Made by a program: the position numbers and the translations under genes | In this document: in pieces, positions 1 through 64,000 of the stretch | Position numbering within the stretch: position 1 is the stretch's first letter | Layout: the number at the start of each line of letters is the position of its first letter | The notes under the pieces: model-generated | The model's database searches: none | What the model was told of the DNA's origin: nothing | What the model saw: only the letters and a program-made list of their open reading frames with translations | Assembly (NCBI GenBank): GCA_035480235.1 | Contig: DATIHX010000008.1 | Coordinates: forward strand, 96,104-160,103 | Reading direction: 5' to 3' | DNA from: Candidatus Saccharimonadales bacterium | GTDB taxonomy: Bacteria > Patescibacteriota > UBA1384 > 2-12-FULL-50-11 | DNA: 64,000 nucleotides

Positions 1-2470
1 GCGGGACGGATCCTGCTTTCAGCAATCTTTCTACGGTGTTAGGTGGGTAATGAGTCAATACATAGCTTCCGTCGCCTACGCGCCGCTCTTCGCCTGTGAT
101 GCCCCATTCCTTCAACCTGTCTCGTATCCATTTATCGCTTCTTGGAACCATCCGACGCAAGTCAGCCAGTGTCAACCATTTGCCAGCCCTGGGTACTCTC
201 CTAAGCAGTGCACGCATCCTATCGACGATAGAAGGCGGATAGTGCTCAGCAGTATACCCGCTGCTACCGAGCCGTTTTTGCCCTTCTCCGCTAAAGCTAA
301 CTAGGATCATCCGTCTAACTGTGGACTCGTCTGAGCCTAAAGCATTAACGACTTGATTCACAGTCAGCCAGTCACCAGATAGCGGGTACTTCTCGAGAAC
401 CTCCTTCAGAGCTTTAACCGCCGAGGGAGGATAGTGGGGTTTAACGTAACCCTTTGATAGGGAACGCCGATTCTCACTTTTAATCTCAAGTTGCTTGAGC
501 CGTAGCTTGACAATAGCCTTGCTGCTTCCAACCTCCTTTACAAGCTGGCTAACGGTGAGCCAGTCGCCTGCATCTGGAGCCTGCCTTCGGTATTTCTCCA
601 GCGCTTCTTGTGTTTCGGGGGGATAGTACTCAAATACTTGTCCTCCGGAATTTTGGCGCAGTTCAGACTTGGCCCCAATTTCTTGAAGCGCTACCTGAGC
701 CCACCCTAGGCTGAACCCGAGCGAGTCACTCATTTCTTTTGCCGTCCTCCAATCCTCCTGATAGGGAACGGTGGGGACAGCGGCCTTGACTGCTTCTACC
801 ACCTCCGGCGGATAAACCTCTACTGGCCGGCCAATCCGATCCAGCTGCTTCTCCGCTTTTTTCCGAAATGGTTTCAGGCGTGTCGCGATCCAGTTCTGTG
901 ACTTTCCGATCTCCTGACTAAGCTGGTAGCAGCTACGCCATCCTTCTTTTTGCCATGGAAACTCTTCATTCTCCTTTCTCAAGTCTTCAAGAACGTAAGG
1001 GGGATAGTGAAGAGCAACTCCTCTCCTGAACACGCGCTGTTGCGCAATATCAGCAAAACGAAGAAGTCGGACTGCTATCCAAGGCTCTGATCTGCCCAGG
1101 CATTTAGCCATGTGTGCAGCCGTCATCCAATCTTCCGCAGGTGGATAGAAGGGAGTGACGAGGTCAAAGACCGAGACCAGATCCCCGCCCCGAGTAAAAT
1201 CGGGAGGAACTTGAACGGTTGGAAGCACGTAATCGGGCCCGATGTACATGATGCCATTTGGAAGTTCTTGAAGAACTTCCGTCGGCATGAACTGAGCGAA
1301 GTTGTAGCTGTAGCCGTAGTTTTCGATCATATAGACGAAATCGACGATTAAGCAGAACTTCTTGCCCGGACAGATTCGCGTTCCCCGCCCCACTACTTGG
1401 GTGTAGCGGACCGCGCTCATCGTTGGGGCAGCCCAGACCACGCACTCGGTCATCGGTGCATCGAATCCCTCACCAATCACTTGGGGAGAGATGAGTACCT
1501 GGATCGAATCCGGGTGCTCGGGCGGAAGTTTATAGCGGAAAATCGCGTCGGTTGTGACGAATTCTCCGCTTAATGCCCTTGACTTACCTTGATTGACGGC
1601 TAGGCCGACGCTGTAGCCCATCTGCTTGAGAATCCGGGCAATCACGCACGCTTCCTGTTCGATTCGGTTGACAATGATGACCGTCTTCATGCCCGAAGGC
1701 AGGAAGCGCGTGCCAACTTCCGTCGCAATCCGTTCGAAAAGGTGCGGGTGATTGCCGAGTGCCTTGTTGATCCTTCGGTAGTTGAGCTTATTCATCTCTT
1801 TAACTTCCTTAGGCAACAAGACATGGGTATCGATTGCGATACCTGCCATCGGCGAGAGCCAACCCTTCATTATGCACTCGGGGAGAGGCATCGCGTCGAC
1901 GATCTCGAAGCCATACTCATTCGGCCACTTGTAGGCGCCGCTTGAGCGATAGGCCGTTGCGGTCAGGCCGACGATTGCATCAGGAGCAAGCTCCCGAAGA
2001 ATGTCGAGCCGTCTCCAGGTTCCAGAGTTGTGGACTTCGTCTACAATCGCCAGACCGAACTTGATGTCCAACCCTTTAGAGCGACGGTAGGCGGAAGCGA
2101 GTCCCTGCCAAGTCGCAAGGACAACCTTTCCTGACGTATCGGGGAAGACGCTATAGTCCGTACTTCCGGATTCCTGTTTGGCGTAATCGATCAGCACCTG
2201 CTTGCTCTGGTCGAGCAAGAGATTTTTGGCGCCAACGATCAGCAAGATTTTCTTGTGCGGCATTTGGCGAAGAATCCTCTGAATGATTACTCCTTTGCCA
2301 AAGCCGGTGGGCAGTGCCAGCATCGGGTGCGGCTTGTGGTGTCCATGAGTCCTCCAGTATTCGAGGACTCTTTTGACGGCGGCGAGCTGGCGCCAGTTGC
2401 GTCCTTTCGAACGCTTCTCGTCCAGCACTCCGTCTCTATTGATGTCCCCGGTTACACCGTGGATTGTCAT
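1..2470 (-). CDS. SF2 DEAD/DEAH-type helicase fused to tandem HTH-like W...HYPP modules; 3' end leaves window (partial)
   Basis: Hand translation from ATG 2470-2468 stays open to position 2, so it is absent from the ORF track. Motifs LPTGFGKG (I), AIVDEVH (II), TAT (III), QVVGRGTR (VI). GAGGAG lies 9 nt upstream of the ATG. The C-terminal half holds seven YPP motifs with a ~64-aa period. Confidence 0.85.
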   Translation of the reverse strand, partial: MTIHGVTGDINRDGVLDEKRSKGRNWRQLAAVKRVLEYWRTHGHHKPHPMLALPTGFGKGVIIQRILRQMPHKKILLIVGAKNLLLDQSKQVLIDYAKQESGSTDYSVFPDTSGKVVLATWQGLASAYRRSKGLDIKFGLAIVDEVHNSGTWRRLDILRELAPDAIVGLTATAYRSSGAYKWPNEYGFEIVDAMPLPECIMKGWLSPMAGIAIDTHVLLPKEVKEMNKLNYRRINKALGNHPHLFERIATEVGTRFLPSGMKTVIIVNRIEQEACVIARILKQMGYSVGLAVNQGKSRALSGEFVTTDAIFRYKLPPEHPDSIQVLISPQVIGEGFDAPMTECVVWAAPTMSAVRYTQVVGRGTRICPGKKFCLIVDFVYMIENYGYSYNFAQFMPTEVLQELPNGIMYIGPDYVLPTVQVPPDFTRGGDLVSVFDLVTPFYPPAEDWMTAAHMAKCLGRSEPWIAVRLLRFADIAQQRVFRRGVALHYPPYVLEDLRKENEEFPWQKEGWRSCYQLSQEIGKSQNWIATRLKPFRKKAEKQLDRIGRPVEVYPPEVVEAVKAAVPTVPYQEDWRTAKEMSDSLGFSLGWAQVALQEIGAKSELRQNSGGQVFEYYPPETQEALEKYRRQAPDAGDWLTVSQLVKEVGSSKAIVKLRLKQLEIKSENRRSLSKGYVKPHYPPSAVKALKEVLEKYPLSGDWLTVNQVVNALGSDESTVRRMILVSFSGEGQKRLGSSGYTAEHYPPSIVDRMRALLRRVPRAGKWLTLADLRRMVPRSDKWIRDRLKEWGITGEERRVGDGSYVLTHYPPNTVERLLKAGSVP

Positions 2471-2516
2471 GTACATTCACTCCTCGACCGTAACTGTCAC
2501 TGCAATTTTTTAGCAG

Positions 2517-2566
2517 TTCTGTCGGTCGAACAGGGGCTGCTTTGAGCCCATCTTCGACCGACAGAA
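2517..2566 (-). promoter_or_regulatory. 14-bp perfect inverted repeat in the predicted helicase 5' leader
   Basis: TTCTGTCGGTCGAA (2517-2530) and TTCGACCGACAGAA (2553-2566) with a 22-nt spacer. It lies between the predicted promoter and the ATG at 2470. Confidence 0.6.
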
Positions 2567-2600
2567 TATTACTTAAATGTTAAGCTGCAAATTCACCCGC

Positions 2601-2629
2601 AATGTACCACTTCTAACCTGAAAAGTCAA
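2601..2629 (-). promoter_or_regulatory. sigma70-like promoter for the helicase gene
   Basis: Minus strand reads TTGACT (2629-2624), 17 nt, TACATT (2606-2601). Confidence 0.55.
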
Positions 2630-2654
2630 GAGATTTAGCCATATTTTGCCTACC

Positions 2655-2681
2655 AAAAAAGACCTCTTGCGAGGTCTTTTT
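2655..2681 (-). terminator. intrinsic terminator after the Ser-rich protein gene
   Basis: GACCTC-TTGC-GAGGTC hairpin flanked by an A-run and a T-run. Confidence 0.7.
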
Positions 2682-2694
2682 CAGTCAAGGCTGT

Positions 2695-3258
2695 TTAGGC
2701 CAAGAGTTTCGCTTCTTTGCGAGCGCTTAAAAAGCGCTTCACAGAAGCAGCGAACAGGGTCATTGCACCAGGCAAGACCACTGTTTCGGCACCGGCTTGC
2801 GGCAGCGTGGTGGTGACGGTTTTAGTCGTCCCACAGCTGGTCACAGCTTTGGCGGCGCTGGAACTCGAAGAACTCGAGACAGCGGCAGCCGCGGCGGCCG
2901 AAGCGCTTGGGCAGTTCTGCGAAGCGACGATGGTTTTACCACCGGCACTGGCAGAAGCCGAAGAGCTGGCAGCAGAACTAGCGCTGGATGAGCTGGACGA
3001 ACCAGAACTCGAACCGGCACCAGAACCACTATTGCTGCCTGAACCCGCACTACCACTTGCACCAGCACCCGCAGAGGCACCAGCACCGGCACCGGCCGAA
3101 GCCGAACCGTGGCCAGCACTCGCGGAGGCAGAACTGGACGAGGACGAGCTAGAGCTTGAAGAGCTCGAGCTAGAACTCGAAGCAGCACTTACCAAGGCCG
3201 GAGTGGACAAGGCAATTGTTAAGGCAACTAAGATGGAAACAATAATTGTATTTTTCAT
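2695..3258 (-). CDS. secreted Ser/Ala/Gly-rich low-complexity protein with an LPxTG-like (LPQAG) C-terminal sorting signal
   Basis: N-terminal signal peptide MKNTIIVSILVALTIALSTPALVSA. The C-terminus is LPQAG, then a hydrophobic stretch, then KRFLSARKEAK. AAGGAG lies upstream of the start. Confidence 0.75.
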   Translation of the reverse strand: MKNTIIVSILVALTIALSTPALVSAASSSSSSSSSSSSSSSSSASASAGHGSASAGAGAGASAGAGASGSAGSGSNSGSGAGSSSGSSSSSSASSAASSSASASAGGKTIVASQNCPSASAAAAAAVSSSSSSSAAKAVTSCGTTKTVTTTLPQAGAETVVLPGAMTLFAASVKRFLSARKEAKLLA

Positions 3259-3319
3259 ATTATTCTCCTTTTAACATCTCACTTGCCTGAAGGCAAGTGG
3301 CATATTCTTTTACGTTTGT

Positions 3320-3348
3320 ATTACATTCACTTCCTCAACCAATGTCGA
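3320..3348 (-). promoter_or_regulatory. candidate internal promoter
   Basis: Minus strand reads TCGACA, 17 nt, TGTAAT. Confidence 0.4.
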
Positions 3349-3374
3349 CTGACTCATTAGTTAAAGAAGAAATG

Positions 3375-3407
3375 TCTCCACCCAATCGCGTTTGTGACGG
3401 GTGGAGA
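3375..3407 (-). terminator. hairpin after the Tat-signal protein gene
   Basis: TCTCCACCC / GGGTGGAGA 9-bp stem followed on the minus strand by a U-rich tract. Confidence 0.5.
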
Positions 3408-3419
3408 AAGGAAGGGGCG

Positions 3420-4268
3420 TTAGCCGCCAGAAGCGGCTGCCGCTGCGGACGCAGAAGCAGACGCCGAGGCGCTGGATGAACTCGACGACGAGCTGCTGCT
3501 CGAGGACGAGTTGTTGATGTTGTCGGACCGGCGAACCAACATGCCAATTGGGAAGGACGCCACTTTCAGAAAGTCCAGGACGTTGTCCCAGAAACTCTTG
3601 CTGTACACCCACTCGCGATCAGCCTGCAAATTGCCGGTGATCCTCAGGTGGTAGTGGCCCTGCTCGGCCGGCGGAACGGTGATGTTAATATCGCGCAGCT
3701 CAGGGACGAGCTGTTGGATAATCACATCATGTTCCACTGTAACTGCGTAGGGCTTGGGAATCTCGACCGTTTGGACGACGACTCGCTCTTCAGTCCAGAC
3801 CGGCACCGTCAACCTAACCACAAACGGGTAGGGTAACGGGTTGCCGCAGTTGTGCACCCAGCGGACAGTGGCACTAACCAACCAAACCCCGTCGCGTTGA
3901 ACGCGATCGTTGATGGTGGCGACCAGCAACTCACCTGCCCGGAGCTTGCCGGTACGAGTGTACTTCTTCTGCCCATCCCAAAACGCCAATTGCATCTTGG
4001 GGATGTCATAGTTGAAGCTGAAGCTAATCGTCTCATCGGCCTTATCCCGCGACAACGAGTGGAAGAACGGCAGCAACTCGTTCGAAGTGATCTCCGGAGT
4101 TAGACCGCCCTTGATGAAGGGGTGGCTGTCGAGCCTGAAGAAGCCTTGACCGTCCACCGGTTCGGGTTCCTGCGCAAAGAGCATTGCTGTCGCCCGTCGA
4201 GGTTTCAACAAAGCTGCGCCAGCGGCCGTGATGGCCGCCCCTAAAAGAAACTGACGACGTGTCATCAC
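3420..4268 (-). CDS. secreted protein with a twin-arginine (Tat) signal and a poly-Ser/Ala tail
   Basis: N-terminus MMTRRQFLLGAAITAAGAALL. C-terminus is S14 followed by ASASASASAAAAASGG. Confidence 0.75.
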   Translation of the reverse strand: MMTRRQFLLGAAITAAGAALLKPRRATAMLFAQEPEPVDGQGFFRLDSHPFIKGGLTPEITSNELLPFFHSLSRDKADETISFSFNYDIPKMQLAFWDGQKKYTRTGKLRAGELLVATINDRVQRDGVWLVSATVRWVHNCGNPLPYPFVVRLTVPVWTEERVVVQTVEIPKPYAVTVEHDVIIQQLVPELRDINITVPPAEQGHYHLRITGNLQADREWVYSKSFWDNVLDFLKVASFPIGMLVRRSDNINNSSSSSSSSSSSSSASASASASAAAAASGG

Positions 4269-5209
4269 TTACCTCCTTGCGGCCTCGTTCGCCGCACCTC
4301 ACACTGGTCGATGTTAATATTGGACAAGACTTCCATCTTGACCCAGACCCGGTGATAGCTGTCGGCACCAGAGCCGATCACCACCACCTCGACGACAGAT
4401 GCCGTCGCGACGACTTGGCCGTTGACGTAAACGGTTAGTTGTTCGCGAAGATTTGGAACCGGTTCGTTGCAACTCCACTTGATTGGCAGATAGCGGCAGA
4501 GCTTGATCGGAGCCGAATTGGCACCAACCTTTTCTTCCCGAAGCCGATTGTTTTCGTCGGTCAAGTCTTTAATGCGACGCATCAGATCGTCGGTATTGGC
4601 GCCACCTGTTTGGGCAGCGTCGCGTTTCCCTTGATCGTAAGCTTGCTTAATCGCCGCGTCGAGCTGACCAGCAGTCATGGATTGACCACCCTTGGTGGTT
4701 GCTACCGTTTCTGGAGCGTCAGTGTCGATGACGAACTGCGTTGCCGGAGCAGCTGAGGCGTCCTTATTCTGGTTGCCTTTACTGTCCTGGCCGACGAAGT
4801 AGGCTTCGATCGAATGTTCCAAGCCAAAGAACATGTCGTCGACCTGGATGTCGTGCGCGTTATGATTGGAAAGACCTTTGACGTGGATCTCCTCGTCCTT
4901 AAGCGCTCTAATACAACCACCACGAGGAAGACGAATTCTCCCTTGGTACGGTGGCGCATCAAATACGGCAACAATCGAGCCGTCAAAACGGATGCCGCAT
5001 GGACCAGGGTTGTGATCACCAGTCAGCGGCAAAACCCGGTAGTCCAGGTACGGACCGAGCAAGTCTTCACCAAGCCGGACCGCAACTCGGCCTTGACTGG
5101 TGTAGCGAATGTGCCATGACCCTATGAGCGCTGGCTTGACAGCCGCATTCGCTGACAAAGACAGCCCTAGGGTGAGAACGACGAAAATCAAAGCAAGAAT
5201 TTTTCTCAC
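4265..5209 (-). CDS. secreted hypothetical protein (Sec signal peptide)
   Basis: GTG start with AGGAG upstream. Signal peptide MRKILALIFVVLTLGLSLSANA. A 4-nt overlap with the downstream gene suggests translational coupling. Confidence 0.75.
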   Translation of the reverse strand: MRKILALIFVVLTLGLSLSANAAVKPALIGSWHIRYTSQGRVAVRLGEDLLGPYLDYRVLPLTGDHNPGPCGIRFDGSIVAVFDAPPYQGRIRLPRGGCIRALKDEEIHVKGLSNHNAHDIQVDDMFFGLEHSIEAYFVGQDSKGNQNKDASAAPATQFVIDTDAPETVATTKGGQSMTAGQLDAAIKQAYDQGKRDAAQTGGANTDDLMRRIKDLTDENNRLREEKVGANSAPIKLCRYLPIKWSCNEPVPNLREQLTVYVNGQVVATASVVEVVVIGSGADSYHRVWVKMEVLSNINIDQCEVRRTRPQGGK

Positions 5210-5455
5210 TTGTCTTTACTCCTCGCCCCATACGGGGCCTTGAATTCAATTTGCTAGTATGTTCAGTTGCGTTCGCAACCGGACGCTTCGAAGTTGCTGG
5301 GTTGAAGCCCAACAAGGCGCGAAGTTTTACCAGCGCCGTCTCAGCCAGGAGGAGGGAAGGAGGGAAACTGTCAATGCAAGGCAAGCCGAGCATTGGTGAC
5401 AGCTCTCCCTGATCCCAGCCGAGACGGCACCGATAAATTGATGGTTGCGAATGTA
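5210..5455 (-). promoter_or_regulatory. ~245-nt structured 5' leader of the secreted-protein operon
   Basis: It lies between promoter 5461-5489 and the GTG at 5209. Nested helices include 5335-5342/5421-5428 (GCCGTCTC/GAGACGGC) and 5368-5373/5397-5402. Confidence 0.45.
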
Positions 5456-5460
5456 CTTGG

Positions 5461-5489
5461 ATACTAGCATATGCTAGTTATTCTGTCGA
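5461..5489 (-). promoter_or_regulatory. extended -10 promoter
   Basis: Minus strand reads TCGACA, 17 nt, (TGC)TAGTAT. Confidence 0.6.
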
Positions 5490-5528
5490 TAAAACCGACA
5501 TATTATTAGCATATATTTCTCTCCTTTT

Positions 5529-5573
5529 AGCTCGTACATATTGAAGTACAAAAAAATATTTTTTGTACGAGCT
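5529..5573 (-). terminator. hairpin with two alternative pairings downstream of the small ORF
   Basis: AGCTCGTACA/TGTACGAGCT forms a 10-bp stem. The inner alternative is GTACAAAAAA/TTTTTTGTAC. Confidence 0.45.
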
Positions 5574-5704
5574 AGAAGGAAAGGGTGAAGCGGGGTTGCC
5601 GCTTCGCCGGATTAATCATTCTCGGTAAAAGTCGTTGGATCGTCGGAGTTACGAAAAATCGAATTCGCAACCATTTCTTCCGTGATGATCGAAACTGCCA
5701 ACCA

Positions 5705-5983
5705 CTAGAATTTTGAAGCAATAGCGGGATTGAGAATTACGCAAAGGGTCATCGGTATGTTGTTAGCGTTCTGATAACTAACCTTAACGATCCGCTGACC
5801 TTCATTGGTAATCTGGGGGACATCCATGTCGTGACCCTCTTTGAGCAGTTGCCGAATCTTGCTGCGAATATCTTGACCGTTCATCCTTTTTAATTGCTTA
5901 TAGTTTGAACGCTCTTTAAAACGATTAACGCAGTGCTGGGTGACATGAATTCCACCCCGGATTTTGAAATTTGCTTGAGCCAT
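5705..5983 (-). CDS. hypothetical small protein (92 aa from the second ATG)
   Basis: Track ORF 5705..5995. The ATG at 5983 is preceded by GGAGGGAG. Confidence 0.6.
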   Translation of the reverse strand: MAQANFKIRGGIHVTQHCVNRFKERSNYKQLKRMNGQDIRSKIRQLLKEGHDMDVPQITNEGQRIVKVSYQNANNIPMTLCVILNPAIASKF

Positions 5984-6123
5984 TACTCCCTCCATTCAGC
6001 CCGCGCATATATAATAGTGGTGAGCTGGATGGAGAGAACAAGATGTTAAGGTGGGTCGGTATATGCCACGGCTCTTTAGACCGCGGCGGCACGACCTGCG
6101 CCACTAATGAAAGTTGGGCGGGT

Positions 6124-6242
6124 CGGGCACCTAGCTGCCGGCTAGCACATTATGGCCAAGCTCCAAAAAGAGTAAATGGTAAAACCACCGAAACTTGTTG
6201 AAGTTGTTCTTAGCCCGTGCTAGTCAGCATTTTAGGTGCCCG
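6124..6242 (-). ncRNA. 119-nt rod-like imperfect hairpin within a ~280-nt leader (unclassified)
   Basis: CGGGCACCTA/TAGGTGCCCG (10 bp), GCTG/CAGC, CTAGCAC/GTGCTAG, GGCCAAG/CTTAGCC. The one mismatch is a G-U pair only on the minus-strand transcript. Confidence 0.35.
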
Positions 6243-6280
6243 CAACAAGTAAGTTTTTAGGCCCCTCGTTGTGTGCTCGA

Positions 6281-6309
6281 ATAGTAGCATATGCTCTTCC
6301 AAAAGTCAA
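6281..6309 (-). promoter_or_regulatory. consensus-like extended -10 promoter
   Basis: Minus strand reads TTGACT, 17 nt, (TGC)TACTAT. An AT-rich tract lies immediately upstream. Confidence 0.65.
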
Positions 6310-6430
6310 GACCTTTTGGGGCAATAATTTAATAACCAATATTCAAGTTACAAATAATATCCAAGTTCTTAATACTTAAATATTTCCCGTTTTAAGTATT
6401 ATTTATAACTTAGCTATTGAATATTATTAC

Positions 6431-7765
6431 TTACCTCGGGATGTATTGTGTTCCGCTGTCGGAATCTACGACTTCGTAGCCGTGCTGGAGGAGTTCGGCT
6501 TTGCGGTTGTCGGCCGTTAAGAAATCGCCTCTGGTCCGGGCGGCGTCACGGTCGGTAGCTAATTGCATCGCCTCGGCGTTCTTTTCTATTGGGGTGTACA
6601 CCAGGCCGAAAATATCCAAGAGTTTTTCTATTTCGGGTTTGCTGAGTGCGTCGGCGTGTTCGCCCCAGATTTGGAGGGCTAGCGGTGAATCCAGGTCGTC
6701 GTTGAGGGCGCTAATAATTTCTTCAAAGGTTTTATTATCTGAGTTCTCTGGGGCAACAGCATATGCCATAAAAATTTTCTTCCGGAGCGCGACACCTTGT
6801 TCCATCGAGGCCTTGGTGTAATCGAACGGTTTGCGGTAATGGGTTAGGTAGAAGGCTAGCCGAAGCTCGTTGGCCGAATACTGTTTGAGGGCGTCAGTCA
6901 CCAAGATACCGTTATGGAACGACTTGCTCATCTTTTGGCCGTTGACCGACAGCATGCCGGAGTGAACCCAGTAATGGGCCATCTCTTTGCCGGTTAGGCT
7001 CTCACTCTGAGCGATCTCGTTCTCATGGTGCGGGAAGACGTGCTCCACGGCCGAACCGTGAATATCGAAGGTATCGCCCAAGTATTTGCGGCTCATGGCT
7101 GAACATTCGATGTGCCAACCGGGGTAGCCGCGACCCCAGGGCGAGTCCCAGATGTAATCGTGGGTGGTAACGGGAGCAGCTTTCCAGAGGGCAAAATCGG
7201 CTGGCGAGCGCTTGTCTGAGGCCGTTTCTACCCGGGTTCCTGTCAGGACCTCGGTGAGGCCGCGGTGGCTGAGTTTGCCGTAATCCATATCTTTAGCAAC
7301 GCTAAAATAGACGTTATTCTGGGCAGTAACATATGCGAAACCTTTTTGAACCAGTTGTTCGATAAACTTGATAATATCTCCGATATGCTCCGAAGCTCTG
7401 GGAAATTGGTCCGGCGGGAGAATGTTGAGGCTCTTCAAATCTGACAGGTGGGCCTCGGTGAAGTGCTCAACAATCTGGCGTACCGTCTCGCCACTCTCCT
7501 GGGCCTTCTGTTGAACCTTATCGCGGCCGACTTCGGCGTCACCGGCTAGGTGGCCGACATCAGTGATGTTTTGAATGTATTCAACCTGGTAACCAGAGAA
7601 CCGCAAAAAACGATTCAAAAGGTCGAAACTCAGGTATGTCCGGGCGTGGCCGACGTGATCGTAGTCGTAAACGGTCGGACCGCAGACGTACATTTTCACC
7701 TTGTTCGGCTCAACAGGGTTAAAGTCTTCTTTCCGGCCGGAGAGGGTGTTGTAGAGCTGGAACAT
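6431..7765 (-). CDS. cysS: cysteinyl-tRNA synthetase
   Basis: HVGHARTY (HIGH-type) and KMSKS motifs over the full-length class I fold. Confidence 0.95.
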   Translation of the reverse strand: MFQLYNTLSGRKEDFNPVEPNKVKMYVCGPTVYDYDHVGHARTYLSFDLLNRFLRFSGYQVEYIQNITDVGHLAGDAEVGRDKVQQKAQESGETVRQIVEHFTEAHLSDLKSLNILPPDQFPRASEHIGDIIKFIEQLVQKGFAYVTAQNNVYFSVAKDMDYGKLSHRGLTEVLTGTRVETASDKRSPADFALWKAAPVTTHDYIWDSPWGRGYPGWHIECSAMSRKYLGDTFDIHGSAVEHVFPHHENEIAQSESLTGKEMAHYWVHSGMLSVNGQKMSKSFHNGILVTDALKQYSANELRLAFYLTHYRKPFDYTKASMEQGVALRKKIFMAYAVAPENSDNKTFEEIISALNDDLDSPLALQIWGEHADALSKPEIEKLLDIFGLVYTPIEKNAEAMQLATDRDAARTRGDFLTADNRKAELLQHGYEVVDSDSGTQYIPR

Positions 7766-7823
7766 TAAGTTAGTTGTACCTGAAATTGACGGCGAAAAAA
7801 AGCCAACCGCCGACCAACTTCCC

Positions 7824-7843
7824 GTATACGTTATAACGTATAC
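7824..7843. repeat. 20-nt perfect palindrome upstream of cysS
   Basis: GTATACGTTATAACGTATAC, 59-78 nt upstream of the cysS ATG. Confidence 0.9.
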
Positions 7844-7888
7844 AGTGAACTAGAAAACAAACCAATCTGCCGACAAGCCTTGCCGTGG

Positions 7889-8167
7889 TTACTCGTTGCC
7901 GTATTCGCTGCCGTAGGCCGGTTCGTCTTCTTCTTCCTCGGCGCGAAGGGCGTCGAGCGAGACGGTGTTTTCCTCGGCGCCGGCGGCAATTTCTTTGTCC
8001 GAGAGAAGGGCGTCGTCGGTAAGATCATCATCTATGTCGTCGCGTCCCTTTTTGGCTTTGACCGGTTCGTGGGTCATCGGTTCACCGCAGTTTGGGCAGA
8101 CGTCGCTAGCAACGCTGGTGGCGTGGCCGCAATGTTCGCAGACGTACATTTCTTCGTGATCAGACAT
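7889..8167 (-). CDS. small zinc-ribbon protein with an acidic tail
   Basis: CEHC...CPNC followed by a D/E-rich C-terminus. Confidence 0.7.
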   Translation of the reverse strand: MSDHEEMYVCEHCGHATSVASDVCPNCGEPMTHEPVKAKKGRDDIDDDLTDDALLSDKEIAAGAEENTVSLDALRAEEEEDEPAYGSEYGNE

Positions 8168-8251
8168 GATGGTTTAATTTTACTAGGAAATTTGGATTTG
8201 CAATAGAAGATGGATACCTCTCGTCTTTTTACTTAGCAACAGTAAAACAGA

Positions 8252-8275
8252 CTTGATATATTATAATATATCAAG
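8252..8275. repeat. 24-nt perfect palindrome (the core of the 54760-54799 palindrome)
   Basis: CTTGATATATTATAATATATCAAG, 85 nt upstream of the zinc-ribbon gene start. Confidence 0.9.
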
Positions 8276-8321
8276 GCGTTCGAGGGGAAAGAAGATTGTG
8301 TGTGTAAACTGGTAAGAAGCG

Positions 8322-8951
8322 TTAATTATTGTAGCTTCGGCGACCTTCGATGGCCCGGGAAAGAGTGAGTTCGTCGGCGTATTCGAGGTCACCGCCCACC
8401 GGCAGGCCGCGGGCGAGGCGGGTAACGATAATTTCTTTGCCGATTCGGCCGGCTTTGATCCGTTCGCGGATTTGTTCGTCGATATATAAGGAAGTGGCTT
8501 CGCCTTCCAGCGTTGGGTCGGGCGCCAAAATAACTTCTTTAACGCTGCCGTCTTCTAGGCGCTTGAGGAGCGATTCCACTTCCAAGTCCCCCGGCCCGAC
8601 GTTGTTGATTGGTGAAATTTGGCCGCCCAGGACGTGGTAACGGCCGTCGAACCGGGCTTTTTCTAGCGCCAGAACGTCCAGCGGTTCTTCTACTACTGCC
8701 ACTTTGTGAGCGACGCGGTCTTTGTCGGTGCAGATGTCACACGGATCGGTTTCGGCGACGATGTGGCAGATGTGGCAAGTGGTTAAGTTATCTTTGAGGG
8801 TGGAAAAAGAAGCGCCGAATTTTTTCAGTTCGTCGTCGCTCCGGCCGAGCAGGTAAAAGGTGAGGCGGTTAGCGGTTTTTGGCCCGATGCCGGGCAGCGA
8901 CGATAAGACTTCAGAGAGTCGTTGGATGGATTTGGGGAGAATCGATTTCAT
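8322..8951 (-). CDS. recR: recombination protein RecR
   Basis: HhH motif (LPGIGPKTANRL), C4 zinc finger and Toprim domain. The start is taken at the internal ATG (MKSILPK). Confidence 0.93.
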   Translation of the reverse strand: MKSILPKSIQRLSEVLSSLPGIGPKTANRLTFYLLGRSDDELKKFGASFSTLKDNLTTCHICHIVAETDPCDICTDKDRVAHKVAVVEEPLDVLALEKARFDGRYHVLGGQISPINNVGPGDLEVESLLKRLEDGSVKEVILAPDPTLEGEATSLYIDEQIRERIKAGRIGKEIIVTRLARGLPVGGDLEYADELTLSRAIEGRRSYNN

Positions 8952-9001
8952 CGCTTCGTCATTGTACTGGAAAAATCGAGCGTGGAAACATGGCAAGCCT
9001 C

Positions 9002-9030
9002 TTGACTTTTCGTCTGTTTTTTGATAGAGT
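9002..9030 (+). promoter_or_regulatory. promoter for the frameshifted gene
   Basis: TTGACT, 17 nt, (TGA)TAGAGT. Confidence 0.6.
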
Positions 9031-9065
9031 ATTTCAGAACATTGTTCATCGACATGGAGGCGAAA

Positions 9066-9547
9066 ATGATTTCAATTAATGGCCTTGATAAGGCTGCTGT
9101 TCTGGCAGCACTCTACAATGCGTCGCGGCCGCAGGGGATGGGCTTTATGCACTATGACCCGAAGCCGATGGAGGTTGAAGAAGCCCGAACTCTTCTGAGG
9201 GGGGGTCTTACTTAGAGTATCTGAAGGGTCGTGTTATGAAGATCGACCTTTCCACCGATGAGCTCGATCCCCGTCTCTACGACAGGGATAATGGCGACGG
9301 AACAGCCCAGAGGATTATCGAGATTCTGGCGGAGACGGGCGCGAGTAACAGCATCGTAGGTCAAGTGATTCATAGCGACGGGCGATCTAAAGCTGGGGAC
9401 GCAGTGCTGGAAAACCTACACGGCGACACGACTTTCGCACGGGATGGATCGGTTACAACAGTGATGGTTGGCCTTTCCGATGTTGCGGACGTCTTGGAGC
9501 CTGCGGTGAAAGCTGCCGTCGACAAAACGCCCCCACCCGGAGTCTAG
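9066..9547 (+). pseudogene. hypothetical ~160-aa protein split by a frameshift at a G7 tract
   Basis: ORF 9066..9215 (GGAGG 5 nt upstream) and ORF ..9547 join into one frame if the G-run 9199-9205 is read as G8 (...LRGGSYLEYLKGRVMKIDL...). Confidence 0.6.
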
Positions 9548-9558
9548 CTCACATACGG

Positions 9559-9590
9559 CCGTTATCGCATAAAAGCGATAACGGTTTTTT
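9559..9590. terminator. bidirectional intrinsic terminator
   Basis: CCGTTATCGC-ATAAAA-GCGATAACGG followed by T6. Confidence 0.8.
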
Positions 9591-9591
9591 C

Positions 9592-11856
9592 TTACTCGGT
9601 TTTGGCGACGGCAGCTTCGGTGGCTTCTTTCGTGAAGTCGCAATTAGAGCACTTGAGGCCGTCTTTTTTCTTTAATAGTAAGTGACCGCAGTCGGGGCAC
9701 TTTTCGGTGGTGGGTTCGTCCCAAAAAGCGGTTTTGCAAGCGGGGTAGTTGTTACAGCCCCAGAAAATTTTGCCGCGTTTGGAACGCTTCTTAACTAAAT
9801 CGCCTTTGGCGCAGTTGGGGCATTTGACGCCGGAGCTAACTTCCACGGATTTGGTGTATTTGCACTTCGGGTAGTTGCTGCAGCCAATAAACGTGCCGAA
9901 ACGACTTTGCTTCACAATTAATTCGCCGCCGTCTTCCGGGCATTTCTCTTTAATCATTTCTTGCAGAATTGGGCTGATGGCTTTTTCTTCGCTGCCGCCG
10001 GCCGTGCCCAAAAACGGCTCAGTGTGTTTGCAATCGGGGAAGCCGCTGCAGGCGTAGAACTTACCGAAACGGCCGAGTTTCAGCACGAGCGGCTTACCGC
10101 ACTTTGGGCAGATTTTATCTGTTTCCTCCACCACGTTTTTCTTTTCCAATGTCCCCTCTTTTTCTTTGAGGAGTAACGCAAACGGCTCGTAGAAATCCCG
10201 CAAAACCGGCACCAGCTGTTTGTCGCCATCGGCGATGTCGTCCAGCTCGTCTTCCATTTTGGCAGTGAAGTCATAGTCGATAATAGCCGGGAAGTTTTCT
10301 ACTAGTAAATCGGTGACCACGCCAGCCACGTCTTCCGGCACAAAGCGGCCGGTTTGCTTAGTCACGTAACCGCGGTCAACGATGGTGCTCATAATTGGCG
10401 CGTAAGTGGACGGCCGGCCGATGCCGCGCTTTTCCAGTTCTTTAACCAGCGTGGCTTCGGAATAACGAGCTGGCGGTTCGGTGAAGTGCTGCTCGGTTTC
10501 CATTTTCTTGACCGTCACCTTCTCGCCGGCGGTCATTTTAGGAAGTTTCACAAAACGTTCTTCCGAGTCTGGGTAAACTTTAAGAAATCCGTCAAAAGAC
10601 AGTTCGCGGCCGCGGGCAATTAAATCAATTTTAGCCGAACTGCCAACCCTGACGATGGTATTTTTAACTTCGGCCGGCGTCATCTGCGAGGCCATCGCCG
10701 CTTGCCAAATTAAGGTGTAAAGGCGGGCGTGGTCGCGCTCTAGGCTTTTGCTGGCCACTGCCGGCAGCAAGGCGAAATCGGTTGGGCGGATGGCTTCGTG
10801 GGCTTCTTGGGCGCCGCGAACTTTTTTGGTGAAAGTATTAGGCACGGCGGGTTGGTAGCGCTCACCGTATTGGCTAACAATCTGGGCGCGGGCTTGGGTT
10901 TTAGCAGTGTTCGATAAATTGTACGAATCGGTTCGCATGTAAGTAATTAGACCTTGGGCTGGGCGGCCGTCGACACTCATACCTTCGTAAAGGTCCTGAG
11001 CAATTTTCATTGTCCGTTTGGCGGAAAATCCGAGAACGCGCGAGGCCATCTGCTGCAAAGTGGAGGTAATGAGCGGCGGCGATGGGCGCAGCGTGGTGTT
11101 AGTTTCACTGATGTCGGCCACATTGAAATCGGCGTTTTTCAGTTGGTTTAAGATTTTGTCGACTTCGGCTTTGGTAGCCAGTTCCAACTTGGCGGTGGAG
11201 CCTTCTTTAACAAGCGTGGCCGGGAATTCGCCAGCGGCCGCTTTCAAGATAGCTTCCAATGTCCAGGATTCTTTGGGCACAAAAGCTTTAATTTCCCGTT
11301 CGCGCTCCACCACTAACCGCACGGCCACGCTTTGGACCCGGCCGGCCGATAAGCCGCGGTAAACTTTTTTCCACAGTAGCGGCGAGAGTTTATAGCCAAC
11401 TAAACGGTCTAGGGCTCGGCGGGCTTGTTGAGCATCAACCAGATTTTGATCGATATCTCTGGGGTTAGCTACCGCCTCTTGAACCGCCTGCTTGGTGATT
11501 TCCGAGAAGCTGACTCGGTGAATTTTGGGATTTGGTTTTTGGGGTTTGGTTTTTTCCAGGCCAAGAGCCTGGATAAGATGCCACGCGATCGCCTCGCCTT
11601 CGCGGTCTGGGTCGGGCGCCAGGTAAAGTTCGTCTGCGTCAGCGATATCTTTCTTTAATTCGGCTAGAACTTTTTTTGCCCGGACGATCGGCTGATAGTC
11701 GATGGCGAAGTCGTGATCCACATCGATGCCGAGTTTACTCTTCGGCAAATCGCGGACGTGGCCGAAAGAGGCTTTGACCGTAAAGTCTTTGCCAAGATAG
11801 CCAGCGATGGTTTTGGCTTTGGCAGGAGATTCGACAATAACAAGTTTTTTAGGCAT
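9592..11856 (-). CDS. topA: DNA topoisomerase I
   Basis: Toprim N-terminus, ITYMRTDS active-site region and multiple C-terminal C4 zinc fingers. Confidence 0.97.
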   Translation of the reverse strand: MPKKLVIVESPAKAKTIAGYLGKDFTVKASFGHVRDLPKSKLGIDVDHDFAIDYQPIVRAKKVLAELKKDIADADELYLAPDPDREGEAIAWHLIQALGLEKTKPQKPNPKIHRVSFSEITKQAVQEAVANPRDIDQNLVDAQQARRALDRLVGYKLSPLLWKKVYRGLSAGRVQSVAVRLVVEREREIKAFVPKESWTLEAILKAAAGEFPATLVKEGSTAKLELATKAEVDKILNQLKNADFNVADISETNTTLRPSPPLITSTLQQMASRVLGFSAKRTMKIAQDLYEGMSVDGRPAQGLITYMRTDSYNLSNTAKTQARAQIVSQYGERYQPAVPNTFTKKVRGAQEAHEAIRPTDFALLPAVASKSLERDHARLYTLIWQAAMASQMTPAEVKNTIVRVGSSAKIDLIARGRELSFDGFLKVYPDSEERFVKLPKMTAGEKVTVKKMETEQHFTEPPARYSEATLVKELEKRGIGRPSTYAPIMSTIVDRGYVTKQTGRFVPEDVAGVVTDLLVENFPAIIDYDFTAKMEDELDDIADGDKQLVPVLRDFYEPFALLLKEKEGTLEKKNVVEETDKICPKCGKPLVLKLGRFGKFYACSGFPDCKHTEPFLGTAGGSEEKAISPILQEMIKEKCPEDGGELIVKQSRFGTFIGCSNYPKCKYTKSVEVSSGVKCPNCAKGDLVKKRSKRGKIFWGCNNYPACKTAFWDEPTTEKCPDCGHLLLKKKDGLKCSNCDFTKEATEAAVAKTE

Positions 11857-11891
11857 GGAGTTTGCTTAGTATAACCTATACTTCTAGTTCT

Positions 11892-12075
11892 CAGCCAGGG
11901 CTGCCGTTCTATTCCAAAGGACAAGGGGCTTTTTGCGAGGCAGCCCCTTATCCTGTGGAGACTCCAATCCCTTCTCGCTTCTCTACGAGGTAAGGAGAAA
12001 ACCTCCGACTGCAAACCGGCAAATGGCACTGTTTGCTCCTCCGGTTTTAGGAACTATTTTATAGGCGACAAAAAG
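11892..12075 (+). ncRNA. structured intergenic repeat family, copy A
   Basis: Shares a conserved core and helices with 16825-17008, 38781-38971 and 51192-51383 (see findings). Confidence 0.6.
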
Positions 12076-12087
12076 AGAGGTAATACC

Positions 12088-12116
12088 TTGACTTTTTGGG
12101 ACGAATCTGCTAGTAT
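12088..12116 (+). promoter_or_regulatory. consensus-like extended -10 promoter
   Basis: TTGACT, 17 nt, (TGC)TAGTAT. Confidence 0.7.
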
Positions 12117-12158
12117 TCACCTGTTCTTTTACAGAACGGATACGGCAGGGAGGGATAC

Positions 12159-12770
12159 ATGAAAAGAATTACACTTGGGCTTCAACCTCGGAAAAGCTCC
12201 GGTGCCGGAGAAGTCCTTCTGGGACTTTTCGGAGGCACCCTATCGTTGCAGCGCATAGTCTTGGAGCGGGCATTTAAAGTGTTCCAGCCCAAGGCGCTTG
12301 ATTTCATCTGGCACATTCGGGAGAGCGAGAACCTCATTGCAGAGCCTCACCAGCTTTGGGTCGACTACCAGGCGTCGTTCGTCGATGCTGATTTCGAAGT
12401 TAGCGATAAGCTAACGTTGCTTGGTCAGTATTTGAAGGCGTTCGACGGACACCTCTTCAACGATAGCGAGGTGTGGGATGACGTGCTCCGCAATATGCCA
12501 GACACGCCCTACTGGAACCCCGAGTGGCCAATGCCAGCGCGCATCAAGGTCGGATGGGAGTATAGCAAGCCTCCGTACGATCTCACGGTTATCTATGGAG
12601 CTGACAGCGATGAGCAGATGGCCCACTTGCTCACACACCACCACCTCGACGACATCCTCAACGGGATGTTGCCAATCATTGAGGAATTTCTCAACAGAAA
12701 GGTACAAGAAATACTCAAGATGGATCCTTCGTGGTTCGATGAGGAATCAGAAGTCCTAGTTGAGGATTGA
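12159..12770 (+). CDS. hypothetical protein
   Basis: 203-aa ORF with GGGAGGG upstream, its own promoter and its own terminator. I recognise no motif. Confidence 0.7.
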   Translation: MKRITLGLQPRKSSGAGEVLLGLFGGTLSLQRIVLERAFKVFQPKALDFIWHIRESENLIAEPHQLWVDYQASFVDADFEVSDKLTLLGQYLKAFDGHLFNDSEVWDDVLRNMPDTPYWNPEWPMPARIKVGWEYSKPPYDLTVIYGADSDEQMAHLLTHHHLDDILNGMLPIIEEFLNRKVQEILKMDPSWFDEESEVLVED

Positions 12771-12779
12771 CCACAATTC

Positions 12780-12816
12780 AGCCGGACGAGACAAAATCTC
12801 GCCCGGCTATTTTTTT
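12780..12816. terminator. bidirectional terminator
   Basis: AGCCGGACGAG...CTCGCCCGGCT followed by T7. Confidence 0.75.
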
Positions 12817-13892
12817 AGACAATATTTGCCGGCGTCGTCTTGATGGACGAGCTCTAAAAGTTCCAATTGAGTAACGAGCGCCAGGAGGGTTTCGACCGGT
12901 TGGCTGGTTAGCTCAATTAACTGATCGATAGTCAGCGGTTCAGAGAGATTTTTGACGACAGTTTTGAGCTCAACGGTTAGATCTTCCGTGACGCTCCGCT
13001 TCGAACGCAACCCGTAATAATCGTCGAGTTGCTCGGCGTCGTCCAACAGCATCGCGCCTTTTTTAATTAAGAAATTGGTGCCTTCGGCTTGGTGGCGGGT
13101 GATGTCGCCCGGCACGGCAAAGAGGTCGCGGTTGTAATCGATGACGGATTTAGCAGTGGTCAGGCTGCCAGATTTTATCTTGGCTTCGATGACGACGGTG
13201 GCTGGCGCCAGTCCAGCTAAGATCCGGTTGCGGACCGGGAACTTCCAGGGCGCTGGCCGGTCGAGCGGCGGATATTCGCTAATTAGCGCTCCCCCATTTT
13301 CCACAATTTTATCACTCAAGCGGAAATGGTCGGTTGGGTAGATGGAGTCCAGGCCGCCGGCCAAAACGGCGATGGTTTTGCCATGACATTCCAGCGACCG
13401 TTCGTGGGCGGTTTTGTCGATGCCATAAGCTAAGCCAGAAGCGATGACGATCTTGCTAGCGAGTTTATCACTAAGTAAAGTTTTAACAGCCGCGAGCGCG
13501 TACGAAGACGGCTTGCGCGTTCCGACCACACTTAAAGCTTTTTGATGAGCTATTTTAATATCGCCGCGGTGGTAAAGCCAAAGCGGCGGATCGGGAATTT
13601 CTTTTAATAGTGGCGGATAGTTGGGGTCATCGATAGTAATAAGCTGAATATTTTTCGATTTTAATAGTCGTTCGCTGGCCGAAGTATTGGTTGGCCGGTT
13701 GACCAAAGCGTCGACTTGGCCGTTGGCTAAGCCGAGCTCGCGCCAGCCCATCTCGCCCATATCTAATAGTTCGCGACAGCTGGGAACTTTGGCCCGCAAA
13801 CGATTCCAACTAATCGGCCCCAGCGGTTGCAGCACCCCCAGCGCAATAATTTCCGCTGGCGTAATCCCCTTCAACCAAGCCTTCTTTGCCAT
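12807..13892 (-). CDS. dprA: DNA processing protein DprA/Smf
   Basis: GLAYGIDKTAHE and Rossmann-like DprA core, with a C-terminal winged-helix-like region. Confidence 0.9.
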   Translation of the reverse strand: MAKKAWLKGITPAEIIALGVLQPLGPISWNRLRAKVPSCRELLDMGEMGWRELGLANGQVDALVNRPTNTSASERLLKSKNIQLITIDDPNYPPLLKEIPDPPLWLYHRGDIKIAHQKALSVVGTRKPSSYALAAVKTLLSDKLASKIVIASGLAYGIDKTAHERSLECHGKTIAVLAGGLDSIYPTDHFRLSDKIVENGGALISEYPPLDRPAPWKFPVRNRILAGLAPATVVIEAKIKSGSLTTAKSVIDYNRDLFAVPGDITRHQAEGTNFLIKKGAMLLDDAEQLDDYYGLRSKRSVTEDLTVELKTVVKNLSEPLTIDQLIELTSQPVETLLALVTQLELLELVHQDDAGKYCLKK

Positions 13893-13991
13893 TTCGCGAG
13901 CGTTAGCGAACGGAAGAGAATGAATAACTCATTCCTTATATATACTGGAAAAAGTTCTAAAAGGTAATTTCGCTCATTCTTTCCATTCCCC

Positions 13992-14013
13992 ATTATATCT
14001 TTAAAGATATAAT
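13992..14013. repeat. 22-nt perfect palindrome
   Basis: ATTATATCTTTAAAGATATAAT. Confidence 0.9.
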
Positions 14014-14040
14014 AGAAACCTCTCTTACCCAAGAAATATG

Positions 14041-14074
14041 TACTACGTTATGCTTTATAAAGCATAACGTAGTA
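14041..14074. repeat. 34-nt perfect palindrome
   Basis: TACTACGTTATGCTTTATAAAGCATAACGTAGTA. Confidence 0.9.
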
Positions 14075-14158
14075 TTGGCAAATACTTATTAAATCCACCA
14101 TATGTGTTTAAACATATACTGCAAGTTGGTGACGAAAAACTGAATTCAGCTAACCCTA

Positions 14159-14187
14159 TTGACAGATCTTCCAAAAAATAGTATATT
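14159..14187 (+). promoter_or_regulatory. consensus -35 promoter
   Basis: TTGACA, 17 nt, TATATT. Confidence 0.7.
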
Positions 14188-14291
14188 TCCCTTACTTTCT
14201 GCGCTACGTGCGGCGCCCTGGTCCAGTAATTTACGATTGGGGTATATACATAGTAACAAGCTCGTTCGAGCGTAGGAGGGAACAAGGAAAG

Positions 14292-14317
14292 GCCGCCAGC
14301 AATGGTGGCTTTTTCTT
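14292..14317 (+). terminator. intrinsic terminator inside the leader (attenuator or sRNA end)
   Basis: GCCGCCA-GCAA-TGGTGGC followed by TTTTTCTT. It lies ~57 nt before the ATG at 14374. Confidence 0.7.
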
Positions 14318-14373
14318 AATGACAACTGACGTGGTAATTGATAGAATAACTCCAACGACTGTTTGGAGGAATA

Positions 14374-14694
14374 ATGGAGCACCTTAGAAAGATTGGAGCC
14401 AACGCAGAGGTTTACGAAGACTTGGGGAATCTCATCCTGACCGTCCGCAGTATGAGAGAAACATTTAGCGTTTCCTTGCCAAAAAGCCTTGCCGGCGAAT
14501 TAAGACAAATTCGCCACGTCAACCCGAAAGAGTTTGACAATATTATGGCCAGCCTAGCGAACCTCTACGAGAATTTTCACCTAGTAGCCATAATGACTTT
14601 TGGACTGTCTAAAACAAAACCGGAAGTTATGAACGAGCTCCGAGCCTTGATATGGAATTTTGGTAATAAGGTCAGCGATAAGATAGAAGGATAA
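14374..14694 (+). CDS. hypothetical protein
   Basis: 106-aa ORF with GGAGGA upstream. Confidence 0.7.
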   Translation: MEHLRKIGANAEVYEDLGNLILTVRSMRETFSVSLPKSLAGELRQIRHVNPKEFDNIMASLANLYENFHLVAIMTFGLSKTKPEVMNELRALIWNFGNKVSDKIEG

Positions 14695-14702
14695 AAACCG
14701 TT

Positions 14703-14729
14703 CCGCCACCTATCAAACGGTGGCTTTTT
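14703..14729 (+). terminator. intrinsic terminator
   Basis: CCGCCACC...GGTGGC followed by T5. Its 3' half (GGTGGCTTTTTCTTAAT) is identical to the terminator at 14303-14319. Confidence 0.7.
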
Positions 14730-14742
14730 CTTAATACTAACC

Positions 14743-14768
14743 AAAACCGGGCTGACGCCCGGCTTTTT
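14743..14768. terminator. bidirectional terminator after rplK
   Basis: AAAACCGGGC-TGAC-GCCCGGCTTTTT. Confidence 0.75.
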
Positions 14769-14788
14769 CTTACCCAGTTTCTTATTGG

Positions 14789-15214
14789 TTACTTCGCAAC
14801 TTCAATACCCATCGAGCGGGCGGTGCCTTCGATGATGCGCTCAGCTTGTTCGGGTGTCCGGGCGTTCAAATCTTTCATCTTGTTTTCGGCGATAGCCCGA
14901 ATTTGGTCTTTCGTCACCTTGCCAACTTTTTCTTTTTTGGCTTGGCCGGAACCTTTTTCTAACCCAGCGGCTTTGAGTAGTTGGTTGGCGGCCGGCGGAG
15001 TTTTAGTAATAAAGCTAAAAGTCCGGTCTTCGTAGACGGTCAGCTCAACCGGAATGATATTGTCGCCCATCGCCTTAGTAGCTTCGTTGAAGCCGGTGAT
15101 GAACTCCATCATGTTAACGCCGTGCGGGCCGAGGGCCGTACCGATCTGTTGGCCGGGGACGGCTTTACCGGCCGGTGCTTGGAGCTTAATAACGACTTTA
15201 ACTTTCTTGGCCAT
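14789..15214 (-). CDS. rplK: 50S ribosomal protein L11
   Basis: Typical L11 sequence ([18 protein letters not shown]...PPAA). Confidence 0.97.
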
Positions 15215-15549
15215 TAGAATCCACCTCGCGCGAAGGTTAGTAGGCTAAACAAATACGCCAAAACTAAGATAAATACTAAAAGAATAATTGCTTGGAGGCG
15301 GCCCAGCCAATTTTCCTCTCGGCCAAGGGTGAAAATCCCAAAAATAAAGCCACTGACTAACAGAATTGGGACGCCGGCAAAAACGATCGGGTAAAGAGCG
15401 GCTAGATATGGGTTGGTCGGGGCAACGCCGCTAAAGGGCGTCGCGTTGGCGTGATCGAGAATAACGTTGAGGATCGATCCGATCAGAGCTAAGCCGACGA
15501 CGATACTTAAAGTGAAAATATTTTTTGATTGGGGTTTGTAAATTGGCAT
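15214..15549 (-). CDS. small integral membrane protein inserted between nusG and rplK
   Basis: Three predicted TM helices. Its start and stop overlap the neighbouring genes. Confidence 0.6.
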
Positions 15550-16175
15550 TAGATTTTTTTAACTTGAAGAAAGTCGAGGTTAACCGGAGTTTCCCGGCCG
15601 AACATCGAAACCGAAACTTTAATTTTGCCTTTGACCGGGTCGACATCGGTAATTTTGCCTTCGTAACCTTTGAGCGGGCCGTCATTAATCCGGACCAAGT
15701 CGTCCACACTCAAGTCGACGGTGTGCTCCGGCTCGTCTTTGGCCATCCGAGCTTTAATCGAGTCGATCTCGGATTGTGGGATTGGGGTCGGGCGAACGCC
15801 AGAGCCCAAGAAGCCAGTAACGCTTGGGGTGTTGCGAACAACGTACCAAGATTCGTCCGTAACAATCATATTAACGAAGACATAGCCGGGAAACGATCGT
15901 TTTTCGACGGTTTTGCGCTTGCCGTTTTTAATTTCCACTTGCTTTTCTTTGGGCACAACCACCTCAAAAATGAAGTCTTTAAGTTTCAAAGTTTCAGCCC
16001 GTTGGTTAATATTTTCCGCTACTTGGTCTTCATAACCGGCGTAGGTGTGGATAACATACCAGCCAGCCACACCCGCTTGGCGGCCGAGTTCTTCCGGCTT
16101 ATCGGAGATGAGTTTGCTCTCGTCAATTGGAGCGGCGTCGATAGTGTCTTTAATGTCGTCAGTTTTGTCTGGCAT
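15549..16175 (-). CDS. nusG: transcription termination/antitermination factor NusG
   Basis: NGN domain plus KOW (GDLVRINDGPLKGYEGKI). Confidence 0.95.
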   Translation of the reverse strand: MPDKTDDIKDTIDAAPIDESKLISDKPEELGRQAGVAGWYVIHTYAGYEDQVAENINQRAETLKLKDFIFEVVVPKEKQVEIKNGKRKTVEKRSFPGYVFVNMIVTDESWYVVRNTPSVTGFLGSGVRPTPIPQSEIDSIKARMAKDEPEHTVDLSVDDLVRINDGPLKGYEGKITDVDPVKGKIKVSVSMFGRETPVNLDFLQVKKI

Positions 16176-16183
16176 TTTTTTAT

Positions 16184-16372
16184 TTAACGGTTAATTGCTA
16201 AAAGGAGTAATTTTTGGAGCAAATAGTCGACGCCGGCGAAAATCAGGGTGGCGACGGCCAAAGTGATAACCACCATCAGACTGTGGCGAATGACCGTATC
16301 GCGGTTTGGCCAGATAGTTTTCTTGCCTTCGTCAACGACGCCGTTAATGAAATTGATGGGAGCGAATTTCAT
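16184..16372 (-). CDS. secE: preprotein translocase subunit SecE
   Basis: 62 aa with a single TM helix, in the conserved position upstream of nusG. Confidence 0.85.
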   Translation of the reverse strand: MKFAPINFINGVVDEGKKTIWPNRDTVIRHSLMVVITLAVATLIFAGVDYLLQKLLLLAINR

Positions 16373-16737
16373 TACTTAGCGGCTTTCTTCGGTGCAGCTT
16401 TCTTGGCGGCTGGGGCTTTGGCTTCTGCTTTCTCGACTGGCTTTTCCGCAACTTTTCCGCCAATCGAAATCACTTCCAGCGCGCTCAGGTTCTGGCGATG
16501 GCCGTAGTGGCGAATGTAGCGAACTTTGTTTTTGAACTTCAAGCCGTGGATTTTTTCACCGCGCAGTTCTTCGGTAACTTTAAGGGTGACCGGAGTTTGG
16601 TCGAGTAAACTTTTGACAGTAATGGTCTCGCCGGCCTTCGTCTCCAGGCGGTTAACCTGGATTTTACTGCCCGCCAAAACGAGGTGCTGTTTGCCCCCGA
16701 GCTCGACGACGGCCCAATTGGTTTCGGTAGATGTCAT
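16372..16737 (-). CDS. rplU: 50S ribosomal protein L21 with a Lys/Ala-rich tail
   Basis: WAVVELGGKQHLV...HYGHRQ signature. Confidence 0.9.
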   Translation of the reverse strand: MTSTETNWAVVELGGKQHLVLAGSKIQVNRLETKAGETITVKSLLDQTPVTLKVTEELRGEKIHGLKFKNKVRYIRHYGHRQNLSALEVISIGGKVAEKPVEKAEAKAPAAKKAAPKKAAK

Positions 16738-16824
16738 ATTTTTAGAGTGTAACAGAGAATATTGTACTATTTTTTTAGAAATGCGTCAACGCGAGAAATA
16801 AGATCTTTTGAAGAATGCTTTTTG

Positions 16825-17008
16825 CAGCCAAGGCTACAGTTTTCATTGGAAAGGACAGGGGGCCTATTTGCGAGGCAGCCCCCTATCCTCTCCACTCCAA
16901 CCCCTGCACGCTTCTCACAGAGGTGTGGTGAAAACCTCCGGCTGCAAACCGGCAACTGGCACTGTTTGCTCCTACGGTTTTAGGAACTATTTAATAGCTA
17001 CAAAAAAG
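16825..17008 (+). ncRNA. structured intergenic repeat family, copy B
   Basis: Same architecture as copy A. Confidence 0.6.
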
Positions 17009-17029
17009 CTCGGGATTTCAAACCCGAGC
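17002..17029 (-). terminator. terminator of the membrane protein gene
   Basis: GCTCGGG-TTTGAAAT-CCCGAGC followed by T6 on the minus strand. Confidence 0.75.
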
Positions 17030-17038
17030 ATTGGGGAA

Positions 17039-17416
17039 CTATCTGGAGATAGAGGGCTTTTTTCGGTCAAACCACTCCACGAGGTTATGTGCCTGGAAGT
17101 ATACGAACCACCCCCAGACGAAATAAGCGGCCAGCAGCATTACCCAATCCAAGAGAAAGATGAGGAAGATTGAGAGAGAAAAGTGCTGGTTGTAGAGCTG
17201 CAGCTTGAGAAAGGCTGCTGCCGTCGCCGAGACGAATCCAGTAGGGTATTGGTACAAGAAAAGTGTATCATTGACCACAACCTTAACTGAAGCAAAGATT
17301 GTGAGGCCGGTCAGGATCAAAAAGCCTAAGACCGCCAGAATAATTAAAAAGAGCGTCATAACTTGCCTCCAAGCAAATGTTGAGAAAAGCTTAGCAAAAA
17401 TTCTCGAGAAAGTCAA
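17039..17416 (-). CDS. hypothetical membrane protein
   Basis: 125 aa with multiple hydrophobic helices. It overlaps the rodA stop. Confidence 0.6.
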   Translation of the reverse strand: MTFSRIFAKLFSTFAWRQVMTLFLIILAVLGFLILTGLTIFASVKVVVNDTLFLYQYPTGFVSATAAAFLKLQLYNQHFSLSIFLIFLLDWVMLLAAYFVWGWFVYFQAHNLVEWFDRKKPSISR

Positions 17417-18528
17417 GAGGCGAAGACGAATTTTTTGTGGCGGATGTGGATGGATTCGAGGATACCGAGGGCGGCGAGGTCGACGATAATGGCAGTGCCG
17501 CCGTAGGACATGAACGGCAATGGGATACCGGTAACGGGCAGTAGCCCGACGTTAATGCCGATATGAACCACTACTTGAAATAAGAGTTTGGCGGCAATAC
17601 CGATGGCCACGAGCTGGCCGAACGGGTCGGTCGACTCTCGGGCAATCGCCAGCACCCGCAAAATTAAGAAGGCGTAGAGGCCGAGCAGGATCATCGAGCC
17701 GACAAAACCGGTGGCTTCAGCGTAGCCGGCGAAGATAAAGTCGGCGTGCGGCACCGGTAAAAAGTTAAGGACCGTTTGCGAGCCTTGGCCGAAACCGCGG
17801 CCGGTCAGCCCGCCCGAACCGACGGCGATCAGGGCCTGGCGGACGTTATAGCCTTGACCCTCTGGGTCGGAAGCGGGGTTGAGAAATGTTGCGACCCGGT
17901 TTTTTTGGTAGGGCTTGAGGTGTCCCCAGGCCAGTGGGACAGCGACCACGAACAGCGCCGCGATCACGGCGAGCGTTCGCCAGTTCGGCTTGGCCGCTAA
18001 AAACAGGACGAGAAAGATCGTTAACAAGCAACCAGCGGTACCGAGGTCGGGCTGGGCCAGAACCAAACCAAAAGAGGCAACGGCCAGTAAAATATATAGA
18101 GTGGCGGCGCGCCAACTAACCTTGCCAATTCGTCCGCTCAAAAACTTGGCTCCAAAAATAATCGCGATCAGCTTGAAAATTTCGGCCGGCTGGACTTGAA
18201 AAAACCCTAGCGTCAGCCAACGGTGGGCGCCAAAAACCTTCAACACAAACGGCAGATGACTGGCCCACATCGGCAAAAGCGGCAACAGTAAAAGTAGGCC
18301 GATAATAAAGAGGGTTGAACTGACCGAGCCGATCGCCCGGTAGTCCGAGAACATAAAAATCGCCATGAAAACCAGGCCGATAAACGCGTATAGCAGCTGG
18401 CTGAGCGCTAACGAGGCGTGATGAGCAGCAAAGGTAATGGTGTAAATAGTGACGATGCCGGTGAGGAGTAACAAGAGCGGGATGAGAAGGGAGAACCAGT
18501 CAATTGGCAAGCTAAAGAGCTTGCGCAT
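17413..18528 (-). CDS. rodA: SEDS family peptidoglycan polymerase (RodA-like)
   Basis: FtsW/RodA/SpoVE family pattern of 10 TM helices, located outside the dcw cluster. Confidence 0.88.
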   Translation of the reverse strand: MRKLFSLPIDWFSLLIPLLLLLTGIVTIYTITFAAHHASLALSQLLYAFIGLVFMAIFMFSDYRAIGSVSSTLFIIGLLLLLPLLPMWASHLPFVLKVFGAHRWLTLGFFQVQPAEIFKLIAIIFGAKFLSGRIGKVSWRAATLYILLAVASFGLVLAQPDLGTAGCLLTIFLVLFLAAKPNWRTLAVIAALFVVAVPLAWGHLKPYQKNRVATFLNPASDPEGQGYNVRQALIAVGSGGLTGRGFGQGSQTVLNFLPVPHADFIFAGYAEATGFVGSMILLGLYAFLILRVLAIARESTDPFGQLVAIGIAAKLLFQVVVHIGINVGLLPVTGIPLPFMSYGGTAIIVDLAALGILESIHIRHKKFVFAS

Positions 18529-18947
18529 TACAGCTCGCCGTCTAAGGCGAGGTTGCCCAATTCGTCGGCCCGTTGGTTTTGCTCGCGACGGACGTGAACA
18601 AAACTCACCAGGTTATCGGCTTGCTCTAGTTTCATTTTTAATTTTTGAATCGCCTCAAAATGCGGCCGGAGCTCAGCGTTTTTCATTTTGTACTCGCCGT
18701 TCAGCTGCTTGACCATTAGCTCCGAGTCGGCAAAACAGGTAATTTCGTCGCTTCGCGGCGCCAGATCGTTCAGTTTAGTTAAGGCCGCCAGCAACGCTTG
18801 ATATTCGGCCTGGTTGTTGGTGGTGGCGGGAATGGTTTCGGCGTGCTCAATTATATCAGCCGCGGGAATTTCGATGACGTAGGCGATGGCTGCTGGGCCG
18901 GGGTTACCACGAGCGGCGCCGTCGGTGTGGATACGAATTTCAGCCAT
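18528..18947 (-). CDS. rnhA: ribonuclease HI
   Basis: IHTDGAARGNPGPAA...QAEY... RNase H fold motifs. Confidence 0.9.
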   Translation of the reverse strand: MAEIRIHTDGAARGNPGPAAIAYVIEIPAADIIEHAETIPATTNNQAEYQALLAALTKLNDLAPRSDEITCFADSELMVKQLNGEYKMKNAELRPHFEAIQKLKMKLEQADNLVSFVHVRREQNQRADELGNLALDGEL

Positions 18948-18984
18948 TGCTGTACTCTAGCAATTTCGAGCAAAACTCACAATC

Positions 18985-20010
18985 CTACGGAGTGACGTTA
19001 CCGGTTCCCCCATAGACATTAAAGTCGTAGATACTAAGTAAAGTGCCGGATTTGCGGTCGACGGTGGCCAACAGCGTCCGTTTGGTGGCGCCGGCGTAAC
19101 CGGTGGCGGTGATTTTGCTGACGGTGGAATCGAAGTTAACGTTGGCGCTGGTGGTGCCGCTGGAGCTGGTGACGGTGGAAAAGGTGGCGCCGACGCTGCC
19201 CAAATTGTAACAACTGGAGCCGACGCCGCTGGTGCCGAGTGGCCGAATGCGCAAAGTGCTCGCCACGCTGCCGCCGCCGGTACCGCCTCGTATCAGCAAA
19301 TTGGTTCCCTGGGCTGCCGAGTCGTAAGTGGGCTGGCTGCCGATTTGGCTAACGACCACTTGTGGCTGGAATTGAGTGCCGCTACCGTTTTGGTTGATTT
19401 GTTGAATCGTCACCGAGCAGCCGCTGGGGTTGCCGGTCCAGCTGAATTGATAGCGAAGATAATAGTCGTTGGTTGAATCGGGAAAACCGGTTAATTCCAA
19501 GCTGTCGTCTTGGGCGATCGGGCTGGCTAATGTCAGAGCGGCGTTGGTGGTTTTGTAGTCGACTTTCAAGTCGTAGTATTGGTGAACTGGGTTGTAGCCG
19601 CTGGTCGAGGTGATGGTAGTGTTATCCTGAACGTTGCCAACGGCACTGCCGGCGGTTAGGTCGTAGCGCTCAGCAGTACTTAAGACAGCCCCGTTGGTGT
19701 CGCGGCGAATGGTGTCGACGTTGCGGCCGAACCTAAAGCGAACCAAGCCGTCTTCGATGCCGGCTTTGGCGGCGTAATAAGCAGCGACGTTATCTTCGTC
19801 GGCCGACGACTGGCCAAACTGCACCAGCGCCAACCGCTGAACGCCGAGGGTTACCGTGACGATGCCGGCCACCACCAGCATAACGAAAATTAGACTACTC
19901 GCCGAGGATCGGCGAGCAGAATTACTGAATCTTCGAATTACTGAATTACTGATTTTTTCCGGATTTAGTAATTTAGTCATTGAGTTATTACGTAATTCTT
20001 TCTTAGTCAT
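18985..20010 (-). CDS. pilin-like/minor pilin protein with an AT-rich-encoded leader
   Basis: The start is taken at the ATG overlapping the upstream stop (ATGA). N-terminus MTKKELRNNSMTKLLNPEKISNSVIRRFSNS followed by a hydrophobic helix. Confidence 0.6.
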   Translation of the reverse strand: MTKKELRNNSMTKLLNPEKISNSVIRRFSNSARRSSASSLIFVMLVVAGIVTVTLGVQRLALVQFGQSSADEDNVAAYYAAKAGIEDGLVRFRFGRNVDTIRRDTNGAVLSTAERYDLTAGSAVGNVQDNTTITSTSGYNPVHQYYDLKVDYKTTNAALTLASPIAQDDSLELTGFPDSTNDYYLRYQFSWTGNPSGCSVTIQQINQNGSGTQFQPQVVVSQIGSQPTYDSAAQGTNLLIRGGTGGGSVASTLRIRPLGTSGVGSSCYNLGSVGATFSTVTSSSGTTSANVNFDSTVSKITATGYAGATKRTLLATVDRKSGTLLSIYDFNVYGGTGNVTP

Positions 20011-20816
20011 ATTGCTCCCGGCACCACCGTGGTATCTAAAGTGTAACAGGTGCCGGCGCCGAGGGTGGCGCAAGTTTGGGCAGCATCGCCGGCCGGTTTC
20101 AGATCGAAGTGGATTTTGACGTACGGCGAAGCCGTGGCGCTTTTGGCAGCGGCGATGTCGAGACCGCTAAAGACCGGCGTCAGGCCGCCAAGGCCGTCGG
20201 CGACGTAGGCGCTGCTCAACAAGTCGGCCGGGGTGGCTGGTGGGCTGGCCGCCGCACACGGCGCGGTTTGGCTGGCGACCACGGGGTTGCCGCCGCCAAG
20301 TGGGGTGCAAACCGACAAGCCGCGCAACTCGTAGACGTAAACGCTTGGCCGGTTATTGAGGGTTTGGGCGGCGTAGAGGCGCCAAACCAAATCCCCTGCC
20401 CCGGTGGCGCCTGGGTACTTCAACAGCAGTTCGGCTTCGTCACAGCCAAAAGCGTTACCCAACCGAACGCCCGTAAAGATGCTAGCCGGCGAGCCGCAGC
20501 TGCTTTTGAGCGAAGCTGGTTGGTCGACGGTATCCACGTAGTGCAAGTCGTTGGTGAGTTGGTCAGTCACCGACCGAGCGGCTTGAACTTGGGCCCGGAC
20601 GACGTTACTTTGGCTGCTAGAGCTGACCGAACGGGCAAAAGCGGCAATGGCCAGAACGATGAGGCCGGAAAAGATCAGCACCGAGACCAGGAGTTCGATG
20701 AGGGTGTAGGCTCGGCGAGAAGCTCTCGCCGAATGACTAAATCTCTGAATTACTGAATTACTGAGTCTATTTAGTAATTTAGTAATTTCGTAATTTCGTA
20801 ATTTTTTTCTGATCAT
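20007..20816 (-). CDS. type IV pilin-like protein (pseudopilin)
   Basis: 36-aa leader, then YTLIELLVSVLIF. ATGA overlap with the upstream gene. Confidence 0.75.
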   Translation of the reverse strand: MIRKKLRNYEITKLLNRLSNSVIQRFSHSARASRRAYTLIELLVSVLIFSGLIVLAIAAFARSVSSSSQSNVVRAQVQAARSVTDQLTNDLHYVDTVDQPASLKSSCGSPASIFTGVRLGNAFGCDEAELLLKYPGATGAGDLVWRLYAAQTLNNRPSVYVYELRGLSVCTPLGGGNPVVASQTAPCAAASPPATPADLLSSAYVADGLGGLTPVFSGLDIAAAKSATASPYVKIHFDLKPAGDAAQTCATLGAGTCYTLDTTVVPGAI

Positions 20817-21640
20817 TGCCCGCTCCCCCCGGTGCCAAAGTTGGCGCCACTGAATCCAGCCGTTTGCTCAAAGCCTTTCCAGTTGGTGAGTAATGTTGCC
20901 ACGTCGGCGACGGTGAAGCCGGTTTTATTGCTTGTAACAACCACCGAGCGAACTTTGACGGCGTTGCCGGCCGGGATGATGGTGGGGCTGTTGGTAGCAA
21001 CGCTGGAGAGTTCGTCGCGATTAAGACTGGCTTGAGTGTTGGTGCAGTAGTTGTTAGCGCTGTCGCAAGGGGCGGTGGTGTGCGAGCGGTCGCCGTCGCT
21101 GGCGATCGCTGAGCCGCCGGCGCTAGTGTTACAGCTATCGGTGGTGGCGTCCCGCCGGGTAACAGCCCCGACCGACTCCAGGCAAATCAGGCGAAAAGCC
21201 GTCAGCGACTGGCTGGTTTTGGCTTCGCTATTGGTGTTGTTAAGGGTAGTAAAATCGATGGTATTGCCCAGACCAGTGGCTTTAGTGAGCGCCCAATTGT
21301 TACCGTTTTGGCTTAACGTGTACCAGCCGTAATTAGCCGGGTCGGTGGCTTCGTTGAGCCAAATTGAGTTATTGCCGTCGTTGTTGCCCGCCAGTAAATT
21401 ATCGTCGCGATGAGCGGCGGTGAGCTCCAACCCCTCGCTGGCCCAACGGTTGAGAATGGTGACATCGGCGTTAACGGCTGTCCCCCGGATAATTGAGTTG
21501 TTGAGGCCAACAATCGCCCCGGAAACGATAAATAAGATACCCCCGGCAATTAGTACTTCCAACAACGTGAAACCCTTCTTAGAATTACTAAATAACTTAA
21601 TTTTAGTAATTTTATTATTTAGTAATTTTCTTATTGCCAT
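20813..21640 (-). CDS. type IV pilin-like protein
   Basis: MAIRKLLNNKITKIKLFSNSKKG then FTLLEVLIAGGILF. Confidence 0.8.
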   Translation of the reverse strand: MAIRKLLNNKITKIKLFSNSKKGFTLLEVLIAGGILFIVSGAIVGLNNSIIRGTAVNADVTILNRWASEGLELTAAHRDDNLLAGNNDGNNSIWLNEATDPANYGWYTLSQNGNNWALTKATGLGNTIDFTTLNNTNSEAKTSQSLTAFRLICLESVGAVTRRDATTDSCNTSAGGSAIASDGDRSHTTAPCDSANNYCTNTQASLNRDELSSVATNSPTIIPAGNAVKVRSVVVTSNKTGFTVADVATLLTNWKGFEQTAGFSGANFGTGGSGQ

Positions 21641-21651
21641 TTAGTCATTAC

Positions 21652-22335
21652 CTAGTTATAGGTTGAAGTTATTTTACCGGTAAAATTATCTACATTAACT
21701 GTGGCGGTGCGGCCGTTGAAAGTCAATTGGAAAAGCGGATGAGTAAAATTGGTGATGGTATCAACCTGCCAGCTCTTGCCAACTTTGCTGAAGCTGGTCA
21801 GCTGCTTGATCGGGGCTTTGAACGCCACCACGGCCGAGCTGGCCGACTGGTTAGCGAGGCTGTCGCCGCCCGAAAGTTGATCCTGTTCAACCAAGCAGCT
21901 ACTCGAAGTGGCGGCGGCGTTGATGCCGCAACTGCCGCCGTTCAAATCGGTAGAGAGCTTAACGATCCGGTAGCTGGTTTGCCCGCTCCCCGGGGCGATG
22001 AGTAGGGCGTAATAGGTGCTGTCTGGGTCGGCTTGAAAGTTTGAACTACCCGAAGAAAGCTGGGTAGAACCGGCCAGCAGCCGGACGTACTCAATTTTAC
22101 TTTCTAGCAAGGTGACGTCGTCGGCCAGACGATTAACAGAAAGTGACCGCGAGACATTAGTCACCAAGATGCCGGTTAACAGGCCAATAATGGCGATGGT
22201 GATTAATAACTCGACCAGAGTAAAAGCCCGCTTGCGAGGGAATATCGAATATCGAATTTCGAATTTCGAAACAAATCCAAAATACAAATTCTTAAATTTC
22301 GGATTTCGGATTTCGGATTTCGGATTTTCTTTCAT
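21652..22335 (-). CDS. type IV pilin-like protein
   Basis: The start ATG overlaps the pilD stop (ATGA). 37-aa leader MKENPKSEIRNPKFKN...RKRA followed by FTLVELLITIAIIG. Confidence 0.8.
   Translation of the reverse strand: MKENPKSEIRNPKFKNLYFGFVSKFEIRYSIFPRKRAFTLVELLITIAIIGLLTGILVTNVSRSLSVNRLADDVTLLESKIEYVRLLAGSTQLSSGSSNFQADPDSTYYALLIAPGSGQTSYRIVKLSTDLNGGSCGINAAATSSSCLVEQDQLSGGDSLANQSASSAVVAFKAPIKQLTSFSKVGKSWQVDTITNFTHPLFQLTFNGRTATVNVDNFTGKITSTYN
22240..22323 (-). repeat. two heptanucleotide tandem repeats inside the pilin leader coding region
   Basis: (GAATWTC)x4 at 22240-22267 and (ATTTCGG)x4 at 22296-22323. Confidence 0.9.
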
Positions 22336-23108
22336 AGCCCCATCCCCCCAAGGTACCAAGCGATAGCCGTGGTTCCCCAAAAAAGGGCGAGCAGGCCGCC
22401 GATAATCAGGAACGGCCCAAAGGGCACGGCGGTTTTCAGTTTAGCCCGTTTGGTTAAGAGTAAAATCGCCCCAAAAACGCCGCCGATCACAAAAGCCAAT
22501 GAGACAAAAACAATGGCGTTCGGGTAACCGGCCAGTAACCCTAGGCCGGCGGCTAGCTTCAAGTCGCCCTCGCCCATCCAGGTGCCGCGGCTGGGGTAAA
22601 CCAGGAGCGCCACCGGCAGAAAACCAATCAGTGCCCCGTACAAACTGTGCAATGGGTTCTGGTAGTACAAAAGCGAAAAAATGGCGGCGCCAAAAAGCAA
22701 AACGTAGGCAAAAAAGTCCGGGATCAACATCTCTTTAAGGTCGTGGAAAAACATCACTACCAAAGCGCCAATAGCGACGATAAAAGCGATGAAAGCGCCA
22801 ATTTGGGAGGCGAGGGTTAAGCTGGAAGTATTGAAAATTAAAAAGTAGCCGCCGGCCAGCAAAAAAGCCGTGGCAGTTTCCACTACCGGGTACTGCCAGG
22901 AAATTGGCCGGCCGCAGTAACGACAGCGGCCTTTGAGGGTGGCGTAACTAATAACCGGGATCAGGTCGTACCATCTTAAATCGGTGCGGCAGTCTGGGCA
23001 GTGGGAGCGACCGGTTAAAATGGTCCGCCACTCGTCAAAGCGCAAAATCACCACGTTCAAGAATGAGCCGAAGACTAAGCCGAAAACAAAAGCGACGATT
23101 CCCCCCAT
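22332..23108 (-). CDS. pilD: prepilin peptidase (A24 family)
   Basis: CPDC...RCRYC zinc motif, multi-TM, aspartyl peptidase A24 pattern. Confidence 0.93.
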   Translation of the reverse strand: MGGIVAFVFGLVFGSFLNVVILRFDEWRTILTGRSHCPDCRTDLRWYDLIPVISYATLKGRCRYCGRPISWQYPVVETATAFLLAGGYFLIFNTSSLTLASQIGAFIAFIVAIGALVVMFFHDLKEMLIPDFFAYVLLFGAAIFSLLYYQNPLHSLYGALIGFLPVALLVYPSRGTWMGEGDLKLAAGLGLLAGYPNAIVFVSLAFVIGGVFGAILLLTKRAKLKTAVPFGPFLIIGGLLALFWGTTAIAWYLGGMGL

Positions 23109-23197
23109 ACTTCATTCATAGTAACAGTTTTAGGCGCCGAGCAAAGGAGGGATTATCCCACTTTCAATTTTCCTTAATCGATAGATTCAATTCTACT

Positions 23198-23221
23198 AAA
23201 GGCAGGGTTTCCCCTGCCTTT
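23198..23221 (-). terminator. terminator after pilA
   Basis: AAAGGCAGGG-TTTC-CCCTGCCTTT. Confidence 0.75.
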
Positions 23222-23288
23222 AGAGTTTTTCAATGAAGTTGAAAAACTATTGCGGACCGCGATGCGGGACGCAAAGAGCCTGAAATCT

Positions 23289-23855
23289 CTATTGCGGACC
23301 GTAAACGACCCAAGCTCGGACGTTGTTACCCATAGTGGTTAACTGATACGCCGCGCCGTTACCTGGCGTTACTGTACCGGTCGCGCCGGCCAAGTACTCA
23401 CCGTTACCGGTGGCGACTGTGCCTTCCGTGCCGTTCTGCAAAGCCGCGGCCGCCGCATAGTTGGTGGTCGTAGCGTTCGAGGTGTATTTGGCGGTGTTGT
23501 AGCCAGTAAACACCTGCGAAGTCGCGCCGCCGGTGACGTACGAAGCCAAACAAGCGCCCAGCGTTACCCCAGCGTTGGCGCAGTTGGAAACCGTGCCGCC
23601 GTTGATGTTGACGCCGTTAGCCGCCGCCGTTGGGTAGGCCCCGGTCGTTTGATCGGAGTAGTACTGCTCCAACGTAGTCGAGAGCGTGCGCAAGTTATTC
23701 TTGGTTTGAGTGTCGGCGGCTCGCAGACGAGCACCGGTCAGCGAAGTAATAATCAACGCCGCCAAGATACCGATAATGGCGATGACGACGAGCAATTCAA
23801 TTAACGTAAACCCGCGCCGGCCAACCAAAGCAAAACCTTTTTTCATCTTATTCAT
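23289..23855 (-). CDS. pilA: type IV major pilin
   Basis: MNKMKKGFALVGRRG then FTLIELLVVIAIIGILAAL. It has its own promoter and terminator. Confidence 0.9.
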   Translation of the reverse strand: MNKMKKGFALVGRRGFTLIELLVVIAIIGILAALIITSLTGARLRAADTQTKNNLRTLSTTLEQYYSDQTTGAYPTAAANGVNINGGTVSNCANAGVTLGACLASYVTGGATSQVFTGYNTAKYTSNATTTNYAAAAALQNGTEGTVATGNGEYLAGATGTVTPGNGAAYQLTTMGNNVRAWVVYGPQ

Positions 23856-23939
23856 TGTTTCTCCTTTAAAGACTCATGAAGATTCAGCTTTCGTCGACCG
23901 CCCCTCTCGCAAACTATACCGGTGAAAGCCATTAACCTT

Positions 23940-23968
23940 ACTATCACCTGCCACATAATGGCTGTCAA
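23940..23968 (-). promoter_or_regulatory. pilA promoter
   Basis: Minus strand reads TTGACA, 17 nt, GATAGT. Confidence 0.6.
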
Positions 23969-23987
23969 GGTGACGCGGGAAAAAGCG

Positions 23988-25064
23988 TTATTGAATGACG
24001 CTGGAAAGGTTGTAGATCGGCACGATGATGGAGAAGATCAAGAACGCCACGCCGAGGCCGACAATCACAAAGACGATCGGCTCGACCAGCGCCGAGATAT
24101 TTTTAATCTGTTGGTTGGTTTGGGCTTCGTAGAAGTCGGCCAATTTTGATAAGACCTGTTCGAGTTTGCCGGTTTTTTCGCCGGCGGCGACCATTTCGGT
24201 GATGGCCGCTGGAAATTCGGGGAATTTGGCTAAGGTTTGGGAGATCGGGGCGCCGCGCTCGACGTTGCGGGCCACCACTAAGAGAGCGTCGCGGTAGACG
24301 ACGCTGTCGAGCACCAACGCCACCGAATCGAGGGCCGTAATAATCGGCACGCCGGCCGAGATCATAATGCCCAGAATCCGGGTGAAGCGGGCCATTTCCA
24401 AAGAAACGAACATCCCGCCGAAAACCGGAATTTTAATGACCCAAGTATTAATAAAACGCTGACCTTCTTCGCTCCGGACAAAGCGGATAATTAAGTAAAT
24501 TAATATTCCCAGGCCGATAATATAGAGGTACCAGTAGGCGATCAGCGAATTGGTCAGCGCTACGACCGTCCGGGTGGTCCAGGGCAAGGTGGCGTGGCTT
24601 TGTTTGAAGACTACTTCGAGGGCTGGGACGATCTTGGTGACCATAATAATGCCAACGAAAAACATCGCCACAATAATGAAAGCTGGGTAGAGTAAGGCCC
24701 CCAAAACTTTCGAGCGGAAGCCATAATCGCGCTCCAGTTCGTCGGCTAAGAGACCTAAAGCAACGTCGAGTTTACCCGAGGCTTCGCCGGCCGCCACCAC
24801 CGAAACAAAAACGTGATTGAAAACTTTTGGATGTTTTTGGATGGCATCGGAGAATTTGTAGCCGTTTTCCAAATCAGCGACGATCGCCGTTAAGGCCGTT
24901 TGAACGGCTTTGTTTTGCGACTGCTCGGCCAGCGAACGGGTGGCTTGGGCTAGCGGCAAGCCGGCATCCAGCATCACCGCCAGTTGCCGAGCCACAAACG
25001 ACCGATCCGACGCCGGCACCGTGCCCAAAATATTGGCAATAGACAGGCTTTGGGTCTGGGCCAC
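23988..25064 (-). CDS. pilC: type IV pilus platform protein (GspF/PilC family)
   Basis: Two GspF-like repeats with three TM helices. GTG start. Confidence 0.93.
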   Translation of the reverse strand: MAQTQSLSIANILGTVPASDRSFVARQLAVMLDAGLPLAQATRSLAEQSQNKAVQTALTAIVADLENGYKFSDAIQKHPKVFNHVFVSVVAAGEASGKLDVALGLLADELERDYGFRSKVLGALLYPAFIIVAMFFVGIIMVTKIVPALEVVFKQSHATLPWTTRTVVALTNSLIAYWYLYIIGLGILIYLIIRFVRSEEGQRFINTWVIKIPVFGGMFVSLEMARFTRILGIMISAGVPIITALDSVALVLDSVVYRDALLVVARNVERGAPISQTLAKFPEFPAAITEMVAAGEKTGKLEQVLSKLADFYEAQTNQQIKNISALVEPIVFVIVGLGVAFLIFSIIVPIYNLSSVIQ

Positions 25065-25129
25065 TAGAAATCTCCGATTTCTAGAATTACTAAATTACTG
25101 AATTTTTCCGGATTTAGTAATTTAATCAT
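25064..25129 (-). other. 21-codon AT-rich mini-ORF whose stop overlaps the pilC start (TAGTG)
   Basis: MIKLLNPEKFSNLVILEIGDF*. The nucleotide module is shared with the pilin leaders. Confidence 0.4.
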
Positions 25130-25197
25130 TTTGCGAAGTGATAACAGAGCGAATGTAAATGGATAATACATTTAGTAATTTAGTAATTATTTCCTCG

Positions 25198-26265
25198 TTA
25201 GTAGACCATCATCTTGAAGGCTTTCGGGTCGATCGCCCAAGCCAGCGCCGTGTCGATGGTAATCTCGCCGCGACTGACTAATTCGGCTAAGACTTTATCG
25301 AGGGCGATCATCCCTTCAGAGGCCGAGGTCTGAATAATGTTGGGTAGTTGGTGAGTCTTGCCTTCGCGGATGGTGTTACGAACGGCTGAGTTGGCCACCA
25401 TAATTTCGGTGGCCAGCACCCGCCCGCCCTGAACTTTCGGCAACAAACGCTGCGAGACCACGCCCAAAAGGACGTTAGCGAGTTGCATCCGCACTTGCAT
25501 TTGTTGATGCGGCGGGAAAACGTCGATAATTCGGTCGGCGGTTTGGGCGGCCGAGTTGGTGTGTAAAGTAGTGAACACCAGGTGGCCGGTTTCAGCCAGG
25601 GTTAAGGCGGCTTCGATGGTTTCCAAATCGCGCATCTCGCCCACTAAAACCACGTTCGGGTCCTCGCGCAAGGCGCTGCGCAAAGCCCGGCTGAAGGAAT
25701 TGGTATCAACGCCAACTTCTCGCTGAACGACGATCGACTTTTGATGCTCAAAAACGTACTCGATCGGGTCTTCGATGGTAATAATGTGTTCGGCCCGGGT
25801 TTGGTTGATATGCTCCACCAGCGCCGCCAAGGTGGTGGATTTGCCGTGACCGGTTGGGCCGGTAATGATCACAAAACCCTGGCTGGGCTCGGCAAAGCGC
25901 TCGAGAATTGGCGGCACGCCGAGTTGTTCCATCGTTTTAATGGCCACTGGAATCAGCCGCAGCGCCGCCCCGATGTTGCCCTTTTGGTAAAAAGCGTTGG
26001 TTCGGAAGCGCATCTTTTGGTAACCGAATGAAAAATCCAGCTCCCGCCGGGTAGTCAGCCGCTCTGTTTGCTCCGGCGTCATAATGCTGGAGAGTAGCCG
26101 TTCGGCCGTTTCGGCGGTCAGGACGCCTTGGTCGGTCAGCGCCAACAGCCGGCCGTCAACTCGCAAAATCGGTGGCGTCCCCACCGTGATATGTAAATCC
26201 GAAGCGTTTTTCTCGACCGCTAAGTCGAGTAAACTTTTCATCTGGGCAGTCAAAGCTTCAGCCAT
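25198..26265 (-). CDS. pilT: twitching motility ATPase PilT
   Basis: GPTGHGKST Walker A, 355 aa, PilT family. Confidence 0.95.
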   Translation of the reverse strand: MAEALTAQMKSLLDLAVEKNASDLHITVGTPPILRVDGRLLALTDQGVLTAETAERLLSSIMTPEQTERLTTRRELDFSFGYQKMRFRTNAFYQKGNIGAALRLIPVAIKTMEQLGVPPILERFAEPSQGFVIITGPTGHGKSTTLAALVEHINQTRAEHIITIEDPIEYVFEHQKSIVVQREVGVDTNSFSRALRSALREDPNVVLVGEMRDLETIEAALTLAETGHLVFTTLHTNSAAQTADRIIDVFPPHQQMQVRMQLANVLLGVVSQRLLPKVQGGRVLATEIMVANSAVRNTIREGKTHQLPNIIQTSASEGMIALDKVLAELVSRGEITIDTALAWAIDPKAFKMMVY

Positions 26266-26428
26266 TGTTAATTCCCTCCATGCTTATTCCCATCGTACAA
26301 TAAATAATTTTCATCGGCGAATCTGCCAACATTACAAATATCCAATAACCAATAATCAAGTAGCAAGGATTGAATATTAATTATTTGATTATTATTTGAA
26401 TATTGACTATTGATTATTGAAAATTTTT

Positions 26429-28903
26429 TCATTCGGTCGTTCCTGGTACTTCTTTAATCGAGGTCATGGTGACGCGCATCACTTCATCCACCGTCGTTAA
26501 GCCCTTGAGGGCTTTCATCAAGCCGTCTTGGACCATCGTCACCATGCCGTTTTTGATCGCCGCTTTCTGCAGCTCCGAGGCCGGGGCTTTCTTGACGGCC
26601 AAGTTTTCGATTTCTTCGTTCATCGCCATAACTTCGAAGATACCCACCCGGCCGCGGAAGCCATCGGTGCAGTTCGGGCAGCCTTTGCCGTGGTAGAAAA
26701 CCAGTTGCTCCAGATCCACCGCCTTCAACTGGCCGCTCGGCACGGCCGCCAATTCCCGTTGAGCCCGGGCCAACACCGCCGGCGGCACCGCCACTTTTTC
26801 CCGGCAGTCTTCGCAAATCCGCCGCACCAACCGCTGGCCGATGACGGCGTTTAACGACGAAGTGATGAGGAACGGCTCGATGCCCATATCGATCAAGCGC
26901 GGCAGCGCCCCCGAGGCTTCGTTGGTGTGAAGGGTGGAAAGCACCAAGTGGCCGGTCAGGGCCGCCTGGGTAGCCATCGCCGCCGTTTCCAAATCGCGGA
27001 TTTCGCCGACCATAATGACATTCGGGTCTTGGCGCAGCACCGAGCGCAAACCTTCGGCAAAAGTAAAGCCGATCTGCGGCATCACCTGGGCTTGGTTCAA
27101 ACCTGGCAGCTCGTACTCTACCGGGTCTTCCAGGGTAATAATGTTGACGCCGGGGCGGGAGATGCGCGTTAAAATGGAGTAAAGCGTGGTCGATTTACCG
27201 CTACCGGTCGGGCCGGTAGAGAGGATAATGCCGTACGGCTTGGCGATGTTTTTAATTAAGACGTCGAAGTTCGAGCCGGTCAGGCCCAACTGCTCCAGCG
27301 TTTGCATGCCCTCGGATTTATCCAGCAAGCGCATCACCACTTTTTCGCCGTGAATGGTCGGCAAGGTGGAAACCCGCAAATCGACTTGCCGTTTATCCAG
27401 CACCACATCAAACCGGCCGTCTTGCGGCACCCGGCTCTCGTCGATTTTCATTTTGGAGAGGATCTTAATGCGGGCGATGAGCGGCGCGTGCAAAAAGCTC
27501 GGCGCCTTAACGATGTCGTGCAAAATGCCGTCGATCCGGTAACGAATCCGCAAGTACTCTTTTTCGGTTTCCAGGTGGACGTCGCTGGCCCGCATCCGGA
27601 TGGCTAAGAACAGCACCGCTGCCACTACTTCCGGCACCATGCCGGTTTTGAAGACTTCGGCCAAATCAGCGGTGGAAGTGACTGGTTTTTTGATCAATTT
27701 ATCGAGGTCTTGGTCTTCCAATGAGGCCTGCTGGGCCTCGGCCATCCGGGCCAGCTCCTTCACCGACTCGGCTGTTGGCCGGTTGACGATATCGCCAGCC
27801 GTTAAGGTGACCAATGTTTGCTCGCCGGCGGCTGGCGGTTGGCTTTCACTCCTTAAAATCGGCGACGGGGTGGCCGAAGCTGGCACGGTTTCGCCGGTGG
27901 CAGCGCCTGGCGGGGCACCGGCCGTTTCCGCCAGAGGCGCGGCCGAAGGCAGCGCGCTTGGTGGTTGTTCGACCTGGCGAGCCGGATGGTAATACTTGGC
28001 TTCGGGGTAGAGCTTGAGCGCCGCTTCAAAAGAGGCCGTCGTCGTGCGGTAGCGGTCGATCAGCAGTTTGTTCCGGTTTTCGATGTAGGCCAAAATTTCT
28101 TTGACGTGGAGGCTCTCGGGTTCCACCATCGCCACTTTAATCATCGGCGGCTCGAATGGCCCGGGGTGGCGGCTGGCGTCAAAAACAATCAGTTGGTACC
28201 GTTTGGCTACCGCGTAAGGGATTTGGTTGAGAGTGGCCGGCGGAATTGCTTGGCCAGTTAAATCAATGGTTTTACCGACGCCTTCGACGGTTTTATGGAG
28301 CTCGGAATGTGCCGGCGTCGCGGCGATTGGCAGGCTTTTGGGCGGGGCCGGCGGAAGCGGCAGAATGTCGAGCGGAGCCGGTTTCAACTCGGCCGCTGGT
28401 TGGTCGTAGGCTTTAATCACCACCGCCTCGGCGTCGCCCGGCGGCACCACCACCAATTTAATATGGAGGCCTTTTTCTTTGCGCAGCCGCACCAACGCCC
28501 CCGGGGCGTCGCGCTGCAACAGCGCCGGGTCGGTAACGGCCAGGGTCAAAACGGCATTTTTCAGCTCGAAGGGTAGCACCTTATAGCGTTCGATCGCCTC
28601 GCGCGGCAAGAGCTTGACCACGCTGGGGTTAATCGGCCGGTCAACTAACCGTTCAAACGGTAAGCCAAAAAATTCGGCCAAGAGCTCCAAGAGCGGCTGC
28701 GGCTCAACCAGCCGGTGGTGCAGAATATAGGCGCGAATTTCGGCGATGGTTCGGCCGTGCAAAACTTGCCGGAAGCCGGGTTTCAGCAGCCCTTTTTCCA
28801 CCAAAAAATTCAGCAAACTCCGGGCAGAAGCGCTGGCTGGGGCGGAGAGATCGCCGGGCCGCGCTACCTTGTCCTCAACCGGTAAGTGGGTGTTGGCCGG
28901 CAT
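26429..28903 (-). CDS. pilB: type IV pilus assembly ATPase PilB/GspE with a long N-terminal extension
   Basis: GPTGSGKST, tetracysteine CEDC...CPNC, N-terminal GspE_N-like domains and a Pro/Ala-rich linker. Confidence 0.93.
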   Translation of the reverse strand: MPANTHLPVEDKVARPGDLSAPASASARSLLNFLVEKGLLKPGFRQVLHGRTIAEIRAYILHHRLVEPQPLLELLAEFFGLPFERLVDRPINPSVVKLLPREAIERYKVLPFELKNAVLTLAVTDPALLQRDAPGALVRLRKEKGLHIKLVVVPPGDAEAVVIKAYDQPAAELKPAPLDILPLPPAPPKSLPIAATPAHSELHKTVEGVGKTIDLTGQAIPPATLNQIPYAVAKRYQLIVFDASRHPGPFEPPMIKVAMVEPESLHVKEILAYIENRNKLLIDRYRTTTASFEAALKLYPEAKYYHPARQVEQPPSALPSAAPLAETAGAPPGAATGETVPASATPSPILRSESQPPAAGEQTLVTLTAGDIVNRPTAESVKELARMAEAQQASLEDQDLDKLIKKPVTSTADLAEVFKTGMVPEVVAAVLFLAIRMRASDVHLETEKEYLRIRYRIDGILHDIVKAPSFLHAPLIARIKILSKMKIDESRVPQDGRFDVVLDKRQVDLRVSTLPTIHGEKVVMRLLDKSEGMQTLEQLGLTGSNFDVLIKNIAKPYGIILSTGPTGSGKSTTLYSILTRISRPGVNIITLEDPVEYELPGLNQAQVMPQIGFTFAEGLRSVLRQDPNVIMVGEIRDLETAAMATQAALTGHLVLSTLHTNEASGALPRLIDMGIEPFLITSSLNAVIGQRLVRRICEDCREKVAVPPAVLARAQRELAAVPSGQLKAVDLEQLVFYHGKGCPNCTDGFRGRVGIFEVMAMNEEIENLAVKKAPASELQKAAIKNGMVTMVQDGLMKALKGLTTVDEVMRVTMTSIKEVPGTTE

Positions 28904-28906
28904 CCA

Positions 28907-29173
28907 TTAGAATCCGGCAAAAACGTTGTCGCGGCCGACTTCGCTCGGCTGAACATTGACCGGCACGTTCGACGGCACGTTCAGCTGGCTAACTTGCTTG
29001 TTTAAGGGGTTGGTAGACGCAAAAAGGTCGCGGGGAATGGTCGGCACCACCCGGGCTTTGGCGGTGACAGCAGCGCCCTTAGGCAAACTGAAAATTAGTT
29101 CCAAAATGAAGGCGACGATGACAATAATTAACAAGCCGATGCCGATCCAGGTTTCAATTTTACTATTTCGCAT
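28907..29173 (-). CDS. small single-TM pilus-cluster protein
   Basis: 88 aa with an N-terminal TM helix. The call rests on position only. Confidence 0.5.
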   Translation of the reverse strand: MRNSKIETWIGIGLLIIVIVAFILELIFSLPKGAAVTAKARVVPTIPRDLFASTNPLNKQVSQLNVPSNVPVNVQPSEVGRDNVFAGF

Positions 29174-29678
29174 TAACTACTCCTTGATAGACGAGCCCAA
29201 GCTGAATGGTGACGTTTAAGTTGCCGCTTTGGTCAGTGGCAACCGACTGGCTTTTCACCACCGCCGTCCGGATATTTTTATTAACGGCCGAAAGAAAAGC
29301 GCTGACCGCCGCTTGGCTACCGGTAAACGACAGGTGAACTGGCACCTGGGAGCCATCCGGCGTGCCGACGTTCACTTCGTTAAAGGTGACGCCACTACTG
29401 GAACCCAAGCCCTCCACCATCACTAGCACTTCCGGCACTTGGGCGGCTTTCGGCATCGCTAAAAAGAGGGCGGTCAGGGTGGCGGTGACGCCGCTGCCTT
29501 GGGCGCGGATGGCGTCGAGGTCGCTTAAGCGTTGGTTGTACGAGGCCACCTCCAGGTTAGCAACTTTCGCGTCTAAGGTGTTGGCGGAAAAGGCCTTAAC
29601 TTGGCCGTTAATCAGCCCAAACCAACCGACAATCGCCGCCAGCAGTAAAATCAGGCCGAGATGGCGTTTTTTCTTCAT
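29163..29678 (-). CDS. PilO-like pilus assembly protein
   Basis: N-terminal TM helix plus coiled coil. The call rests on position in the cluster. Confidence 0.55.
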   Translation of the reverse strand: MKKKRHLGLILLLAAIVGWFGLINGQVKAFSANTLDAKVANLEVASYNQRLSDLDAIRAQGSGVTATLTALFLAMPKAAQVPEVLVMVEGLGSSSGVTFNEVNVGTPDGSQVPVHLSFTGSQAAVSAFLSAVNKNIRTAVVKSQSVATDQSGNLNVTIQLGLVYQGVVNAK

Positions 29679-30292
29679 CGCAATACCCCTAGGTTAATTT
29701 GGCCGGAAATCGAAAAGGTTACTTGCCGGCTGCCGGAAGTAGCGGCGGTGAAGCCATTGGTGGCCAAGGTAACAGTGGAAAACGGCGTCGGCGTTCTAGC
29801 CTGTCCTTGCTGCCAAACCACCAAAGCTTTGGCCAAGCTGTCCAACGAGGCGGTTTTACCGTCGGCTTTAAACTGGCCGGCGTCGGTGATCGACAGGGTG
29901 GTCAGCTGGACGTTTTTGGGCGTCACGGCGTTGAGCTGGCTATAAAATTTCCCCCAGTCAACCTTACTGCTCAAAGCCGAGGCCAAGAGCGTGTTGCCGG
30001 AGAGGACCTGGTTGACTTCGTCGTTGATGGTTTTGTAATTGGCGGTTTGCAGCAAGGTTTGTTTGGCCGCTAAGGTTTTGTTGGCCGAGCTAATCCGGCT
30101 TTTTTGGTACAAATTTAACCCGACCAGCAAAATGATTTGAACCAGCACCACGAAAAAGATGATCGTCCCGAAGGTGTCGATGGTGTAGGTGTTAGCCGTG
30201 ACAGCGGCGATATCTTCCTTGAGCTGCGGTTGTGGGTTGCTGGGCAACCCCGTTTGCGGTTCCAAAATCCCCTCCTTACTTCTTATATTCAC
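29675..30292 (-). CDS. PilN-like pilus assembly protein
   Basis: Single TM helix plus a coiled-coil periplasmic region. The call rests on position. Confidence 0.55.
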   Translation of the reverse strand: MNIRSKEGILEPQTGLPSNPQPQLKEDIAAVTANTYTIDTFGTIIFFVVLVQIILLVGLNLYQKSRISSANKTLAAKQTLLQTANYKTINDEVNQVLSGNTLLASALSSKVDWGKFYSQLNAVTPKNVQLTTLSITDAGQFKADGKTASLDSLAKALVVWQQGQARTPTPFSTVTLATNGFTAATSGSRQVTFSISGQINLGVLR

Positions 30293-30386
30293 TGTACACG
30301 GCGGGCAAAAGAGGTGTCAATGCTTGAAAAATAGACCCGTTCCAGGTATCGTCGAGCTAATTGAACATTACAACTTGGAGGTTGAT

Positions 30387-31085
30387 GTGAACAAACGAGA
30401 ATTAGTTATTGCCATGTGGGCAGCCGGCATTATTCGATTCGCTGGAGAGGAGGAGGAAGGCTTCCGCTGGCAGCTGCACCGCCCTGGTCGGTTTCCGGAG
30501 GCGTCACTATCGCCGATGAAAATCGAATTTCGCTCAGCGGATACCGACAAGGAAAGACACGCTATAGTAGGTCTTCTGAAACTTAAAGCTGGAAAAGTGA
30601 TCGGCGACTACGTACGCCAAGAAAAATTAACGCCTCCCCAGCTGGTCTGCGGTGTGCCGAACGTTGGCATGACCGTAGCGGCCGGGCTTGTTCAGTACTG
30701 GCCATCGGTATCACAACCCCCTAGATTCTTCGCCGGTCTTCGCAAGCTTAACGATGAAATTAGCCTCAACCCACTGGCAAACTGGCCGAACAACGCCGAA
30801 GTTATGTTGGTTGACGACGTTTTGTCACACGCCGACAGTAAACTTCAAGCAATTAATATCTTAAAAGGACGAGCTTCAGTAAAAGCCATTGCCGTACTGG
30901 TTGACTATCAATTAGGCGGGCAGGCGAAGCTGGAAAGCGCTGGGGTGAAGGTGCTGGCCGTTATGCACGCAACAGAACTGTTGAACACGCTCGTGGATGA
31001 CAATCTCATTCCCTGGAGCACCCACAGTCGTTGCCTTCGTTGGTTTGAAGAAATTCGCCAGCTGACAGCTGCCGTCCGTGCTTGA
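30387..31085 (+). CDS. phosphoribosyltransferase (orotate PRTase-like)
   Basis: GTG start 5 nt after GGAGG. PRPP-binding loop VMLVDDVLSHADSKL. Confidence 0.72.
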   Translation: MNKRELVIAMWAAGIIRFAGEEEEGFRWQLHRPGRFPEASLSPMKIEFRSADTDKERHAIVGLLKLKAGKVIGDYVRQEKLTPPQLVCGVPNVGMTVAAGLVQYWPSVSQPPRFFAGLRKLNDEISLNPLANWPNNAEVMLVDDVLSHADSKLQAINILKGRASVKAIAVLVDYQLGGQAKLESAGVKVLAVMHATELLNTLVDDNLIPWSTHSRCLRWFEEIRQLTAAVRA

Positions 31086-31097
31086 TTCCCCACTCTT

Positions 31098-31120
31098 CCC
31101 GGCTCGTCCGGGATTTTTTT
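31098..31120 (+). terminator. intrinsic terminator
   Basis: CCCGG-CTCGT-CCGGG followed by T7. Confidence 0.7.
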
Positions 31121-31544
31121 AAATAAATTTTGTGTATTCAATAAAGTCCGTGTGTTGCATATCGTTTGGGCGGCGAGCGGTTTCTTTATAGCTGAGCTTT
31201 TCATAGAATTTTATGGCTGGCCAACCGTCGCCGGTTACTAGTCGAATCTTGTGCGCCTTATTCTCTACGGCGTACTCTTCAATCTTCGCCATTAGCTCGG
31301 TGCCGATTCCTTGGCCGCGTCTATTATGAGCAACGATTAAGTCGTTGATAGTACAGACACCGCCTTGAATTTTTCCCTGAATGATTCCTAATATTTCACC
31401 GTTATCTTCGGCCGAAAGATAGAATGGACGAGTAGTAAAATCAACATCAGCCGTACCATAATGCTCTTTATCGGCAATTGGCCATTCAATTTGCTCAAAC
31501 CTTTTAAGAGCATCCGATTTTTCTGTAACAAGATTTATATTCAT
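31119..31544 (-). CDS. GNAT family N-acetyltransferase
   Basis: RRGQGIGTELM acetyl-CoA motif. The start is taken at the internal ATG (MNINLV). Confidence 0.85.
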   Translation of the reverse strand: MNINLVTEKSDALKRFEQIEWPIADKEHYGTADVDFTTRPFYLSAEDNGEILGIIQGKIQGGVCTINDLIVAHNRRGQGIGTELMAKIEEYAVENKAHKIRLVTGDGWPAIKFYEKLSYKETARRPNDMQHTDFIEYTKFI

Positions 31545-31728
31545 GCAGCCCTTACACGACGCAATACGCAACCTCTCGCTGGAGTTTGAAGTTGATCTTA
31601 GCCATCTCAATAGTCTAAATAATAAGCTCAAACTTGTAACAGTCAATTCTTTTTCAGCTAAGGGTTTGCTATATTAGCATCGGTTGATACGTTGCCCAGA
31701 AAAGTGGCAGCTAGACCAAGGAAGTATC

Positions 31729-32505
31729 ATGCCAAGAACGTTAACATTAGAGCGCGAGCTCCTTCGCACCTTTAAGAGGTTGGACAAGTGGTCCGACTTC
31801 CTCGACCTATGGCCCCAGGTTGACACCGAAGAGGAGGCAAACAGTCTACTCTTCGTCGGGACTAAAATACTGTTAAGCACCACCCTACTGGACGCAAAAG
31901 CATTTTTGGAGGTAAGCGAACGGGCAGATTTTTATCTAACCATCAGTAATCACTCCAATCGCACATTGGCCACGACTGCCCAGCAACTAATCGTGAAGTA
32001 TCTTCTCCCGCAAGCTCAGACCGAAAACAGCTGGGCCGAATTGCATCTGAAGTTTCTGAAGTTTCTCGAGGAGCCGCTAACGAGCCTCTATGAGCCGCCG
32101 TATCCCCGTTTTGTTCACCAATACTTGTCAGATAGACTACTGAAAGCCACGCTTGGAGCAAAGCCCCGGTTAACGGCTCTAACACCGGTTTCCCCAGAGC
32201 TTCTAGGCCCACTAGTCGCTTGGGGCCTGGTTAGTGAACTTAGCTACTATCAGCTCACCGACTCCCAGAGGAAGCTCCTGGTGGAGTACTTTTCAAAGTA
32301 TCTCAAAGAACGGGAGCTCAGTCCGCTGGGTGCGTTCCAGAATTTTTACCCGAACGCGGGTTGGGATCGGATTAATAATGAGGTCTTGAGACATGGGGTG
32401 GATCAGCGGGTAGCTGAAGCCTTAGTTAGTATTACAGGCCACCAAGACTTTCACGCAGCCGCTCAAGGCCGGGAACCAACAGCGCTCCTCAAGGCCCTTG
32501 CTTAG
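31729..32505 (+). CDS. hypothetical protein
   Basis: ATG preceded by AAGGAAG. I recognise no motif. Confidence 0.6.
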   Translation: MPRTLTLERELLRTFKRLDKWSDFLDLWPQVDTEEEANSLLFVGTKILLSTTLLDAKAFLEVSERADFYLTISNHSNRTLATTAQQLIVKYLLPQAQTENSWAELHLKFLKFLEEPLTSLYEPPYPRFVHQYLSDRLLKATLGAKPRLTALTPVSPELLGPLVAWGLVSELSYYQLTDSQRKLLVEYFSKYLKERELSPLGAFQNFYPNAGWDRINNEVLRHGVDQRVAEALVSITGHQDFHAAAQGREPTALLKALA

Positions 32506-32659
32506 CCTATCTTTCTTCCCCGGAAAATCCGGGGATTTTTATTTCTGCAGGGGTTAGTTGACGCATTTCAAACAGCAGCTATAAATGCCGATGATGATTT
32601 CAAATTAAAAGATTTAGTCACGACTTTCAACTTATCAGGCGATTTATTAGCCACCAGGG

Positions 32660-33040
32660 CTAGCTAGTAATGTACCGACTCCCGGATTTTGAATAAGCTT
32701 CAACTTCGTATTTGTTGTCACTGTAACCTTTAGTTAAAGATTCGATTGTGTAAAGAAACGGGTGGATGAACGGTTCTCTTTCATACTGCTGGACGTGAAT
32801 CAACTCGTGAGCTAAATCTTTTTCATCAGCTGTCGGTCCTAGCTGAACGACACTGCCATTAACTAACGCTCTGATGCCCTTTTGACCCGGCAACCAAGAG
32901 TACCACCAAAAGCTCCTCACCTTAAAAATAAAGGCAAACGGTTTACGTGATACAGCCAAGCTGAGGGGAAGCGACAAAAGCACTAAAACCAAACCCACTA
33001 TAGTCCAAGGCAGATTCAGTATGAAGCTAATTAGTTTCAT
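32660..33040 (-). CDS. membrane-anchored HExxH metallopeptidase-like protein
   Basis: N-terminal TM helix and LAHELIHVQQ motif. Confidence 0.6.
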   Translation of the reverse strand: MKLISFILNLPWTIVGLVLVLLSLPLSLAVSRKPFAFIFKVRSFWWYSWLPGQKGIRALVNGSVVQLGPTADEKDLAHELIHVQQYEREPFIHPFLYTIESLTKGYSDNKYEVEAYSKSGSRYITS

Positions 33041-33692
33041 CGAGCCGGAAGAGTCCGTAAGTCATAAAACCGAAGCCAGTTCCCGGCCCGATGGCCGAAT
33101 TCAGTTCTTTAATTTCAAGGTTATTTTCTTTCGCTAATTCCGGCAGTAACTTTAAATCTGCAAAATCACCCCAAGAAAGATATACTCTTGCCCCCGGCTT
33201 TAGATGACTTTTTAACTCACGGAAAAATCGTTTAGTTGCTTGGTTGTTTTCGTCCCAAAAACAGATTTCGGTTTTATTGGATGGTTTTTTAGCCGTAAAA
33301 GGTGGATTGATTGTTATTACGTCGAATTTTTTGTCTTTCACTGGTTCAAATAAATCCCCTTCGATGAACTCGATATTCTTCAGTCCTAATTTCTTTTTAT
33401 TAAAGTTAGCGTTCTTGACCGCTTCTGGATTAAGGTCAACACCAATAACGTGACCCGCTCCGAGCGTGGCTGCTTTTAGGGCAATAACTCCCATTCCAGT
33501 ACACAGGTCAAGCACCTCGTCGCCTTTATAAACCTCCATTACCTCACACATCAATCGACTATCTGAGCCGCCGCCATAGACGTGAGGAAAGATTGTTAGG
33601 TCTAAATCCACCAAGTTCTTATCGTATGGGTCACTTAGTGTACTGATTTTTTTAATTTCTTCCGCCTGACGTTGCAAAGACGCTTTTGTCAT
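33027..33692 (-). CDS. class I SAM-dependent methyltransferase (NPPF type)
   Basis: DLCTGMGVIAL motif I and ITINPPF motif IV. The start ATG overlaps the SET gene stop. Confidence 0.85.
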   Translation of the reverse strand: MTKASLQRQAEEIKKISTLSDPYDKNLVDLDLTIFPHVYGGGSDSRLMCEVMEVYKGDEVLDLCTGMGVIALKAATLGAGHVIGVDLNPEAVKNANFNKKKLGLKNIEFIEGDLFEPVKDKKFDVITINPPFTAKKPSNKTEICFWDENNQATKRFFRELKSHLKPGARVYLSWGDFADLKLLPELAKENNLEIKELNSAIGPGTGFGFMTYGLFRLDETN

Positions 33693-34189
33693 CTCATTTT
33701 TCCTAGGATAAACCAGGCGAAGTTGTTGCCGTATTTTTGTTGGAGCTCCGGCTTTTGCCAATCACGGCCGGTAATATGATGGCGGCACGTGGGGTTGCCA
33801 CAGCTACACTCAAAGTTATCGTCGTTATTAAAAATCGTGGCGTAGTCGACGCTTAACTCTTCACCGGCGTGAATATCCCGTAGAGCCACGCAGGCGATTT
33901 GCCCATTGATAGCCATATTCGGCTCACAGCAGTGGTTGAAGAAAATCATCGACTCTTCGAACTCGTCCTTAGTCAGCGGAGCCATATAAATATCATCGGT
34001 AATTTGAATATGAGAGTGATTAACAATATCCCAATTAGCCTCTAGAGTTGCCCGGTCAATTAGATGGCCATTTTTAACGGCTAATAGCTCACCTTTTTTA
34101 ATAGCCTCTTTTGCAAAAAAACCTCGGCCGCTGATGTGGCTCGGCTTTCCTTTTTCGGTCTTTGGTGAAATCCACGAAGCAACACTCAT
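33689..34189 (-). CDS. SET-domain protein (putative lysine methyltransferase)
   Basis: GRGFFA..., FFNHCCEPN, ELSVDY and post-SET CSCGNPTCR. Confidence 0.85.
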   Translation of the reverse strand: MSVASWISPKTEKGKPSHISGRGFFAKEAIKKGELLAVKNGHLIDRATLEANWDIVNHSHIQITDDIYMAPLTKDEFEESMIFFNHCCEPNMAINGQIACVALRDIHAGEELSVDYATIFNNDDNFECSCGNPTCRHHITGRDWQKPELQQKYGNNFAWFILGKMR

Positions 34190-34260
34190 AGACGTATTTT
34201 ACTCCTGGGATTAGGATTGTCGAGCTATAACTTTTTAATAGAATTGGCTAGTTCGGGGAA

Positions 34261-34977
34261 ATGTTCAATAAATGTTTGGTGGTCAAGGGCGAGCGTAAAC
34301 ACGATATGACCAAGTACGATTCTGAGTGGTTCACGCTCAAAAAGATAGTTAAATGCAAAAAGTGTGGTCGAGCCGTTTCCTCTTATTGGGGTCGCAAGAA
34401 CATCTACCTCCGCTGTAGCGGCTCAGGCCAGAATAGCTGTGGCAACCCAAATACCGCCGAATCGCTCGTCATTGGCCCGATTATCGATGATATCGCTCAA
34501 GCTCAAGTACCCGAGAATCTTATCCCAAAAGTGATTGCTGAACTAAAGAATCGGCACGAAAACCAGCAGCTCTATTTCACGCAAAATATCGAGCAAACCA
34601 GGAAAGAGTACGACGGAATCAAGGAAAAAATGAAAAGAATTTACTACGACCTAATGGACGGTCGTATTACTCCGCAGCTGCACGACGAAATCGCAAATGA
34701 ATTAGAAGGTCGGCAGCAGATTCTTAACGACCGGCTCAAAAAGCTAACGAGTGATAACAAAAGCTTCCAAGTAACCGCTTCTTACCTGTTAGACCTCGCC
34801 CAGCGAGCTTCTGAGCTTTTCAAATGTTCGAATTACGAGCTTAGACACAAGCTTCTGAGTTACATGCTTTCGAACATCGAATTAGAGGACAAAAAGCTCT
34901 CGTATGTGCTCAACGACCCCTTTAAAACCATCATCGAGCAAAAGAAAAAGGCCCAAGCTGGACCTAATTCTACTATT
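34261..34977 (+). pseudogene. C-terminal fragment of a large serine recombinase (zinc ribbon plus coiled coil, no catalytic domain)
   Basis: CKKCG...LRCSG...CGN zinc-ribbon pattern and coiled coil. The resolvase N-terminus is missing. The ORF tail reads through the antisense of tRNA-Trp. Confidence 0.6.
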
Positions 34978-35051
34978 TGGCAGGGACGGGGAGAATCGAA
35001 CTCCCAGTTCGGGTTTTGGAGACCCGTGGTTTACCATTAACCGACGTCCCT
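34978..35051 (-). tRNA. tRNA-Trp (CCA)
   Basis: Folded by hand: acceptor AGGGACG/CGTCCCT, anticodon loop CTCCAAA, T-arm GGGAG-TTCGATT-CTCCC, CCA encoded. Confidence 0.92.
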
Positions 35052-35096
35052 AAAGAACTGTTTAATCTTACCAATTGTTGCTCTTTGGGTCGAGGT

Positions 35097-35120
35097 AAGA
35101 AAAAAGGCCCCGAAGGGGCC
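35097..35120 (-). terminator. terminator after the kinase-like gene
   Basis: GGCCCC-GAA-GGGGCC followed on the minus strand by a U-run. Confidence 0.75.
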
Positions 35121-35128
35121 GTGGTAAT

Positions 35129-35701
35129 TCAGCGATAGAATTGGATAACTTCCCAGTTGTCGGTAGCCCAGCACTTCAAAAACTGATGAAGATTAGCCAA
35201 CTCCCCGGTGTTGTTAACGACAACATCCGCCATCGCGATGGGACCGCCAGTCTGAAGGTTCTCCAGCTGGGCGTGATCACGAGCGATAGCATCCTCACGA
35301 GAAAGCGCCCGATCAGGCCGTTTGGCGGCTCGATCATAGCGCAATTCTGGCGGGGCCCAGACGGCCATAACGATCATTTGAGGAAACCTCTCCTTGAGAA
35401 ATAGGTACTCAGCCCAAGAGTAAAGGCCATCAATGACCGTGTCTCCCAACTTGAGTTTCGCCTCAATCTCTTCCAGGTTAAGCAATGCCATTGCCGCCGG
35501 GCCGTGATCCCTGCGGAGCTGTTCGCGAAGCGGTTTCTCATGTTCCTGGGTGTGGGGTAATCCTTTTTCATCAAGAACCCTCAAGACCGTGCCACCGAAA
35601 TAGACCTTCTCAAAACGCATATATTCGACGAGGTACGAGACAACCTCGCCCTTTCCGCTGAAGGGCATCCCTACAACGGCAATCAGACGATTACTTGCCA
35701 T
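35129..35701 (-). CDS. P-loop nucleotide/nucleoside kinase-like protein
   Basis: Walker A VVGMPFSGKGEV, ~190 aa, kinase-sized. Confidence 0.6.
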   Translation of the reverse strand: MASNRLIAVVGMPFSGKGEVVSYLVEYMRFEKVYFGGTVLRVLDEKGLPHTQEHEKPLREQLRRDHGPAAMALLNLEEIEAKLKLGDTVIDGLYSWAEYLFLKERFPQMIVMAVWAPPELRYDRAAKRPDRALSREDAIARDHAQLENLQTGGPIAMADVVVNNTGELANLHQFLKCWATDNWEVIQFYR

Positions 35702-35748
35702 AGCGGAATACTACTTGTTTTCAACCGAGATGTCCAGACCCTCAGGCC

Positions 35749-35913
35749 TTACTTACTCTCTTTGTGAGCGGTGGCTTTTTGGCAACGCTTGCAAAACTTC
35801 ATCAACTCCAGGCGGGTTGGGGTTTTGACTTTGTTTTTCTCACTATAATAGTTCCGTTCTTTGCAGACGGAGCATTCCAGCGTGATGCGTTCGCGGGTGG
35901 ATTTCTTGGCCAT
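35749..35913 (-). CDS. rpmG: 50S ribosomal protein L33 (zinc-binding type)
   Basis: Hand-translated 54 aa, [54 protein letters not shown]. It falls below the ORF-track size cut-off. Confidence 0.9.
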
Positions 35914-35969
35914 TTGTTTTTCTAGTTTATCTGAAAAATATTAAACTGTCCAGATTATATTGTTTTTTG

Positions 35970-36041
35970 AGCCGCCCGTGGGAATTGGACCCACGACCCC
36001 TTCCTTACCATGGAAGTGCTCTGCCACTGAGCTAGGGCGGC
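35970..36041 (-). tRNA. tRNA-Thr (GGT)
   Basis: Acceptor GCCGCCC/GGGCGGC and anticodon loop ATGGTAA. The T-loop reads TCCAATT, with C at position 55, which is unusual. Confidence 0.82.
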
Positions 36042-36093
36042 GATTGGCTAACAGAACAATTTTACCAAAAAGTCTACTGAAAAATAAGAGAAG

Positions 36094-36181
36094 GCTGGGG
36101 GTAGGAAGTCGTCGAGTACTCCTCCGGAAACTCGTCCGCGAGTAAGCGACAATACTCGCGAACTCGTTAGCGAACCCCAGC
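36094..36181 (-). other. tRNA-Tyr-derived tRNA-like element or pseudogene
   Basis: It shares the acceptor stem (GCTGGGG/CCCCAGC), the AACGAG D-region and the CCTAC T-stem half with tRNA-Tyr. The interior is replaced by other hairpins. Confidence 0.4.
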
Positions 36182-36205
36182 AAAGCTGACGGTTCGAGCC
36201 TCTAG

Positions 36206-36244
36206 CACACATAAAAGCTCCCGATTTGGGAGCTTTTATGTGTG
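36206..36244. terminator. 17-bp perfect hairpin directly after tRNA-Tyr
   Basis: CACACATAAAAGCTCCC-GATTT-GGGAGCTTTTATGTGTG. Confidence 0.6.
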
Positions 36245-36326
36245 CTGGGGGTAGGATTCGAACCTACGAAGACACAAGGCCAGCAGATTTACAGTCTGCC
36301 CTCGTTGACCGCTTGAGTACCCCAGC
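36243..36326 (-). tRNA. tRNA-Tyr (GTA)
   Basis: Acceptor GCTGGGG/CCCCAGC, anticodon loop CTGTAAA, long variable arm and T-arm GTAGG-TTCGAAT-CCTAC. Confidence 0.92.
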
Positions 36327-36390
36327 AAAAACATAAGGTGCTCACTAATTCTAACAAAAATATGGTTAGAATTCGACAGCGGGCGATAGC

Positions 36391-36981
36391 TTAACGCTTT
36401 TTGGCCAGTAACCAATCTGGCTCTGGAATAAAAGTAATTTCTTTCCAGTTATCGATCTCATGCTCAGTAAAGTCGTAATATTTTTGGTAGGCGGTCTCGA
36501 CGCTACCGTGCATCGCCTCTTGCCAGTTCAACTCAAGCTTCTGAGCTAGCTCTTTTAACTCGCTTTCTGAACTAGCTTCAAGCTCGACAAAAGTTGGGAT
36601 CCACGGCCAGGTATCGATAGTAATCTCACCAGTCCCAAATTTCCATTTTTCCCTTTTAGTTTCTTGATAGGCCTTTTGCTCCAGCCCAATTGCGATTAAC
36701 AAATCGGCGGTCTTTTGAAAATCGCCAACCGTCGTTTCGATTTCCTTAGTGCCGTGCAGCGAGCGGTCATTAAGCTGTTTGTAAGTAAAGGTAATTTTGT
36801 CGCCTTCGTCGCGGACCCGAACCCAACCGCCGATTTTTTCAAGGCGTGAATCTGGATAATCAAAAACGATCCGGCGCATTTGCCGTTCGGAATACTCCAA
36901 TCTTGCTCCAAGTTTTTTAAGCAATTTCCGGAGCTTTTCTGGGTCGATATCTAAAAACTTGGCTTCAACTTCTACTTCCAT
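36391..36981 (-). CDS. CYTH-domain protein (CyaB/thiamine triphosphatase-like)
   Basis: N-terminal EVEVEAKF (ExExK) signature, 196 aa. Confidence 0.8.
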   Translation of the reverse strand: MEVEVEAKFLDIDPEKLRKLLKKLGARLEYSERQMRRIVFDYPDSRLEKIGGWVRVRDEGDKITFTYKQLNDRSLHGTKEIETTVGDFQKTADLLIAIGLEQKAYQETKREKWKFGTGEITIDTWPWIPTFVELEASSESELKELAQKLELNWQEAMHGSVETAYQKYYDFTEHEIDNWKEITFIPEPDWLLAKKR

Positions 36982-36983
36982 CG

Positions 36984-37056
36984 AGCCACCTGTCGGATTT
37001 GAACCGACGACCCGCGCATTACAAATGCGCCGCTCTGGCCGCTGAGCTAAGGTGGC
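36984..37056 (-). tRNA. tRNA-Thr (TGT)
   Basis: Acceptor GCCACCT/AGGTGGC, anticodon loop TTTGTAA and T-arm GTCGG-TTCAAAT-CCGAC. Confidence 0.92.
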
Positions 37057-37149
37057 AAAATCTCAAAATTCTGCGAATTTTGGTGGGAACAAAATACAAA
37101 GATGCGGGATTCACGAACAAGCTATATTTTACCCTAAAAACCGGGAAAC

Positions 37150-37764
37150 TTAACCGTTTAAGAGCTGTTCAAGCAGCGTTCGGTACTTCGGCGTCACCGG
37201 GTCAATCGTGATCGCTTCCCGCACCGACGCGATGGCTTTTTGCTCGTCTTTATTGCCCATATAGGCTAGCGCCAAGTTGTAGTGGCGACTGGGGTTGTAT
37301 TTATCGAGTTTAACGGCCACTTTCAACGACTCGATAGCGTCGGAAAAACTTTTTTGCTGCAAGTAAAGCAGGCCGAGCTTGGCGTAGGCCCGGGCGTCTT
37401 TGGGGTTATTGGCGGCGGCTTTGAGGAAAAATTGCTCGGCTTCGCTGTATTTTTTCTCTTTTAAGAGCCGGTCACCCTCTTCAAAATGGCTGGATAGCTC
37501 TGGTTTGTCGCTCATCGGCTCTTCTTGCCAAAACTGGTGTTCGCCACCCAAGCTGACTGGCACCCCAGTCGGCCGGCCGGAGCGAACCCGTTCGCGCTGG
37601 CGAATTTGGGCGATCGTCCGCGCCCACAAACGGTTGAGCGCCGCCATCACCGCCTGGGCGGACCGGTTGAGTGTTTGGCCGATGGCGCCACCGCTATAGA
37701 GCCGGCGGGCCAGTAAAATAATCACTAGCGCCACCGCCACAAAGAAAATAATCTGGCTAAGCAT
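37150..37764 (-). CDS. membrane-anchored TPR-repeat protein
   Basis: The start is taken at MLSQIIFFVAVALVIILLA. C-terminal TPR-like repeats. Confidence 0.7.
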   Translation of the reverse strand: MLSQIIFFVAVALVIILLARRLYSGGAIGQTLNRSAQAVMAALNRLWARTIAQIRQRERVRSGRPTGVPVSLGGEHQFWQEEPMSDKPELSSHFEEGDRLLKEKKYSEAEQFFLKAAANNPKDARAYAKLGLLYLQQKSFSDAIESLKVAVKLDKYNPSRHYNLALAYMGNKDEQKAIASVREAITIDPVTPKYRTLLEQLLNG

Positions 37765-38374
37765 TCTTCTTGTTTTTACTCTGATTAGCCGGCCGCTGCA
37801 AGAGGAACCGGTCGATAACCAGTTTTTGGTTGCAGTTGTGCTCCAGGCGGGTAACGGCTGCTTCCAGGGCCGACAAGCAGTTGCCGTCGGCCAACTCCCC
37901 AAACTGGTCTAGTTGGTAGTGCAGCTCCCGCCGAAACAGCTCAATCAGCCCGGTCCGGTCTTTAGCGCTTTGTAAAATTTTCAGGTCCGCCGAGACCTCG
38001 CCAGTTAACACCGGCTGAAGCTGGGCGGCGGCAGCCTGGCCGATCACCACTTGAAGGCGCGAACGAACGGTGGGCAACAACCCTTCGGCCGAGCGGACTT
38101 CCAGGATGATGGTTAAGGCCGGTGGTGGTTCTTCCAAAACTTTTAGGAGCGTATTTTGGTGGATGACGCTCAAGGCTTCGGCGTTTTTGATAAGCGCTAA
38201 GCGTTGCGCACCATGCGGGCGCTGGTAAAAGGTGGCGATTAGTTGGCGGAGCGTTTTCACTTCCAGACCCCCGGCGTTTACCGTCAACCGGTCGACTGGC
38301 AACACATCGGTTAGCGCCGCTTCGTCGAGCTGGCCGACTACCACATACGACCGGCCGGGCAGGAAATTTGGCAT
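37757..38374 (-). CDS. holB: DNA polymerase III delta-prime-like subunit (short form)
   Basis: LLKVLEEPPP and PTVRSRLQ motifs. The N-terminal P-loop region is lacking. Confidence 0.75.
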   Translation of the reverse strand: MPNFLPGRSYVVVGQLDEAALTDVLPVDRLTVNAGGLEVKTLRQLIATFYQRPHGAQRLALIKNAEALSVIHQNTLLKVLEEPPPALTIILEVRSAEGLLPTVRSRLQVVIGQAAAAQLQPVLTGEVSADLKILQSAKDRTGLIELFRRELHYQLDQFGELADGNCLSALEAAVTRLEHNCNQKLVIDRFLLQRPANQSKNKKNA

Positions 38375-38428
38375 GAAGGCATTGTAGCGCAAGCGCGGCG
38401 CCGAGCAAGAAAGGGGCTTGCGCAATCT

Positions 38429-38457
38429 TTGACGGCTAGGGCGGCGTTTGGTATCAT
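38429..38457 (+). promoter_or_regulatory. promoter giving a leaderless or near-leaderless transcript
   Basis: TTGACG, 17 nt, TATCAT. The ATG lies 8 nt after the -10. Confidence 0.6.
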
Positions 38458-38465
38458 ATACCTAC

Positions 38466-38750
38466 ATGCCTTTTGAAGACAAAACCCTCAAGTGCAAAGA
38501 GTGCGGCCAAGATTTTATATGGACGGCCGGCGAGCAGCAATTTTTTGCCGACAAAGGTTTTACTAATAAGCCGACCCGCTGCAAAGACTGCCGCAAGATG
38601 AACCGCCAAAAAGTGGAAGCGGAATACTACAAAATTACCTGTTCTGATTGCGGCCAGATCGGCGAGGCGATGTTTAAGCCGAAAGATCCAGATGCCAAGA
38701 TTTATTGCAAAAACTGCTTCGAAACCCGCTTTTTGACGAAGGCAGCCTAG
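38466..38750 (+). CDS. double zinc-ribbon protein
   Basis: CKECG...CKDC and CSDCG...CKNC. Confidence 0.75.
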   Translation: MPFEDKTLKCKECGQDFIWTAGEQQFFADKGFTNKPTRCKDCRKMNRQKVEAEYYKITCSDCGQIGEAMFKPKDPDAKIYCKNCFETRFLTKAA

Positions 38751-38780
38751 GCTGCAGAACTATTTTTTATTTACTGTCTT

Positions 38781-38971
38781 ATGTGGCTAGCGCCACTGAC
38801 TATTATTTGAGGGTGAGGGGGCTAATTTGCTAAGCCGCCCCCTACACCCTCAAACTCCCTACCCCCGCAAGCTTCCTTTGCGGGGCAGTGGTGCAAGCTG
38901 ATGGCTGTCAACCGGCAACTGGCACTGTTTCCTCCATCAGCTTGAAGAACTATTTTATCGGCGGCAAAAAA
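38781..38971 (+). ncRNA. structured intergenic repeat family, copy C
   Basis: See findings. Confidence 0.6.
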
Positions 38972-38984
38972 TTGGGGAAAAGCA

Positions 38985-39013
38985 TTGACAATTAGTTCGA
39001 AATATGCTATAGT
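38985..39013 (+). promoter_or_regulatory. consensus extended -10 promoter
   Basis: TTGACA, 17 nt, (TGC)TATAGT. Confidence 0.72.
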
Positions 39014-39037
39014 TTCTCGGTGTGACGCAACACAAAT

Positions 39038-39295
39038 ATGATTATGCGCACACCACTAAACGGCCTTCGGCCGCCAACAGCATTGCCGCAAGGCATTACT
39101 ATCGTCAACGTTCAGGTACTTTGGGCGACGGGAATACCTGTCTTTGTAAGCCTACCAGCTGGTGTTGAACTAGCTAGTCAGGACTTCATTGGTGGTGTTA
39201 TCCGTTTACCTAAAGGCTCTTACTACTGGAGCTGGCAACTTACCATCTGGGTAGAGTGTCTAACCGAAGTAGTCAGGAGCGGCACTTGGATATGA
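39038..39295 (+). CDS. hypothetical small protein
   Basis: 85-aa ORF lying between a consensus promoter and a terminator. Confidence 0.6.
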   Translation: MIMRTPLNGLRPPTALPQGITIVNVQVLWATGIPVFVSLPAGVELASQDFIGGVIRLPKGSYYWSWQLTIWVECLTEVVRSGTWI

Positions 39296-39299
39296 ATTC

Positions 39300-39328
39300 T
39301 TTGCTCGCCTTCCCAGGCGAGCTTTTTC
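39300..39328. terminator. bidirectional terminator
   Basis: GCTCGCC-TTCCCAG-GCGAGC followed by T5. Confidence 0.75.
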
Positions 39329-39562
39329 TTACGCGGATTTGGCGGGAGTTGAAGTAGCGGCAGCGGGGACGCGGGCGGTTTTGGAGTTCAGGCCGGCGGC
39401 TTTGAGAGTCCGGCGGCAACGGGAACAGATATACAAACCGTTCCACTTTTGAAGGTTTGGCCGCATCAGCCGCTTGGTTTTATGCAGCGACTTGGGGCGG
39501 TTGTTGGCGGATACGGCAGTTTTACCGCAGAGCGCACAAAATGTATTTTTCGAAACTTCCAT
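39329..39562 (-). CDS. rpmB: 50S ribosomal protein L28
   Basis: CALCGK...NNRPKSLHKTKRLMRPNLQ pattern. Confidence 0.88.
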   Translation of the reverse strand: MEVSKNTFCALCGKTAVSANNRPKSLHKTKRLMRPNLQKWNGLYICSRCRRTLKAAGLNSKTARVPAAATSTPAKSA

Positions 39563-39634
39563 TTTATGAAGCCTCGGCGGAATAAAAGAAAGATAACAAT
39601 TTCATCTGGTACGTCCCATGATATACTAAACCGG

Positions 39635-40270
39635 ATGTCTCTTCAAGCGCTCGGCCCGAGTTTATTGCAGGCCGTTATCCTTATTGTCATCTTACTTTTC
39701 AGCTTATCGGTTCACGAAGCGGCCCACGGCGCGGTGGCTTATTTATTTGGCGACGACACCGCCAAACGGTTTGGCCGGTTAACGCTTAACCCGCTGGCTC
39801 ACTGGGACCGCGTTGGGACGACGTTACTCGCGGGGCTGATTTTACTCAACGCTTTCGGCATCGCCGTGCCGGTGATCGGCTGGGGCAAACCAGTGCCGGT
39901 GGACGAAAGCAAAATGGACAATCCCCGCTTCCAGGGCCTGCAAGTGGCGTTAGCCGGCCCGATGAGCAACTTTATTTTAGCGGCGATCATCGCCTTAATC
40001 GCCCGTTTCATCCCGATGCCAGCTTGGCTCAGCAGCGCGTTGGCTTTAGCGGTTTTTATTAATTTATTCCTAATGTTTTTCAACCTGCTGCCGATCCCGC
40101 CGCTCGACGGCTCGCGGATTTTGCGGCTTTTTATCAGCGACGAGGCCTACTACCGCCTCGCCTCCAACCCTATTCTTTTCTTCGTTATTTTCTTTGTAGT
40201 GATTTACTACTTGGCCGCGCCGCTCCAAACCCTCACTAGCCATTTGGCCGGCTTTCTACTGGGCGGGTAA
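39635..40270 (+). CDS. site-2 protease family (M50) membrane metalloprotease
   Basis: HEAAHG motif and multi-TM. The start is taken at the ATG 7 nt after TATACT. Confidence 0.8.
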   Translation: MSLQALGPSLLQAVILIVILLFSLSVHEAAHGAVAYLFGDDTAKRFGRLTLNPLAHWDRVGTTLLAGLILLNAFGIAVPVIGWGKPVPVDESKMDNPRFQGLQVALAGPMSNFILAAIIALIARFIPMPAWLSSALALAVFINLFLMFFNLLPIPPLDGSRILRLFISDEAYYRLASNPILFFVIFFVVIYYLAAPLQTLTSHLAGFLLGG

Positions 40271-40287
40271 TAATAATTGTGGTTTGA

Positions 40288-40419
40288 CCAGAAAACAATT
40301 TTTGCTGACTTACGCAGCCGATTTGCTTGGTTCCGAGGTTACTGCCGAGGAAAATCGGCGAGGAATTAAGTGAGGAGCCGCTGGAAGCGACGAGCGGTCG
40401 AGGAAATTCGGTTTTCTGG
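40288..40419 (+). ncRNA. 132-nt closed multi-helix domain in an ORF-free region (unclassified; strand uncertain)
   Basis: CCAGAAAAC/GTTTTCTGG closing helix, GCCGATTT/AAATCGGC and CCGCT/AGCGG. Confidence 0.35.
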
Positions 40420-40701
40420 CCTAGGCACCGCCTTTTTCGCTTCCCTCCATTGAGCTGACAACCAAAATCCCCTATTCTAAACTCTGCTTCGCTGCTGATT
40501 TTACGAAGTGGCTCGTAATAATTTCACCGGGAATCTGCCCGTTGGGCGGCGCTCTGTTTTACTCGGCGTCGATCGGCCATAGCCTTGGCTAAGACCAGAG
40601 GATTCCGTTCTTCCCAGTATTGCTTGGTTGGGATTCGTCTCGATTTGGCATTTTGGGGCCAAGAAAATCGGTGCCACTTCGTTACTCGGTAGCGGAGCTT
40701 G

Positions 40702-40947
40702 CGGAGTGTGGCGCAGTTGGGCCGAAGCGGTAATGAGAAGCAAACTGCTTTGCTTCGAATCGCTGAGGCGGGTTTTGGCCTGTCGCATACTTGCGACGAC
40801 AAAACCCCGGAAGCGCGCAAAGCATTTTGGTCAGGCCATAGCGCAGTTGGTAGCGCGTCGGGCTGGGGGTCCGAAGGTCGTGAGTTCAAATCTCACTGGC
40901 CTGACCAAGATGCTTTGAGGTCGCTGGTTCAAATCCAGTCACTCCGA
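40702..40947 (+). other. tRNA-shaped scaffold whose helices bracket tRNA-Pro (nested or disrupted tRNA)
   Basis: Acceptor 40702-40708/40940-40946, D-stem 40711-40714/40813-40816, 8-bp helix 40818-40825/40910-40917 and T-arm 40923-40939. Confidence 0.45.
40832..40907 (+). tRNA. tRNA-Pro (GGG)
   Basis: C1-G72 acceptor CAGGCCA/TGGCCTG, anticodon loop CTGGGGG, T-arm GTGAG-TTCAAAT-CTCAC, CCA encoded. Confidence 0.92.
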
Positions 40948-40997
40948 CAGAAGAGTTGCCCTTCAAGAGCAAAACGGTGTATACGTAAAGGAAGGTA

Positions 40998-42932
40998 ATG
41001 ACCCAAACCGAGAATACCTTTTCAGTTGTTAAGCTACACTCTACTGAGCGACCAGCTGATCGTTTTATCGGCGCCGAAACCGAGCAACTTATCGCCAGCG
41101 GCCAAGAAGTCCTTTTGGTTAGCTTGGTGGAAATAAACAATCGCTGGCAGACCGCCATCGATTTGGGGAAAACCATCCATTCGGCCTTTGTAAAAAGTTA
41201 CAAAGAAAGCACCCAGCGGTCGCTCTTAACCAAATTCGAAAGCGCCCTGAAAACGCTCAATCAGCTGCTCGACGACGCCGAAGCCAAAGCGACAGAGCCG
41301 GTCCATTGCGCGCTCGGGGTTTTTTCGGGCGGGCAGCTCTATTTTTCCACTATTAATTACGGCCACATTCTGCTCTGGCGGCGGCAGAAACTCAGCCAAA
41401 TTAGTGGAGCTCATTTGGCGGGCGAACGGTTCGCTTCGGTGACCAGCGGCGATATTAAAAAAGACGATTGGCTGATTTTTGGTAGCCAAACGCTGAGAGA
41501 ACTAGTAAAGAAAAATGACGGCGAAGGCTGGGAGACGGGCGATAAAAAAACACTGCTCAAGGACATAGCCGAAAGCGCTGAGGCGACCGACTACCCGTTG
41601 CTGGCCGCTATTGCCGTGGCGCCAAGCCAACTAAGCCAGTTCGAAACGATCAAGCTCGACGTTAGCGGCGCCAAACCAATCGTTACTATTTCTGGTATTT
41701 TGGCCAGCTTAGCGACGGCCGGGCAAGCCATCAAAACTATTTTTAGCCGCTCTGTCACTGCAGCAAAAACCCGAAAAAAACCCGCCAAGCCCGCCGAAGT
41801 GAAGGGGTCAGAGCCAACAGACGAAGGCGATCAGCTACAAGGTGAGTTAGCAGCTCCAACGCCGAAACGCCGCCGTTTTCCGGTTATTCCAGTGCTGGCT
41901 GGCGTGGTAGTACTTGCCCTGCTGATCGCGGGCGGCATTATTATCCGCAACGAATTTCGCCGCGTCGGCAAAGTACCGACCGTAGCCGCTTCAAATATCA
42001 GCGATTTAGCCGCGAAAACCGCAACCAAAGATATGTTCGCTTTTATCGAACAAAATCTGACCGTCGACAATTACAAAAACTTAACCGCTAAACAGCGAGC
42101 TGCTTTCGGCCAAACGCTGGCCGCTCAAAATATCGGTATCGTTGACCAAACCGCCAAGGCCGCGACGTTGGATAACCCGATCGTGGCGATGGACAACACC
42201 GCCGGCAGTTTGTATTTGATCGACAATACCGGCCAGCTCTGGCGTCAGCAGACCAGCACTCCAACCAAAGTGACGCAAGCGAGTTTAATCGCCAACCCGG
42301 TTAGCTTGGCGGCGCTGGCCGACAATAAAATACTAGTCGCTGATCAAGCTGGGGCGATCTGGTTATTTGACGGCTCGGCTAGCCAGCCGGTTAATCTAAC
42401 CTTACCGACGACGCTGACTCAGGGGCCGAAACTCTTGCAAAAATTCGGCAGCAGCAATTTATATATTTACCAAACTTCCACCGGCGCTATTTATAAAGTG
42501 GGCGGCTTTGTTCACGATATCGTGCCGACCGGCAGCACCACTACGCCCGGGCCGGACGGGACCACCCCCCCGCCGCCGCCCTGGGTAGCTAGCAGCGTTT
42601 TGAATTTCGGCACTTTTGATGACTGGGCCGTGCCGGGCGATTTCATCGGCGGGGTCGATAGTGGCGTCATTAAGAACTTCACCAAAAATAAATTGGAGAA
42701 TTTGAGCGTCCAATATTACACCGACAATACGCCGCTCCGCTTGAGTTTAACCGCCACTGCCAACCAACTGGCTGTCGCTCGTGGCAAATTCGTGACAATT
42801 TATTCAACCACCGATGGCGGTAAGCAGAGCGAAAAAGCTCTGGTTTCCGACGCCACAATTACCGATCTCTCTCCCGGCCCCGGCGGCAGTTTGTTCGTCG
42901 CGGCTGGCAAAACCCTCTTCAAAATTCCGTAA
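40998..42932 (+). CDS. large hypothetical membrane protein (cytoplasmic N-domain, one TM helix, extracytoplasmic C-domain)
   Basis: 644-aa ORF with TM helix FPVIPVLAGVVVLALLIAGGIII and a proline run before the C-terminal region. Confidence 0.75.
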   Translation: MTQTENTFSVVKLHSTERPADRFIGAETEQLIASGQEVLLVSLVEINNRWQTAIDLGKTIHSAFVKSYKESTQRSLLTKFESALKTLNQLLDDAEAKATEPVHCALGVFSGGQLYFSTINYGHILLWRRQKLSQISGAHLAGERFASVTSGDIKKDDWLIFGSQTLRELVKKNDGEGWETGDKKTLLKDIAESAEATDYPLLAAIAVAPSQLSQFETIKLDVSGAKPIVTISGILASLATAGQAIKTIFSRSVTAAKTRKKPAKPAEVKGSEPTDEGDQLQGELAAPTPKRRRFPVIPVLAGVVVLALLIAGGIIIRNEFRRVGKVPTVAASNISDLAAKTATKDMFAFIEQNLTVDNYKNLTAKQRAAFGQTLAAQNIGIVDQTAKAATLDNPIVAMDNTAGSLYLIDNTGQLWRQQTSTPTKVTQASLIANPVSLAALADNKILVADQAGAIWLFDGSASQPVNLTLPTTLTQGPKLLQKFGSSNLYIYQTSTGAIYKVGGFVHDIVPTGSTTTPGPDGTTPPPPPWVASSVLNFGTFDDWAVPGDFIGGVDSGVIKNFTKNKLENLSVQYYTDNTPLRLSLTATANQLAVARGKFVTIYSTTDGGKQSEKALVSDATITDLSPGPGGSLFVAAGKTLFKIP

Positions 42933-42961
42933 AAAAAATCCCCGAAGACTCAGCTTCGGGG
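42932..42961 (-). terminator. terminator (U-run on the minus strand)
   Basis: CCCCGAAG-ACTCAG-CTTCGGGG with an A8 run on the plus side. Confidence 0.7.
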
Positions 42962-43058
42962 ACAAGTGTTCACTTCGCCCACTCTTTCAACCGTCGTCGG
43001 TAGATTTGGGCGACGATCGCTACCTGGCTAGCGGCGTACTCCTTAATTGGCTGTTTGG

Positions 43059-43979
43059 TTACGGGTGAGTTCGTTTGCTGTCGTGAGCAGCTAACAGCCC
43101 CGTTCTAGTGAGCCAAATAATTTGAATCCTGCTCAAACCCGTCTCATTTACCACGTCTCTCATCCGCAGCCACTGCTCTTCTTCGAGAAGTTGATGGCTA
43201 GCCAAAGCTTTCTCGAGTTCGGCCTGCCAGCTGTCAGGATGATGAACGGTCTTTCCGGGGTTGAGGTAGTAACCCCTGGCCCCTTTTTCAAGACTGCGAA
43301 GCCTTTGATGACAGGCAGGCGAACAAGTTCTCCGCCGGCGCATCCCCTTGACAATAAGGTTATTGCATTCGGGATTCTCGCACTTGCTTTTATCAAGCAA
43401 CGCTGAGAGCTCCGCGAAGCCTTCTCGTGTCAGAACGATTCGATTGCGGTCAACCCGCCGCCAACCGGCAATTCTCCCTGTTAAGCACCAATTTTCAATC
43501 GTTTTCTCATCCTTAACACCCGTTTTAGTGCACGCCTTCTTAAGGCTGACGCAAGACTTCTTCAAGGCCTGGGGGCCGAAGAGTTTCTTAATCAACCGCA
43601 ATCTCCGGTGAACAGGGGGGTAATGCGGCCAGGTTGACAAGGCAAGTGTCTTAGCGATGTATCCGATGGAGTAACCTTGCCTATAAAGTGCCCAAACAAC
43701 GAACAAAGACTTCAGCTCGTAATATCCTCTTGGTCGCGGCCGAACTCCTTCTGTTGTATGCCGAACTGGTTGATCAAGCTTATTGAAAACAAAACGGAGC
43801 TGACCGCTGGATAGATCCAATTGATCCAGGATTTCTTGGAACGCATAGCCCTGGTCGATCAACGTCTGAACCTCCCTCATCCGGCGCTGAATACGAAGTT
43901 GGGTACTGCCTTTTACCTGACCGGGTCGTTTGGCTTTAACCACCCCAAGAGGTGGCGTGCGATCTAATTGTTGAGACAT
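43059..43979 (-). CDS. multi-HTH protein with a zinc ribbon and a HYPP module
   Basis: The start ATG is preceded by GGAGG. Excisionase/MerR-like HTH segments (ETGLSRIQIIWLTRTGLL; TIENWCLTGRIAGWRR), CENPEC...CSPAC and WPHYPP. Confidence 0.7.
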   Translation of the reverse strand: MSQQLDRTPPLGVVKAKRPGQVKGSTQLRIQRRMREVQTLIDQGYAFQEILDQLDLSSGQLRFVFNKLDQPVRHTTEGVRPRPRGYYELKSLFVVWALYRQGYSIGYIAKTLALSTWPHYPPVHRRLRLIKKLFGPQALKKSCVSLKKACTKTGVKDEKTIENWCLTGRIAGWRRVDRNRIVLTREGFAELSALLDKSKCENPECNNLIVKGMRRRRTCSPACHQRLRSLEKGARGYYLNPGKTVHHPDSWQAELEKALASHQLLEEEQWLRMRDVVNETGLSRIQIIWLTRTGLLAAHDSKRTHP

Positions 43980-44028
43980 CCGATACCTCCGAAGGTGGAA
44001 ATGTGCGCCCGAAAATCCGAGCAATTGA

Positions 44029-44057
44029 ATAATACTTGAATTGGCTTAAGAAATCAA
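44029..44057 (-). promoter_or_regulatory. promoter of the multi-HTH gene
   Basis: Minus strand reads TTGATT, 17 nt, TATTAT. Confidence 0.6.
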
Positions 44058-44061
44058 GAGA

Positions 44062-45666
44062 CTAAGTGCTTTTTTCTTTGACCATCTTGCTCGGCGCAGA
44101 AATCCCCATCAACTCCAGCGTTCGCTTGACGGTAATACTCGCTGCTTTCAAAATTGCTAAGCGGGATTGAGCGATTTCCGCTGGTTCGCCCAGCACCCGG
44201 AGCTTCTCGTAAAACGTGTGAACGTCGGTGGCCAAAGCTGTAGCGAAATGGGCCAGTTTGTGAACTTCCAAACTTCCGCTGAGTTCGGCCACCAAATCCG
44301 GAAATTGAATAATCCGCAGCAATAACTGCCGCTCGGCTGGCTGCGACAAAACGATTTTTTCCGGCAACTCAAACTCGTTTTCCTTGGAAAATTCCCGAAA
44401 GATCGAGGAAATCCGGGCGTAGGCGTATTGAATATAAAACACCGGATTTTGGCTGGAACTCGACTTGGCGATATCAAAATTAAAATCGAGATGGCTATCA
44501 ACCGAGCGTGACAGGAAAAAGAACCGGGCGACGTCAGCACCGACTTCATCCAACACTTCATCCAACGCCACGTAATTGCCGGCTCGTTTACTCATCTTCA
44601 CTTCTTTGCCTTTTTCAAACAGCCGAACAATTTGGGTGATCACCCAATCGAGCTGGCCGCCCCAGGTGTAATGATCACGGAGCACCCCTTCAATAACCAT
44701 GTTCATTTGACGAGTGTACTGGAAGTGGTCAGCGCCGCCGACCCAAATCAACCGGTGATAACCACGTTGGATTTTGTAGCTATGATAAGCGATGTCGTTC
44801 GCAAAGTACGTCGGCAAGCCGTCGGAACGGACCAAAACCCGGTCTTCCGAGTCGCCAAAACGAGTGGTCGAGAGCCAAGTGGCGCCGTCAGCGTCGTAGG
44901 TGAGGCCGCGCAGCTTCAATAAATCCATCGTTTTTTTATAAACGCCGGTTTGATGCAACGATTTTTCCGAGAAAAACTGATGGAAATTAATCCCTAACTG
45001 ACGCAAAACCGGCTTAATCATCGTTTCCATGATAATCACCACCGCCTCTTCGCCGGCGTCGCGATCGGTTTTAGCCTTAATTCGGCTCCGGAGCTCGTCG
45101 ACGTACGGACCGCTATATTGTTTGGCTGGATCGTCGCCGTGCAAAACCGAGTGGCCCAGGTGATCGACTTGGGTGCCGGTATCGTTCAAGTAGAACTCCC
45201 GCATCACCGTACAGCCGTAGAGCTCGAGGACCCGGGCGATCGCTTCGCCCACAAAGGCGCCGCGACCGTTAGCCAGCGTTAATGGCCCGGTTGGGTTAGC
45301 CGAAACATATTCCAACAAAACCCGGGTTTCTTTGCCGGCATCGCTTTTGCCGAAATTGTCGGGCGATTTCAATATTGCCGCAACAGTAGTGGCCAAATAA
45401 TCGTCGGTGACGGTGAAATTAATAAAACCGGGCGTGGCGACGTTAACCGAGCGAAAACTCTGATGAGCCGTTAACTCGGCGACAATTTTTTGAGCCAGGG
45501 CCACCGGGGCCTGGCCGGCCGGCTCGGCGCCGACCAAAGCGACGTTAGTGGAAAAATCGCCGAAAATTGGTTTTTTCGCCGGCTCGATAGCAAAAACCGG
45601 TGGCTCGGCTTGAACCACTTTTTTATAAGCCTGACGAATATGTTCGCGCAGTTCGCCTAAAACCAT
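44062..45666 (-). CDS. argS: arginyl-tRNA synthetase
   Basis: SANPTGPL (HIGH-equivalent), MSKRAG and a DALR anticodon-binding C-terminus. Confidence 0.95.
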   Translation of the reverse strand: MVLGELREHIRQAYKKVVQAEPPVFAIEPAKKPIFGDFSTNVALVGAEPAGQAPVALAQKIVAELTAHQSFRSVNVATPGFINFTVTDDYLATTVAAILKSPDNFGKSDAGKETRVLLEYVSANPTGPLTLANGRGAFVGEAIARVLELYGCTVMREFYLNDTGTQVDHLGHSVLHGDDPAKQYSGPYVDELRSRIKAKTDRDAGEEAVVIIMETMIKPVLRQLGINFHQFFSEKSLHQTGVYKKTMDLLKLRGLTYDADGATWLSTTRFGDSEDRVLVRSDGLPTYFANDIAYHSYKIQRGYHRLIWVGGADHFQYTRQMNMVIEGVLRDHYTWGGQLDWVITQIVRLFEKGKEVKMSKRAGNYVALDEVLDEVGADVARFFFLSRSVDSHLDFNFDIAKSSSSQNPVFYIQYAYARISSIFREFSKENEFELPEKIVLSQPAERQLLLRIIQFPDLVAELSGSLEVHKLAHFATALATDVHTFYEKLRVLGEPAEIAQSRLAILKAASITVKRTLELMGISAPSKMVKEKST

Positions 45667-45667
45667 A

Positions 45668-45733
45668 TCAATAAAGAATTATTAAATTACTGAATTTTTG
45701 AATTACAAAATTAGAATTGAGTAATTTAGTCAT
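45668..45733 (-). other. 21-codon AT-rich mini-ORF ending 1 nt before the argS ATG
   Basis: MTKLLNSNFVIQKFSNLIILY*. The module is shared with the pilin leaders. Confidence 0.4.
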
Positions 45734-45822
45734 TGAGTTATTTAGTAATTTGGCCAGGCGGAATTGATCGTACCGACTAAACAACAACCCCAGTATATTC
45801 TTCACTTAGCCAATCAGCAACA

Positions 45823-46689
45823 CTATTGCCCGACGTAGTAATTGTATGGTCCAGGATTGGTGGTACCGCCACCACCACCGCCCGTGTCCGGTACGCAAAC
45901 GCCGTTAACCAAGATTTGGCCGACTGGGCAGCTGGTGGTACCGCCGCCCCCACCGCCGCCATCGCAAGTTGTTGTGCCGTCGGGGTTAACGTGGCAAGTC
46001 CCGCCTCCCACTTGAGCGTGGGCAACAGTGGCAAAAAGCCCACCTGGCGGTAAAATCGTGATATAGTTTGTTGCTATTTTCACCCCGCTAGCGCTACGTG
46101 AAATAACATGTTGATCGCAGTCATAGGGCTGGCCGCCAAAGCTGGCGATCCAAACGTGGCTGAGGCGAACGCACTCCAGCTGGTCGGCGCTGCCGGCGGC
46201 GAATTGGTGTTCCAGCGATGTTGTCAAACGATAGTGTTTGGCCACGGCCGCTACAGAAGCGGCCCCGCTGGTTTCGGTAGTTGAAAGGTTGAAATAATAG
46301 GAAAAGGTCGGCGAGCGAACGTCGTTGGGAATAGTCGGCAGGTAATGGCTGAAGGTGCCGCAGCCATCGCTGTAGGAGGCTAATTGGCTGGTTTTTGTCC
46401 AAACCAGTGTTGGGCTGGGGTTGAGGCCACCGCCCGGGTAAACGCCAACGGCTGATTGATCGCTACAGGTTTTATCCAACTGCCGGGCGCTAAAAGCTTG
46501 AGCGATTTGGTTTAAATCGGATTTACGCACCGCGTCGCGGGCTTGCGCCTGGGCTTGAGCGTAAACGTAGGTGCCCAGCGCCAAGAGTATGCCGATGATG
46601 GCGATAACAGCCAGCGACTCAATGAGAGTAAAGCCGCGACGAGCATGATTGGAGATCAGTGATTTAGGGCTTAGAATCTTAAGCTGCAT
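45823..46689 (-). CDS. type IV pilin-like protein with a Gly/Thr/Cys-rich C-terminus
   Basis: MQLKILSPKSLISNHARRG then FTLIESLAVIAIIGILLAL. GGGGGGTT repeats near the C-terminus. Confidence 0.85.
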   Translation of the reverse strand: MQLKILSPKSLISNHARRGFTLIESLAVIAIIGILLALGTYVYAQAQAQARDAVRKSDLNQIAQAFSARQLDKTCSDQSAVGVYPGGGLNPSPTLVWTKTSQLASYSDGCGTFSHYLPTIPNDVRSPTFSYYFNLSTTETSGAASVAAVAKHYRLTTSLEHQFAAGSADQLECVRLSHVWIASFGGQPYDCDQHVISRSASGVKIATNYITILPPGGLFATVAHAQVGGGTCHVNPDGTTTCDGGGGGGGTTSCPVGQILVNGVCVPDTGGGGGGTTNPGPYNYYVGQ

Positions 46690-46726
46690 CTTGCGGTTAT
46701 TTTCGTAAATCTTAATTCCTCAATCT

Positions 46727-47905
46727 TTATTCCTTGCCCTTGTAGTGTAATTCATAAAACCGGTGCTTGCCAATTTGCAAAGCCGCTGGGCCGGTCGTGA
46801 GATTAATTTTGGTCGTTGGATTGTTCGCCACTTTTTTACCTAAGCGAACCGCCCCTTGTTCAATTAAACGACGGGCTTCCGAGCTACTTTCGTGAGTGGC
46901 GATGACCACGGCTTGGATTACGGTAATTTCCGAGTCGGGTGAGTCGACTTTTTTGACCAATGACGGGTCGAGCTGTTTGTCGCGGAAAGTTTTATTGAAA
47001 ATACTTTCAGCTTGATCGGCGACCTCTTGGCCGTGGTAAAGGGCCACTATTTGAGCGGCGACTTCGGCTTTAGCCTCGCGCGGGTGAGGCTCGAGTTTTT
47101 TGACTTGCGCATCGTCCATCACAGCCGCCAAGACGGCATAATCTTTAATGATACTGTCTGGTATGCGCATTAATTTGCCGAACATCTGATCGGCTGGCTC
47201 GCTTAAACCCACGTAGTTACCGAACGATTTACTCATTTTTTTAACGCCATCTAGCCCGAGTAATGGCTTCATACAAATCACCGCTTGCGGCTGTTTGCCC
47301 AGCTTCTTTTGGAGCTCTCGGCCCATCAGCATATTGAGACGTTGGTCCCAACCGCCAATCTCCACGTCGATCTCTAAATGAACGGAATCAATGCCCTGAA
47401 CAATTGGGTAAAAGAGTTCGTGAAAACCGACCGATTCCTTGTTTTTTAACCGATTGGCGAAATCTTCACGCTCAATTAAAGTATTTAACGACACCTGCAT
47501 AGCCGTACCGATAAAACTACCGAGCGTTAACGGTTGTAGCCACTCCGAATTGTAGATGATATGGGTATTTTGAACGTCTAAAACCAATTCCGCTTGTTTC
47601 AGATAGGTTTCCATATTGGCCCGGATCTCGGCTTCGCTCAAAACCGGCCGGGCGTTCTGCCGGCCGGACGGGTCGCCGATTGAGGCCGTAAAATCACCGA
47701 TCACGAGATAGCATTGATGACCGAGCTCTTGGAATTGCTTGAGTTTGCGTAGCACTACGGCGTGACCCAGGTGTAAGTCGGGGCTGGTTGGGTCGACGCC
47801 GAGCTTAATATTCAGCGGTCTCTCAGAGGCCAAGAGTAAGTTAAGCTCACCCTCCGTGATGATTTCTTGGATGCCCCAGGTTAATATCTCGCTCGTGGCT
47901 TGCAT
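46727..47905 (-). CDS. tyrS: tyrosyl-tRNA synthetase
   Basis: DLHLGH, KMSKS and a C-terminal S4-like domain. Confidence 0.95.
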   Translation of the reverse strand: MQATSEILTWGIQEIITEGELNLLLASERPLNIKLGVDPTSPDLHLGHAVVLRKLKQFQELGHQCYLVIGDFTASIGDPSGRQNARPVLSEAEIRANMETYLKQAELVLDVQNTHIIYNSEWLQPLTLGSFIGTAMQVSLNTLIEREDFANRLKNKESVGFHELFYPIVQGIDSVHLEIDVEIGGWDQRLNMLMGRELQKKLGKQPQAVICMKPLLGLDGVKKMSKSFGNYVGLSEPADQMFGKLMRIPDSIIKDYAVLAAVMDDAQVKKLEPHPREAKAEVAAQIVALYHGQEVADQAESIFNKTFRDKQLDPSLVKKVDSPDSEITVIQAVVIATHESSSEARRLIEQGAVRLGKKVANNPTTKINLTTGPAALQIGKHRFYELHYKGKE

Positions 47906-47909
47906 TGCT

Positions 47910-47939
47910 TTGACTTAGTATATCTCTGTACAATATAAG
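47910..47939 (+). promoter_or_regulatory. promoter of the PBP gene (leaderless-type spacing)
   Basis: TTGACT, 18 nt, TATAAG. The ATG lies 6 nt after the -10. Confidence 0.55.
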
Positions 47940-47945
47940 TTGTCG

Positions 47946-50828
47946 ATGGCGAAGAAATTCCCAATCCGCTGGCCCCGATTCCGTAACCCGCTGAAAAACC
48001 CGGTCAACTTAACTCAGATCCAAAAGAATCTTTTTGGCAAAAAATCAGCCAAAAGTTTCCGCTGGAGCTGGAAAACCGCTGGGAAGATTTTCCTGTGGGG
48101 GCTGGCGGCTTTTGTTTTAATTATTGTTTTTCTATTCGCCTGGTACGCCAAAGACTTGCCGACGCCTGGCAAACTCAAAACCCTGATCGCCGCCAGCGGC
48201 TCCACCCGCCTTTATGACCGCAACGGCGGCGCCCTCTACACCATTTCTGGCGACAAGCGGCAGATCGTCATCGACTCGAATCAAATTCCTCAAAATGTTA
48301 AACAGGCGACTGTGGCGATCGAGGACAAACGCTTTTATTCCAACCCTGGCGTCGACGTTCGTGGCATCGCCCGGGCGGCCTTTGTGGACCTCTTCCATCG
48401 CGGCGGGCTGCAGGGCGCTTCCACCATCACCCAACAATTAGTCAAGCAAACGGTGGTGAACGGCACCAGCCGCTCGCTCACCTATAAAATCAAAGACGCC
48501 ATTGTGGCGATTGAAGTGGAGGCGCTCTTCACCAAAGACGAAATTTTAACGATGTATTTGAACGCCATTCCCTACGGCGGCAATAACTACGGCATCGAAG
48601 CGGCGGCTCGGGCTTTTTATGGGGTCAGCGCCAAAGACTTAACTTTAAGCCAAGCCGCCACCTTGGCTTCACTGCCCCAGCGACCAACGACCCTTTCGCC
48701 GTACGGCCCCCATACCGACCTGTTGCTTCAGCGCCGCAATTACACGCTGGACGTGATGACCAAACAGGGCAACATCACCACTGCCCAAGCCAAAGATGCC
48801 AAAGCTCAAGCCCTCGGCACCATTGCCCGGGGCGCCGCCGATTCGTCAACCGCCCCGCATTTCGTGCAATACGTCAAAGACTGGTTAGTTAGTTACTTCA
48901 AAGCCCAACTCGGCGACGAGCAGCTAGCCGAAGCGAAAGTGGAAGACGGCGGCCTGAAAGTTGTCACGACGCTTGACCCAAGCAAACAAGGCCTGGCCGA
49001 ACAGGCGATCCAGCAAGGCGTGGCCACTACCCTCAAACGAGCCGGGGCCAGCAACGCCTCAATGGTTTCGCTCGATCCGAAAACCGGGCAGATCTTGGCG
49101 ATGGTCGGCTCGATCGACTACTCCAACTCGAAATTTGGTCAAGTTAATATGGCGGTGTCACCGCGGCAACCCGGTTCCAGTTTCAAGCCGATCGTCTACG
49201 CCACCGCTTTTAAAGGTTCGTTCAGCCCTGGCACCACTTTATTTGACTTGAAAACTGATTTTGGCGGCGGTTACGTGCCACAAAACTACACCGGCGGTTT
49301 TGTGGGGCCGATCACCATCCGTAACGCCATCGGTAACTCGCTCAACATTCCGGCTGTTAAGACGCTGGGCTTAATTGGCGTGGACCAAGCTTTAAAAACC
49401 GCTAGTGATTTGGGAATTACCACGCTCGGCACCGACCCGGGCAAATACGGCTTATCGCTCGCTTTGGGCTCTGGCGAAGTTCGAGTGGTTGATATGGCTG
49501 CCGCCTACGGCGCGTTTGCCAACAACGGGATGGCGATGGGCAGTACCCCCATTTTGAAAATCACTGATTCCAGCAATAAAGTGCTGGTGGACAACACTAA
49601 CCCGCCGGCCGGCAAACAGGTTTTGGATCCGGCTATCGCCTACGAAATTTCCAATATGCTCTCTGACGTCAACGCTAAAAAACCAGAATTTGCCCGAGTG
49701 CTGAACGTCCTAACCTTGCCAAACCGCCCCGTCGCTACCAAAACTGGGACCTCCAACAACACCCGCGACGCTTGGACGATCGGCTACACACCGCAGCTGG
49801 TTACCGCCGTTTGGGCCGGCAACAACGACAACACGCCGATGGGTAGCGCTTCGATCGGTGCCATCGCTGCCGCCCCGATGTGGGAACAATTTATGCAAAA
49901 TGCGCTCAAAGATCAGCCAGTTGTGCAGTTTGATAAGCCGTCAACCGTCACCACCGCCACTATCGATCGGTATTCTAATTTACTGCCCAGCCCCAACGAC
50001 CCGGCCACCACCACCGACATTTTCGCCCCCTGGCAAATCCCCACCAAGCCCGACGGCACCCACGTTTCGGTCCGGGTCTGCCGCGAAAACGGCCTGCCCG
50101 CCGACAGCTCAATTCCCGACGCCCTCACCACCACCAAAATTTTCACCGCCGTTCACTCGGAAATGCCCAATAACCCCAATTGGGAGGGGCCGGTTCATGC
50201 CTGGGCGGTCGCTAACGGTTTGTACGGTCCGCCGCCGAGCGATAAATGCACCAGCGGCAATAACACCGCGCCAACCGTGACGATTACTAGCCCGGCCAAC
50301 CACGCCACCGTCAGCGGCCCGACTGCGATTGCGGCCGACGCCAGCGCGCCGAGCGGCGTTGCGTCGGTTCAATTCAGTATTGATAATACGGCGATTGCCA
50401 CCGACTCCGACGCGCCGTATTCCACCAGCTACGATATGAACCAGCTGACGAGCGGCTCGCACACCATTTCGGCGCTGGTGACCAGCAGCTCTGGTTCCAC
50501 GGCCACCAGCCAAATTACCGTCACCGTTTCGAGTGACACGACGGCGCCGCACGAAGTGAGTAGTTTCAACGGCACGGCGATTGTTGGCGGCGTCACCTTA
50601 ACTTGGGCGAATCCGAATGATTCGGACTTTGTCACCACCCGCATTTATTATCGCCGTCAAAATTCCGGCTCAGTCTATACGGTATTGCCGGTGAACGGCG
50701 CGCCCGGTTCCAGTGGCAACGCCACCATCACTGGCCTGGCTCACGTCGCCTACGAGTTCGTCGCTAAAACGGTGGACTCGAGCGGTAACGAATCCAGCGG
50801 TACGACAATCTTTCTTACCCCGCTATAG
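47946..50828 (+). CDS. class A penicillin-binding protein (PBP1A) with C-terminal Ig/FN3-like domains
   Basis: GT51 motif EDKRFYSNPGVD and transpeptidase motifs SSFKP and KTGT. N-terminal TM helix. Confidence 0.93.
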   Translation: MAKKFPIRWPRFRNPLKNPVNLTQIQKNLFGKKSAKSFRWSWKTAGKIFLWGLAAFVLIIVFLFAWYAKDLPTPGKLKTLIAASGSTRLYDRNGGALYTISGDKRQIVIDSNQIPQNVKQATVAIEDKRFYSNPGVDVRGIARAAFVDLFHRGGLQGASTITQQLVKQTVVNGTSRSLTYKIKDAIVAIEVEALFTKDEILTMYLNAIPYGGNNYGIEAAARAFYGVSAKDLTLSQAATLASLPQRPTTLSPYGPHTDLLLQRRNYTLDVMTKQGNITTAQAKDAKAQALGTIARGAADSSTAPHFVQYVKDWLVSYFKAQLGDEQLAEAKVEDGGLKVVTTLDPSKQGLAEQAIQQGVATTLKRAGASNASMVSLDPKTGQILAMVGSIDYSNSKFGQVNMAVSPRQPGSSFKPIVYATAFKGSFSPGTTLFDLKTDFGGGYVPQNYTGGFVGPITIRNAIGNSLNIPAVKTLGLIGVDQALKTASDLGITTLGTDPGKYGLSLALGSGEVRVVDMAAAYGAFANNGMAMGSTPILKITDSSNKVLVDNTNPPAGKQVLDPAIAYEISNMLSDVNAKKPEFARVLNVLTLPNRPVATKTGTSNNTRDAWTIGYTPQLVTAVWAGNNDNTPMGSASIGAIAAAPMWEQFMQNALKDQPVVQFDKPSTVTTATIDRYSNLLPSPNDPATTTDIFAPWQIPTKPDGTHVSVRVCRENGLPADSSIPDALTTTKIFTAVHSEMPNNPNWEGPVHAWAVANGLYGPPPSDKCTSGNNTAPTVTITSPANHATVSGPTAIAADASAPSGVASVQFSIDNTAIATDSDAPYSTSYDMNQLTSGSHTISALVTSSSGSTATSQITVTVSSDTTAPHEVSSFNGTAIVGGVTLTWANPNDSDFVTTRIYYRRQNSGSVYTVLPVNGAPGSSGNATITGLAHVAYEFVAKTVDSSGNESSGTTIFLTPL

Positions 50829-50886
50829 GGCTTGATTTTTCTACCTTTTTGGCACACACTACTCTTAACACTCGTCTGGGAGATGA

Positions 50887-51159
50887 ATGCGCATGCTTAA
50901 CTTCGTCCTAATCTTGATTGTTTGCCAGCTTGCTTTGGCTATTTACTCCTTCCTGGAGGGAAAATGGGGCAAGAAAAACTCCTCCAAGCTACTCCTTGCT
51001 GGAGTAACGACTATGACTACCTATCTTTCGTTTCTGTTGCTAGCACCACTGCTGAAGGATAATCTGTCACCCTATCTTGTGGGAAGCAGCATCTCTTTGT
51101 TTGTCTGTTTGCTCAGCTATTACTGGGGCTTAGTCAGCTCTCGTAACAATGCCGCCTAG
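50887..51159 (+). CDS. small membrane protein
   Basis: 90 aa with three hydrophobic helices. Confidence 0.55.
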   Translation: MRMLNFVLILIVCQLALAIYSFLEGKWGKKNSSKLLLAGVTTMTTYLSFLLLAPLLKDNLSPYLVGSSISLFVCLLSYYWGLVSSRNNAA

Positions 51160-51163
51160 TTCC

Positions 51164-51187
51164 GCCGCGCGCCAGCGCGGCTTTTTT
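51164..51187 (+). terminator. intrinsic terminator
   Basis: GCCGCGC-GCCA-GCGCGGC followed by T6. Confidence 0.8.
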
Positions 51188-51191
51188 GATT

Positions 51192-51383
51192 CTTTTTGCC
51201 GTCAATACAATAGTTCCTAAAACCGGAGGAGGAAACAGTGCCAGTTGCCGGTTGACAGCCGGAGGTTTTCTCCTTGTTCCCGACCAGGGAAGCGTGCCGG
51301 GGTACGGGGGTTTGGGGGCCTAGGGGGCGGCGTCGCAATAAGCCCCCTGGCCCCCAAATAATAGTAAGTGGCGCTAGCCACAT
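51192..51383 (-). ncRNA. structured intergenic repeat family, copy D
   Basis: Inverted orientation. It begins 10 nt after the radA stop. Confidence 0.6.
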
Positions 51384-51393
51384 AAAATGGTGA

Positions 51394-52707
51394 TTACTTA
51401 ATCGTAAATAATTTCGGCAGATCGCGGATCGAGTTGAATTTTGTCGCGACGGTGTAACCGAGCCGTTTAGCTTCTTTGGCCCGGCGCTCGGCGCCAAAGG
51501 CGGCTCGGACTTCGCCGAGCAAACCGACCTCACCAAAAATCACCAACTTCGGCGGTAAGGTTTTTTTATTTAAGCCGGAGACGCAGGCGGCACAGACGGC
51601 CACATCAACGCCGGGATCTTTCAGCGTAAAGCCGCCAACCACATTCACATAAACATCGTAGGAGCTAAAAGCGGCGCCAAGACGATTTTCCAAAACCGCC
51701 AGCAGTAGCGTTAAACGATTAGCATCGATCCCCTGGGCTGTTCGTTTCGGGTAACCGAAACTGGTTTTCGTCACCAGCGCCTGAATCTCTACCACAAACG
51801 CTCGGCTTCCTTCCATCGTCATCGTCAGCGCTCGGCCGGGCACGTCTTCCGTTAGAAGCCCGGCAAAAATCCGGCCTGGGTCGGCCACTACTTCAAAGCC
51901 GGTTTCGCCGAGCTGCCAAATACCGACTTCTTCGGTCGAACCAAACCGGTTTTTATCGGGCCGAAGCACGCGCAGGCCGGTCCGGCGTTCGCCTTCCAGA
52001 TACAAAACCACATCGACTAAATGCTCCAAAACTCGTGGCCCGGCCATCACCCCTTCTTTGGTCACGTGGCCGACCAACAAAATTGCGACGCCGGTCAGTT
52101 TGGCGAGTTGCTGGAAGCGCCAGCCGTTATCGCGCACTTGGGTGAGCGACCCGGGTGCGCCTGGTAAGGCGTCGTCGTAAATAGTTTGGATAGAATCGAT
52201 CACCACCAGTGCCGGTTTTTCGTTTTTAATGGCCGCGATAATTTTATTGATGTTGCGTTCAGGGCTAAGGCGGAGTTTGGTTTTATTCAGACCCAGGCGG
52301 GTTGAGCGCAAGTGAATTTGCTCCAACGATTCTTCAGCCGAAAAATAGAGCGAATTTGGGACGCTGGCGGCCAGTTGTAAAAGCAGCGTACTTTTACCGA
52401 CGCCCGGGTTGCCAGCGAGTAACATAATCGAGCCCGGCACAATGCCGGGGTCGTCCCCGCCTAACACTCGGTCGAATTCGGCCAGCCCGCTTTGAATGCG
52501 TAAGTGTTTGGCAACGGTAATTTGGCTAATTTCCGTCAGCTCAGCTGGGTCACTATTAACGGCGACGCCGCCCCGGCCAGTGACAGTCGGTTCGATCGCC
52601 TCTTCCACGATCGTATTCCACTCACCACAGACCGGGCATTTGCCGGCCCACGAACCAAAATGCGACCCGCAGCTTTCGCAAACAAAACTTTGTTTCGGCT
52701 TGGCCAT
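51394..52707 (-). CDS. radA: DNA repair protein RadA/Sms
   Basis: C4 zinc finger, GNPGVGKST, KNRFG and a Lon-like C-terminal domain. Confidence 0.95.
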   Translation of the reverse strand: MAKPKQSFVCESCGSHFGSWAGKCPVCGEWNTIVEEAIEPTVTGRGGVAVNSDPAELTEISQITVAKHLRIQSGLAEFDRVLGGDDPGIVPGSIMLLAGNPGVGKSTLLLQLAASVPNSLYFSAEESLEQIHLRSTRLGLNKTKLRLSPERNINKIIAAIKNEKPALVVIDSIQTIYDDALPGAPGSLTQVRDNGWRFQQLAKLTGVAILLVGHVTKEGVMAGPRVLEHLVDVVLYLEGERRTGLRVLRPDKNRFGSTEEVGIWQLGETGFEVVADPGRIFAGLLTEDVPGRALTMTMEGSRAFVVEIQALVTKTSFGYPKRTAQGIDANRLTLLLAVLENRLGAAFSSYDVYVNVVGGFTLKDPGVDVAVCAACVSGLNKKTLPPKLVIFGEVGLLGEVRAAFGAERRAKEAKRLGYTVATKFNSIRDLPKLFTIK

Positions 52708-52732
52708 TGGTTTCAAGCTGCCAGGAAATTAA

Positions 52733-52987
52733 CTAAAAGAAAAGAGGCCCCGGTTGGGCCTCGATGCGATAGGATGTTTTGGGCTTCGATTCCTCGAAGG
52801 CCTTACCATGGCCGGTTTGGTCACTGACATAGGCGAGAAATGAGAACGCCAGGCCTAGAACCATAAGGCCAATTCCGCCAATCATTCCCCTCAGCTGTAC
52901 CTCTCCCTTGCTAAGTAACCAAGCGAACATAAAGGCAACTGCCCCAATGAACGAGACCCCCGAACTAATTATCAACACTGCGATCAT
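52733..52987 (-). CDS. small membrane protein
   Basis: 84 aa with two TM helices. Confidence 0.5.
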   Translation of the reverse strand: MIAVLIISSGVSFIGAVAFMFAWLLSKGEVQLRGMIGGIGLMVLGLAFSFLAYVSDQTGHGKAFEESKPKTSYRIEAQPGPLFF

Positions 52988-53040
52988 ACTTCACCAACCT
53001 ATAAAGGATTGGTGTTACTATACCAGAAATCGCTGACAAT

Positions 53041-54720
53041 TCAAGAGTTTCGAGTGACTTTTTCAATCCTGTGATCGGTCGGCTGGTAGTCGGCGAGTTT
53101 GAATTGTAAACGAGTATTACCGTTCCAGTGGTTTTGCTCCAAAGCGCCAAAAAGGTGGGCGGTAGTATGCGGCGATTCGGCGAAACGGCCGGCCAGCCCA
53201 AAACCAACCACTTCCAAATCTCGGCCGTCCAATTTAGCTTGCCATTTCAAATGCCTGCCGTCTTTACCCATCGTCCGCGGGCTGTCGAGCTTGGCATATT
53301 TAATAATGAATTTTGGTGACGGATTAGCTTGCCCAAACGGCGCCAATTTTTCCACTGCCTTGGCAGTTGTTAAACTAACTTCGTCCGGGGTTAAAATCGC
53401 GTCGGCCGTTAAGACCGGCACTAAATCTTCTGGCGCAATATTTTTTTTGGCGTGAGCTTTCAAACTATCAACGAATTTTGGCAGCTCGGTTTTTTTCAGC
53501 CGTAAACCGGCGGCTTGCTGATGGCCACCGTGACTAAGTAGGTGCTCGGCTGAGAAATCCAAGCCGTCAATGATTGAGTACTCGCCGATCGACCGAGCGC
53601 TGCCGGTCAATTCCTCGCCCTGACCAGTCAAAATAACCACTGGTCGGTTGTGCCGATAACTAAGTTTGCCGGCTGAGAGACCAATCACCCCGGCCGGCCA
53701 AGCATCGCCGGCTATCACAAAAAGATGGTCGTCAATTTTATTTTGAGCCCACAACGCCTTCTCGGCTTCCGCCGTCGCGGTTTCCATTACCCCTTGGCGT
53801 TCGGTATTGAGTTGGTTAATGATTCGAGCTTTTTCTTGGGCCTCTTCGATGGTTTTGGCCATCAATAATTCAAAGGCCGGGTAGTTGTCGCCCATTCGGC
53901 CGGAAGCGTTAAGGCGCGGCCCCAAAACGTAGCCCAAATTTTCGGCCGAAAGTTTAAGCGGATCGAGGCCAGCGATATCAAGCAAAGCTTGTAAACCTAG
54001 TCGCTGAGTTTTACGCAACACTTGCAAACCGTAGTGAACGAGCAAGCGGTTCTCGCCCTTCATCACCATCATGTCGGCGACGGTCGAGATGGCCACTAAA
54101 TCTAAAAGCCACTTGCGAAAACCTTCGGTCAATATGCCAGGGAAATCGGCCGAAAGCGCTTCCACAAACTTGTAAGCCAAGGCGCAGCCGCAGAGATAGT
54201 TGAATGGGTACTTCGAGCCGGGGACGTACGGGTCGATCACGGCGTCGGCCGGCGGTAATTCGGTTTTCGGCAAGTGATGATCGAGGACAATCACTGCTAG
54301 GCCGAGTTTTTTGGCGAGCGTGATTTCTTCAACGGCCGCGATGCCGGTATCAACGGTAATTAATAATTGTGACGATTTGGCCGCTATTTCAACGTCTTTC
54401 AATTTCAAGCCGTAGCCATCGGCCCGGGTGGGAATGACCACCTTATACCGAAGTCCGAGCCGTTCCATCAAAGTCGCCAGCACCGCTGAGGCGGGTGTGC
54501 CGTCGGCGTCGTAATCACCGAAGATTGTCACGAACCATTTGGCTTTGACGGCTTTTTTCATTAATTCCCGGGCCGCTTTCATATCGGGCAACAAATTTGG
54601 GTCGTGCAGATTGGCAAAATCGAGCGCCAAATCGGTTTCGGTGAGTCCGCGAATTTTGGACAAGTGCGTTACTAAATCGTCATCTTGGCGGGCGTAAACC
54701 CGCCATCTGGTTTTTGGCAT
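53041..54720 (-). CDS. recJ: single-stranded-DNA-specific exonuclease RecJ
   Basis: DHH family motifs (GDYDADG, VLDHH) and a DHHA1 domain. ATG at 54720; the alternative GTG is at 54729. Confidence 0.93.
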   Translation of the reverse strand: MPKTRWRVYARQDDDLVTHLSKIRGLTETDLALDFANLHDPNLLPDMKAARELMKKAVKAKWFVTIFGDYDADGTPASAVLATLMERLGLRYKVVIPTRADGYGLKLKDVEIAAKSSQLLITVDTGIAAVEEITLAKKLGLAVIVLDHHLPKTELPPADAVIDPYVPGSKYPFNYLCGCALAYKFVEALSADFPGILTEGFRKWLLDLVAISTVADMMVMKGENRLLVHYGLQVLRKTQRLGLQALLDIAGLDPLKLSAENLGYVLGPRLNASGRMGDNYPAFELLMAKTIEEAQEKARIINQLNTERQGVMETATAEAEKALWAQNKIDDHLFVIAGDAWPAGVIGLSAGKLSYRHNRPVVILTGQGEELTGSARSIGEYSIIDGLDFSAEHLLSHGGHQQAAGLRLKKTELPKFVDSLKAHAKKNIAPEDLVPVLTADAILTPDEVSLTTAKAVEKLAPFGQANPSPKFIIKYAKLDSPRTMGKDGRHLKWQAKLDGRDLEVVGFGLAGRFAESPHTTAHLFGALEQNHWNGNTRLQFKLADYQPTDHRIEKVTRNS

Positions 54721-54759
54721 GAGCCCCACTGTAACACAAGTTCAAAAATACTCTTCGCT

Positions 54760-54799
54760 CACGTACCCTTGATATATTATAATATATCAAGGGTACGTG
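54760..54799. repeat. 40-nt perfect palindrome upstream of recJ
   Basis: CACGTACCCTTGATATATTATAATATATCAAGGGTACGTG. The inner 24 nt are identical to 8252-8275. Confidence 0.92.
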
Positions 54800-54946
54800 T
54801 TTTATGCTTTGCGGGAATACCTCAATTGGTAAGCCGCGCGGGGGAGCAGTCACCGAAGGCGAAGCGGCAGGCGAAGAAGTAGCTGCCAAGGGCGAAAGTC
54901 TGGGAGATTCATTGATGAGTCCAGCTCACAACACCGGCTATCTTGG

Positions 54947-55744
54947 TTATTGGACATAAGCGCTGCCGGGAACGCGTAAATCCACATGGTCGTGGATGGC
55001 GTCGTGTTTGGCTTTGAGGATTTCTATGAGCGTTGCCACTTGGCCGGTGGCCGGTTGATCGAGGGTGAAAAGCGCACTGATTGGGCTATTAGCGGCAAAG
55101 GGGACGGTTGGGTCGGTGGAAGCGGTTAAGCTCGCCCCGACTTGAAACAAACTATCGCCGATAAATAATTGGCTGGTCGTTAAATGGCTACTGGTAAGAG
55201 CGGTAAAAAGTTCAACGTATTTTTCGACGGTTTGGCGCGAGGCCACGGTTTGGCCCAGGTGCGGGGCGCTCCCGCCGCGATCTTCTATTATTATTGCCCC
55301 GGTTGGTGGTGTGGCGGCAGCGTAGGCAAAACCGTCCGCATCAACCGCCATAATTTTATCTCCGGCCTTCCAATAGAGGGTGGCATGGCGAAGCGTAACC
55401 GCACATTTGAGCGTGCCGGGTATCCCCCGCCGGCAGTTAAGCTGCGAGAGAGTTGGCAAGCTATTTTTGACCCGCGTCACATCGGCAAACAAGGTGCCGG
55501 ATAGTAAAGAATCGCCTTTGAGTTTTTGCAAAGCGGCTACTAATTCTGGTGTGCCGCCCCCCGCTAACTCGACCGTTTGGACCCGGAAAGCCGGCAGTTG
55601 GCCGACGATATAAAATGCCACCACTAGCGCCAAAAGGCAAAAGAGCGGCCAGAGCTTACGATATTGGGAGAGGTCTAACCGGGCTGGCGGCGGCCGGTAC
55701 GACGCATTAAAAACTTTCGGCGTTCGCCGAGCTCGGCCCATCAT
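54947..55744 (-). CDS. ftsQ: FtsQ-like cell division protein (TM helix plus POTRA)
   Basis: Single TM helix followed by FRVQTVELAGG (POTRA-like). The start is uncertain (55744 or 55801) and overlaps the murB end. Confidence 0.7.
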   Translation of the reverse strand: MMGRARRTPKVFNASYRPPPARLDLSQYRKLWPLFCLLALVVAFYIVGQLPAFRVQTVELAGGGTPELVAALQKLKGDSLLSGTLFADVTRVKNSLPTLSQLNCRRGIPGTLKCAVTLRHATLYWKAGDKIMAVDADGFAYAAATPPTGAIIIEDRGGSAPHLGQTVASRQTVEKYVELFTALTSSHLTTSQLFIGDSLFQVGASLTASTDPTVPFAANSPISALFTLDQPATGQVATLIEILKAKHDAIHDHVDLRVPGSAYVQ

Positions 55745-56699
55745 CCGTTGCTGCCGCTCCCTCATCTGGCCAGTATCCCAAAAAATGGAGCCGCTCATCA
55801 AGCGGGTAGCCGCTCCCCGCCGCCAAAGCCTTCAATTCGCTGACAACTTGGCGAAAAACTTGGGCGTTAGCGCGGTCGTGCCGCCGCTTAATGAGGCCGG
55901 TCGTTGGGTCGAAATGAACGCCGAGTTTCCGCCAGCGGTTGAGGGCGGCTTTATCGTTCAATTCAACCGGCCAGTTTTGCACGAAGACTTGCCCCAGCGC
56001 CGGGCGGGCCAACAGCGGTGCCCGGGCCTGCCGAAAAGTTTTCAAGCGCCGGAGAATCTCCGTTTGGTCAATTTGGGAAAACTGGAGCCGAACGCTTAAG
56101 ATTACCGGCGTTTCGATGATTGAGTCTGGGAACATCCGCCCGAAGGCCGGGCTGGCAATTTCTGAACCGCTGACGCTAATTACCTGGCCGGCCGCGCCGC
56201 CAGGCACAAACAAAATTAATTCTTTGACCGCGCCCAAAATATGTTTGCCGGTGAAGCCGGCGTTGGTGGCTACCGCGCCGCCGAGGGTGCCTGGCACAGC
56301 CGCTAAAAACTCCAGACCGCCCAACCCTTGGGCGGCCGCCACATTTAATAATCGGTCAGTGGAAACACCCGAATCAACAACGATATGGCTGGTCTGGTGG
56401 TCGCCCATTATTCGGTTACTCCGATTAATAATGACTAGGCCAGGGAAACCGATGTCGGAGGCCAGCATCCCCGAGCCGCCGCCAACCACGGCGAGCGGCA
56501 CCCGAAACTGGCTGGCTAGCCGGGTGGCATCAATCAAGTCGGCAACGGCGTTGGCTGTCACCAAATATTCGGCCGTGCCACCTAACTTTGTAGAAAAATA
56601 CTGGCCCAGCGGCTGGTGAGCGCTAAACTGCTCACCGAAGCGAGCACGAAGTTCAGTGGTAAAACTAGCTGGTTTTTCTGGCTTTGCCCGCGCGCTCAT
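55707..56699 (-). CDS. murB: UDP-N-acetylenolpyruvoylglucosamine reductase
   Basis: FAD-binding VVGGGSGML and a MurB C-terminal domain. Confidence 0.9.
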   Translation of the reverse strand: MSARAKPEKPASFTTELRARFGEQFSAHQPLGQYFSTKLGGTAEYLVTANAVADLIDATRLASQFRVPLAVVGGGSGMLASDIGFPGLVIINRSNRIMGDHQTSHIVVDSGVSTDRLLNVAAAQGLGGLEFLAAVPGTLGGAVATNAGFTGKHILGAVKELILFVPGGAAGQVISVSGSEIASPAFGRMFPDSIIETPVILSVRLQFSQIDQTEILRRLKTFRQARAPLLARPALGQVFVQNWPVELNDKAALNRWRKLGVHFDPTTGLIKRRHDRANAQVFRQVVSELKALAAGSGYPLDERLHFLGYWPDEGAAATDDGPSSANAESF

Positions 56700-56708
56700 C
56701 GCCGGCCG

Positions 56709-58121
56709 CTATTCGGTCCGGCCTAGCTTATCGTAAATCTTATAGACGTCGCCGGCGCCAATCAGTAGCACCACGTCTTTGCTGGTGACGAAACTTTTCA
56801 AATAGAGCGCTGCTTCGTCGAGCGACGAGCGGTACTCGACGTCCGGCTTCAAAAGTTTCGTCGCATCGATTAGATCTTTAATCGTCACATAGCCGGATTT
56901 TTCCCGGGCTGAGGCCCAGATATTTAACAAAATTAACTTGTCGGCCTCCCGCAAGGCCGAGGCGAACTCTTTGAGCATTTTGCCGGTTCTTGAATAGGTG
57001 TGCGGCTGGAAAACGGCGACGATCCGCTTGGTGGGAAAACGGCGGCGGGCGGCATCGAACAAAAACCGCAAAGCCGTGGGGTGGTGGGCGTAATCGTCGA
57101 AAATTTCGGCGCCGTTAAACTGGCCCAGTAACTCGAACCGGCGCTTGGGTGCGGCAAAATGTCGGAGGGCTTTAACAATCGCCGCTTCGGTAACGCCCAG
57201 TTGCAAAGCCATCAAAACCGCGGCGGTCGCATTCAAGACGTTGTGGCGGCCCGGCAAGGTTAATTCAACCGGTCCGATCGTTCGGTCGGCGGCCTTAATT
57301 TTGAAGGTTAGCTGGACGGGCGTTTCTTTTAAATCGGTAATTTGATATTTGGCGCCCGGTTCGAAGCCGAACGTTAGCACCTCGCGGTCGACGCGCCGCG
57401 CCGCCAACCGCCGAACTAGCGGCCAATCGCTGCAGGCCACCATCACCCCATCGCGCGGCAGCTTCAAGCTTAAGCGGTAAAAGACGTTATAAATTTGCTC
57501 GACCGTTTGGTAAACGTCGGGATGGTCGTATTCGATGGAAGTCACAATTAAATGTTTGAGCGGTAAATCCAGAAATTTCGCCTCTAAGTCGGTGTCGGAT
57601 TTTTTGTACTCGTCGGCTTCGGCCACAAAATATTTGCCGTCGCCGATATGGCCGTTGCCGGACAGGCCGGGAATATCACTAGTGCCAATCGAGTAACTGG
57701 GCGAGAAGCCGGCGCTCACTAGAATGAAGGCCAGCATTGAGCAGGTAGTGGTTTTGCCGTGGGTGCCGGCGACGCCGACGCCTTCAAAATTATTCATCAG
57801 CCGGCCGAGCATCTCGGAACTGGAGATAATTGGCAGCCGTAAACTCTTGGCGGCTTTGAATTCGATGTTGGTCGGACCAAACGAGGCGCCGACCACCACC
57901 AAATCCGGCTTGTTGGCTTTATTTAAGTGAGCGGCGTCAAAGCCGTTAAAATACTTTAGATTATGCTCTTTCAGCAAATGATCCGTTATAAATTCCTCGG
58001 CCACGTCGCTACCCCTAACTTCGTAACCGAGCTCTTTGGCCATCACCGCCAGGCCGCTCATCGCCACGCCTTTGATGCCGATGAAATAGACCGACTTCGG
58101 CTCGGGCTTCGGCTTAGCCAT
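56709..58121 (-). CDS. murC: UDP-N-acetylmuramate--L-alanine ligase
   Basis: GIKGVAMSGLA and GTHGKTTT. Confidence 0.95.
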   Translation of the reverse strand: MAKPKPEPKSVYFIGIKGVAMSGLAVMAKELGYEVRGSDVAEEFITDHLLKEHNLKYFNGFDAAHLNKANKPDLVVVGASFGPTNIEFKAAKSLRLPIISSSEMLGRLMNNFEGVGVAGTHGKTTTCSMLAFILVSAGFSPSYSIGTSDIPGLSGNGHIGDGKYFVAEADEYKKSDTDLEAKFLDLPLKHLIVTSIEYDHPDVYQTVEQIYNVFYRLSLKLPRDGVMVACSDWPLVRRLAARRVDREVLTFGFEPGAKYQITDLKETPVQLTFKIKAADRTIGPVELTLPGRHNVLNATAAVLMALQLGVTEAAIVKALRHFAAPKRRFELLGQFNGAEIFDDYAHHPTALRFLFDAARRRFPTKRIVAVFQPHTYSRTGKMLKEFASALREADKLILLNIWASAREKSGYVTIKDLIDATKLLKPDVEYRSSLDEAALYLKSFVTSKDVVLLIGAGDVYKIYDKLGRTE

Positions 58122-59238
58122 TGGTTATCTCCGTCATCACTTTGTTTAAAGTGCCAGCTTCGTCGAAATAGTTGTGAAGAGTTTGCCCCAGTTGCTCCCG
58201 CTGCTCGGCGTTAGTTAGTAAATCTTCAACGATGTTAGCGAATAATTCCGGGGTTAGTTGGTGCTGTTCGCGCACCACTGCCGCGCCGGCTTTCTCCAGA
58301 ATCTTGGCGTTAATCACCTGGTGGTTGCCAGCTGCTGTGGGCAGTGGAATGAGAAAAACTGGCTTTTTAAAAAGTGCCGCTTCGGCCGTGGTAGTGGCGC
58401 TCGCCCGGGTAATTAACAGGTCGGCCATCTGAAAATAAAGCGGCAGTTCGCGGTCGATGAAGCTATACGGCTTGTAGTGATTTTGATCCTTGGCCGGCAG
58501 TTGGTTTTTTAGGGCCATACACTGCTCATACTCCTTTTCGCCCGTTAAGTGAACCACGTCGGCGCTAGAGAGCAAGCGGCCGAGAGTTTTTTTAACATAA
58601 GCGTTGATGGCGATGGAACCTTGACTGCCCGGCAAAATCAAAACTAATAGTCGGGCTTTTTTTGGCGCTTTCAGTGCCGCCGCTTGGCGGAGTGCCCGGC
58701 GGATCGGCATCCCCACTTGCTGGAAGCGGCGGTCGGCAAACGGAAAAACTGATGGCGAAAAGTTGGTCAAAACCCGCCGCGCGAAACGGGCGCCAATTTT
58801 GTTGGCCAATCCCATCACTGCGTCCGATTCATGCACCAGAATCGGCACTCCGACCAATTTGGCCGCCACCACCATCGGCACCGCTACCGCCCCCCCCTTA
58901 CTAAAAACTAACCGCGGCCTGAGGCGGCGCAGTATTGCGAAGGCCTGAAAAAACCCCACCAGCACCCGGCCGGCATCGGCCAAGTTAGCGAAAAACGCCG
59001 ACCAATTGCCGTAGCGGCGCAATTTGCCGCTCATTATTCCCAGAAACGGCCAGCCCAATTCGGCCATCATTGTTTCTTCGCGGCTTTGCCGAGAACCAAC
59101 AAAAATAAACGGCAGTTGCCGGCTTTTTAACTCTTCGCCGATGGCGATAAGCGGCGTTATATGGCCGCCGGTCCCACCGCCAACTAACAAGATTGGACGA
59201 TTTGGGAGCGGACGAATTTTCCGACCGTTTTCTGCCAT
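58114..59238 (-). CDS. murG: undecaprenyldiphospho-muramoylpentapeptide beta-N-acetylglucosaminyltransferase
   Basis: GGGTGGHITP, GT28 family. Confidence 0.95.
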   Translation of the reverse strand: MAENGRKIRPLPNRPILLVGGGTGGHITPLIAIGEELKSRQLPFIFVGSRQSREETMMAELGWPFLGIMSGKLRRYGNWSAFFANLADAGRVLVGFFQAFAILRRLRPRLVFSKGGAVAVPMVVAAKLVGVPILVHESDAVMGLANKIGARFARRVLTNFSPSVFPFADRRFQQVGMPIRRALRQAAALKAPKKARLLVLILPGSQGSIAINAYVKKTLGRLLSSADVVHLTGEKEYEQCMALKNQLPAKDQNHYKPYSFIDRELPLYFQMADLLITRASATTTAEAALFKKPVFLIPLPTAAGNHQVINAKILEKAGAAVVREQHQLTPELFANIVEDLLTNAEQREQLGQTLHNYFDEAGTLNKVMTEITNG

Positions 59239-59241
59239 CTC

Positions 59242-60357
59242 TTAATCTGTAGTTTCTCTGGAGCAATTTGTCAAAAGCCCGAGCATCGCCATCGAAACAA
59301 CCAGCGACGAACCGCCGTAACTAACAAACGGTAGTGGTACGCCGGTTAAGGGGATGGCGCCGAGCATCCCGCCGATATTAATTAAGGCTTGCACGATAAT
59401 AACTGTCGCCACCCCTACCGCCACCAGTTGAACAAATTGGCTGTTAGCCCGGCCAGCCAGTAAATAACCGCGCCAGGCCAAAAATACAAAAGCCACAATT
59501 ACCAGTGAGGCTCGCACAAAACCGAGCTCTTCAGCAATCACTGCAAAAATCGAGTCCGTGTAGGCTTGCGGCAGGTAAGCGTACTTGCTAATTCCCTGGC
59601 CGAAACCGACGCCCCACGGCCCGCCGCTGCCGATAGCGATCACCGCTTGCTGGGTGTGGTAGGCGCCGCCCAAGGTGTCGGTACTTTGGTTGTTTTGATG
59701 CAAAAACGTCGTCAGCCGAGCCGCCCGGTACGGCGCAATCAGAATTAAGCCCACAATCGCCACGCCGATCACGGCTAACACCCCCCCAAATTGCCACCAA
59801 CTGGCTCTGGCGACGAAAAAAATCGTCAGCGCTAAAGCCACTAAAATCAACATCGTCCCCATATCTTTCTCTAAAATCACCAGGCCGCCGATCGCCGCCA
59901 GAATTCCCAAAAACGGCAATAGGCCTTGGGTAAAACTCTTAATTTTATCGCCCTTGGCGGCAAACCAGCCGGCTAAATAAATAACCAAAAAGAGTTTGGC
60001 AAATTCTGACGGCTGGAACTGAAAAAACCCTAAATTAATCCAGCGGTGAACGCCAGCGATTTTCGGGCCGATCACCAAAACCAAAACCAAGAGCACCAAG
60101 GTCGCAATTAAATACCGGGACCGGGCAGCGTACAATCGGTCCAGCGGCAGGCGCAAAAAATAGAAAAAACCGGCCAAGCCAATCAACCAAAAGATCAACT
60201 GACGAATAAAAAAATAATATTGGTTGCCGAAATTATTAGCGGCAATAATTTGCGAAGCCGAAAGCACCATCACTAAACCAAACAGCGACAAGATAATACC
60301 GACCGTCGGGATGCTCACATCAATGCGTTTGTGCAGACGAAGTTTAAAGCTGCTCAT
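59242..60357 (-). CDS. ftsW: SEDS protein FtsW
   Basis: FtsW/RodA family within the dcw cluster. The start is taken at MSSFKLRL. Confidence 0.9.
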   Translation of the reverse strand: MSSFKLRLHKRIDVSIPTVGIILSLFGLVMVLSASQIIAANNFGNQYYFFIRQLIFWLIGLAGFFYFLRLPLDRLYAARSRYLIATLVLLVLVLVIGPKIAGVHRWINLGFFQFQPSEFAKLFLVIYLAGWFAAKGDKIKSFTQGLLPFLGILAAIGGLVILEKDMGTMLILVALALTIFFVARASWWQFGGVLAVIGVAIVGLILIAPYRAARLTTFLHQNNQSTDTLGGAYHTQQAVIAIGSGGPWGVGFGQGISKYAYLPQAYTDSIFAVIAEELGFVRASLVIVAFVFLAWRGYLLAGRANSQFVQLVAVGVATVIIVQALINIGGMLGAIPLTGVPLPFVSYGGSSLVVSMAMLGLLTNCSRETTD

Positions 60358-61705
60358 TGACCGCCCCTTGAAACTTCTCACCGCGGTCAGCCGCGTTCTC
60401 AAACATATCTTTGCTAGCGCAAGCTGGGCTAAGTAACACCGTGTCGCCGGCCTGGGCCCGGGCCTTCGCCAACTGGACAGCCTCAGCCATGCTGGCGGCC
60501 TCAAAAATCGGCAGCGCCTGGTTGAGTTTTTCGATCGCCGTTTTCAGCCGTGGCCCTTCTTCGCCGAGCAAAACCACTATTTTGATAGTTGATTCAACGA
60601 CAGTTCGGGCTAAATCTTCAAATTGCGCGCCCTTGCGCGAGCCACCACCGATCCAAACCAGCGGCGTTTCAATACTTTCAATCGCCGCCATCGCCGCGTC
60701 CGGCGCCGTCGCGTACGAGTCGTCCACGTAAGTCACGCCGCCGAACGTCCCGATAGTTTGCAGGCGATGCGGCAGCGGCTGAAAGTTTCTTAAGCCTTGC
60801 TTGATAGCTGGGACATCACATCCTAATTCCCGCGCCACCGCCGTGGCTAAGGCCGCGTCCAAATAGATGTGGCGGCCCTTCAGGCCGAGTTCCTTAAAAT
60901 TAATCATTTCGTTATGACCAACATCAACTTCGCCGGTTGGCTCAACGACGATATCGCCCCTTTCTTCGCCGACGCCCAAACGGCGCGCCGTCGAATTGTT
61001 AGCGATGTCTTGAACAATTTTGGAGTCGGCGGCGTAGACCAAAAAGTCGGTGGTGGTTTGAAAAGCGGTGATGTTAGCCTTGGCTTCAGCGTATTTTTCA
61101 AAAGTCGGGTGAAAATTCGGGCTACGAGCAGACAGCGGCGCTAAATGATCCGGAACAATCGGCAAGGTGACGGCGATGTGCGGGCTGTGACTAATGTCTT
61201 CAAGCTGAAAACTCGAAAGTTCCATTACTACCACAGTGTCCGGGTGAATGTCGTCTAGAACTTCAAAGATGACTTTACCGATATTGCCGGCCACAATGAC
61301 GTCGCGGCCGGCTGATTCCAAAATCGAACCAATCATTGTGCTGGTAGTGCCCTTGCCCTTGGTGCCGGTGACGCCAACGGTGACCCCCAGCCCGAGGGCG
61401 AAAAAAAGATCCATCGCCGAAGTCCGGACCGGCTGGGCCGTTTTGTCCTTTAGAGCCTCATCGACTCGGGCGACGGGCAGCCCCGGCGAACGGAAAACGT
61501 AATCGAATTGATCGAGGTTCTCTAAATGGGCGTCACCGATATTCAACCGGACGTGGCCTTCGTAAACATTCGCCAATGTTACCGGCCACTGCTCGCAAAG
61601 CGTCACTACCGCCCGGTGTTCCAGCAGGTGGGAAATGAGGCTCATATTTTCCATTCCGGCACCGAGCAAAGCGACTTTTTTGTCCTGAAAATCCGACCAC
61701 TGCAT
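60344..61705 (-). CDS. murD: UDP-N-acetylmuramoylalanine--D-glutamate ligase
   Basis: GTKGKGTT and Mur ligase domains. The start is taken at MQWSDF. Confidence 0.93.
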   Translation of the reverse strand: MQWSDFQDKKVALLGAGMENMSLISHLLEHRAVVTLCEQWPVTLANVYEGHVRLNIGDAHLENLDQFDYVFRSPGLPVARVDEALKDKTAQPVRTSAMDLFFALGLGVTVGVTGTKGKGTTSTMIGSILESAGRDVIVAGNIGKVIFEVLDDIHPDTVVVMELSSFQLEDISHSPHIAVTLPIVPDHLAPLSARSPNFHPTFEKYAEAKANITAFQTTTDFLVYAADSKIVQDIANNSTARRLGVGEERGDIVVEPTGEVDVGHNEMINFKELGLKGRHIYLDAALATAVARELGCDVPAIKQGLRNFQPLPHRLQTIGTFGGVTYVDDSYATAPDAAMAAIESIETPLVWIGGGSRKGAQFEDLARTVVESTIKIVVLLGEEGPRLKTAIEKLNQALPIFEAASMAEAVQLAKARAQAGDTVLLSPACASKDMFENAADRGEKFQGAVNEQL

Positions 61706-61794
61706 CTCTTTGAGTATGCCAGAATTAGCCTGAGAAAAGAACCGACAAAATATGTTATTGTGAGGACAAAGCTGAACCTTGGGAGTATAAACTG

Positions 61795-62043
61795 ATGGAC
61801 GCAAAAACCTTACTTGAGCAATTCCGGGAAGAGAAGATCTCCCCTCAAGCATTTCATGAATCGGTCAATTGCTTGTCGGCAAACGAGAAGCGAAAATTTC
61901 AAGTGTTAGCCCGTGAGAAGCTTCGCCAAAGTCTGAAAGACGGTAGCCTAATGAGACGGGTCTACGACGCGGCTCGACCAGTTCTCGAAAGACATGACAT
62001 GATAATGCGTTACGACGGCCAATCCGGCCGTTACCGTGTCTGA
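61795..62043 (+). CDS. hypothetical small protein on the opposite strand inside the dcw cluster
   Basis: 82-aa ORF followed by a strong terminator. Confidence 0.55.
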   Translation: MDAKTLLEQFREEKISPQAFHESVNCLSANEKRKFQVLAREKLRQSLKDGSLMRRVYDAARPVLERHDMIMRYDGQSGRYRV

Positions 62044-62052
62044 CAACTTTTC

Positions 62053-62075
62053 AGCTCCTTCGGGAGCTTTTTTTA
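62053..62075 (+). terminator. intrinsic terminator
   Basis: AGCTCC-TTCG-GGAGCT followed by T7. Confidence 0.8.
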
Positions 62076-62113
62076 TAGCCGCCCTAAAGCGGCTAAGTTT
62101 TCAGTACTAGAAA

Positions 62114-63139
62114 CTATCGTCCAATCACGTACACAAACAACCCCAAAAGCGAGGCAACAAAAGAGATGACCCAAAAGCGCATGGTTATTTTTGGCTCGGG
62201 CCAGCCAAGCGCCTCCAAATGATGGTGAACCGGTGCTGAAAGAAAAATCTTCTTGCCGTGCCGGAGTTTTTTACTGAGAATTTGCAAAATGGTGGTAATG
62301 CCTTCGGCGTAAAGAATAAAAGCAATCAGCGGCAGGATAATGACCGTATCGGTGAGGAAGGCTAAGACAGCGATAGTAATCCCCAGCGCCATCGCGCCAG
62401 TATCGCCCATGAAGAAGCGGGCCGGATAGATATTAAACCACAAGAAGGCCATCAGCGCCCCGAGCATGGTGCCGCAAAAGGCCGCCAGTTCGGTCTTGCC
62501 TTGCAGGAGCGCGATAATGCCAAAAGCGGCGAAACAACTGGCGGCGGTGCCGCCGAGCAGGCCGTCCAGCCCATCAGTTTGGTTGGCCGAAAATGTCGTA
62601 AAGACCACCACCAGCACAAACAACGGGATGTACCAGGCGCCGATCGTTTGCACGCCGAGGCCGGGAATGGATAAGACATTAAAGCCGAGTTTGGAGTAAA
62701 ACCACCAAGCACCAATTAAGGCGATGACGGCGTAGAGCAAGAGTTTCCAGCGAAATTTTAGGCCGCCGCGGTTCGGCCCGACGCCGTAGATATTCATCAA
62801 GTCGTCGGCCGCGCCCACCAGGCCGGTGGAAACTAGCACAAAAAGCGGCAGCCAGGTTTGGGCCCGACTTAAGTTCATTAAGAGCGTAATAACGGCGACG
62901 GTAATCCAAATCAGCAACCCGCCCATCGTCGGGGTATTTTCTTTGTGCTTGTGCAACGAATAAAAAATTGGGGCCTTTTTCTCGTCGAAACCGGTTTGGC
63001 GAATTTTTTTACCCAAACGGTTTTTGTATAAAAAGTCGGTGAAGAGCGGCGTCCACAAAATAGCGACGATAAACGACAAGCTAGAAAGCCAGAAGGTTTT
63101 GGCCAGGGCGAAATGGGTGACGTCAAGTAGGTTACTCAT
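62114..63139 (-). CDS. mraY: phospho-N-acetylmuramoyl-pentapeptide transferase
   Basis: 10-TM MraY pattern with the NxxNxxDGxDGL-like motif (ANQTDGLDGL). Confidence 0.95.
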   Translation of the reverse strand: MSNLLDVTHFALAKTFWLSSLSFIVAILWTPLFTDFLYKNRLGKKIRQTGFDEKKAPIFYSLHKHKENTPTMGGLLIWITVAVITLLMNLSRAQTWLPLFVLVSTGLVGAADDLMNIYGVGPNRGGLKFRWKLLLYAVIALIGAWWFYSKLGFNVLSIPGLGVQTIGAWYIPLFVLVVVFTTFSANQTDGLDGLLGGTAASCFAAFGIIALLQGKTELAAFCGTMLGALMAFLWFNIYPARFFMGDTGAMALGITIAVLAFLTDTVIILPLIAFILYAEGITTILQILSKKLRHGKKIFLSAPVHHHLEALGWPEPKITMRFWVISFVASLLGLFVYVIGR

Positions 63140-64000
63140 GGATGTTGGCCTGGTTTTCTAGCGCGGTAATTATCTTTTCTAAATGAAGCGAGTGCGACCC
63201 CTTCACCAGCACTGTATCCCCATCTTTCAAAATTGCCAAGATGCCTTTGGCGGCCTCGTCGGCGGTCGCGTACCACTGGTCAGGTTGATAATGCTTGGCT
63301 AGCTCACCGACTCCAATAATTAGGTTGACACTTGATCGGGCTAATTGCCCTATTTGACCGTGAAATTTTGCCTCCCCTGGCCCCAATTCGCGCATCTCCC
63401 CCAGGACAGCGACATGCCGGCCGGGCAGCAGCCGCAACCGGTTGAAGGCCGCCTCCATCGCTAACGGCGAGGCGTTATACGAGTCGTCCAACACTCGCCA
63501 CGAGCCGATTCTTTTCTCATCGAAGCGGTGCTCGGGTTGGTGATAATTTTTCAGCCCACTGGCAATTTTTTCGGTATGGACTTTTAGTTCGGCACCAACC
63601 GCCTTGGCAAATTCGGTGGCGATAAGTTCCAGCGGCGTCACAATTTCCCGGACTTTGGCTTTGGCTCGCGAACGGTGCGCTTCGCGGTACGGGTCGGCGT
63701 GGTTTAAGAAAACGACGCCGGTTGGTTTAGTCCGCTCGGCCAGGAACCCTTCGTCGTGCGCCATCTCGGCCTCATCTTTGTAATTCATTAAATGAGCCGG
63801 CCCGACGATGGTAATGACGCCGTAATCCGGCTGAAGTTTTTTGGTAATTTTGTCTAAATCGCCGGTTTGGTCGGTGCCGAACTCGAGCACTAAGTATTTT
63901 GGCAGCCGGCCAAATAGGCCGCGCCACTTGGCGCTAATTAAGATTTTTAGCCAACCCCAAAACCCGACCTTGTGCTTGTAAAAATCGATCTCAAAGCCCA
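63132..64000 (-). CDS. murF: UDP-N-acetylmuramoyl-tripeptide--D-alanyl-D-alanine ligase (5' end beyond window)
   Basis: The frame stays open upstream of the track ORF to position 64000 (checked by hand). Mur ligase middle and C-terminal domains. Confidence 0.88.
   Translation of the reverse strand, partial: GFEIDFYKHKVGFWGWLKILISAKWRGLFGRLPKYLVLEFGTDQTGDLDKITKKLQPDYGVITIVGPAHLMNYKDEAEMAHDEGFLAERTKPTGVVFLNHADPYREAHRSRAKAKVREIVTPLELIATEFAKAVGAELKVHTEKIASGLKNYHQPEHRFDEKRIGSWRVLDDSYNASPLAMEAAFNRLRLLPGRHVAVLGEMRELGPGEAKFHGQIGQLARSSVNLIIGVGELAKHYQPDQWYATADEAAKGILAILKDGDTVLVKGSHSLHLEKIITALENQANIHE

Follow-up and report, generated by a model that had tools for sequence, protein, structure and literature searches.

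The DNA between a zinc-ribbon gene and rpmB in the 64-kb stretch analysed here (the window) contains one copy, termed copy C, of a previously undescribed, hairpin-rich interspersed repeat of ~190 nt. Four copies of this family are present in the window (a density of ~1 per 16 kb), one of them on the minus strand. The family has a covariation-supported structure without a counterpart in Rfam, it appears to have been caught spreading by the comparison of species, and it adjoins hypervariable small-gene slots in which the expression signals are conserved and the open reading frames (ORFs) are replaced. With about even confidence, copy C is regarded here as a member of a non-autonomous, REP/BOX-like family of structured interspersed repeats, which would act as a 3′ untranslated region (3′ UTR) in copies C and D. 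The genomes of CPR/Patescibacteria are small and tightly packed, and to our knowledge almost nothing is known of their non-coding repeats; a search of the literature on structured repeats in CPR bacteria or Berkelbacteria found nothing relevant.

Copy A (11887-12076, plus strand) lies between the start of topA (11856, minus strand) and a small-gene cassette, and copy B (16820-17009, plus strand) lies between the rplU promoter (16789-16761, minus strand) and a second cassette. Copy C is matched by the covariance model at 38779-38972 on the plus strand, and copy D (51191-51385, minus strand) starts 13 nt after the radA stop codon (51394-51396) on the same strand, with its tail facing cassette D. 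The earlier note had counted three copies, a figure corrected to four by the addition of copy D. Column identity among the four is 70-81% and averages 81% over the unit. Each copy forms four hairpins of mutually different sequence, designated P1, P2, P4 and P6. In copy C, all on the plus strand, these are (i) P1, a short hairpin (38783-38796), (ii) P2, a long GC-rich hairpin with the conserved loop TTGCGAnGC (38809-38851), which is followed by a C-rich linker, (iii) P4, a variable hairpin around GCTTC (38863-38885), and (iv) P6 (38894-38944), which encloses a conserved 29-nt loop (38905-38933). The unit ends in a conserved single-stranded tail (38945-38972, plus strand, in copy C) with the family form GGAACTATTtTAT..CAAAAA. 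Sequence conservation is found in the P2 loop, the P4 loop, the tail and the 29-nt P6 loop, the last of which is invariant within the window (CTGyMAACCGGCAAcTGGCACTGTTTsCT).

Six full copies (the four of the window and one each from the related contigs L040 and L051) and three partial or diverged ones were available for comparison. Among the six full copies, compensatory double changes occur at 19 of 41 pairs, a level that none of 500 shuffles reached, and partner-slid controls gave 3-10. For instance, the arms of P6 read AAAACC/GGTTTT in copies A, B and D, AAGCTGATGG/CCATCAGCTT in copy C and AAAATCTG/CAGATTTT in L051, and the lower stem of P2 changes from GGGTG/CACCC in copy C to GGGCC/GGCCC in copy D. 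Copy C folds with a z-score of -3.9 and its opposite strand with one of -4.2. A covariance-model search of 249 kb (the window and relatives) added no further copies. Terminal inverted repeats were not found, as no inverted pair joins the ends of any copy (copy A alone shows a 7-nt end match, TAGTTCT/AGGAACTA), nor does the unit pair end to end; it forms four separate hairpins instead.

The family did not match known elements in the searches made. Rfam, applied to the whole window at the gathering threshold, returned five tRNAs only and no match to the repeat, and E-value scans of 38600-39100 and 38950-39400 gave sub-threshold noise only. The covariance models for IS605/TnpB- and IscB-associated RNAs, 6S RNA and riboswitches produced no match near the gathering score, and BLAST of the ~580-nt copy C block against phage and plasmid sequences returned nothing. 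Peptide coding by the repeat was rejected because the copies differ by 1-2-nt indels. A sigma-54 promoter in the P6 loop (TGGCAC..TTGC) was likewise rejected, since a spacing of 12 would be expected against the 10 observed, and copies C and D read TTTCC. Apart from the four hairpins, two long-range pairings can be drawn. In copy B, the linker after P1 (16840-16852, GUUUUCA) can pair with 16932-16940, just 5′ of P6, and in copy C part of the 3′ arm of P1 (38792-38800, GCGCCACUG) can pair with 38887-38895, again just 5′ of P6. Such a helix, competing with P1 or P6, may constitute a conformational switch, a suggestion drawn from few copies.

At the copy C locus, the upstream zinc-ribbon gene (38466-38750, plus strand) encodes 94 aa with the Pfam domain zf_Tbcl and ends in a TAG codon at 38748-38750. 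Its promoter (38429-38457, plus strand) has a -10 box that ends 8 nt 5′ of the ATG, so the gene is probably expressed from a leaderless or nearly leaderless mRNA. The stop codon would be spanned by a hairpin, GCAGCC-TA-GGCTGC (38742-38755, plus strand), as read from the sequence; the related contig L044 has a different but equivalent hairpin at the same position (GCGGC..GCCGC) and no 11-mer. Directly 3′ of the stop-codon hairpin lies the first of two 11-mers, AGAACTATTTT (38756-38766, plus strand), which is specific to copy C and falls outside the region shared by the family. Since the model match begins at 38779 and the first hairpin at 38783, the element starts 29-33 nt after the stop, which bears out the earlier description of copy C as lying about 30 nt past the TAG on the same strand. 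The near-consensus promoter described 3′ of copy C was also confirmed, as a sigma-70 promoter with a TG extension (TTGACA-17-TATAGT, 38985-39013, plus strand; 11/12 positions) that has an ortholog in L044, and copy A is likewise followed by a promoter, TTGACT-17-TAGTAT at 12088-12116. From the copy C promoter, the predicted cassette transcript (39020-39328, plus strand) would extend over ORF85 (39038-39295, plus strand) to the terminator that closes the unit (39303-39322, plus strand), giving a promoter-to-terminator RNA of 309 nt. The conserved right-hand neighbour is rpmB, encoding ribosomal protein L28 (39329-39562, minus strand).

The distribution of the family was examined at two depths. 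Scans with exact 19-21-nt core patterns gave chance matches only, on unrelated contigs, both among 185,579 GTDB species representatives (AACCGGCAANTGGCACTGTTT) and among JGI metagenome contigs (CCGGCAANTGGCACTGTTT). Graded relatives, reached via DprA and ArgRS, contained partial copies at both contig ends (L041, 84% DprA identity), one full copy (L040, 75% DprA identity), one diverged copy (L051, 68% DprA identity) and a strongly diverged element-like sequence (L044, 82% ArgRS identity, from the same sample as L041). From the proteins encoded nearby, the window belongs to Candidatus Berkelbacteria / Patescibacteria, and the family appears to be confined to a narrow clade of Berkelbacteria-like CPR bacteria. 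Short-read (Logan) contigs break off within the element, as contigs generally do at multi-copy repeats, at positions 1 and 4525 of L041, where both ends stop in CAACCGGCAAC, and at the end of L002 (1781). Thus, the repeat is a systematic assembly breakpoint in these genomes.

Conserved synteny makes each site directly comparable across relatives. Site B (ftsW / rplU) is occupied in four lineages (the window, L041, L040 and L051) and empty in L049, where 68 nt separate the genes. Site A (dprA / topA) is occupied in the window and L041 and empty in L040, L049 and L051 (22-80 nt), and site C (zinc-ribbon / rpmB) is occupied in the window and L044 and empty in L003, L004, L005 and L046, in which the stops are 0-40 nt apart. 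Site D (PBP / radA) is occupied in the window only and empty in L044, L045, L046, L004 and L005, where the intervals range from an overlap to 39 nt. This pattern suggests stepwise gain, with site B the oldest, followed by A and C, and with D gained only in the source species; nested occupancy of this kind is better accounted for by successive gains than by repeated precise losses. The extra DNA at every occupied site amounts to 565-950 nt and consists of the element and a small gene with promoter, Shine-Dalgarno sequence (ORF85 of slot C apart) and terminator. At site C, the block absent from the empty genomes is 578 nt long and comprises the element, the promoter, ORF85 and the terminator, not the element alone. 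The element of site B in L041 carries a C-type P6 arm, an instance of mosaic copies.

The arrangement of element and cassette is polar in all four copies of the window, with the 5′ end abutting a conserved gene and the 3′ tail facing a lineage-specific cassette. The 5′ neighbours are the topA start (A), the rplU promoter (B), the zinc-ribbon stop (C) and the radA stop (D). The cassettes themselves take either direction. Cassette A (promoter 12088-12116, ORF203 12159-12770, terminator ~12785-12806) and cassette C (promoter, ORF85 and terminator on the plus strand) point away from the tail, and cassette B (terminator 17029-17008, ORF106/125 17039-17416, both minus strand) and cassette D (ORF90 50887-51159, terminator 51164-51181, both plus strand) point towards it. 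No matches to the cassette ORFs were found in Pfam, PHROGs or PADLOC, and no orphan cassette ORF is similar to another. With 7 homologues among 1.84 billion representatives, ORF203 is a genuine, though very rare, protein. Each site has promoter, UTR and terminator sequences of its own, and no shared cassette ends were found between sites.

Comparison of orthologous slots revealed that the expression signals persist, at roughly 85-95% identity across swapped slots, around ORFs that are replaced. In slot A (window 12088-12806 vs L041 3646-4465), the tail, TTGACT promoter, 5′-UTR hairpin and terminator are roughly 90% identical, whereas ORF203 of the window and ORF215 of L041 have no detectable similarity. 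In slot B (window 17010-17440 vs L040 5776-6100), the promoter TTGACT-17-TAAGCT and the T-run/tail are common to both and the ORFs are unrelated (ORF106 in the window, ORF73 in L040). Slot C of the window (38973-39328), set against L044 with its insertion sequence removed, has the promoter in common and unrelated ORFs (ORF85 vs ORF70). The insertion in L044 (16700-19107) is an IS1595-family transposon of ~2.4 kb with a transposase (18189-19052), a passenger ORF (ORF181), 26-nt terminal inverted repeats and an 8-bp target duplication (GCCCAAAT), and it lies between the tail and the cassette promoter. As it has terminal repeats and a target duplication of its own in that position, the possibility that the element is the left end of IS1595 was rejected.

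The promoter at 38985-39013 had been proposed to drive a small orphan ORF. The promoter is supported by its consensus, but the ORF is doubtful. ORF85 has no Shine-Dalgarno (SD) sequence and an in-frame codon score of -0.105 per codon; the remaining cassette and orphan ORFs score +0.09 to +0.23, and the three known genes tested +0.015 (L28) to +0.38 (L21). In addition, the 309-nt slot C RNA has a folding z-score of -4.0 on either strand, and the unit (39020-39328) has no Rfam match and no homologue in relatives. The lack of an SD sequence, the negative codon score and the folding score together indicate that the unit may be non-coding; the transcript of slot C may be a non-coding RNA or a decaying gene.

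Other features of the window were recorded in passing. The block at 30189-35051 contains ORFs without homologues in syntenic relatives (298 aa, 273 aa, 126 aa, a methyltransferase and a SET-like protein) and terminates in a 259-aa fragment, abutting tRNA-Trp, that retains only the zinc-ribbon/coiled-coil portion of a large serine recombinase; the block looks like a decayed integrated island. AT-rich direct repeats with 8-nt units (AATTACTG / ATTTAGTA) occur at gene junctions in a pilin/type-IV-pilus-like region (19916-20010, 20728-20816, 21580-21648, 25065-25201 and 45665-45771). An identical 25-nt perfect palindrome, CTTGATATATTATAATATATCAAGG, is present at two distant loci (8252-8276 and 54767-54791).

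In the consensus scans, neither a promoter on the 5′ side nor an intrinsic terminator at the 3′ end was detected for any copy. Weak -10-like boxes are present on both strands of the copies. The terminator scan, which requires a GC-rich hairpin with a U-run immediately after it, flagged only P1 of copy D (GTGGCTAGCGCCAC + TTACTATTAT) and passed over P1 in copies A, B and L040 as well as the P6 tail. In C and D, the stretch between the upstream gene and the element contains neither a promoter nor a canonical terminator, so the element is probably a 3′ UTR there. Under the preferred reading of a non-autonomous repeat, the element would lack an enzyme of its own and would be copied in trans, or by recombination with or next to cassettes. 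In C and D, transcripts of the upstream gene would include it as their 3′ UTR, and its hairpins, acting in the RNA, could shield the 3′ end of the message or insulate that housekeeping gene from the independently promoted cassette. Several findings count against this proposal. Both strands fold equally well and the counts of G-U and A-C cells (11 vs 17) do not discriminate between them, no canonical terminator signature closes the element, and a protein could recognise the conserved loops and tail in DNA just as well as in RNA. Furthermore, A and B do not lie in a 3′ UTR, and one cis role would therefore not account for all four settings. In the 64-kb window, no gene for a mobilising enzyme was recognised.

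The alternative that survives best, though we consider it unlikely, is that the element is a cis-acting site in DNA. In a REPIN/RAYT-like or attC-like manner, a recombinase or transposase encoded elsewhere would recognise its single-stranded hairpins, and the site would mark or create the places where cassettes are inserted and exchanged. Presence and absence are clean at the four sites, A and D each gained element and cassette together, the tail faces the cassette in every case, and the ORFs are swapped in orthologous slots. The mosaic copy at site B of L041, the covarying stems with fixed loops and tail, as expected for recognition by a protein, and the failure of RNA criteria to settle the strand are all in keeping with it. 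However, the boundaries of the swaps lie at the SD/start and just past the stop, within conserved promoter and terminator sequence, and not at the element tail. A second copy of the tail or core was not found at the far end of any cassette, and the window contains many variable slots without the element, which is therefore not required for variability. The architecture fits neither attC nor REPIN, and Pfam scans of selected window ORFs revealed no integrase, RAYT or HUH gene; the sole recombinase-like piece is the truncated serine-recombinase C-terminus beside tRNA-Trp. That the tail belongs to the target or to the cassette was rejected separately, as the naked tail motif is absent outside elements.

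It is rather improbable that the copies are sibling trans-acting small RNAs (sRNAs) expressed from the strand analysed here, whose C-rich or anti-Shine-Dalgarno motifs (CCUCC, CCCC) would pair with the ribosome-binding sites of targets. A multi-copy unit of ~190 nt with conserved structure and conserved unpaired segments would suit such a role, and CUCCAACCCC and two CCUCC(GG) motifs are found in the linker and P6 internal loop of copies A, B, D and L040. A TATACT box, read by eye, also lies 12 nt upstream of P1 in copy A. Against this, the missing 5′ promoters and 3′ intrinsic terminators contrast with the strongly canonical form of the other promoters here. Copy C has another sequence in place of the 5′ CCUCC motif, L051 has lost both motifs, and stepwise gain beside cassettes is not expected of regulatory sRNA genes.

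A bolder reading, to which only a small chance is given, is that the element is the cis handle of an undescribed system of dispersed gene cassettes in CPR bacteria. Here a ~190-nt site, recognised by an enzyme encoded elsewhere, would be laid between core genes together with a self-expressed small gene, and the site would then hold the slot open for replacement of the ORF. This would explain why slots keep their promoter, 5′ UTR, terminator and element and yet contain unrelated genes.

Transcription of the opposite strand was also considered and is judged very unlikely. In this case the reversed tail would be a -10 box that starts a structured RNA, directed towards topA and rplU in copies A and B. 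In 7 of 8 copies the reversed tail reads TAAAAT, TACAAT or TATAAT, with position 3 of the hexamer the sole variable one, and the tail core ATTnTA is the best conserved motif, even in the diverged L044, L051 and L040. In B, D, L040 and L051 the box follows directly after the terminator of the convergent cassette gene. Furthermore, the minus strand folds more stably in every copy, and its structure conservation index is 0.52 vs 0.46. However, a G/U-rich strand is expected to be the more stable regardless of function. No copy has a -35 box or TG extension (by eye), whereas the recognised promoters here have a near-perfect -35, and the RNA would run antisense to the zinc-ribbon gene in C and to radA in D.

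The 11-nt direct repeat around copy C had been interpreted as a target-site duplication or as insertion into a preferred ACTATTT site, and either would point to mobility. The repeat itself is real, with exactly two occurrences of AGAACTATTTT in 64 kb (38756-38766 and 38946-38956), but the downstream 11-mer (plus strand) lies within the conserved 3′ tail common to all copies. Family homology extends ~20 nt past it, through ATnGnnnnCAAAAA, so the 11-mer cannot be duplicated target DNA. The 45-nt 5′ flank of each copy was compared with the family tails by local alignment against 2000 shuffles. For copy C, the alignment TG[C/A]AGAACTATTTT (13/14), which extends to GCT(T)G[C/A]AGAACTATTTT, was reached by 4 of 2000 shuffles (p ~0.002 per copy), and in the six other testable copies the match was not significant, being reached by 265 to 1206 of 2000. 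The flank repeat of copy C is thus probably non-random, and it is not a property of the family. Empty sites in relatives, which the earlier note had proposed to look for with a single 11-mer, do exist and contain no AGAACTATTTT, and the diverged element-like sequence at the same site in L044 lacks the flanking repeat. A search of the window and relatives with the tail profile found no tail-like motif outside elements, so nothing supports ACTATTT as a favoured target. The upstream 11-mer therefore reads as a look-alike peculiar to copy C, perhaps through microhomology, partial duplication or residual chance, rather than as an insertion scar; on the reading of copy C as a non-autonomous repeat, the match has no explanation beyond microhomology or chance. 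What stands of the mobility claim is that copy C is an insertion relative to relatives; the 11-mer as its scar and the ACTATTT preference do not. A MITE-like element that duplicates an 11-nt target (AGAACTATTTT) or homes to ACTATTT is consequently largely excluded, for while the exact 11-mer flanks the P1-P6 core of copy C in a manner unlikely by chance and relatives have empty sites, the second 11-mer is conserved element sequence with homology reaching ~20 nt further, six other copies show no flank match, terminal inverted repeats are absent, empty sites lack the motif, no naked tail-like targets occur elsewhere, and the inserted blocks of 565-950 nt include cassettes.

If the link between the repeat and the turnover of cassettes is causal, it would offer a mechanism for gene novelty in reduced genomes. 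If it is not, the repeat remains of use as a marker in these metagenome-assembled genomes, whose assembly it interrupts.

Among known systems, the REP/BIME and REPIN elements of enterobacteria and Pseudomonas resemble the present family in being non-coding, extragenic, interspersed and lineage-specific, often just past stop codons, with compensatory changes in their stems and no enzyme of their own, and they can act on mRNA 3′ ends. In contrast, REP and REPIN are palindromes of 20-40 nt or inverted doublets of these, whereas the unit described here is ~190 nt long with four unrelated hairpins, conserved loops and a tail, occurs at ~1 per 16 kb and lies consistently beside a variable cassette. 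A RAYT (HUH) transposase was not found in Pfam scans of selected window ORFs. BOX, RUP, ERIC and Correia-type elements are likewise 100-200 nt long, with several modules, predicted stable RNA structure and mosaic copies; they are co-transcribed with their neighbours, and some adjoin or provide promoters. They differ in having terminal inverted repeats with short (TA-type) duplications or box modules, which are absent here, and they have no sequence or Rfam relationship to this family.

Integron attC sites also present a structure-conserved, sequence-variable element at one end of a small, exchangeable and often orphan gene, in either orientation. However, attC is a single bulged hairpin of 57-141 nt with R″/L″-L′/R′ cores rather than four hairpins over ~190 nt, and attC cassettes are arrayed by intI/attI and are usually promoterless, whereas those described here stand singly between core genes with their own promoter and terminator. 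The exchange of ORFs does not take place at the element, and the scanned window ORFs included no tyrosine recombinase. Sibling sRNAs with C-rich seeds (LhrC, csRNA, RsaE/RoxS) share the several paralogous copies, conserved stem-loops and unpaired C-rich/CCUCC motifs, but here no promoter or terminator of the element's own is detectable, the motifs are not in all copies, and presence and absence follow the pattern of an inserted repeat. The polar association with exchangeable small-gene slots is an unusual, unexplained feature of the family, which by analogy would in its working be most like the structured interspersed repeats of the REP/BIME, ERIC or BOX type.

Follow-up and report, generated by a model that had tools for sequence, protein, structure and literature searches.

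RNase P cuts at the +1 position of tRNAs, and the element that it recognises is the minihelix formed by the acceptor stem and the T arm. In bacteria, the sRNAs derived from tRNA operons, such as 3'ETS-leuZ of Escherichia coli, are short (~50 nt), weakly structured sponges that act by base pairing. The large structured RNAs raiA, ROOL and GOLLD are orphans of unknown function that often lie beside tRNA genes. CPR bacteria (Patescibacteria) represent a large, uncultured share of bacterial diversity and have tiny genomes; to our knowledge, very few non-coding RNAs have been described from this lineage, and a literature search on CPR structured RNAs, nested tRNAs and tRNA insertions in Berkelbacteria returned nothing relevant. 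Wilusz et al. are said to have reported in 2008 that, in mammals, the 3' ends of MALAT1/mascRNA and MEN-beta are made by RNase P at a downstream tRNA-like structure.

We describe here a candidate RNA, termed RNA X, located between an M50 protease gene and a tRNA-Pro locus in a 64-kb window (the whole stretch of DNA that was analysed). As in MALAT1/mascRNA, a structured non-coding RNA lies directly upstream of a tRNA-shaped element, and cleavage at +1 would set its 3' end. In the window, the element next to RNA X has ceased to work as a tRNA and still has its acceptor/T-arm minihelix, much as in mascRNA. RNA X differs from MALAT1 in being bacterial, in having a genuine tRNA-Pro as neighbour in most members, in that its cleavage is only predicted, and in ending without a triple helix; no sequence relationship links the two. 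As for 3'ETS-leuZ, a functional RNA would come free as a by-product of tRNA precursor processing, but RNA X is a 215-nt, multi-junction RNA of 78 base pairs with a promoter-like element of its own. MALAT1/mascRNA and the bacterial tRNA-spacer sRNAs would thus be its closest analogues in biogenesis. With raiA, ROOL and GOLLD, RNA X shares a complex and strongly covarying fold brought out by comparative genomics and a position next to a tRNA; it matches none of them in sequence or structure, is smaller and is confined to one CPR subclade and one syntenic site.

Our preferred reading, to which we assign a probability of about 0.55, is that RNA X is new, stands alone and owes its 3' end to a cut made by RNase P. 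The family is new in that it is unmatched by any catalogued family, not in the sense of a demonstrated new mechanism, and it adds a candidate RNA class from the CPR lineage. As CPR genomes are tiny, the retention of a 215-nt non-coding gene at a single locus throughout a subclade makes it likely that the gene does something important. Its fixed position beside a tRNA also offers a concrete model of maturation, in which RNase P would make the 3' end.

Genomic setting of the locus

The gene upstream of RNA X in the window is the following:

39635-40270, + strand: M50 site-2 protease gene (Pfam E = 7.6e-19)

An identical protein is on record from an NCBI MAG labelled Candidatus Saccharimonadales, and the nearest named relatives belong to Berkelbacteria. 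Closer relatives were obtained by protein search and contig look-ups, their proteases being 86 % (L067), 85 % (L068), 84 % (L071), 79 % (L069) and 67 % (L072) identical to that of the window; the proteases of L001-L003, from the genome collection, are 57-63 % identical to it. Gene order is kept in the relatives: tRNA-Trp/Thr/Tyr/Thr (- strand), DNA polymerase III delta' (-), a treble-clef zinc-finger protein (+), L28 (-), the M50 protease (+) and tRNA-Pro(GGG) (+), the last usually followed in relatives by a + strand protein of ~610-650 aa without Pfam match.

The gap between the protease stop codon (40270) and the tRNA had been described, in an earlier sequence-only reading, as free of open reading frames, and we likewise found no credible ORF there, those of the + strand measuring at most 43 aa. 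Two minus-strand ORFs of 95 and 121 aa, without Pfam match, overlap the tRNA and the conserved RNA. The longest open frame switches strand and frame between RNA X homologs and none is preserved, so that the region is not coding. The locus matters for annotation, since gene callers place spurious ORFs there.

Conservation and covariation of RNA X

By blastn, only positions 40462-40720 of the intergenic region were conserved in the close relatives L067, L068, L069 and L071, the matches covering ~200-260 nt at 72-77 % identity. An intact tRNA-Pro(GGG) follows directly on the conserved block in all relatives compared in this way. Comparative folding of this block delimited one element:

40486-40698, + strand: RNA X, from the 5' to the 3' strand of helix P1 (blastn, RNAalifold, cmsearch and fold z-score)

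The five closely related sequences, among ten RNA X sequences in total, were aligned with MAFFT without fitting to any structure (alignment A2). The RNAalifold consensus obtained from A2 contains 78 pairs, of which 24 are kept through double changes. The proportion of paired cells was 92-93 %, compared with 39-51 % when partners were slid by ±1-3 columns, and the number of covarying pairs fell from 24 to 3-10 under the same displacement; for both measures, none of 500 shuffles reached the observed value. When three distant members were added, 47 of the 78 pairs covaried in the resulting eight-sequence alignment, including 4 pairs of helix P2, which is invariant in the close set; this alignment was fitted to the model, so that its counts are inflated and lean towards the structure. 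The window copy (40485-40702) folds with z = -4.6, a value reached by 0 of 200 shuffles. Each sequence contains 12-14 G·U pairs (13 in the window copy), which fixes the strand as +. A covariance model seeded with the five sequences, window included (R1), found a single copy in the window by cmsearch, at 40481-40701, with 222.8 bits on the + strand versus 13.7 bits on the - strand.

We conclude that a conserved structured RNA almost certainly exists at 40486-40698, with covariation support that is as strong as that of accepted orphan RNA classes. The sequence-only reading had already pointed to a structured RNA in the ORF-free gap and had named covariation in relatives as a check. This general idea held up, but not the location or the motifs that it proposed; the RNA that covaries in the relatives lies at 40486-40698.

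Architecture of RNA X

The consensus consists of the following elements:

40486-40497/40687-40698, + strand: P1, followed by an internal loop
40503-40516/40669-40682, + strand: P2, with a 10-bp core (ACGAAGUGGC/GCCACUUCGU) that is invariant in close relatives
40517-40529, + strand: J2/3, an A/U-rich single strand
40530-40536/40600-40606, + strand: P3, which closes a four-way junction and contains 3-4 covarying pairs
40537-40547, + strand: P3a, a 4-bp hairpin
40548-40570, + strand: P3b, a hairpin
40573-40598, + strand: P3c, an 11-bp hairpin with a CUUG loop
40608-40633/40638-40665, + strand: P4, a long hairpin

Covariation shows that both ends of the molecule are sequestered by a closing stem of ~24 bp, made of P1 and of the sequence-invariant P2. 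Beyond P2 lies a three-way junction, whose joining strands are A-rich and which carries the cloverleaf-shaped four-way domain (P3 and P3a-c) and P4; a short A-rich strand joins P4 back to P2. The extension of P2 is conserved and interleaves C-G pairs with U·U and G·G oppositions, and the apical loops are UNCG/CUUG-type caps. Once released, RNA X would act alone, most likely bound to a protein, and the likely recognition site would be formed by P2, which is invariant, together with its non-canonical and likewise conserved extension.

Distribution of the RNA X family

RNA X occurs in ten loci of a small, Berkelbacteria-like clade of CPR bacteria, each time with the M50 gene on one side and tRNA-Pro(GGG) on the other. 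The features by which the family is defined (P1-P2, J2/3, the four-way P3 domain, P4 and the site between M50 and tRNA-Pro(GGG)) were all found in the window, which matches R1 over its full length. Scores against R1 were:

Window, L067, L068, L069 and L071: 190-230 bits, seed-set members
L072: 48 bits, non-seed
L075: 47 bits, non-seed
L073: 40 bits, non-seed
L157: 28 bits, non-seed
L074: 24 bits, non-seed

The five non-seed loci were detected with E-values of 1e-7 to 1e-15, all at the same position. With filters off, R1 found no RNA X in L001-L005. An element upstream in L004 and L005 has a P2 look-alike (ACAUUUUGG/CCAAUUUGU) with a different interior and scored 2.9 bits with R1, too little to support homology. 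A DNA-pattern scan of JGI metagenomes with the RNA X core pattern gave 0 matches; a JGI scan with the protease alignment recovered only distant relatives (at most 49 % identity), and RNA X was present in none of the 80 metagenomic loci. The core was likewise absent from viral contigs, where the single 18-mer match of a hairpin element (L156) was a chance match in coding DNA.

RNA X is 72-77 % identical at the nucleotide level where the protease is 79-86 % identical, and is barely alignable where protease identity is 63-69 %. Judged from these comparisons of sequence, RNA X is a single-copy element whose inheritance within a Berkelbacteria-like subclade of CPR bacteria is vertical and whose divergence follows that of the host protease. 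The linkage to the tRNA is inseparable from general synteny, as the M50 gene is also always adjacent.

Comparison with known RNA classes

No match to RNA X was found with Rfam 15 (4,227 families) at E<=10, either in the region 40100-41100 of the window or in five homolog-bearing loci. Scans at the gathering threshold and at E<=10 over the window, the local region and the loci of ten relatives returned only tRNAs and noise. Known classes were also considered one at a time. RNase P RNA (bacterial types A and B, archaeal) is excluded: no Rfam model matched at E<=10 in the same region and loci, and the P4 pseudoknot (CR-I GAGGAAAGUCC with CR-V ACAGAA..GGCUUA) is not formed. Instead, GAGGAUUCC supplies the 3' strand of helix P3, which covaries, and no covariation links GAGGAUUCC to the segment that precedes P2' (UCGG, GAGG or AGGG). 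SRP RNA was rejected in view of the lack of an Rfam match and of the domain IV GNAR-loop motif, and tmRNA on the grounds that ARAGORN found none, that no Rfam model matched and that there is no tRNA-like end with CCA. A riboswitch or T-box was discarded as well: a tRNA and not an ORF follows within 0-6 nt, there is no terminator except in L073, and no T-box or riboswitch model matched.

RNA X resembles the bacterial Y RNA YrlA in being modular: its basal stem is conserved and plausibly binds a protein, and its distal part is a four-way junction whose proportions are tRNA-like (a 7-bp closing stem, a 4-bp first arm and ~78 nt). RNA X was nevertheless rejected as a YrlA, its loops being too small for a D-loop/T-loop elbow and P3a-c containing no T-loop sequence. 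The lone match to YrlA (RF02553) was below threshold and fell on an unrelated tRNA of L073, and the neighbouring genes that were examined included no rsr gene.

Of the known classes, a 6S-like role is the most difficult to exclude, 6S RNA being defined by its shape. RNA X could then be a highly divergent housekeeping RNA missed by Rfam, most plausibly a 6S-like RNA that binds RNA polymerase, with a closing stem, J2/3 as the 'bubble' strand and a distal stem. Like 6S RNA (RF00013), to which it is similar in size at ~215 nt, it has its ends in a long closing stem and a conserved single strand beside this stem, here an A/U-rich stretch of 13-16 nt flanked by G-C pairs; in addition, none of rnpB, ssrS, ffs and ssrA was found in the 64-kb window, which covers only part of the genome. 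Against such a role stands the branching of the fold: the consensus has three covariation-supported branch points (the four-way junction and a 25-bp side hairpin) where 6S RNA is rod-like. No 6S, RNase P, SRP, tmRNA or YrlA model matched any of six homologs at E<=10, the motifs that would betray RNase P, SRP or tmRNA RNAs are missing as described above, and RNA X is absent from the sister lineages L001-L003, which would be unexpected for an essential RNA. We thus regard a housekeeping RNA in disguise as improbable.

Putative promoter and 3' end of RNA X

Two short elements flank RNA X in the window:

40450-40478, + strand: putative promoter of RNA X (-35 TTGAGC at 40450-40455, 17-nt spacer, -10 TATTCT at 40473-40478)
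40699-40701, + strand: linker TTG of 3 nt from P1 to the tRNA-like +1, with the predicted RNase P site at 40701/40702

Close relatives share the pattern TTGAGY-17-TATYCT directly upstream of RNA X, L067, L069 and L071 reading TTGAGT-17-TATCCT/TATCGT. Alignment A1 shows no change at the T..A (of TTGA) and TAT..T positions and no conservation of the spacer. The element agrees with 8 of 12 consensus positions, was missed by a promoter scan and is unrecognisable in the distant members L073-L075; the 8/12 match and this loss make the assignment tentative. RNA X would be transcribed from this sigma-70-like promoter of its own, starting at about 40485-40487, at the first base of P1. In L073-L075, the protease mRNA could have RNA X as its 3' UTR.

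In eight of the nine measurable loci, 0-6 nt separate the end of the RNA X match from tRNA +1, counting L074, where the match overlaps the tRNA by 1 nt; the ninth is L073. Given this narrow gap, RNase P would make the 3' end of RNA X: the RNA would be co-transcribed with the adjacent tRNA-Pro(GGG), and cleavage at +1 would free its 3' end just past P1. The acceptor/T-arm minihelix that is kept in the window (see below) also favours an end made by RNase P. No terminator separates RNA X from the tRNA except in L073, where a terminator-like hairpin (GCCGCC...GGCGG, then the T-run TTATTTATT) would replace RNase P in making the 3' end.

RNA X might instead be a cis-acting 5' leader, a folded domain that controls the transcription, processing or folding of this one tRNA-Pro(GGG) and has no role after cleavage. 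RNA X abuts the tRNA in this way, is found nowhere else and occurs in one copy per locus. Several observations speak against a leader. The hairpin of L073 stands between RNA X and the tRNA, which argues that RNA X is a product in its own right rather than a mere leader. In the window, the adjoining tRNA is non-functional and the working tRNA-Pro sits 130 nt further on, inside a helix, and yet RNA X is intact. The close outgroups L001-L003 have tRNA-Pro(GGG) at the same site without RNA X, so that the tRNA does not need it. Finally, there is no expression platform with alternative pairing, and P1 stops 3 nt before the tRNA. A leader function thus appears unlikely, and we favour the stand-alone RNA, to which the L073 hairpin, the intact RNA X beside a disrupted tRNA and the conserved promoter hexamers lend support.

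The non-conserved upstream segment

Upstream of the promoter-like element, the window contains the following segment:

40271-40446, no strand assigned: lineage-specific spacer or insertion, from the M50 stop codon to the promoter-like element

These 176 nt hold a 9-bp helix, two small hairpins and five GAGG motifs, in which the sequence-only reading had seen a 132-nt RNA domain (40288-40419) closed by the 9-bp helix and displaying GAGGAA/GGA motifs that resemble Shine-Dalgarno or protein-binding sites; the latter would be of the CsrA type. The pieces of this model are present: CCAGAAAAC/GTTTTCTGG lies inside inverted repeat I2, GCCGATTT/AAATCGGC corresponds to I8, and GAGG occurs at 40335, 40347, 40360, 40372 and 40400. 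The 9-bp helix is however at chance level, a perfect inverted repeat of at least 9 bp with arms within 200 nt being found in 24 of 60 random 430-nt windows of the same sequence. The sequence 40280-40430 folds only a little better than shuffles, and does so on both strands alike (z = -2.1 for + and -2.6 for -); the whole 430 nt gave z = -1.9 and -0.4, respectively. The description of a highly paired region truly fits 40485-40702, which had been left undescribed. The motifs had been placed in single strands, which is true in part, two of the five being largely paired in the MFE fold.

Conservation weighs most heavily against the 132-nt domain. No blastn or tblastx match to 40271-40461 was found elsewhere in the window or in the locus of any relative, and 40271-40446 has neither a counterpart in the nine relatives examined nor a second copy; it is also located upstream of the promoter-like element, which is conserved. 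Seven relatives have 26-57 nt between the protease stop and the conserved block, the window has 210 nt, and L067 has a spacer of 497 nt of unrelated sequence. With blastn conservation limited to 40462-40720, the proposed domain reads as a strain-specific insertion, and the RNA that is conserved, at 40486-40698, has another architecture. The proposal that GAGGAA/GGA motifs serve as Shine-Dalgarno or protein-binding sites falls with the segment that carries them, as does the look-alike of the RNase P CR-I box (GAGGAAATTCGG), which lies within it. The 132-nt domain is largely refuted by non-conservation, and we see next to no chance that it is real; the 176 nt are a non-conserved insertion and do not belong to RNA X.

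Other origins and functions of the segment were considered. A CsrB/RsmZ-type protein sponge was rejected, the GGA motifs having no homolog in the relatives and two of the five being paired in the MFE fold. A MITE or coding remnant at 40271-40461 was looked for by blastn and tblastx against the window and all loci, which gave no match. Three short collinear repeats (D1, D3 and D5) had hinted at a decayed duplicate of RNA X in 40271-40461. Such a decayed copy was rejected: 53 of 500 shuffles attained its local alignment score, and no covariance-model match was obtained there. With regard to a small mobile insertion, an 18-nt imperfect inverted repeat (78 %) lies at 40279-40296/40411-40428; the segment has no other copy in the 64-kb window or the loci, no obvious target duplication was seen around 40271-40446, and the segment is absent from viral contigs. 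Conservation, fold and repeats thus gave no evidence of function for 40271-40446. The local excess of GAGG (5 in 191 nt versus 3.2 per kb window-wide, about an 8-fold enrichment) is the sole non-random feature of the segment and is not conserved; the motifs are spaced by 12, 13, 12 and 28 nt, and TRF detected no tandem repeat across them.

A nested tRNA at the tRNA-Pro locus

In the window, the tRNA that follows RNA X has an unusual organisation:

40702-40949, + strand: 'tRNA within a tRNA' (blastn and alignment; MFE fold z = -7.4)
40702-40708/40940-40946, + strand: acceptor stem of the outer tRNA-Pro
40711-40714/40813-40816, + strand: D stem of the outer tRNA-Pro
40723-40809, + strand: D-loop insert of ~90 nt with two hairpins
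40818-40831/40904-40917, + strand: 14-bp helix that replaces the anticodon arm
40832-40907, + strand: complete inner tRNA-Pro(GGG) capping the 14-bp helix, called by ARAGORN and Rfam
40923-40939, + strand: T arm of the outer tRNA-Pro

The outer 5' 20 nt (40702-40721) and 3' 33 nt (40916-40949) align to the intact tRNA-Pro of L067 and L069, and the inner tRNA-Pro differs from this outer, ancestral one. The MFE fold reproduces the nested cloverleaf and leaves the acceptor/T-arm minihelix intact; RNA X keeps all its helices in the window despite the disruption of the neighbouring tRNA. In our model, the nested structure would probably serve as the 3'-processing signal of RNA X.

A more far-reaching version of this model is that RNA X represents a new bacterial class of 'tRNA-tethered' non-coding RNAs whose maturation depends on RNase P acting at the adjoining tRNA. 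The processing signal would then have to be kept, and the ancestral tRNA-Pro would survive for this reason as an acceptor/T-arm scaffold around its inserted replacement. If true, this would provide a bacterial counterpart of the MALAT1/mascRNA arrangement; we regard it as speculative.

The nested tRNA of the window and L001, together with an insert in L073, indicate that the tRNA-Pro locus is an insertion hotspot. The L073 insert, of ~100 nt, contains a related hairpin (GCAAGCAAACTGCTTTGCTTGC) and is bounded by a direct repeat of 17 nt that corresponds to the 3' end of the tRNA; L002 and L005 carry partial 5' duplicates at tRNA-Pro. The nested tRNA and these att-like scars mark the tRNA-Pro gene as a hotspot of recombination, which bears on gene flow in CPR. 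Such a site might suggest that RNA X itself derives from a mobile element directed at the tRNA-Pro gene, either as the RNA component of this element or as what remains of it, whether att-site-linked or guide-type. Its divergence nevertheless tracks that of the host protease, every locus has one copy in the same syntenic place and no recombinase next to it, viral contigs lack RNA X, and L001 has the nested-tRNA cassette yet no RNA X. A mobile origin is thus very improbable, and the vertically inherited stand-alone RNA remains our preferred reading. As to the inner cassette, it is 86.7 % identical to L001:4742-4846, and its flanking helix pairs through different sequences in the two loci, TGACAT/ATGTCA as against AAGCAT/ATGCTT.

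A tRNA nested within a tRNA

The tRNA locus of the window and one locus in a relative share an unusual nested arrangement:

Window 40702-40949 (+): tRNA nested inside a tRNA, fold z-score -7.4
L001:4655-4882: nested tRNA layout as in the window, from a relative with a protease of only 60 % identity

In the window, the outer, ancestral tRNA-Pro retains its acceptor, D stem and T arm. Its D loop holds an insert of about 90 nt made of two hairpins, and its anticodon arm is swapped for a 14-bp helix capped by a complete tRNA-Pro(GGG). No precedent for such a layout was found in the literature on nested tRNAs. In L001, the inner tRNA and its flanks are 86.7 % identical to those of the window, the helix flanking the inner tRNA maintains its pairing with different bases, and the anticodon arm of the outer tRNA is still there. 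L067-L071, which are closer relatives of the window than L001, carry a plain tRNA. This distribution points to a mobile cassette bearing a tRNA, or else to repeated loss.

Insertions and duplications around tRNA-Pro

Further traces were seen next to tRNA-Pro in relatives, and a candidate protein in the window:

L073:3509-3628: insert of about 100 nt, 3' of tRNA-Pro
L002:4650-4735 and L005:4785-4800: incomplete extra copies of the tRNA-Pro 5' part (e.g. TCGGGGCACAGTCGCG, TCGGGGTATAGTCGCGG), upstream of the real tRNA
Window 43059-44024 (-): 321-aa protein just past the 644-aa gene, with a sub-threshold resolvase-type HTH_7 match

The L073 insert includes a hairpin homologous to that at window 40735-40757, and its boundaries are marked by a 17-nt direct repeat of the 3' end of the tRNA (AGTCCCGCCACCCCGAC); it is an att-like integration scar. 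The HTH_7 match of the 321-aa protein has E = 8.6e-5 (23.0 bits, compared with a cut-off of 23.8), and its L069 counterpart bears a weak TnsD annotation. This protein may be relevant to the tRNA-Pro insertion hotspot.

A separate promoter-to-terminator unit

Window 38985-39322 (+): promoter and terminator around a stretch of about 300 nt in another ORF-poor gap

Its promoter is near-consensus (TTGACA-17-TATAGT with TG, 11/12) and its terminator hairpin (39303-39322) is accompanied by a T-run. Between the two lies an 85-aa ORF (39038-39295), for which Pfam gave no match. The unit is not conserved in relatives, the sole matching part nearby being 38751-38935, to L069.

Surroundings and relatives of the conserved RNA

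L004:1975-2120 and L005:4625-4775: conserved segment of about 150 nt ahead of tRNA-Pro, seen in relatives further removed from the window

The closing helix of this segment (ACAUUUUGG/CCAAUUUGU) looks like P2, part of the closing stem of the conserved structured RNA (RNA X), while the interior differs; the consensus of the two sequences has 9 covarying pairs. A search with model R1, the covariance model of RNA X, did not detect the segment, which may be related to RNA X distantly or in reduced form. Between the protease and RNA X, L067 carries an insertion of about 480 nt (L067:3637-4114), with a 111-aa hydrophobic ORF on the minus strand followed by a terminator-like hairpin. It sits where the window has its own insertion of 176 nt, to which it is unrelated; this junction is therefore a variable spot. 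In L068, the public record places a gene-caller 59-aa ORF over RNA X (L068:2844-3023, minus strand), which is likely a spurious annotation.

Follow-up and report, generated by a model that had tools for sequence, protein, structure and literature searches.

A Proline tRNA Gene Nested within the Remains of Another: A Probable Gene-Replacement Scar in a Berkelbacteria-like CPR Lineage

Introduction

Fragments and pseudogenes of tRNA genes at tRNA loci arise through the att duplications of integrative elements or through allelic replacement by transformation, the latter including homology-facilitated illegitimate recombination. In these cases, recombination strikes a resident tRNA gene. The locus retains a working copy, and next to it lie non-functional pieces of the old gene whose ends are identical. 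Genes for tRNAs may also be interrupted. In Patescibacteria, group I introns, which are self-splicing ribozymes of 184–894 nt, interrupt tRNAs in the anticodon loop; standard tools miss such genes, and removal of the intron restores the tRNA. In Archaea, multi-intron, split and permuted tRNAs, which are processed at bulge-helix-bulge motifs, carry insertions in the D-loop and the anticodon region, with helices that span the insertion. Other stable RNAs offer parallels in shape or in processing. For instance, tmRNA, two-piece tmRNA and YrlA-type RNAs join an acceptor and T-arm module to a long helix that replaces the anticodon arm, and in rRNA operons the flanks of the mature RNAs form long leader–trailer stems that are processed by RNase III. 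To our knowledge, no bacterial tRNA has been described with a leader–trailer processing stem as a conserved feature. As for tRNAs nested within tRNAs, the literature held nothing relevant save the group I introns of Patescibacteria, and the published text on these does not mention nested tRNAs.

The locus described here has something in common with each of these systems. It lies at positions 40702–40947 of a 64,000-nucleotide stretch of DNA (hereafter, the window) from a Berkelbacteria-like CPR lineage, and it consists of a tRNA-Pro(GGG) gene bracketed by sequences that form the other helices of a second cloverleaf. Although the DNA is real, we consider it likely that the arrangement is mainly the scar of a gene replacement, because a working proline tRNA gene appears to sit within the relic of the predecessor that it replaced.

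The Nested Locus and Its Fold

All features discussed here are on the forward (+) strand. A previous, sequence-only reading had described the locus as a tRNA inside a second tRNA-shaped RNA, and every helix that it named is indeed present. The inner tRNA-Pro(GGG), with an encoded CCA end, is called at 40832–40907 by ARAGORN and by the Rfam tRNA model (67 bits). Around it, CGGAGTG (40702–40708) pairs with CACTCCG (40940–40946), which is followed by A at 40947. The 5′ strand of this outer acceptor stem continues into TG, GCGC and AGTTGG, as in a D-arm, and a second GCGC is located at 40813–40816. A variable loop, AGGTC, and a T-arm, GCTGG-TTCAAAT-CCAGT (40923–40939), are also found, as are two hairpins, which recur as described in the RNAfold structure. 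At the place of the anticodon arm there is a helix between CAAAGCAT (40818–40825) and ATGCTTTG (40910–40917). This helix had been thought to be joined to the inner tRNA by unpaired linkers of 6 and 2 nt. Both stretches exist, but they are not unpaired, since TTTGGT pairs with ACCAAG, that is, with the discriminator, the CCA and the following AG. The minimum free energy structure of 40702–40947 in RNAfold is exactly the nested cloverleaf (−124.6 kcal/mol; z = −7.1), and none of 200 shuffled sequences folded as well.

The nested locus is real sequence and not an assembly artefact. A contig of GCA_964636455.1 (L001) is 100% identical to the window across 15,275 nt; since it is identical yet shorter, the window comes from another assembly. 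The nested form is also present in two lineages of a distant clade, represented by L003 and L077, and each of these two forms is identical in three assemblies from separate runs or projects. As the three nested lineages are not sister groups, their shared form calls for two or more transfers or for several reversions. A scan of metagenomes with a pattern from the inner 5′ part returned two contigs only, both identical to L003. In viral contigs, a first pattern gave no matches, and a second gave four chance matches within coding sequence and no tRNA.

The Outer Frame

On both flanks of the locus, the closest relatives of the window are L070–L073, with identities of 79–86% for peptidase M50 and 74–86% for ArgRS. 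All four have an ordinary, stand-alone and intact tRNA-Pro(GGG) at the orthologous position, a finding that the sequence-only reading had itself held to count against a nested RNA. The gene order of this original type is peptidase M50, an ncRNA of ~215 nt, the tRNA and a protein of ~640 aa.

The pieces of the outer frame match the intact tRNA-Pro of L070 and L071 at 19/19 (18/19 in L071), 8/8, 8/8 and 10/10 nt. The first piece (40702–40720) comprises the 5′ acceptor strand, U8 and G9, the 5′ strand of the D-stem and the start of the D-loop. Next, at 40812–40819 (AGCGCGCA; 8/8), come the 3′ strand of the D-stem, G26 and the two opening bases of the old anticodon stem; the counterparts here are AATGCGCA in L077 and AATGCGTA in L003. 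The last piece (40940–40949, CACTCCGACA; 10/10) is the 3′ acceptor strand with its discriminator A, plus two bases of the trailer, and does not encode a CCA. The variable loop and T-arm (40918–40939) are homologous to type B tRNA-Pro, and here the T-arm agrees at 15/17 positions with the type B genes of L074 and L075, which belong to the other clade, and at just 10–11/17 with L070 and L071. The T-stem is the same in the relics of the window, L003 and L077.

With its 7-bp acceptor stem, its T-arm with a TTCRANY loop and its discriminator base, the frame has several canonical features of a tRNA, and a synthetic sequence from which both inserts (~91 and ~98 nt) had been taken out was recognized by ARAGORN as a tRNA frame. 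As it stands in the window, the frame is detected neither by the normal, intron and pseudogene modes of ARAGORN nor by the Rfam covariance model; the check for an outer gene with the intron, pseudogene and tmRNA modes yielded the inner tRNA as its sole call. The D-loop is not compact, as it is enlarged by 91 nt, and a 7-nt anticodon loop and an anticodon are missing because the clamp described below and the inner tRNA have replaced the interior of the stem. The matches to L070 and L071 identify the outer frame as the resident tRNA-Pro(GGG) gene of the window lineage, reduced to a pseudogene frame, and not as a novel RNA class. A guess that the host resembled tRNA-Lys(UUU) was wrong, because the host is tRNA-Pro(GGG): its outer pieces are identical to those of L070 and L071.

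All four outer helices are perfect in the window. Nevertheless, these pairings appear to persist because both strands of each helix share a history, and not because of selection. The suggestion that a tRNA gene was interrupted at two points without losing its pairings is essentially right, given the homology of the outer frame to the intact tRNA-Pro(GGG) of the closest relatives. Elsewhere, the frame has decayed, so that the outer scaffold is not conserved. In L077, where the M50 stop codon directly abuts the hairpins, the 5′ acceptor and D strands are missing and the T-loop of the relic is split by 34 nt. L003 has lost its D-arm but retains the acceptor, the T-arm and, what is more, an entire GGG anticodon arm. 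The 3′ strand of the D-stem in the window, AGCGC, agrees with the resident type and not with L077 (AATGC). This strand and the perfect outer helices can both be explained by a recent event or by a donor outside the sample, but they could also hint at selection on the frame or at its gene conversion.

The Interior of the Locus

The interior parts are 82–95% identical to the distant clade, whose flanking proteins are only 26–68% identical to those of the window. For single proteins of that clade, the values are 31–38% for holB, 59–63% for M50 and 66–71% for ArgRS. The interior is thus foreign DNA that was imported horizontally. The inner gene is a type A allele, with the acceptor CAGGCCA/TGGCCTG. 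At 94–95% identity, it resembles the type A genes of L080–83 and L088–91, which are stand-alone copies, and the inner copy of L077, whereas its identity to the tRNA-Pro of its own clade is only partial, at ~85%. It has a full cloverleaf, the anticodon GGG and a high model score, as expected of a canonical tRNA, and the three nested copies differ by one compensatory pair in the anticodon stem and one in the T stem. In all probability, it is the functional tRNA-Pro(GGG) of the locus.

The segment in the D-loop of the relic (40721–40811), with its two RNAfold-predicted hairpins (40737–40756 and 40770–40807), also seems to have been imported. It is 82% identical to positions 3623–3706 of L077, where it lies immediately after the M50 stop codon, and it has no other match in the fetched loci. 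Between the window and L077, four of its pairs are altered on both strands, a covariation drawn from two sequences. The two become homologous only from GGTAATGAG onwards, virtually at the stop codon. A direction of transfer based on the likeness of the segment to an "M50 tail" was dropped, as this starting point is compatible with loss of the 5′ half in L077 or with a donor that lacked one. The 5′ half of L077 may have been lost secondarily, which would reverse the inferred direction.

Further, more ordinary relics are known at this locus. Partial tRNA-Pro copies lie side by side with the functional gene in L071 (5083–5136) and in L004, and serial replacement therefore seems typical of the locus.

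The Leader–Trailer Clamp

The leader of the inner tRNA (40818–40831, CAAAGCATTTTGGT) pairs in register with 40904–40917 (ACCAAGATGCTTTG), a strand that overlaps the discriminator and the CCA. Because TTTGGT pairs with ACCAAG, the inner acceptor stem extends into this 14-bp clamp to form one helix of 21 bp, in which the encoded CCA end is sequestered. Of the 14 pairs in the clamp, five covary when the three independent sequences of the window, L003 and L077 are compared. In the nested loci, 92% of the cells of the 21-pair clamp-plus-acceptor helix are paired, as against 26–45% in slid controls, which covered the whole structure. Among 110 tRNAs examined, in-register leader–trailer pairing of 9–15 bp is found in the nested tRNA-Pro copies alone, all others having at most 5 bp, and clamp pairing is absent from every stand-alone tRNA-Pro allele. 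Unlike the outer frame, the clamp is conserved and does look selected. It may be a processing or insulating stem: it has the flanking helix of ~20 bp and the compensatory changes of an RNase III-type leader–trailer stem, with cleavage being putative.

Upstream Promoter and ncRNA

A sigma-70-like promoter (TTGAGC-17 nt-TATTCT) is located at 40450–40478 and is conserved in the alignment of the relatives, with TTGAGT-17-TATCCT in L070, L071 and L073, and TATCGT as the second element in L072. A consensus scan gave an overlapping site at 40455–40483. Between 40450–40478 and the inner tRNA, the relic included, neither the scan nor the alignment revealed a promoter-like site, and this promoter probably drives the whole ncRNA–relic–tRNA transcript.

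The ncRNA of ~215 nt (40486–40701) is structured and unannotated. RNAalifold gave 77 pairs, of which 24 show compensatory changes, and its covariance model (R1) matches the window, L070–L073, L096, L075 and L088; Rfam has no match for it, even at E ≤ 10. Its 3′ end directly abuts position +1 of the outer tRNA, as it does in the un-nested relatives, and the ncRNA is probably co-transcribed with tRNA-Pro. With the same model, it was not found upstream of the nested locus in L003. The analysis thus brings to light a well-supported, unannotated ncRNA of the Berkelbacteria-like group.

A Probable History of the Locus

In the history that we favor, the locus would have held an ordinary type B tRNA-Pro(GGG), with the acceptor CGGAGTG/CACTCCG. 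A distant lineage within the same group would have supplied a segment of ~220 bp, which would have recombined into this gene. The left junction would lie in the D-loop, after AGTTGG, and the right junction would follow the T-arm and precede the 3′ acceptor strand. The homology arms at the junctions are short (~10–19 nt). The cargo would have had four parts: the two hairpins; the 3′ strand of the D-stem from a type B gene that was older and had already been disrupted; a type A tRNA-Pro(GGG) allele in full, with the acceptor CAGGCCA and an encoded CCA, inside what remained of the anticodon stem of that older gene; and the variable loop and T-arm of the same disrupted gene. Both acceptor strands would be original and resident, the T-stem strands would have arrived together, and the "anticodon-like" helix would be the clamp. 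A single transcript would run from 40450–40478 through the ncRNA, the 5′ relic and the hairpins to the tRNA. In this transcript, the clamp might act as a double-strand processing site, like the leader–trailer stems of rRNA operons, or it might prevent mispairing of the inner tRNA with the homologous strands of the relic. The tRNA-Pro would then be freed by RNase P and 3′ trimming.

A bolder extension, which we regard as rather unlikely, is that the series of relic arm, hairpins, clamp, tRNA-Pro(GGG), clamp and relic arm forms a replacement cassette that spreads by itself and needs no protein of its own. What is left of the old tRNA-Pro gene at either end would provide the homology arms, and intact tRNA-Pro(GGG) genes of other CPR lineages would be overwritten after DNA uptake. 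The clamp, perhaps along with the minihelix of the outer acceptor and T-arm, would be kept for processing, being needed to free both the tRNA and the ncRNA ahead of it from their shared transcript. If true, a tRNA gene would act like a homing element without an endonuclease, which would be a new behaviour.

Alternative Explanations

The locus might also derive from a small mobile element that carries its own tRNA-Pro and targets tRNA-Pro genes, be it MITE-like, of the IS200/IS605 type or the remnant of an integrase island. This is unlikely, even though the same cassette occurs in three non-sister lineages, each time within a tRNA-Pro(GGG) gene, with the inner tRNA between inverted repeats and subterminal-looking hairpins that travel along; in L071, moreover, 18 nt of the tRNA 3′ end recur as a direct repeat of the kind that integrative elements leave. 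Nevertheless, no transposase or integrase adjoins any nested locus, a target-site duplication was not found, and neither the 64-kb window nor 1.27 Mb of related loci contains the hairpins or the clamp a second time. An integrase-borne island finds no recombinase among the neighbouring genes and no direct repeat in the window, the 18-nt repeat being limited to L071. A neighbouring protein of 306 aa was rejected as a recombinase, as its match to a resolvase HTH (HTH_7) is sub-threshold and the protein is shared by the un-nested L070 and L071. Moreover, the arms of the clamp vary by compensatory change, unlike the conserved ends that are bound by transposases, and type A occurs as an ordinary stand-alone allele without a clamp.

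Quite improbable, too, is the functional nested or intron-like arrangement that the sequence-only reading had entertained, with the outer tRNA-like frame as a selected scaffold. Such a scaffold might be a handle for RNase P and RNase Z that determines the 3′ terminus of the upstream ncRNA while presenting the inner tRNA, or it might persist as a two-piece tRNA-like RNA once the inner tRNA has been excised. The intact outer helices of the window and the verdict of ARAGORN on the frame without inserts are in its favor, as is the acceptor and T-arm module, a minimal RNase P substrate that is intact in L003 as well. In addition, the outer +1 is placed exactly at the end of the conserved ncRNA, like in un-nested relatives, and the inserts sit in loops and form self-contained helices. 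However, shared ancestry of the paired strands fully accounts for the intact pairings in the window, and the frame has no anticodon loop and no match to an intron family. It is also not conserved: the outer 5′ half is absent and the T-arm is broken in L077, a nested form seen in three assemblies, and L003 lacks the D-arm and the upstream ncRNA. Finally, the closest relatives do not have the nested arrangement at all.

A local origin, by tandem duplication of the resident tRNA-Pro, partial deletions and drift without foreign DNA, is very improbable. The inner and outer genes have the same anticodon and similar D-arms, and partial duplicates occur at the locus in L071 and L004, but in situ duplication was rejected on the identity patterns, as the inner gene is closer to type A of the other clade than to its own, and the hairpins and the T-arm likewise match that clade. 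Least credible of all is a chimera assembled from reads of strains with different tRNA-Pro alleles, for which an independent Logan contig from SRR9179560 (L002) that begins at window position 40919, the junction of clamp and relic, might speak, and against which stand the identical L001 of another assembly accession and the L003 and L077 forms, each found identically in three assemblies of different runs or projects.

Significance

If the replacement history is right, ordinary recombination can yield a striking "tRNA inside a tRNA", and, in a reduced CPR genome, a foreign allele can overwrite an essential, putatively single-copy tRNA gene from within, the old ends surviving. The locus also calls for caution: intact pairings are no proof of function where the paired strands share a history. 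The structural question that remains is the covarying 14-bp leader–trailer helix, which buries the CCA end of a bacterial tRNA in nested copies only.

Comparison with Known Systems

The likeness to the interrupted tRNAs of Patescibacteria extends to the phylum, to the interruption in the anticodon region and to the failure of standard tools. In contrast to those genes, the window locus has no group I core, its inserts measure ~91 and ~98 nt, and Intron_gpI gave no match to it at the gathering threshold or at E ≤ 10. Moreover, splicing could not restore a decoder, because the anticodon loop of the outer frame is gone. Group I introns, tmRNA, Y-RNA-like RNAs and other Rfam families were rejected for want of a match; weak Rfam matches (E > 0.01) to Plastid-ycf2 (antisense to the tRNA), hya, mir-235, SNORD35, TB10Cs1H2 and beta_tmRNA are due to chance or to overlap with the tRNA. 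ARAGORN with -m found no tmRNA, the Rfam match to beta_tmRNA being a chance one of 7.8 bits (gathering score, 84). In contrast to tmRNA, the outer frame has G3-C70 at position 3:70 instead of G3:U70 and no reading frame for a tag, and the Rsr/Ro context of YrlA-type RNAs is absent.

The archaeal multi-intron, split and permuted tRNAs differ in other respects: the present host is bacterial, its "exons" have no anticodon, and the outer frame is not conserved between loci. A bulge-helix-bulge motif (a 3-nt bulge, a 4-bp helix and a 3-nt bulge) is not formed, because the clamp is a continuous helix, uninterrupted over 21 bp with the inner acceptor.

The leader–trailer stems of rRNA operons, like the clamp, are long helices made from the flanks of a mature stable RNA. 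The clamp, whose cleavage is putative, differs from them in that it is continuous with the acceptor stem, buries the CCA and occurs only in relic-embedded tRNA. Among the tRNA relics that are left by recombination, the ordinary side-by-side version is seen in the relatives L071 and L004. The window departs from such tRNA-locus relics in that an integrase or island is absent and the incoming DNA apparently already bore an older relic. Here, the relic brackets the inner gene on both sides because the replacement sits inside the anticodon stem of the old gene.

Identity of the outer frame

All of the tRNA-like elements that the sequence-only reading had claimed for 40702-40947 are found at the locus. 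In RNAfold, the nested cloverleaf is the minimum-energy structure of these 246 nt, at -124.6 kcal/mol compared with -88 ± 5 for shuffled sequences (z = -7.1), an energy that not one shuffle in 200 attains. ARAGORN and the Rfam tRNA model, the check suggested in that reading, call a single gene here, the inner tRNA-Pro(GGG) with an encoded CCA (40832-40907).

By its flanking genes and their best relatives, the window belongs to the Candidate Phyla Radiation (CPR); the relatives are labelled Berkelbacteria, 'Saccharimonadales' or Patescibacteria. Orthologous loci, gathered with the M50 protein, represent about 17 distinct lineages, in which holB, a zinc-finger protein, L28, peptidase M50, the tRNA-Pro locus, a protein of ~620-650 aa and ArgRS follow one another in conserved order. 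On both sides of the locus, the closest relatives are four loci from other assemblies, L070-L073 (M50 79-86%, zinc-finger protein 87-91% and ArgRS 74-86% identity), and each of these has a normal tRNA-Pro(GGG), intact and standing alone, at the orthologous site. In L070, this gene reads CGGAGTG TG GCGC AGTTGGT AGCGC G CATGG CTGGGGG TCATG AGGTC GTGGG TTCGAGC CCCGC CACTCCG A CA. The first 19 nt of the outer frame match it at 19/19 positions (18/19 in L071), and three further pieces match L070/L071 completely: AGCGCGCA, which covers the 3′ strand of the D-stem, G26 and the first two anticodon-stem bases (8/8), TGAGGTCG (8/8) and CACTCCGACA (10/10). The outer T-arm agrees at 15/17 positions with L074/L075, two loci of a more distant clade, but at only 10-11/17 with L070/L071. 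Given the piecewise match to L070/L071, the outer 'tRNA' is the resident tRNA-Pro(GGG) gene. Thus, the idea of a disrupted tRNA is borne out, the intact form being that of L070-L073, and the proposed tRNA-Lys-like host gives way to tRNA-Pro(GGG).

Origin of the interior

The second, more distant clade (31-38% identity to the window in holB, 59-63% in M50 and 61-71% in ArgRS) has two tRNA-Pro(GGG) alleles at the orthologous locus. Type B, which stands alone in L074, L075, L084-87, L096 and L005, is like the outer frame of the window, but with the T-stem GCTGG/CCAGT. Type A has the acceptor CAGGCCA/TGGCCTG and the T-stem GTGAG/CTCAC, and stands alone in L080-83 and L088-91, without CCA and without flanking complementarity. 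The inner tRNA of the window is 94-95% identical to type A, compared with ~85%, over part of its length, to the gene of its own clade. The two hairpins in the outer D-loop (40737-40756 and 40770-40807) are 82% identical to those of the L077 locus, with no other copy in the data examined. Since this noncoding DNA has 82-95% identity across genomes in which the flanking proteins share only 26-68%, the interior of the tRNA-Pro gene is, on this comparison, a horizontal acquisition.

The A-inside-B arrangement also occurs at two other loci, L003 (identical in L068/L069) and L077 (identical in L078/L079), each thus represented by three assemblies, those of L077 from different projects. Assembly error does not account for the nesting: under another accession, a contig of 15,275 nt (L001) falls entirely within the longer window and matches it at 100% identity. 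The insertion point is common to all three nested loci and lies a little way into the old anticodon stem, following AATGC/AGCGC-G-CA/TA.

That the frame might be a functional nested or intron-like scaffold is not upheld, as it has decayed in L077 and L003, and the intact gene of L070-L073 is the very finding named beforehand as speaking against such a scaffold. In L077, the M50 stop codon directly abuts the hairpins, the outer 5′ acceptor and D strand are absent, 34 inserted nt interrupt the relic T-loop, and the T-stem contains a mismatch. L003 retains the outer acceptor (CGGGGTG/CGCCCCG), the T-arm and, downstream of the insert, a complete GGG anticodon arm; ~62 unrelated nt replace the 5′ strand and loop of the outer D-stem, and the overall fold is not better than shuffles (z = -1.6). 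This decay argues against selection on the outer frame. Its pairing in the window would require none: the acceptor still pairs because both strands are the original resident ones, the T-stem because the donor's relic brought in both strands, the 'anticodon-like' helix because it is the clamp discussed below, and the D-stem because GCGC is common to the resident gene and type A. The outer acceptor/T-arm minihelix, whose position coincides exactly with the 3′ end of the upstream ncRNA and which both the window and L003 have kept intact, may have a residual role.

The locus is therefore read as a case of tRNA gene replacement with relic formation, of an unusual kind, that has spread horizontally among CPR lineages. 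A degenerate tRNA-Pro relic lies downstream of the functional gene in L071 (5083-5136) and shares the 5′ 9 nt and 3′ 18 nt of that gene, and one or two 5′ tRNA-Pro fragments lie upstream of the functional gene in L004 (10649-10729). Together with the nested loci, these indicate that serial tRNA-Pro(GGG) replacement leaving debris is typical here; the nested form is the special case with debris on both sides. In the window, one junction is in the D-loop and the other between the T-arm and the 3′ acceptor strand, which points to entry of the cassette by recombination within the tRNA gene itself, presumably through short stretches conserved between alleles. Homology between the window and L077 starts only at GGTAATGAG, at the M50 stop codon of L077; L077 may have lost its own outer 5′ half later, or the left join may be illegitimate.

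The clamp around the inner tRNA

The stretches of 6 and 2 nt previously described as linkers in fact pair: TTTGGT with ACCAAG (discriminator, CCA and AG). In RNAfold, one unbroken helix of 21 bp thus runs from the inner acceptor stem through these linkers into the 8-bp helix, with the CCA end buried; its outer 14 bp (40818-40831/40904-40917) are the clamp. In an alignment of the three nested copies, the 21 pairs are 92% paired, compared with 26-45% for the whole structure in slid controls. Changes on both sides affect 5 of the 14 clamp pairs, and one further compensatory pair is found in the inner anticodon stem and another in the inner T stem; this covariation is not reached by any of 500 shuffles. 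All three loci have both the CCA and a leader complementary to it. Among 110 tRNAs (1.27 Mb, window and loci), in-register leader-trailer pairing of 9-15 bp is found in the nested copies only; all others, including stand-alone types A and B and the four other tRNAs of the window, have at most 5 pairs. The clamp is, from these comparisons, the part of the locus that does look selected. In the two hairpins, four pairs differ on both sides when the window is compared with L077, in two sequences only.

Transcription and the upstream ncRNA

A conserved promoter (TTGAGY-17-TATYCT) was read from the alignment, as TTGAGC-17-TATTCT at 40450-40478 (+); a consensus scan reports an overlapping site there and none inside the relic. 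It is followed by an unannotated, conserved structured ncRNA of ~215 nt (40486-40701, +) that ends just before outer +1. In RNAalifold, it folds as three arms on a closing stem (77 pairs, 24 compensatory), and no Rfam family matches at E<=10. Copies lie at 5139-5355 in L070, 4699-4913 in L071, 1015-1229 in L072 and 2766-2981 in L073. A covariance model finds full-length copies in the other clade too (L096 1658-1863, L075 3673-3875 and L088 3658-3890) and none in L003, L077, L074 or L085. Its position is constant, between the M50 peptidase gene and tRNA-Pro(GGG), and it represents a separate lead.

As the promoter is upstream of the ncRNA and the relic has none, the inner tRNA is most likely made from a long transcript including the ncRNA, the 5′ relic and the hairpins. 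The ncRNA is probably co-transcribed with the tRNA, in which case its 3′ end would be made by RNase P. On either side, the inner tRNA of such a transcript would have relic strands with homology to its D and T arms, and the strong clamp could nucleate the correct inner fold or supply a double-strand cleavage site, with final maturation by RNase P and 3′ trimming.

Surrounding genes

Directly downstream, a 644-aa protein (40998-42932, +) has no Pfam family at E<=0.01; its position is kept across the whole group at 22-63% identity, a very fast divergence where M50 has 59-86%. The L077 lineage has a 322-aa gene in place of the usual ~620-aa one. A 306-aa protein (43059-43979, -) has a sub-threshold resolvase-type HTH_7 match (23.3 bits, cutoff 23.8) and a C-terminal Cys-rich motif, and its L071 counterpart matches TnsD weakly. 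The window, L070 and L071 have this protein, L072 and the other clade lack it, and it is unlinked to the nested state.

L070, the closest un-nested relative, has an IS1595-family transposase (1034-1897, +) a few kb upstream and, between M50 and the ncRNA, an additional inserted ORF of 111 aa (4686-5021, -), so the intergenic neighbourhood is plastic. Between M50 and tRNA-Pro, L083 (~3300-3415) carries a ~38-nt tandem unit with the last codons and stop of M50 (ATCGGTGGCTGACGCTACCGTTTCTCTCTGAGCTCGAA); the repeat also occurs in L080-L082, partly masked as N, and its copy number differs among assemblies. Downstream of the nested locus in L077, a 19-bp perfect inverted repeat (ATTCTCGCAAATCGAATAA / TTATTCGATTTGCGAGAAT; 3916-3934/4237-4255) surrounds ~300 noncoding nt and may be a MITE-like insertion. 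Between tRNA-Tyr and tRNA-Thr(UGU), L088 (83-928, -) and L090 (84-887, -) have an ORF with a faint LAGLIDADG_3 match that overlaps the tRNA-Tyr call; in this neighbouring tRNA cluster, it may be what is left of a homing endonuclease.

Comparison with known systems

In Patescibacteria, the known tRNA gene interruptions are group I introns, self-splicing and 184-894 nt long, that lie in the anticodon loop (PMC13011429). A group I intron was rejected here, since no ribozyme matches, both inserts are short and the outer frame lacks an anticodon that splicing could restore. The nested locus has neither a bulge-helix-bulge motif nor a tmRNA signature, no recombinase gene is adjacent to it, and no repeated copy marking a transposable element is present within the window and the fetched loci. 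Full-text literature searches returned no description of a tRNA gene nested in the relic of an isoacceptor gene. As a putative double-strand cleavage site, the clamp can be likened to the leader-trailer stems of rRNA operons, and this covarying helix, which sequesters the CCA end, is the one feature that merits experiment.
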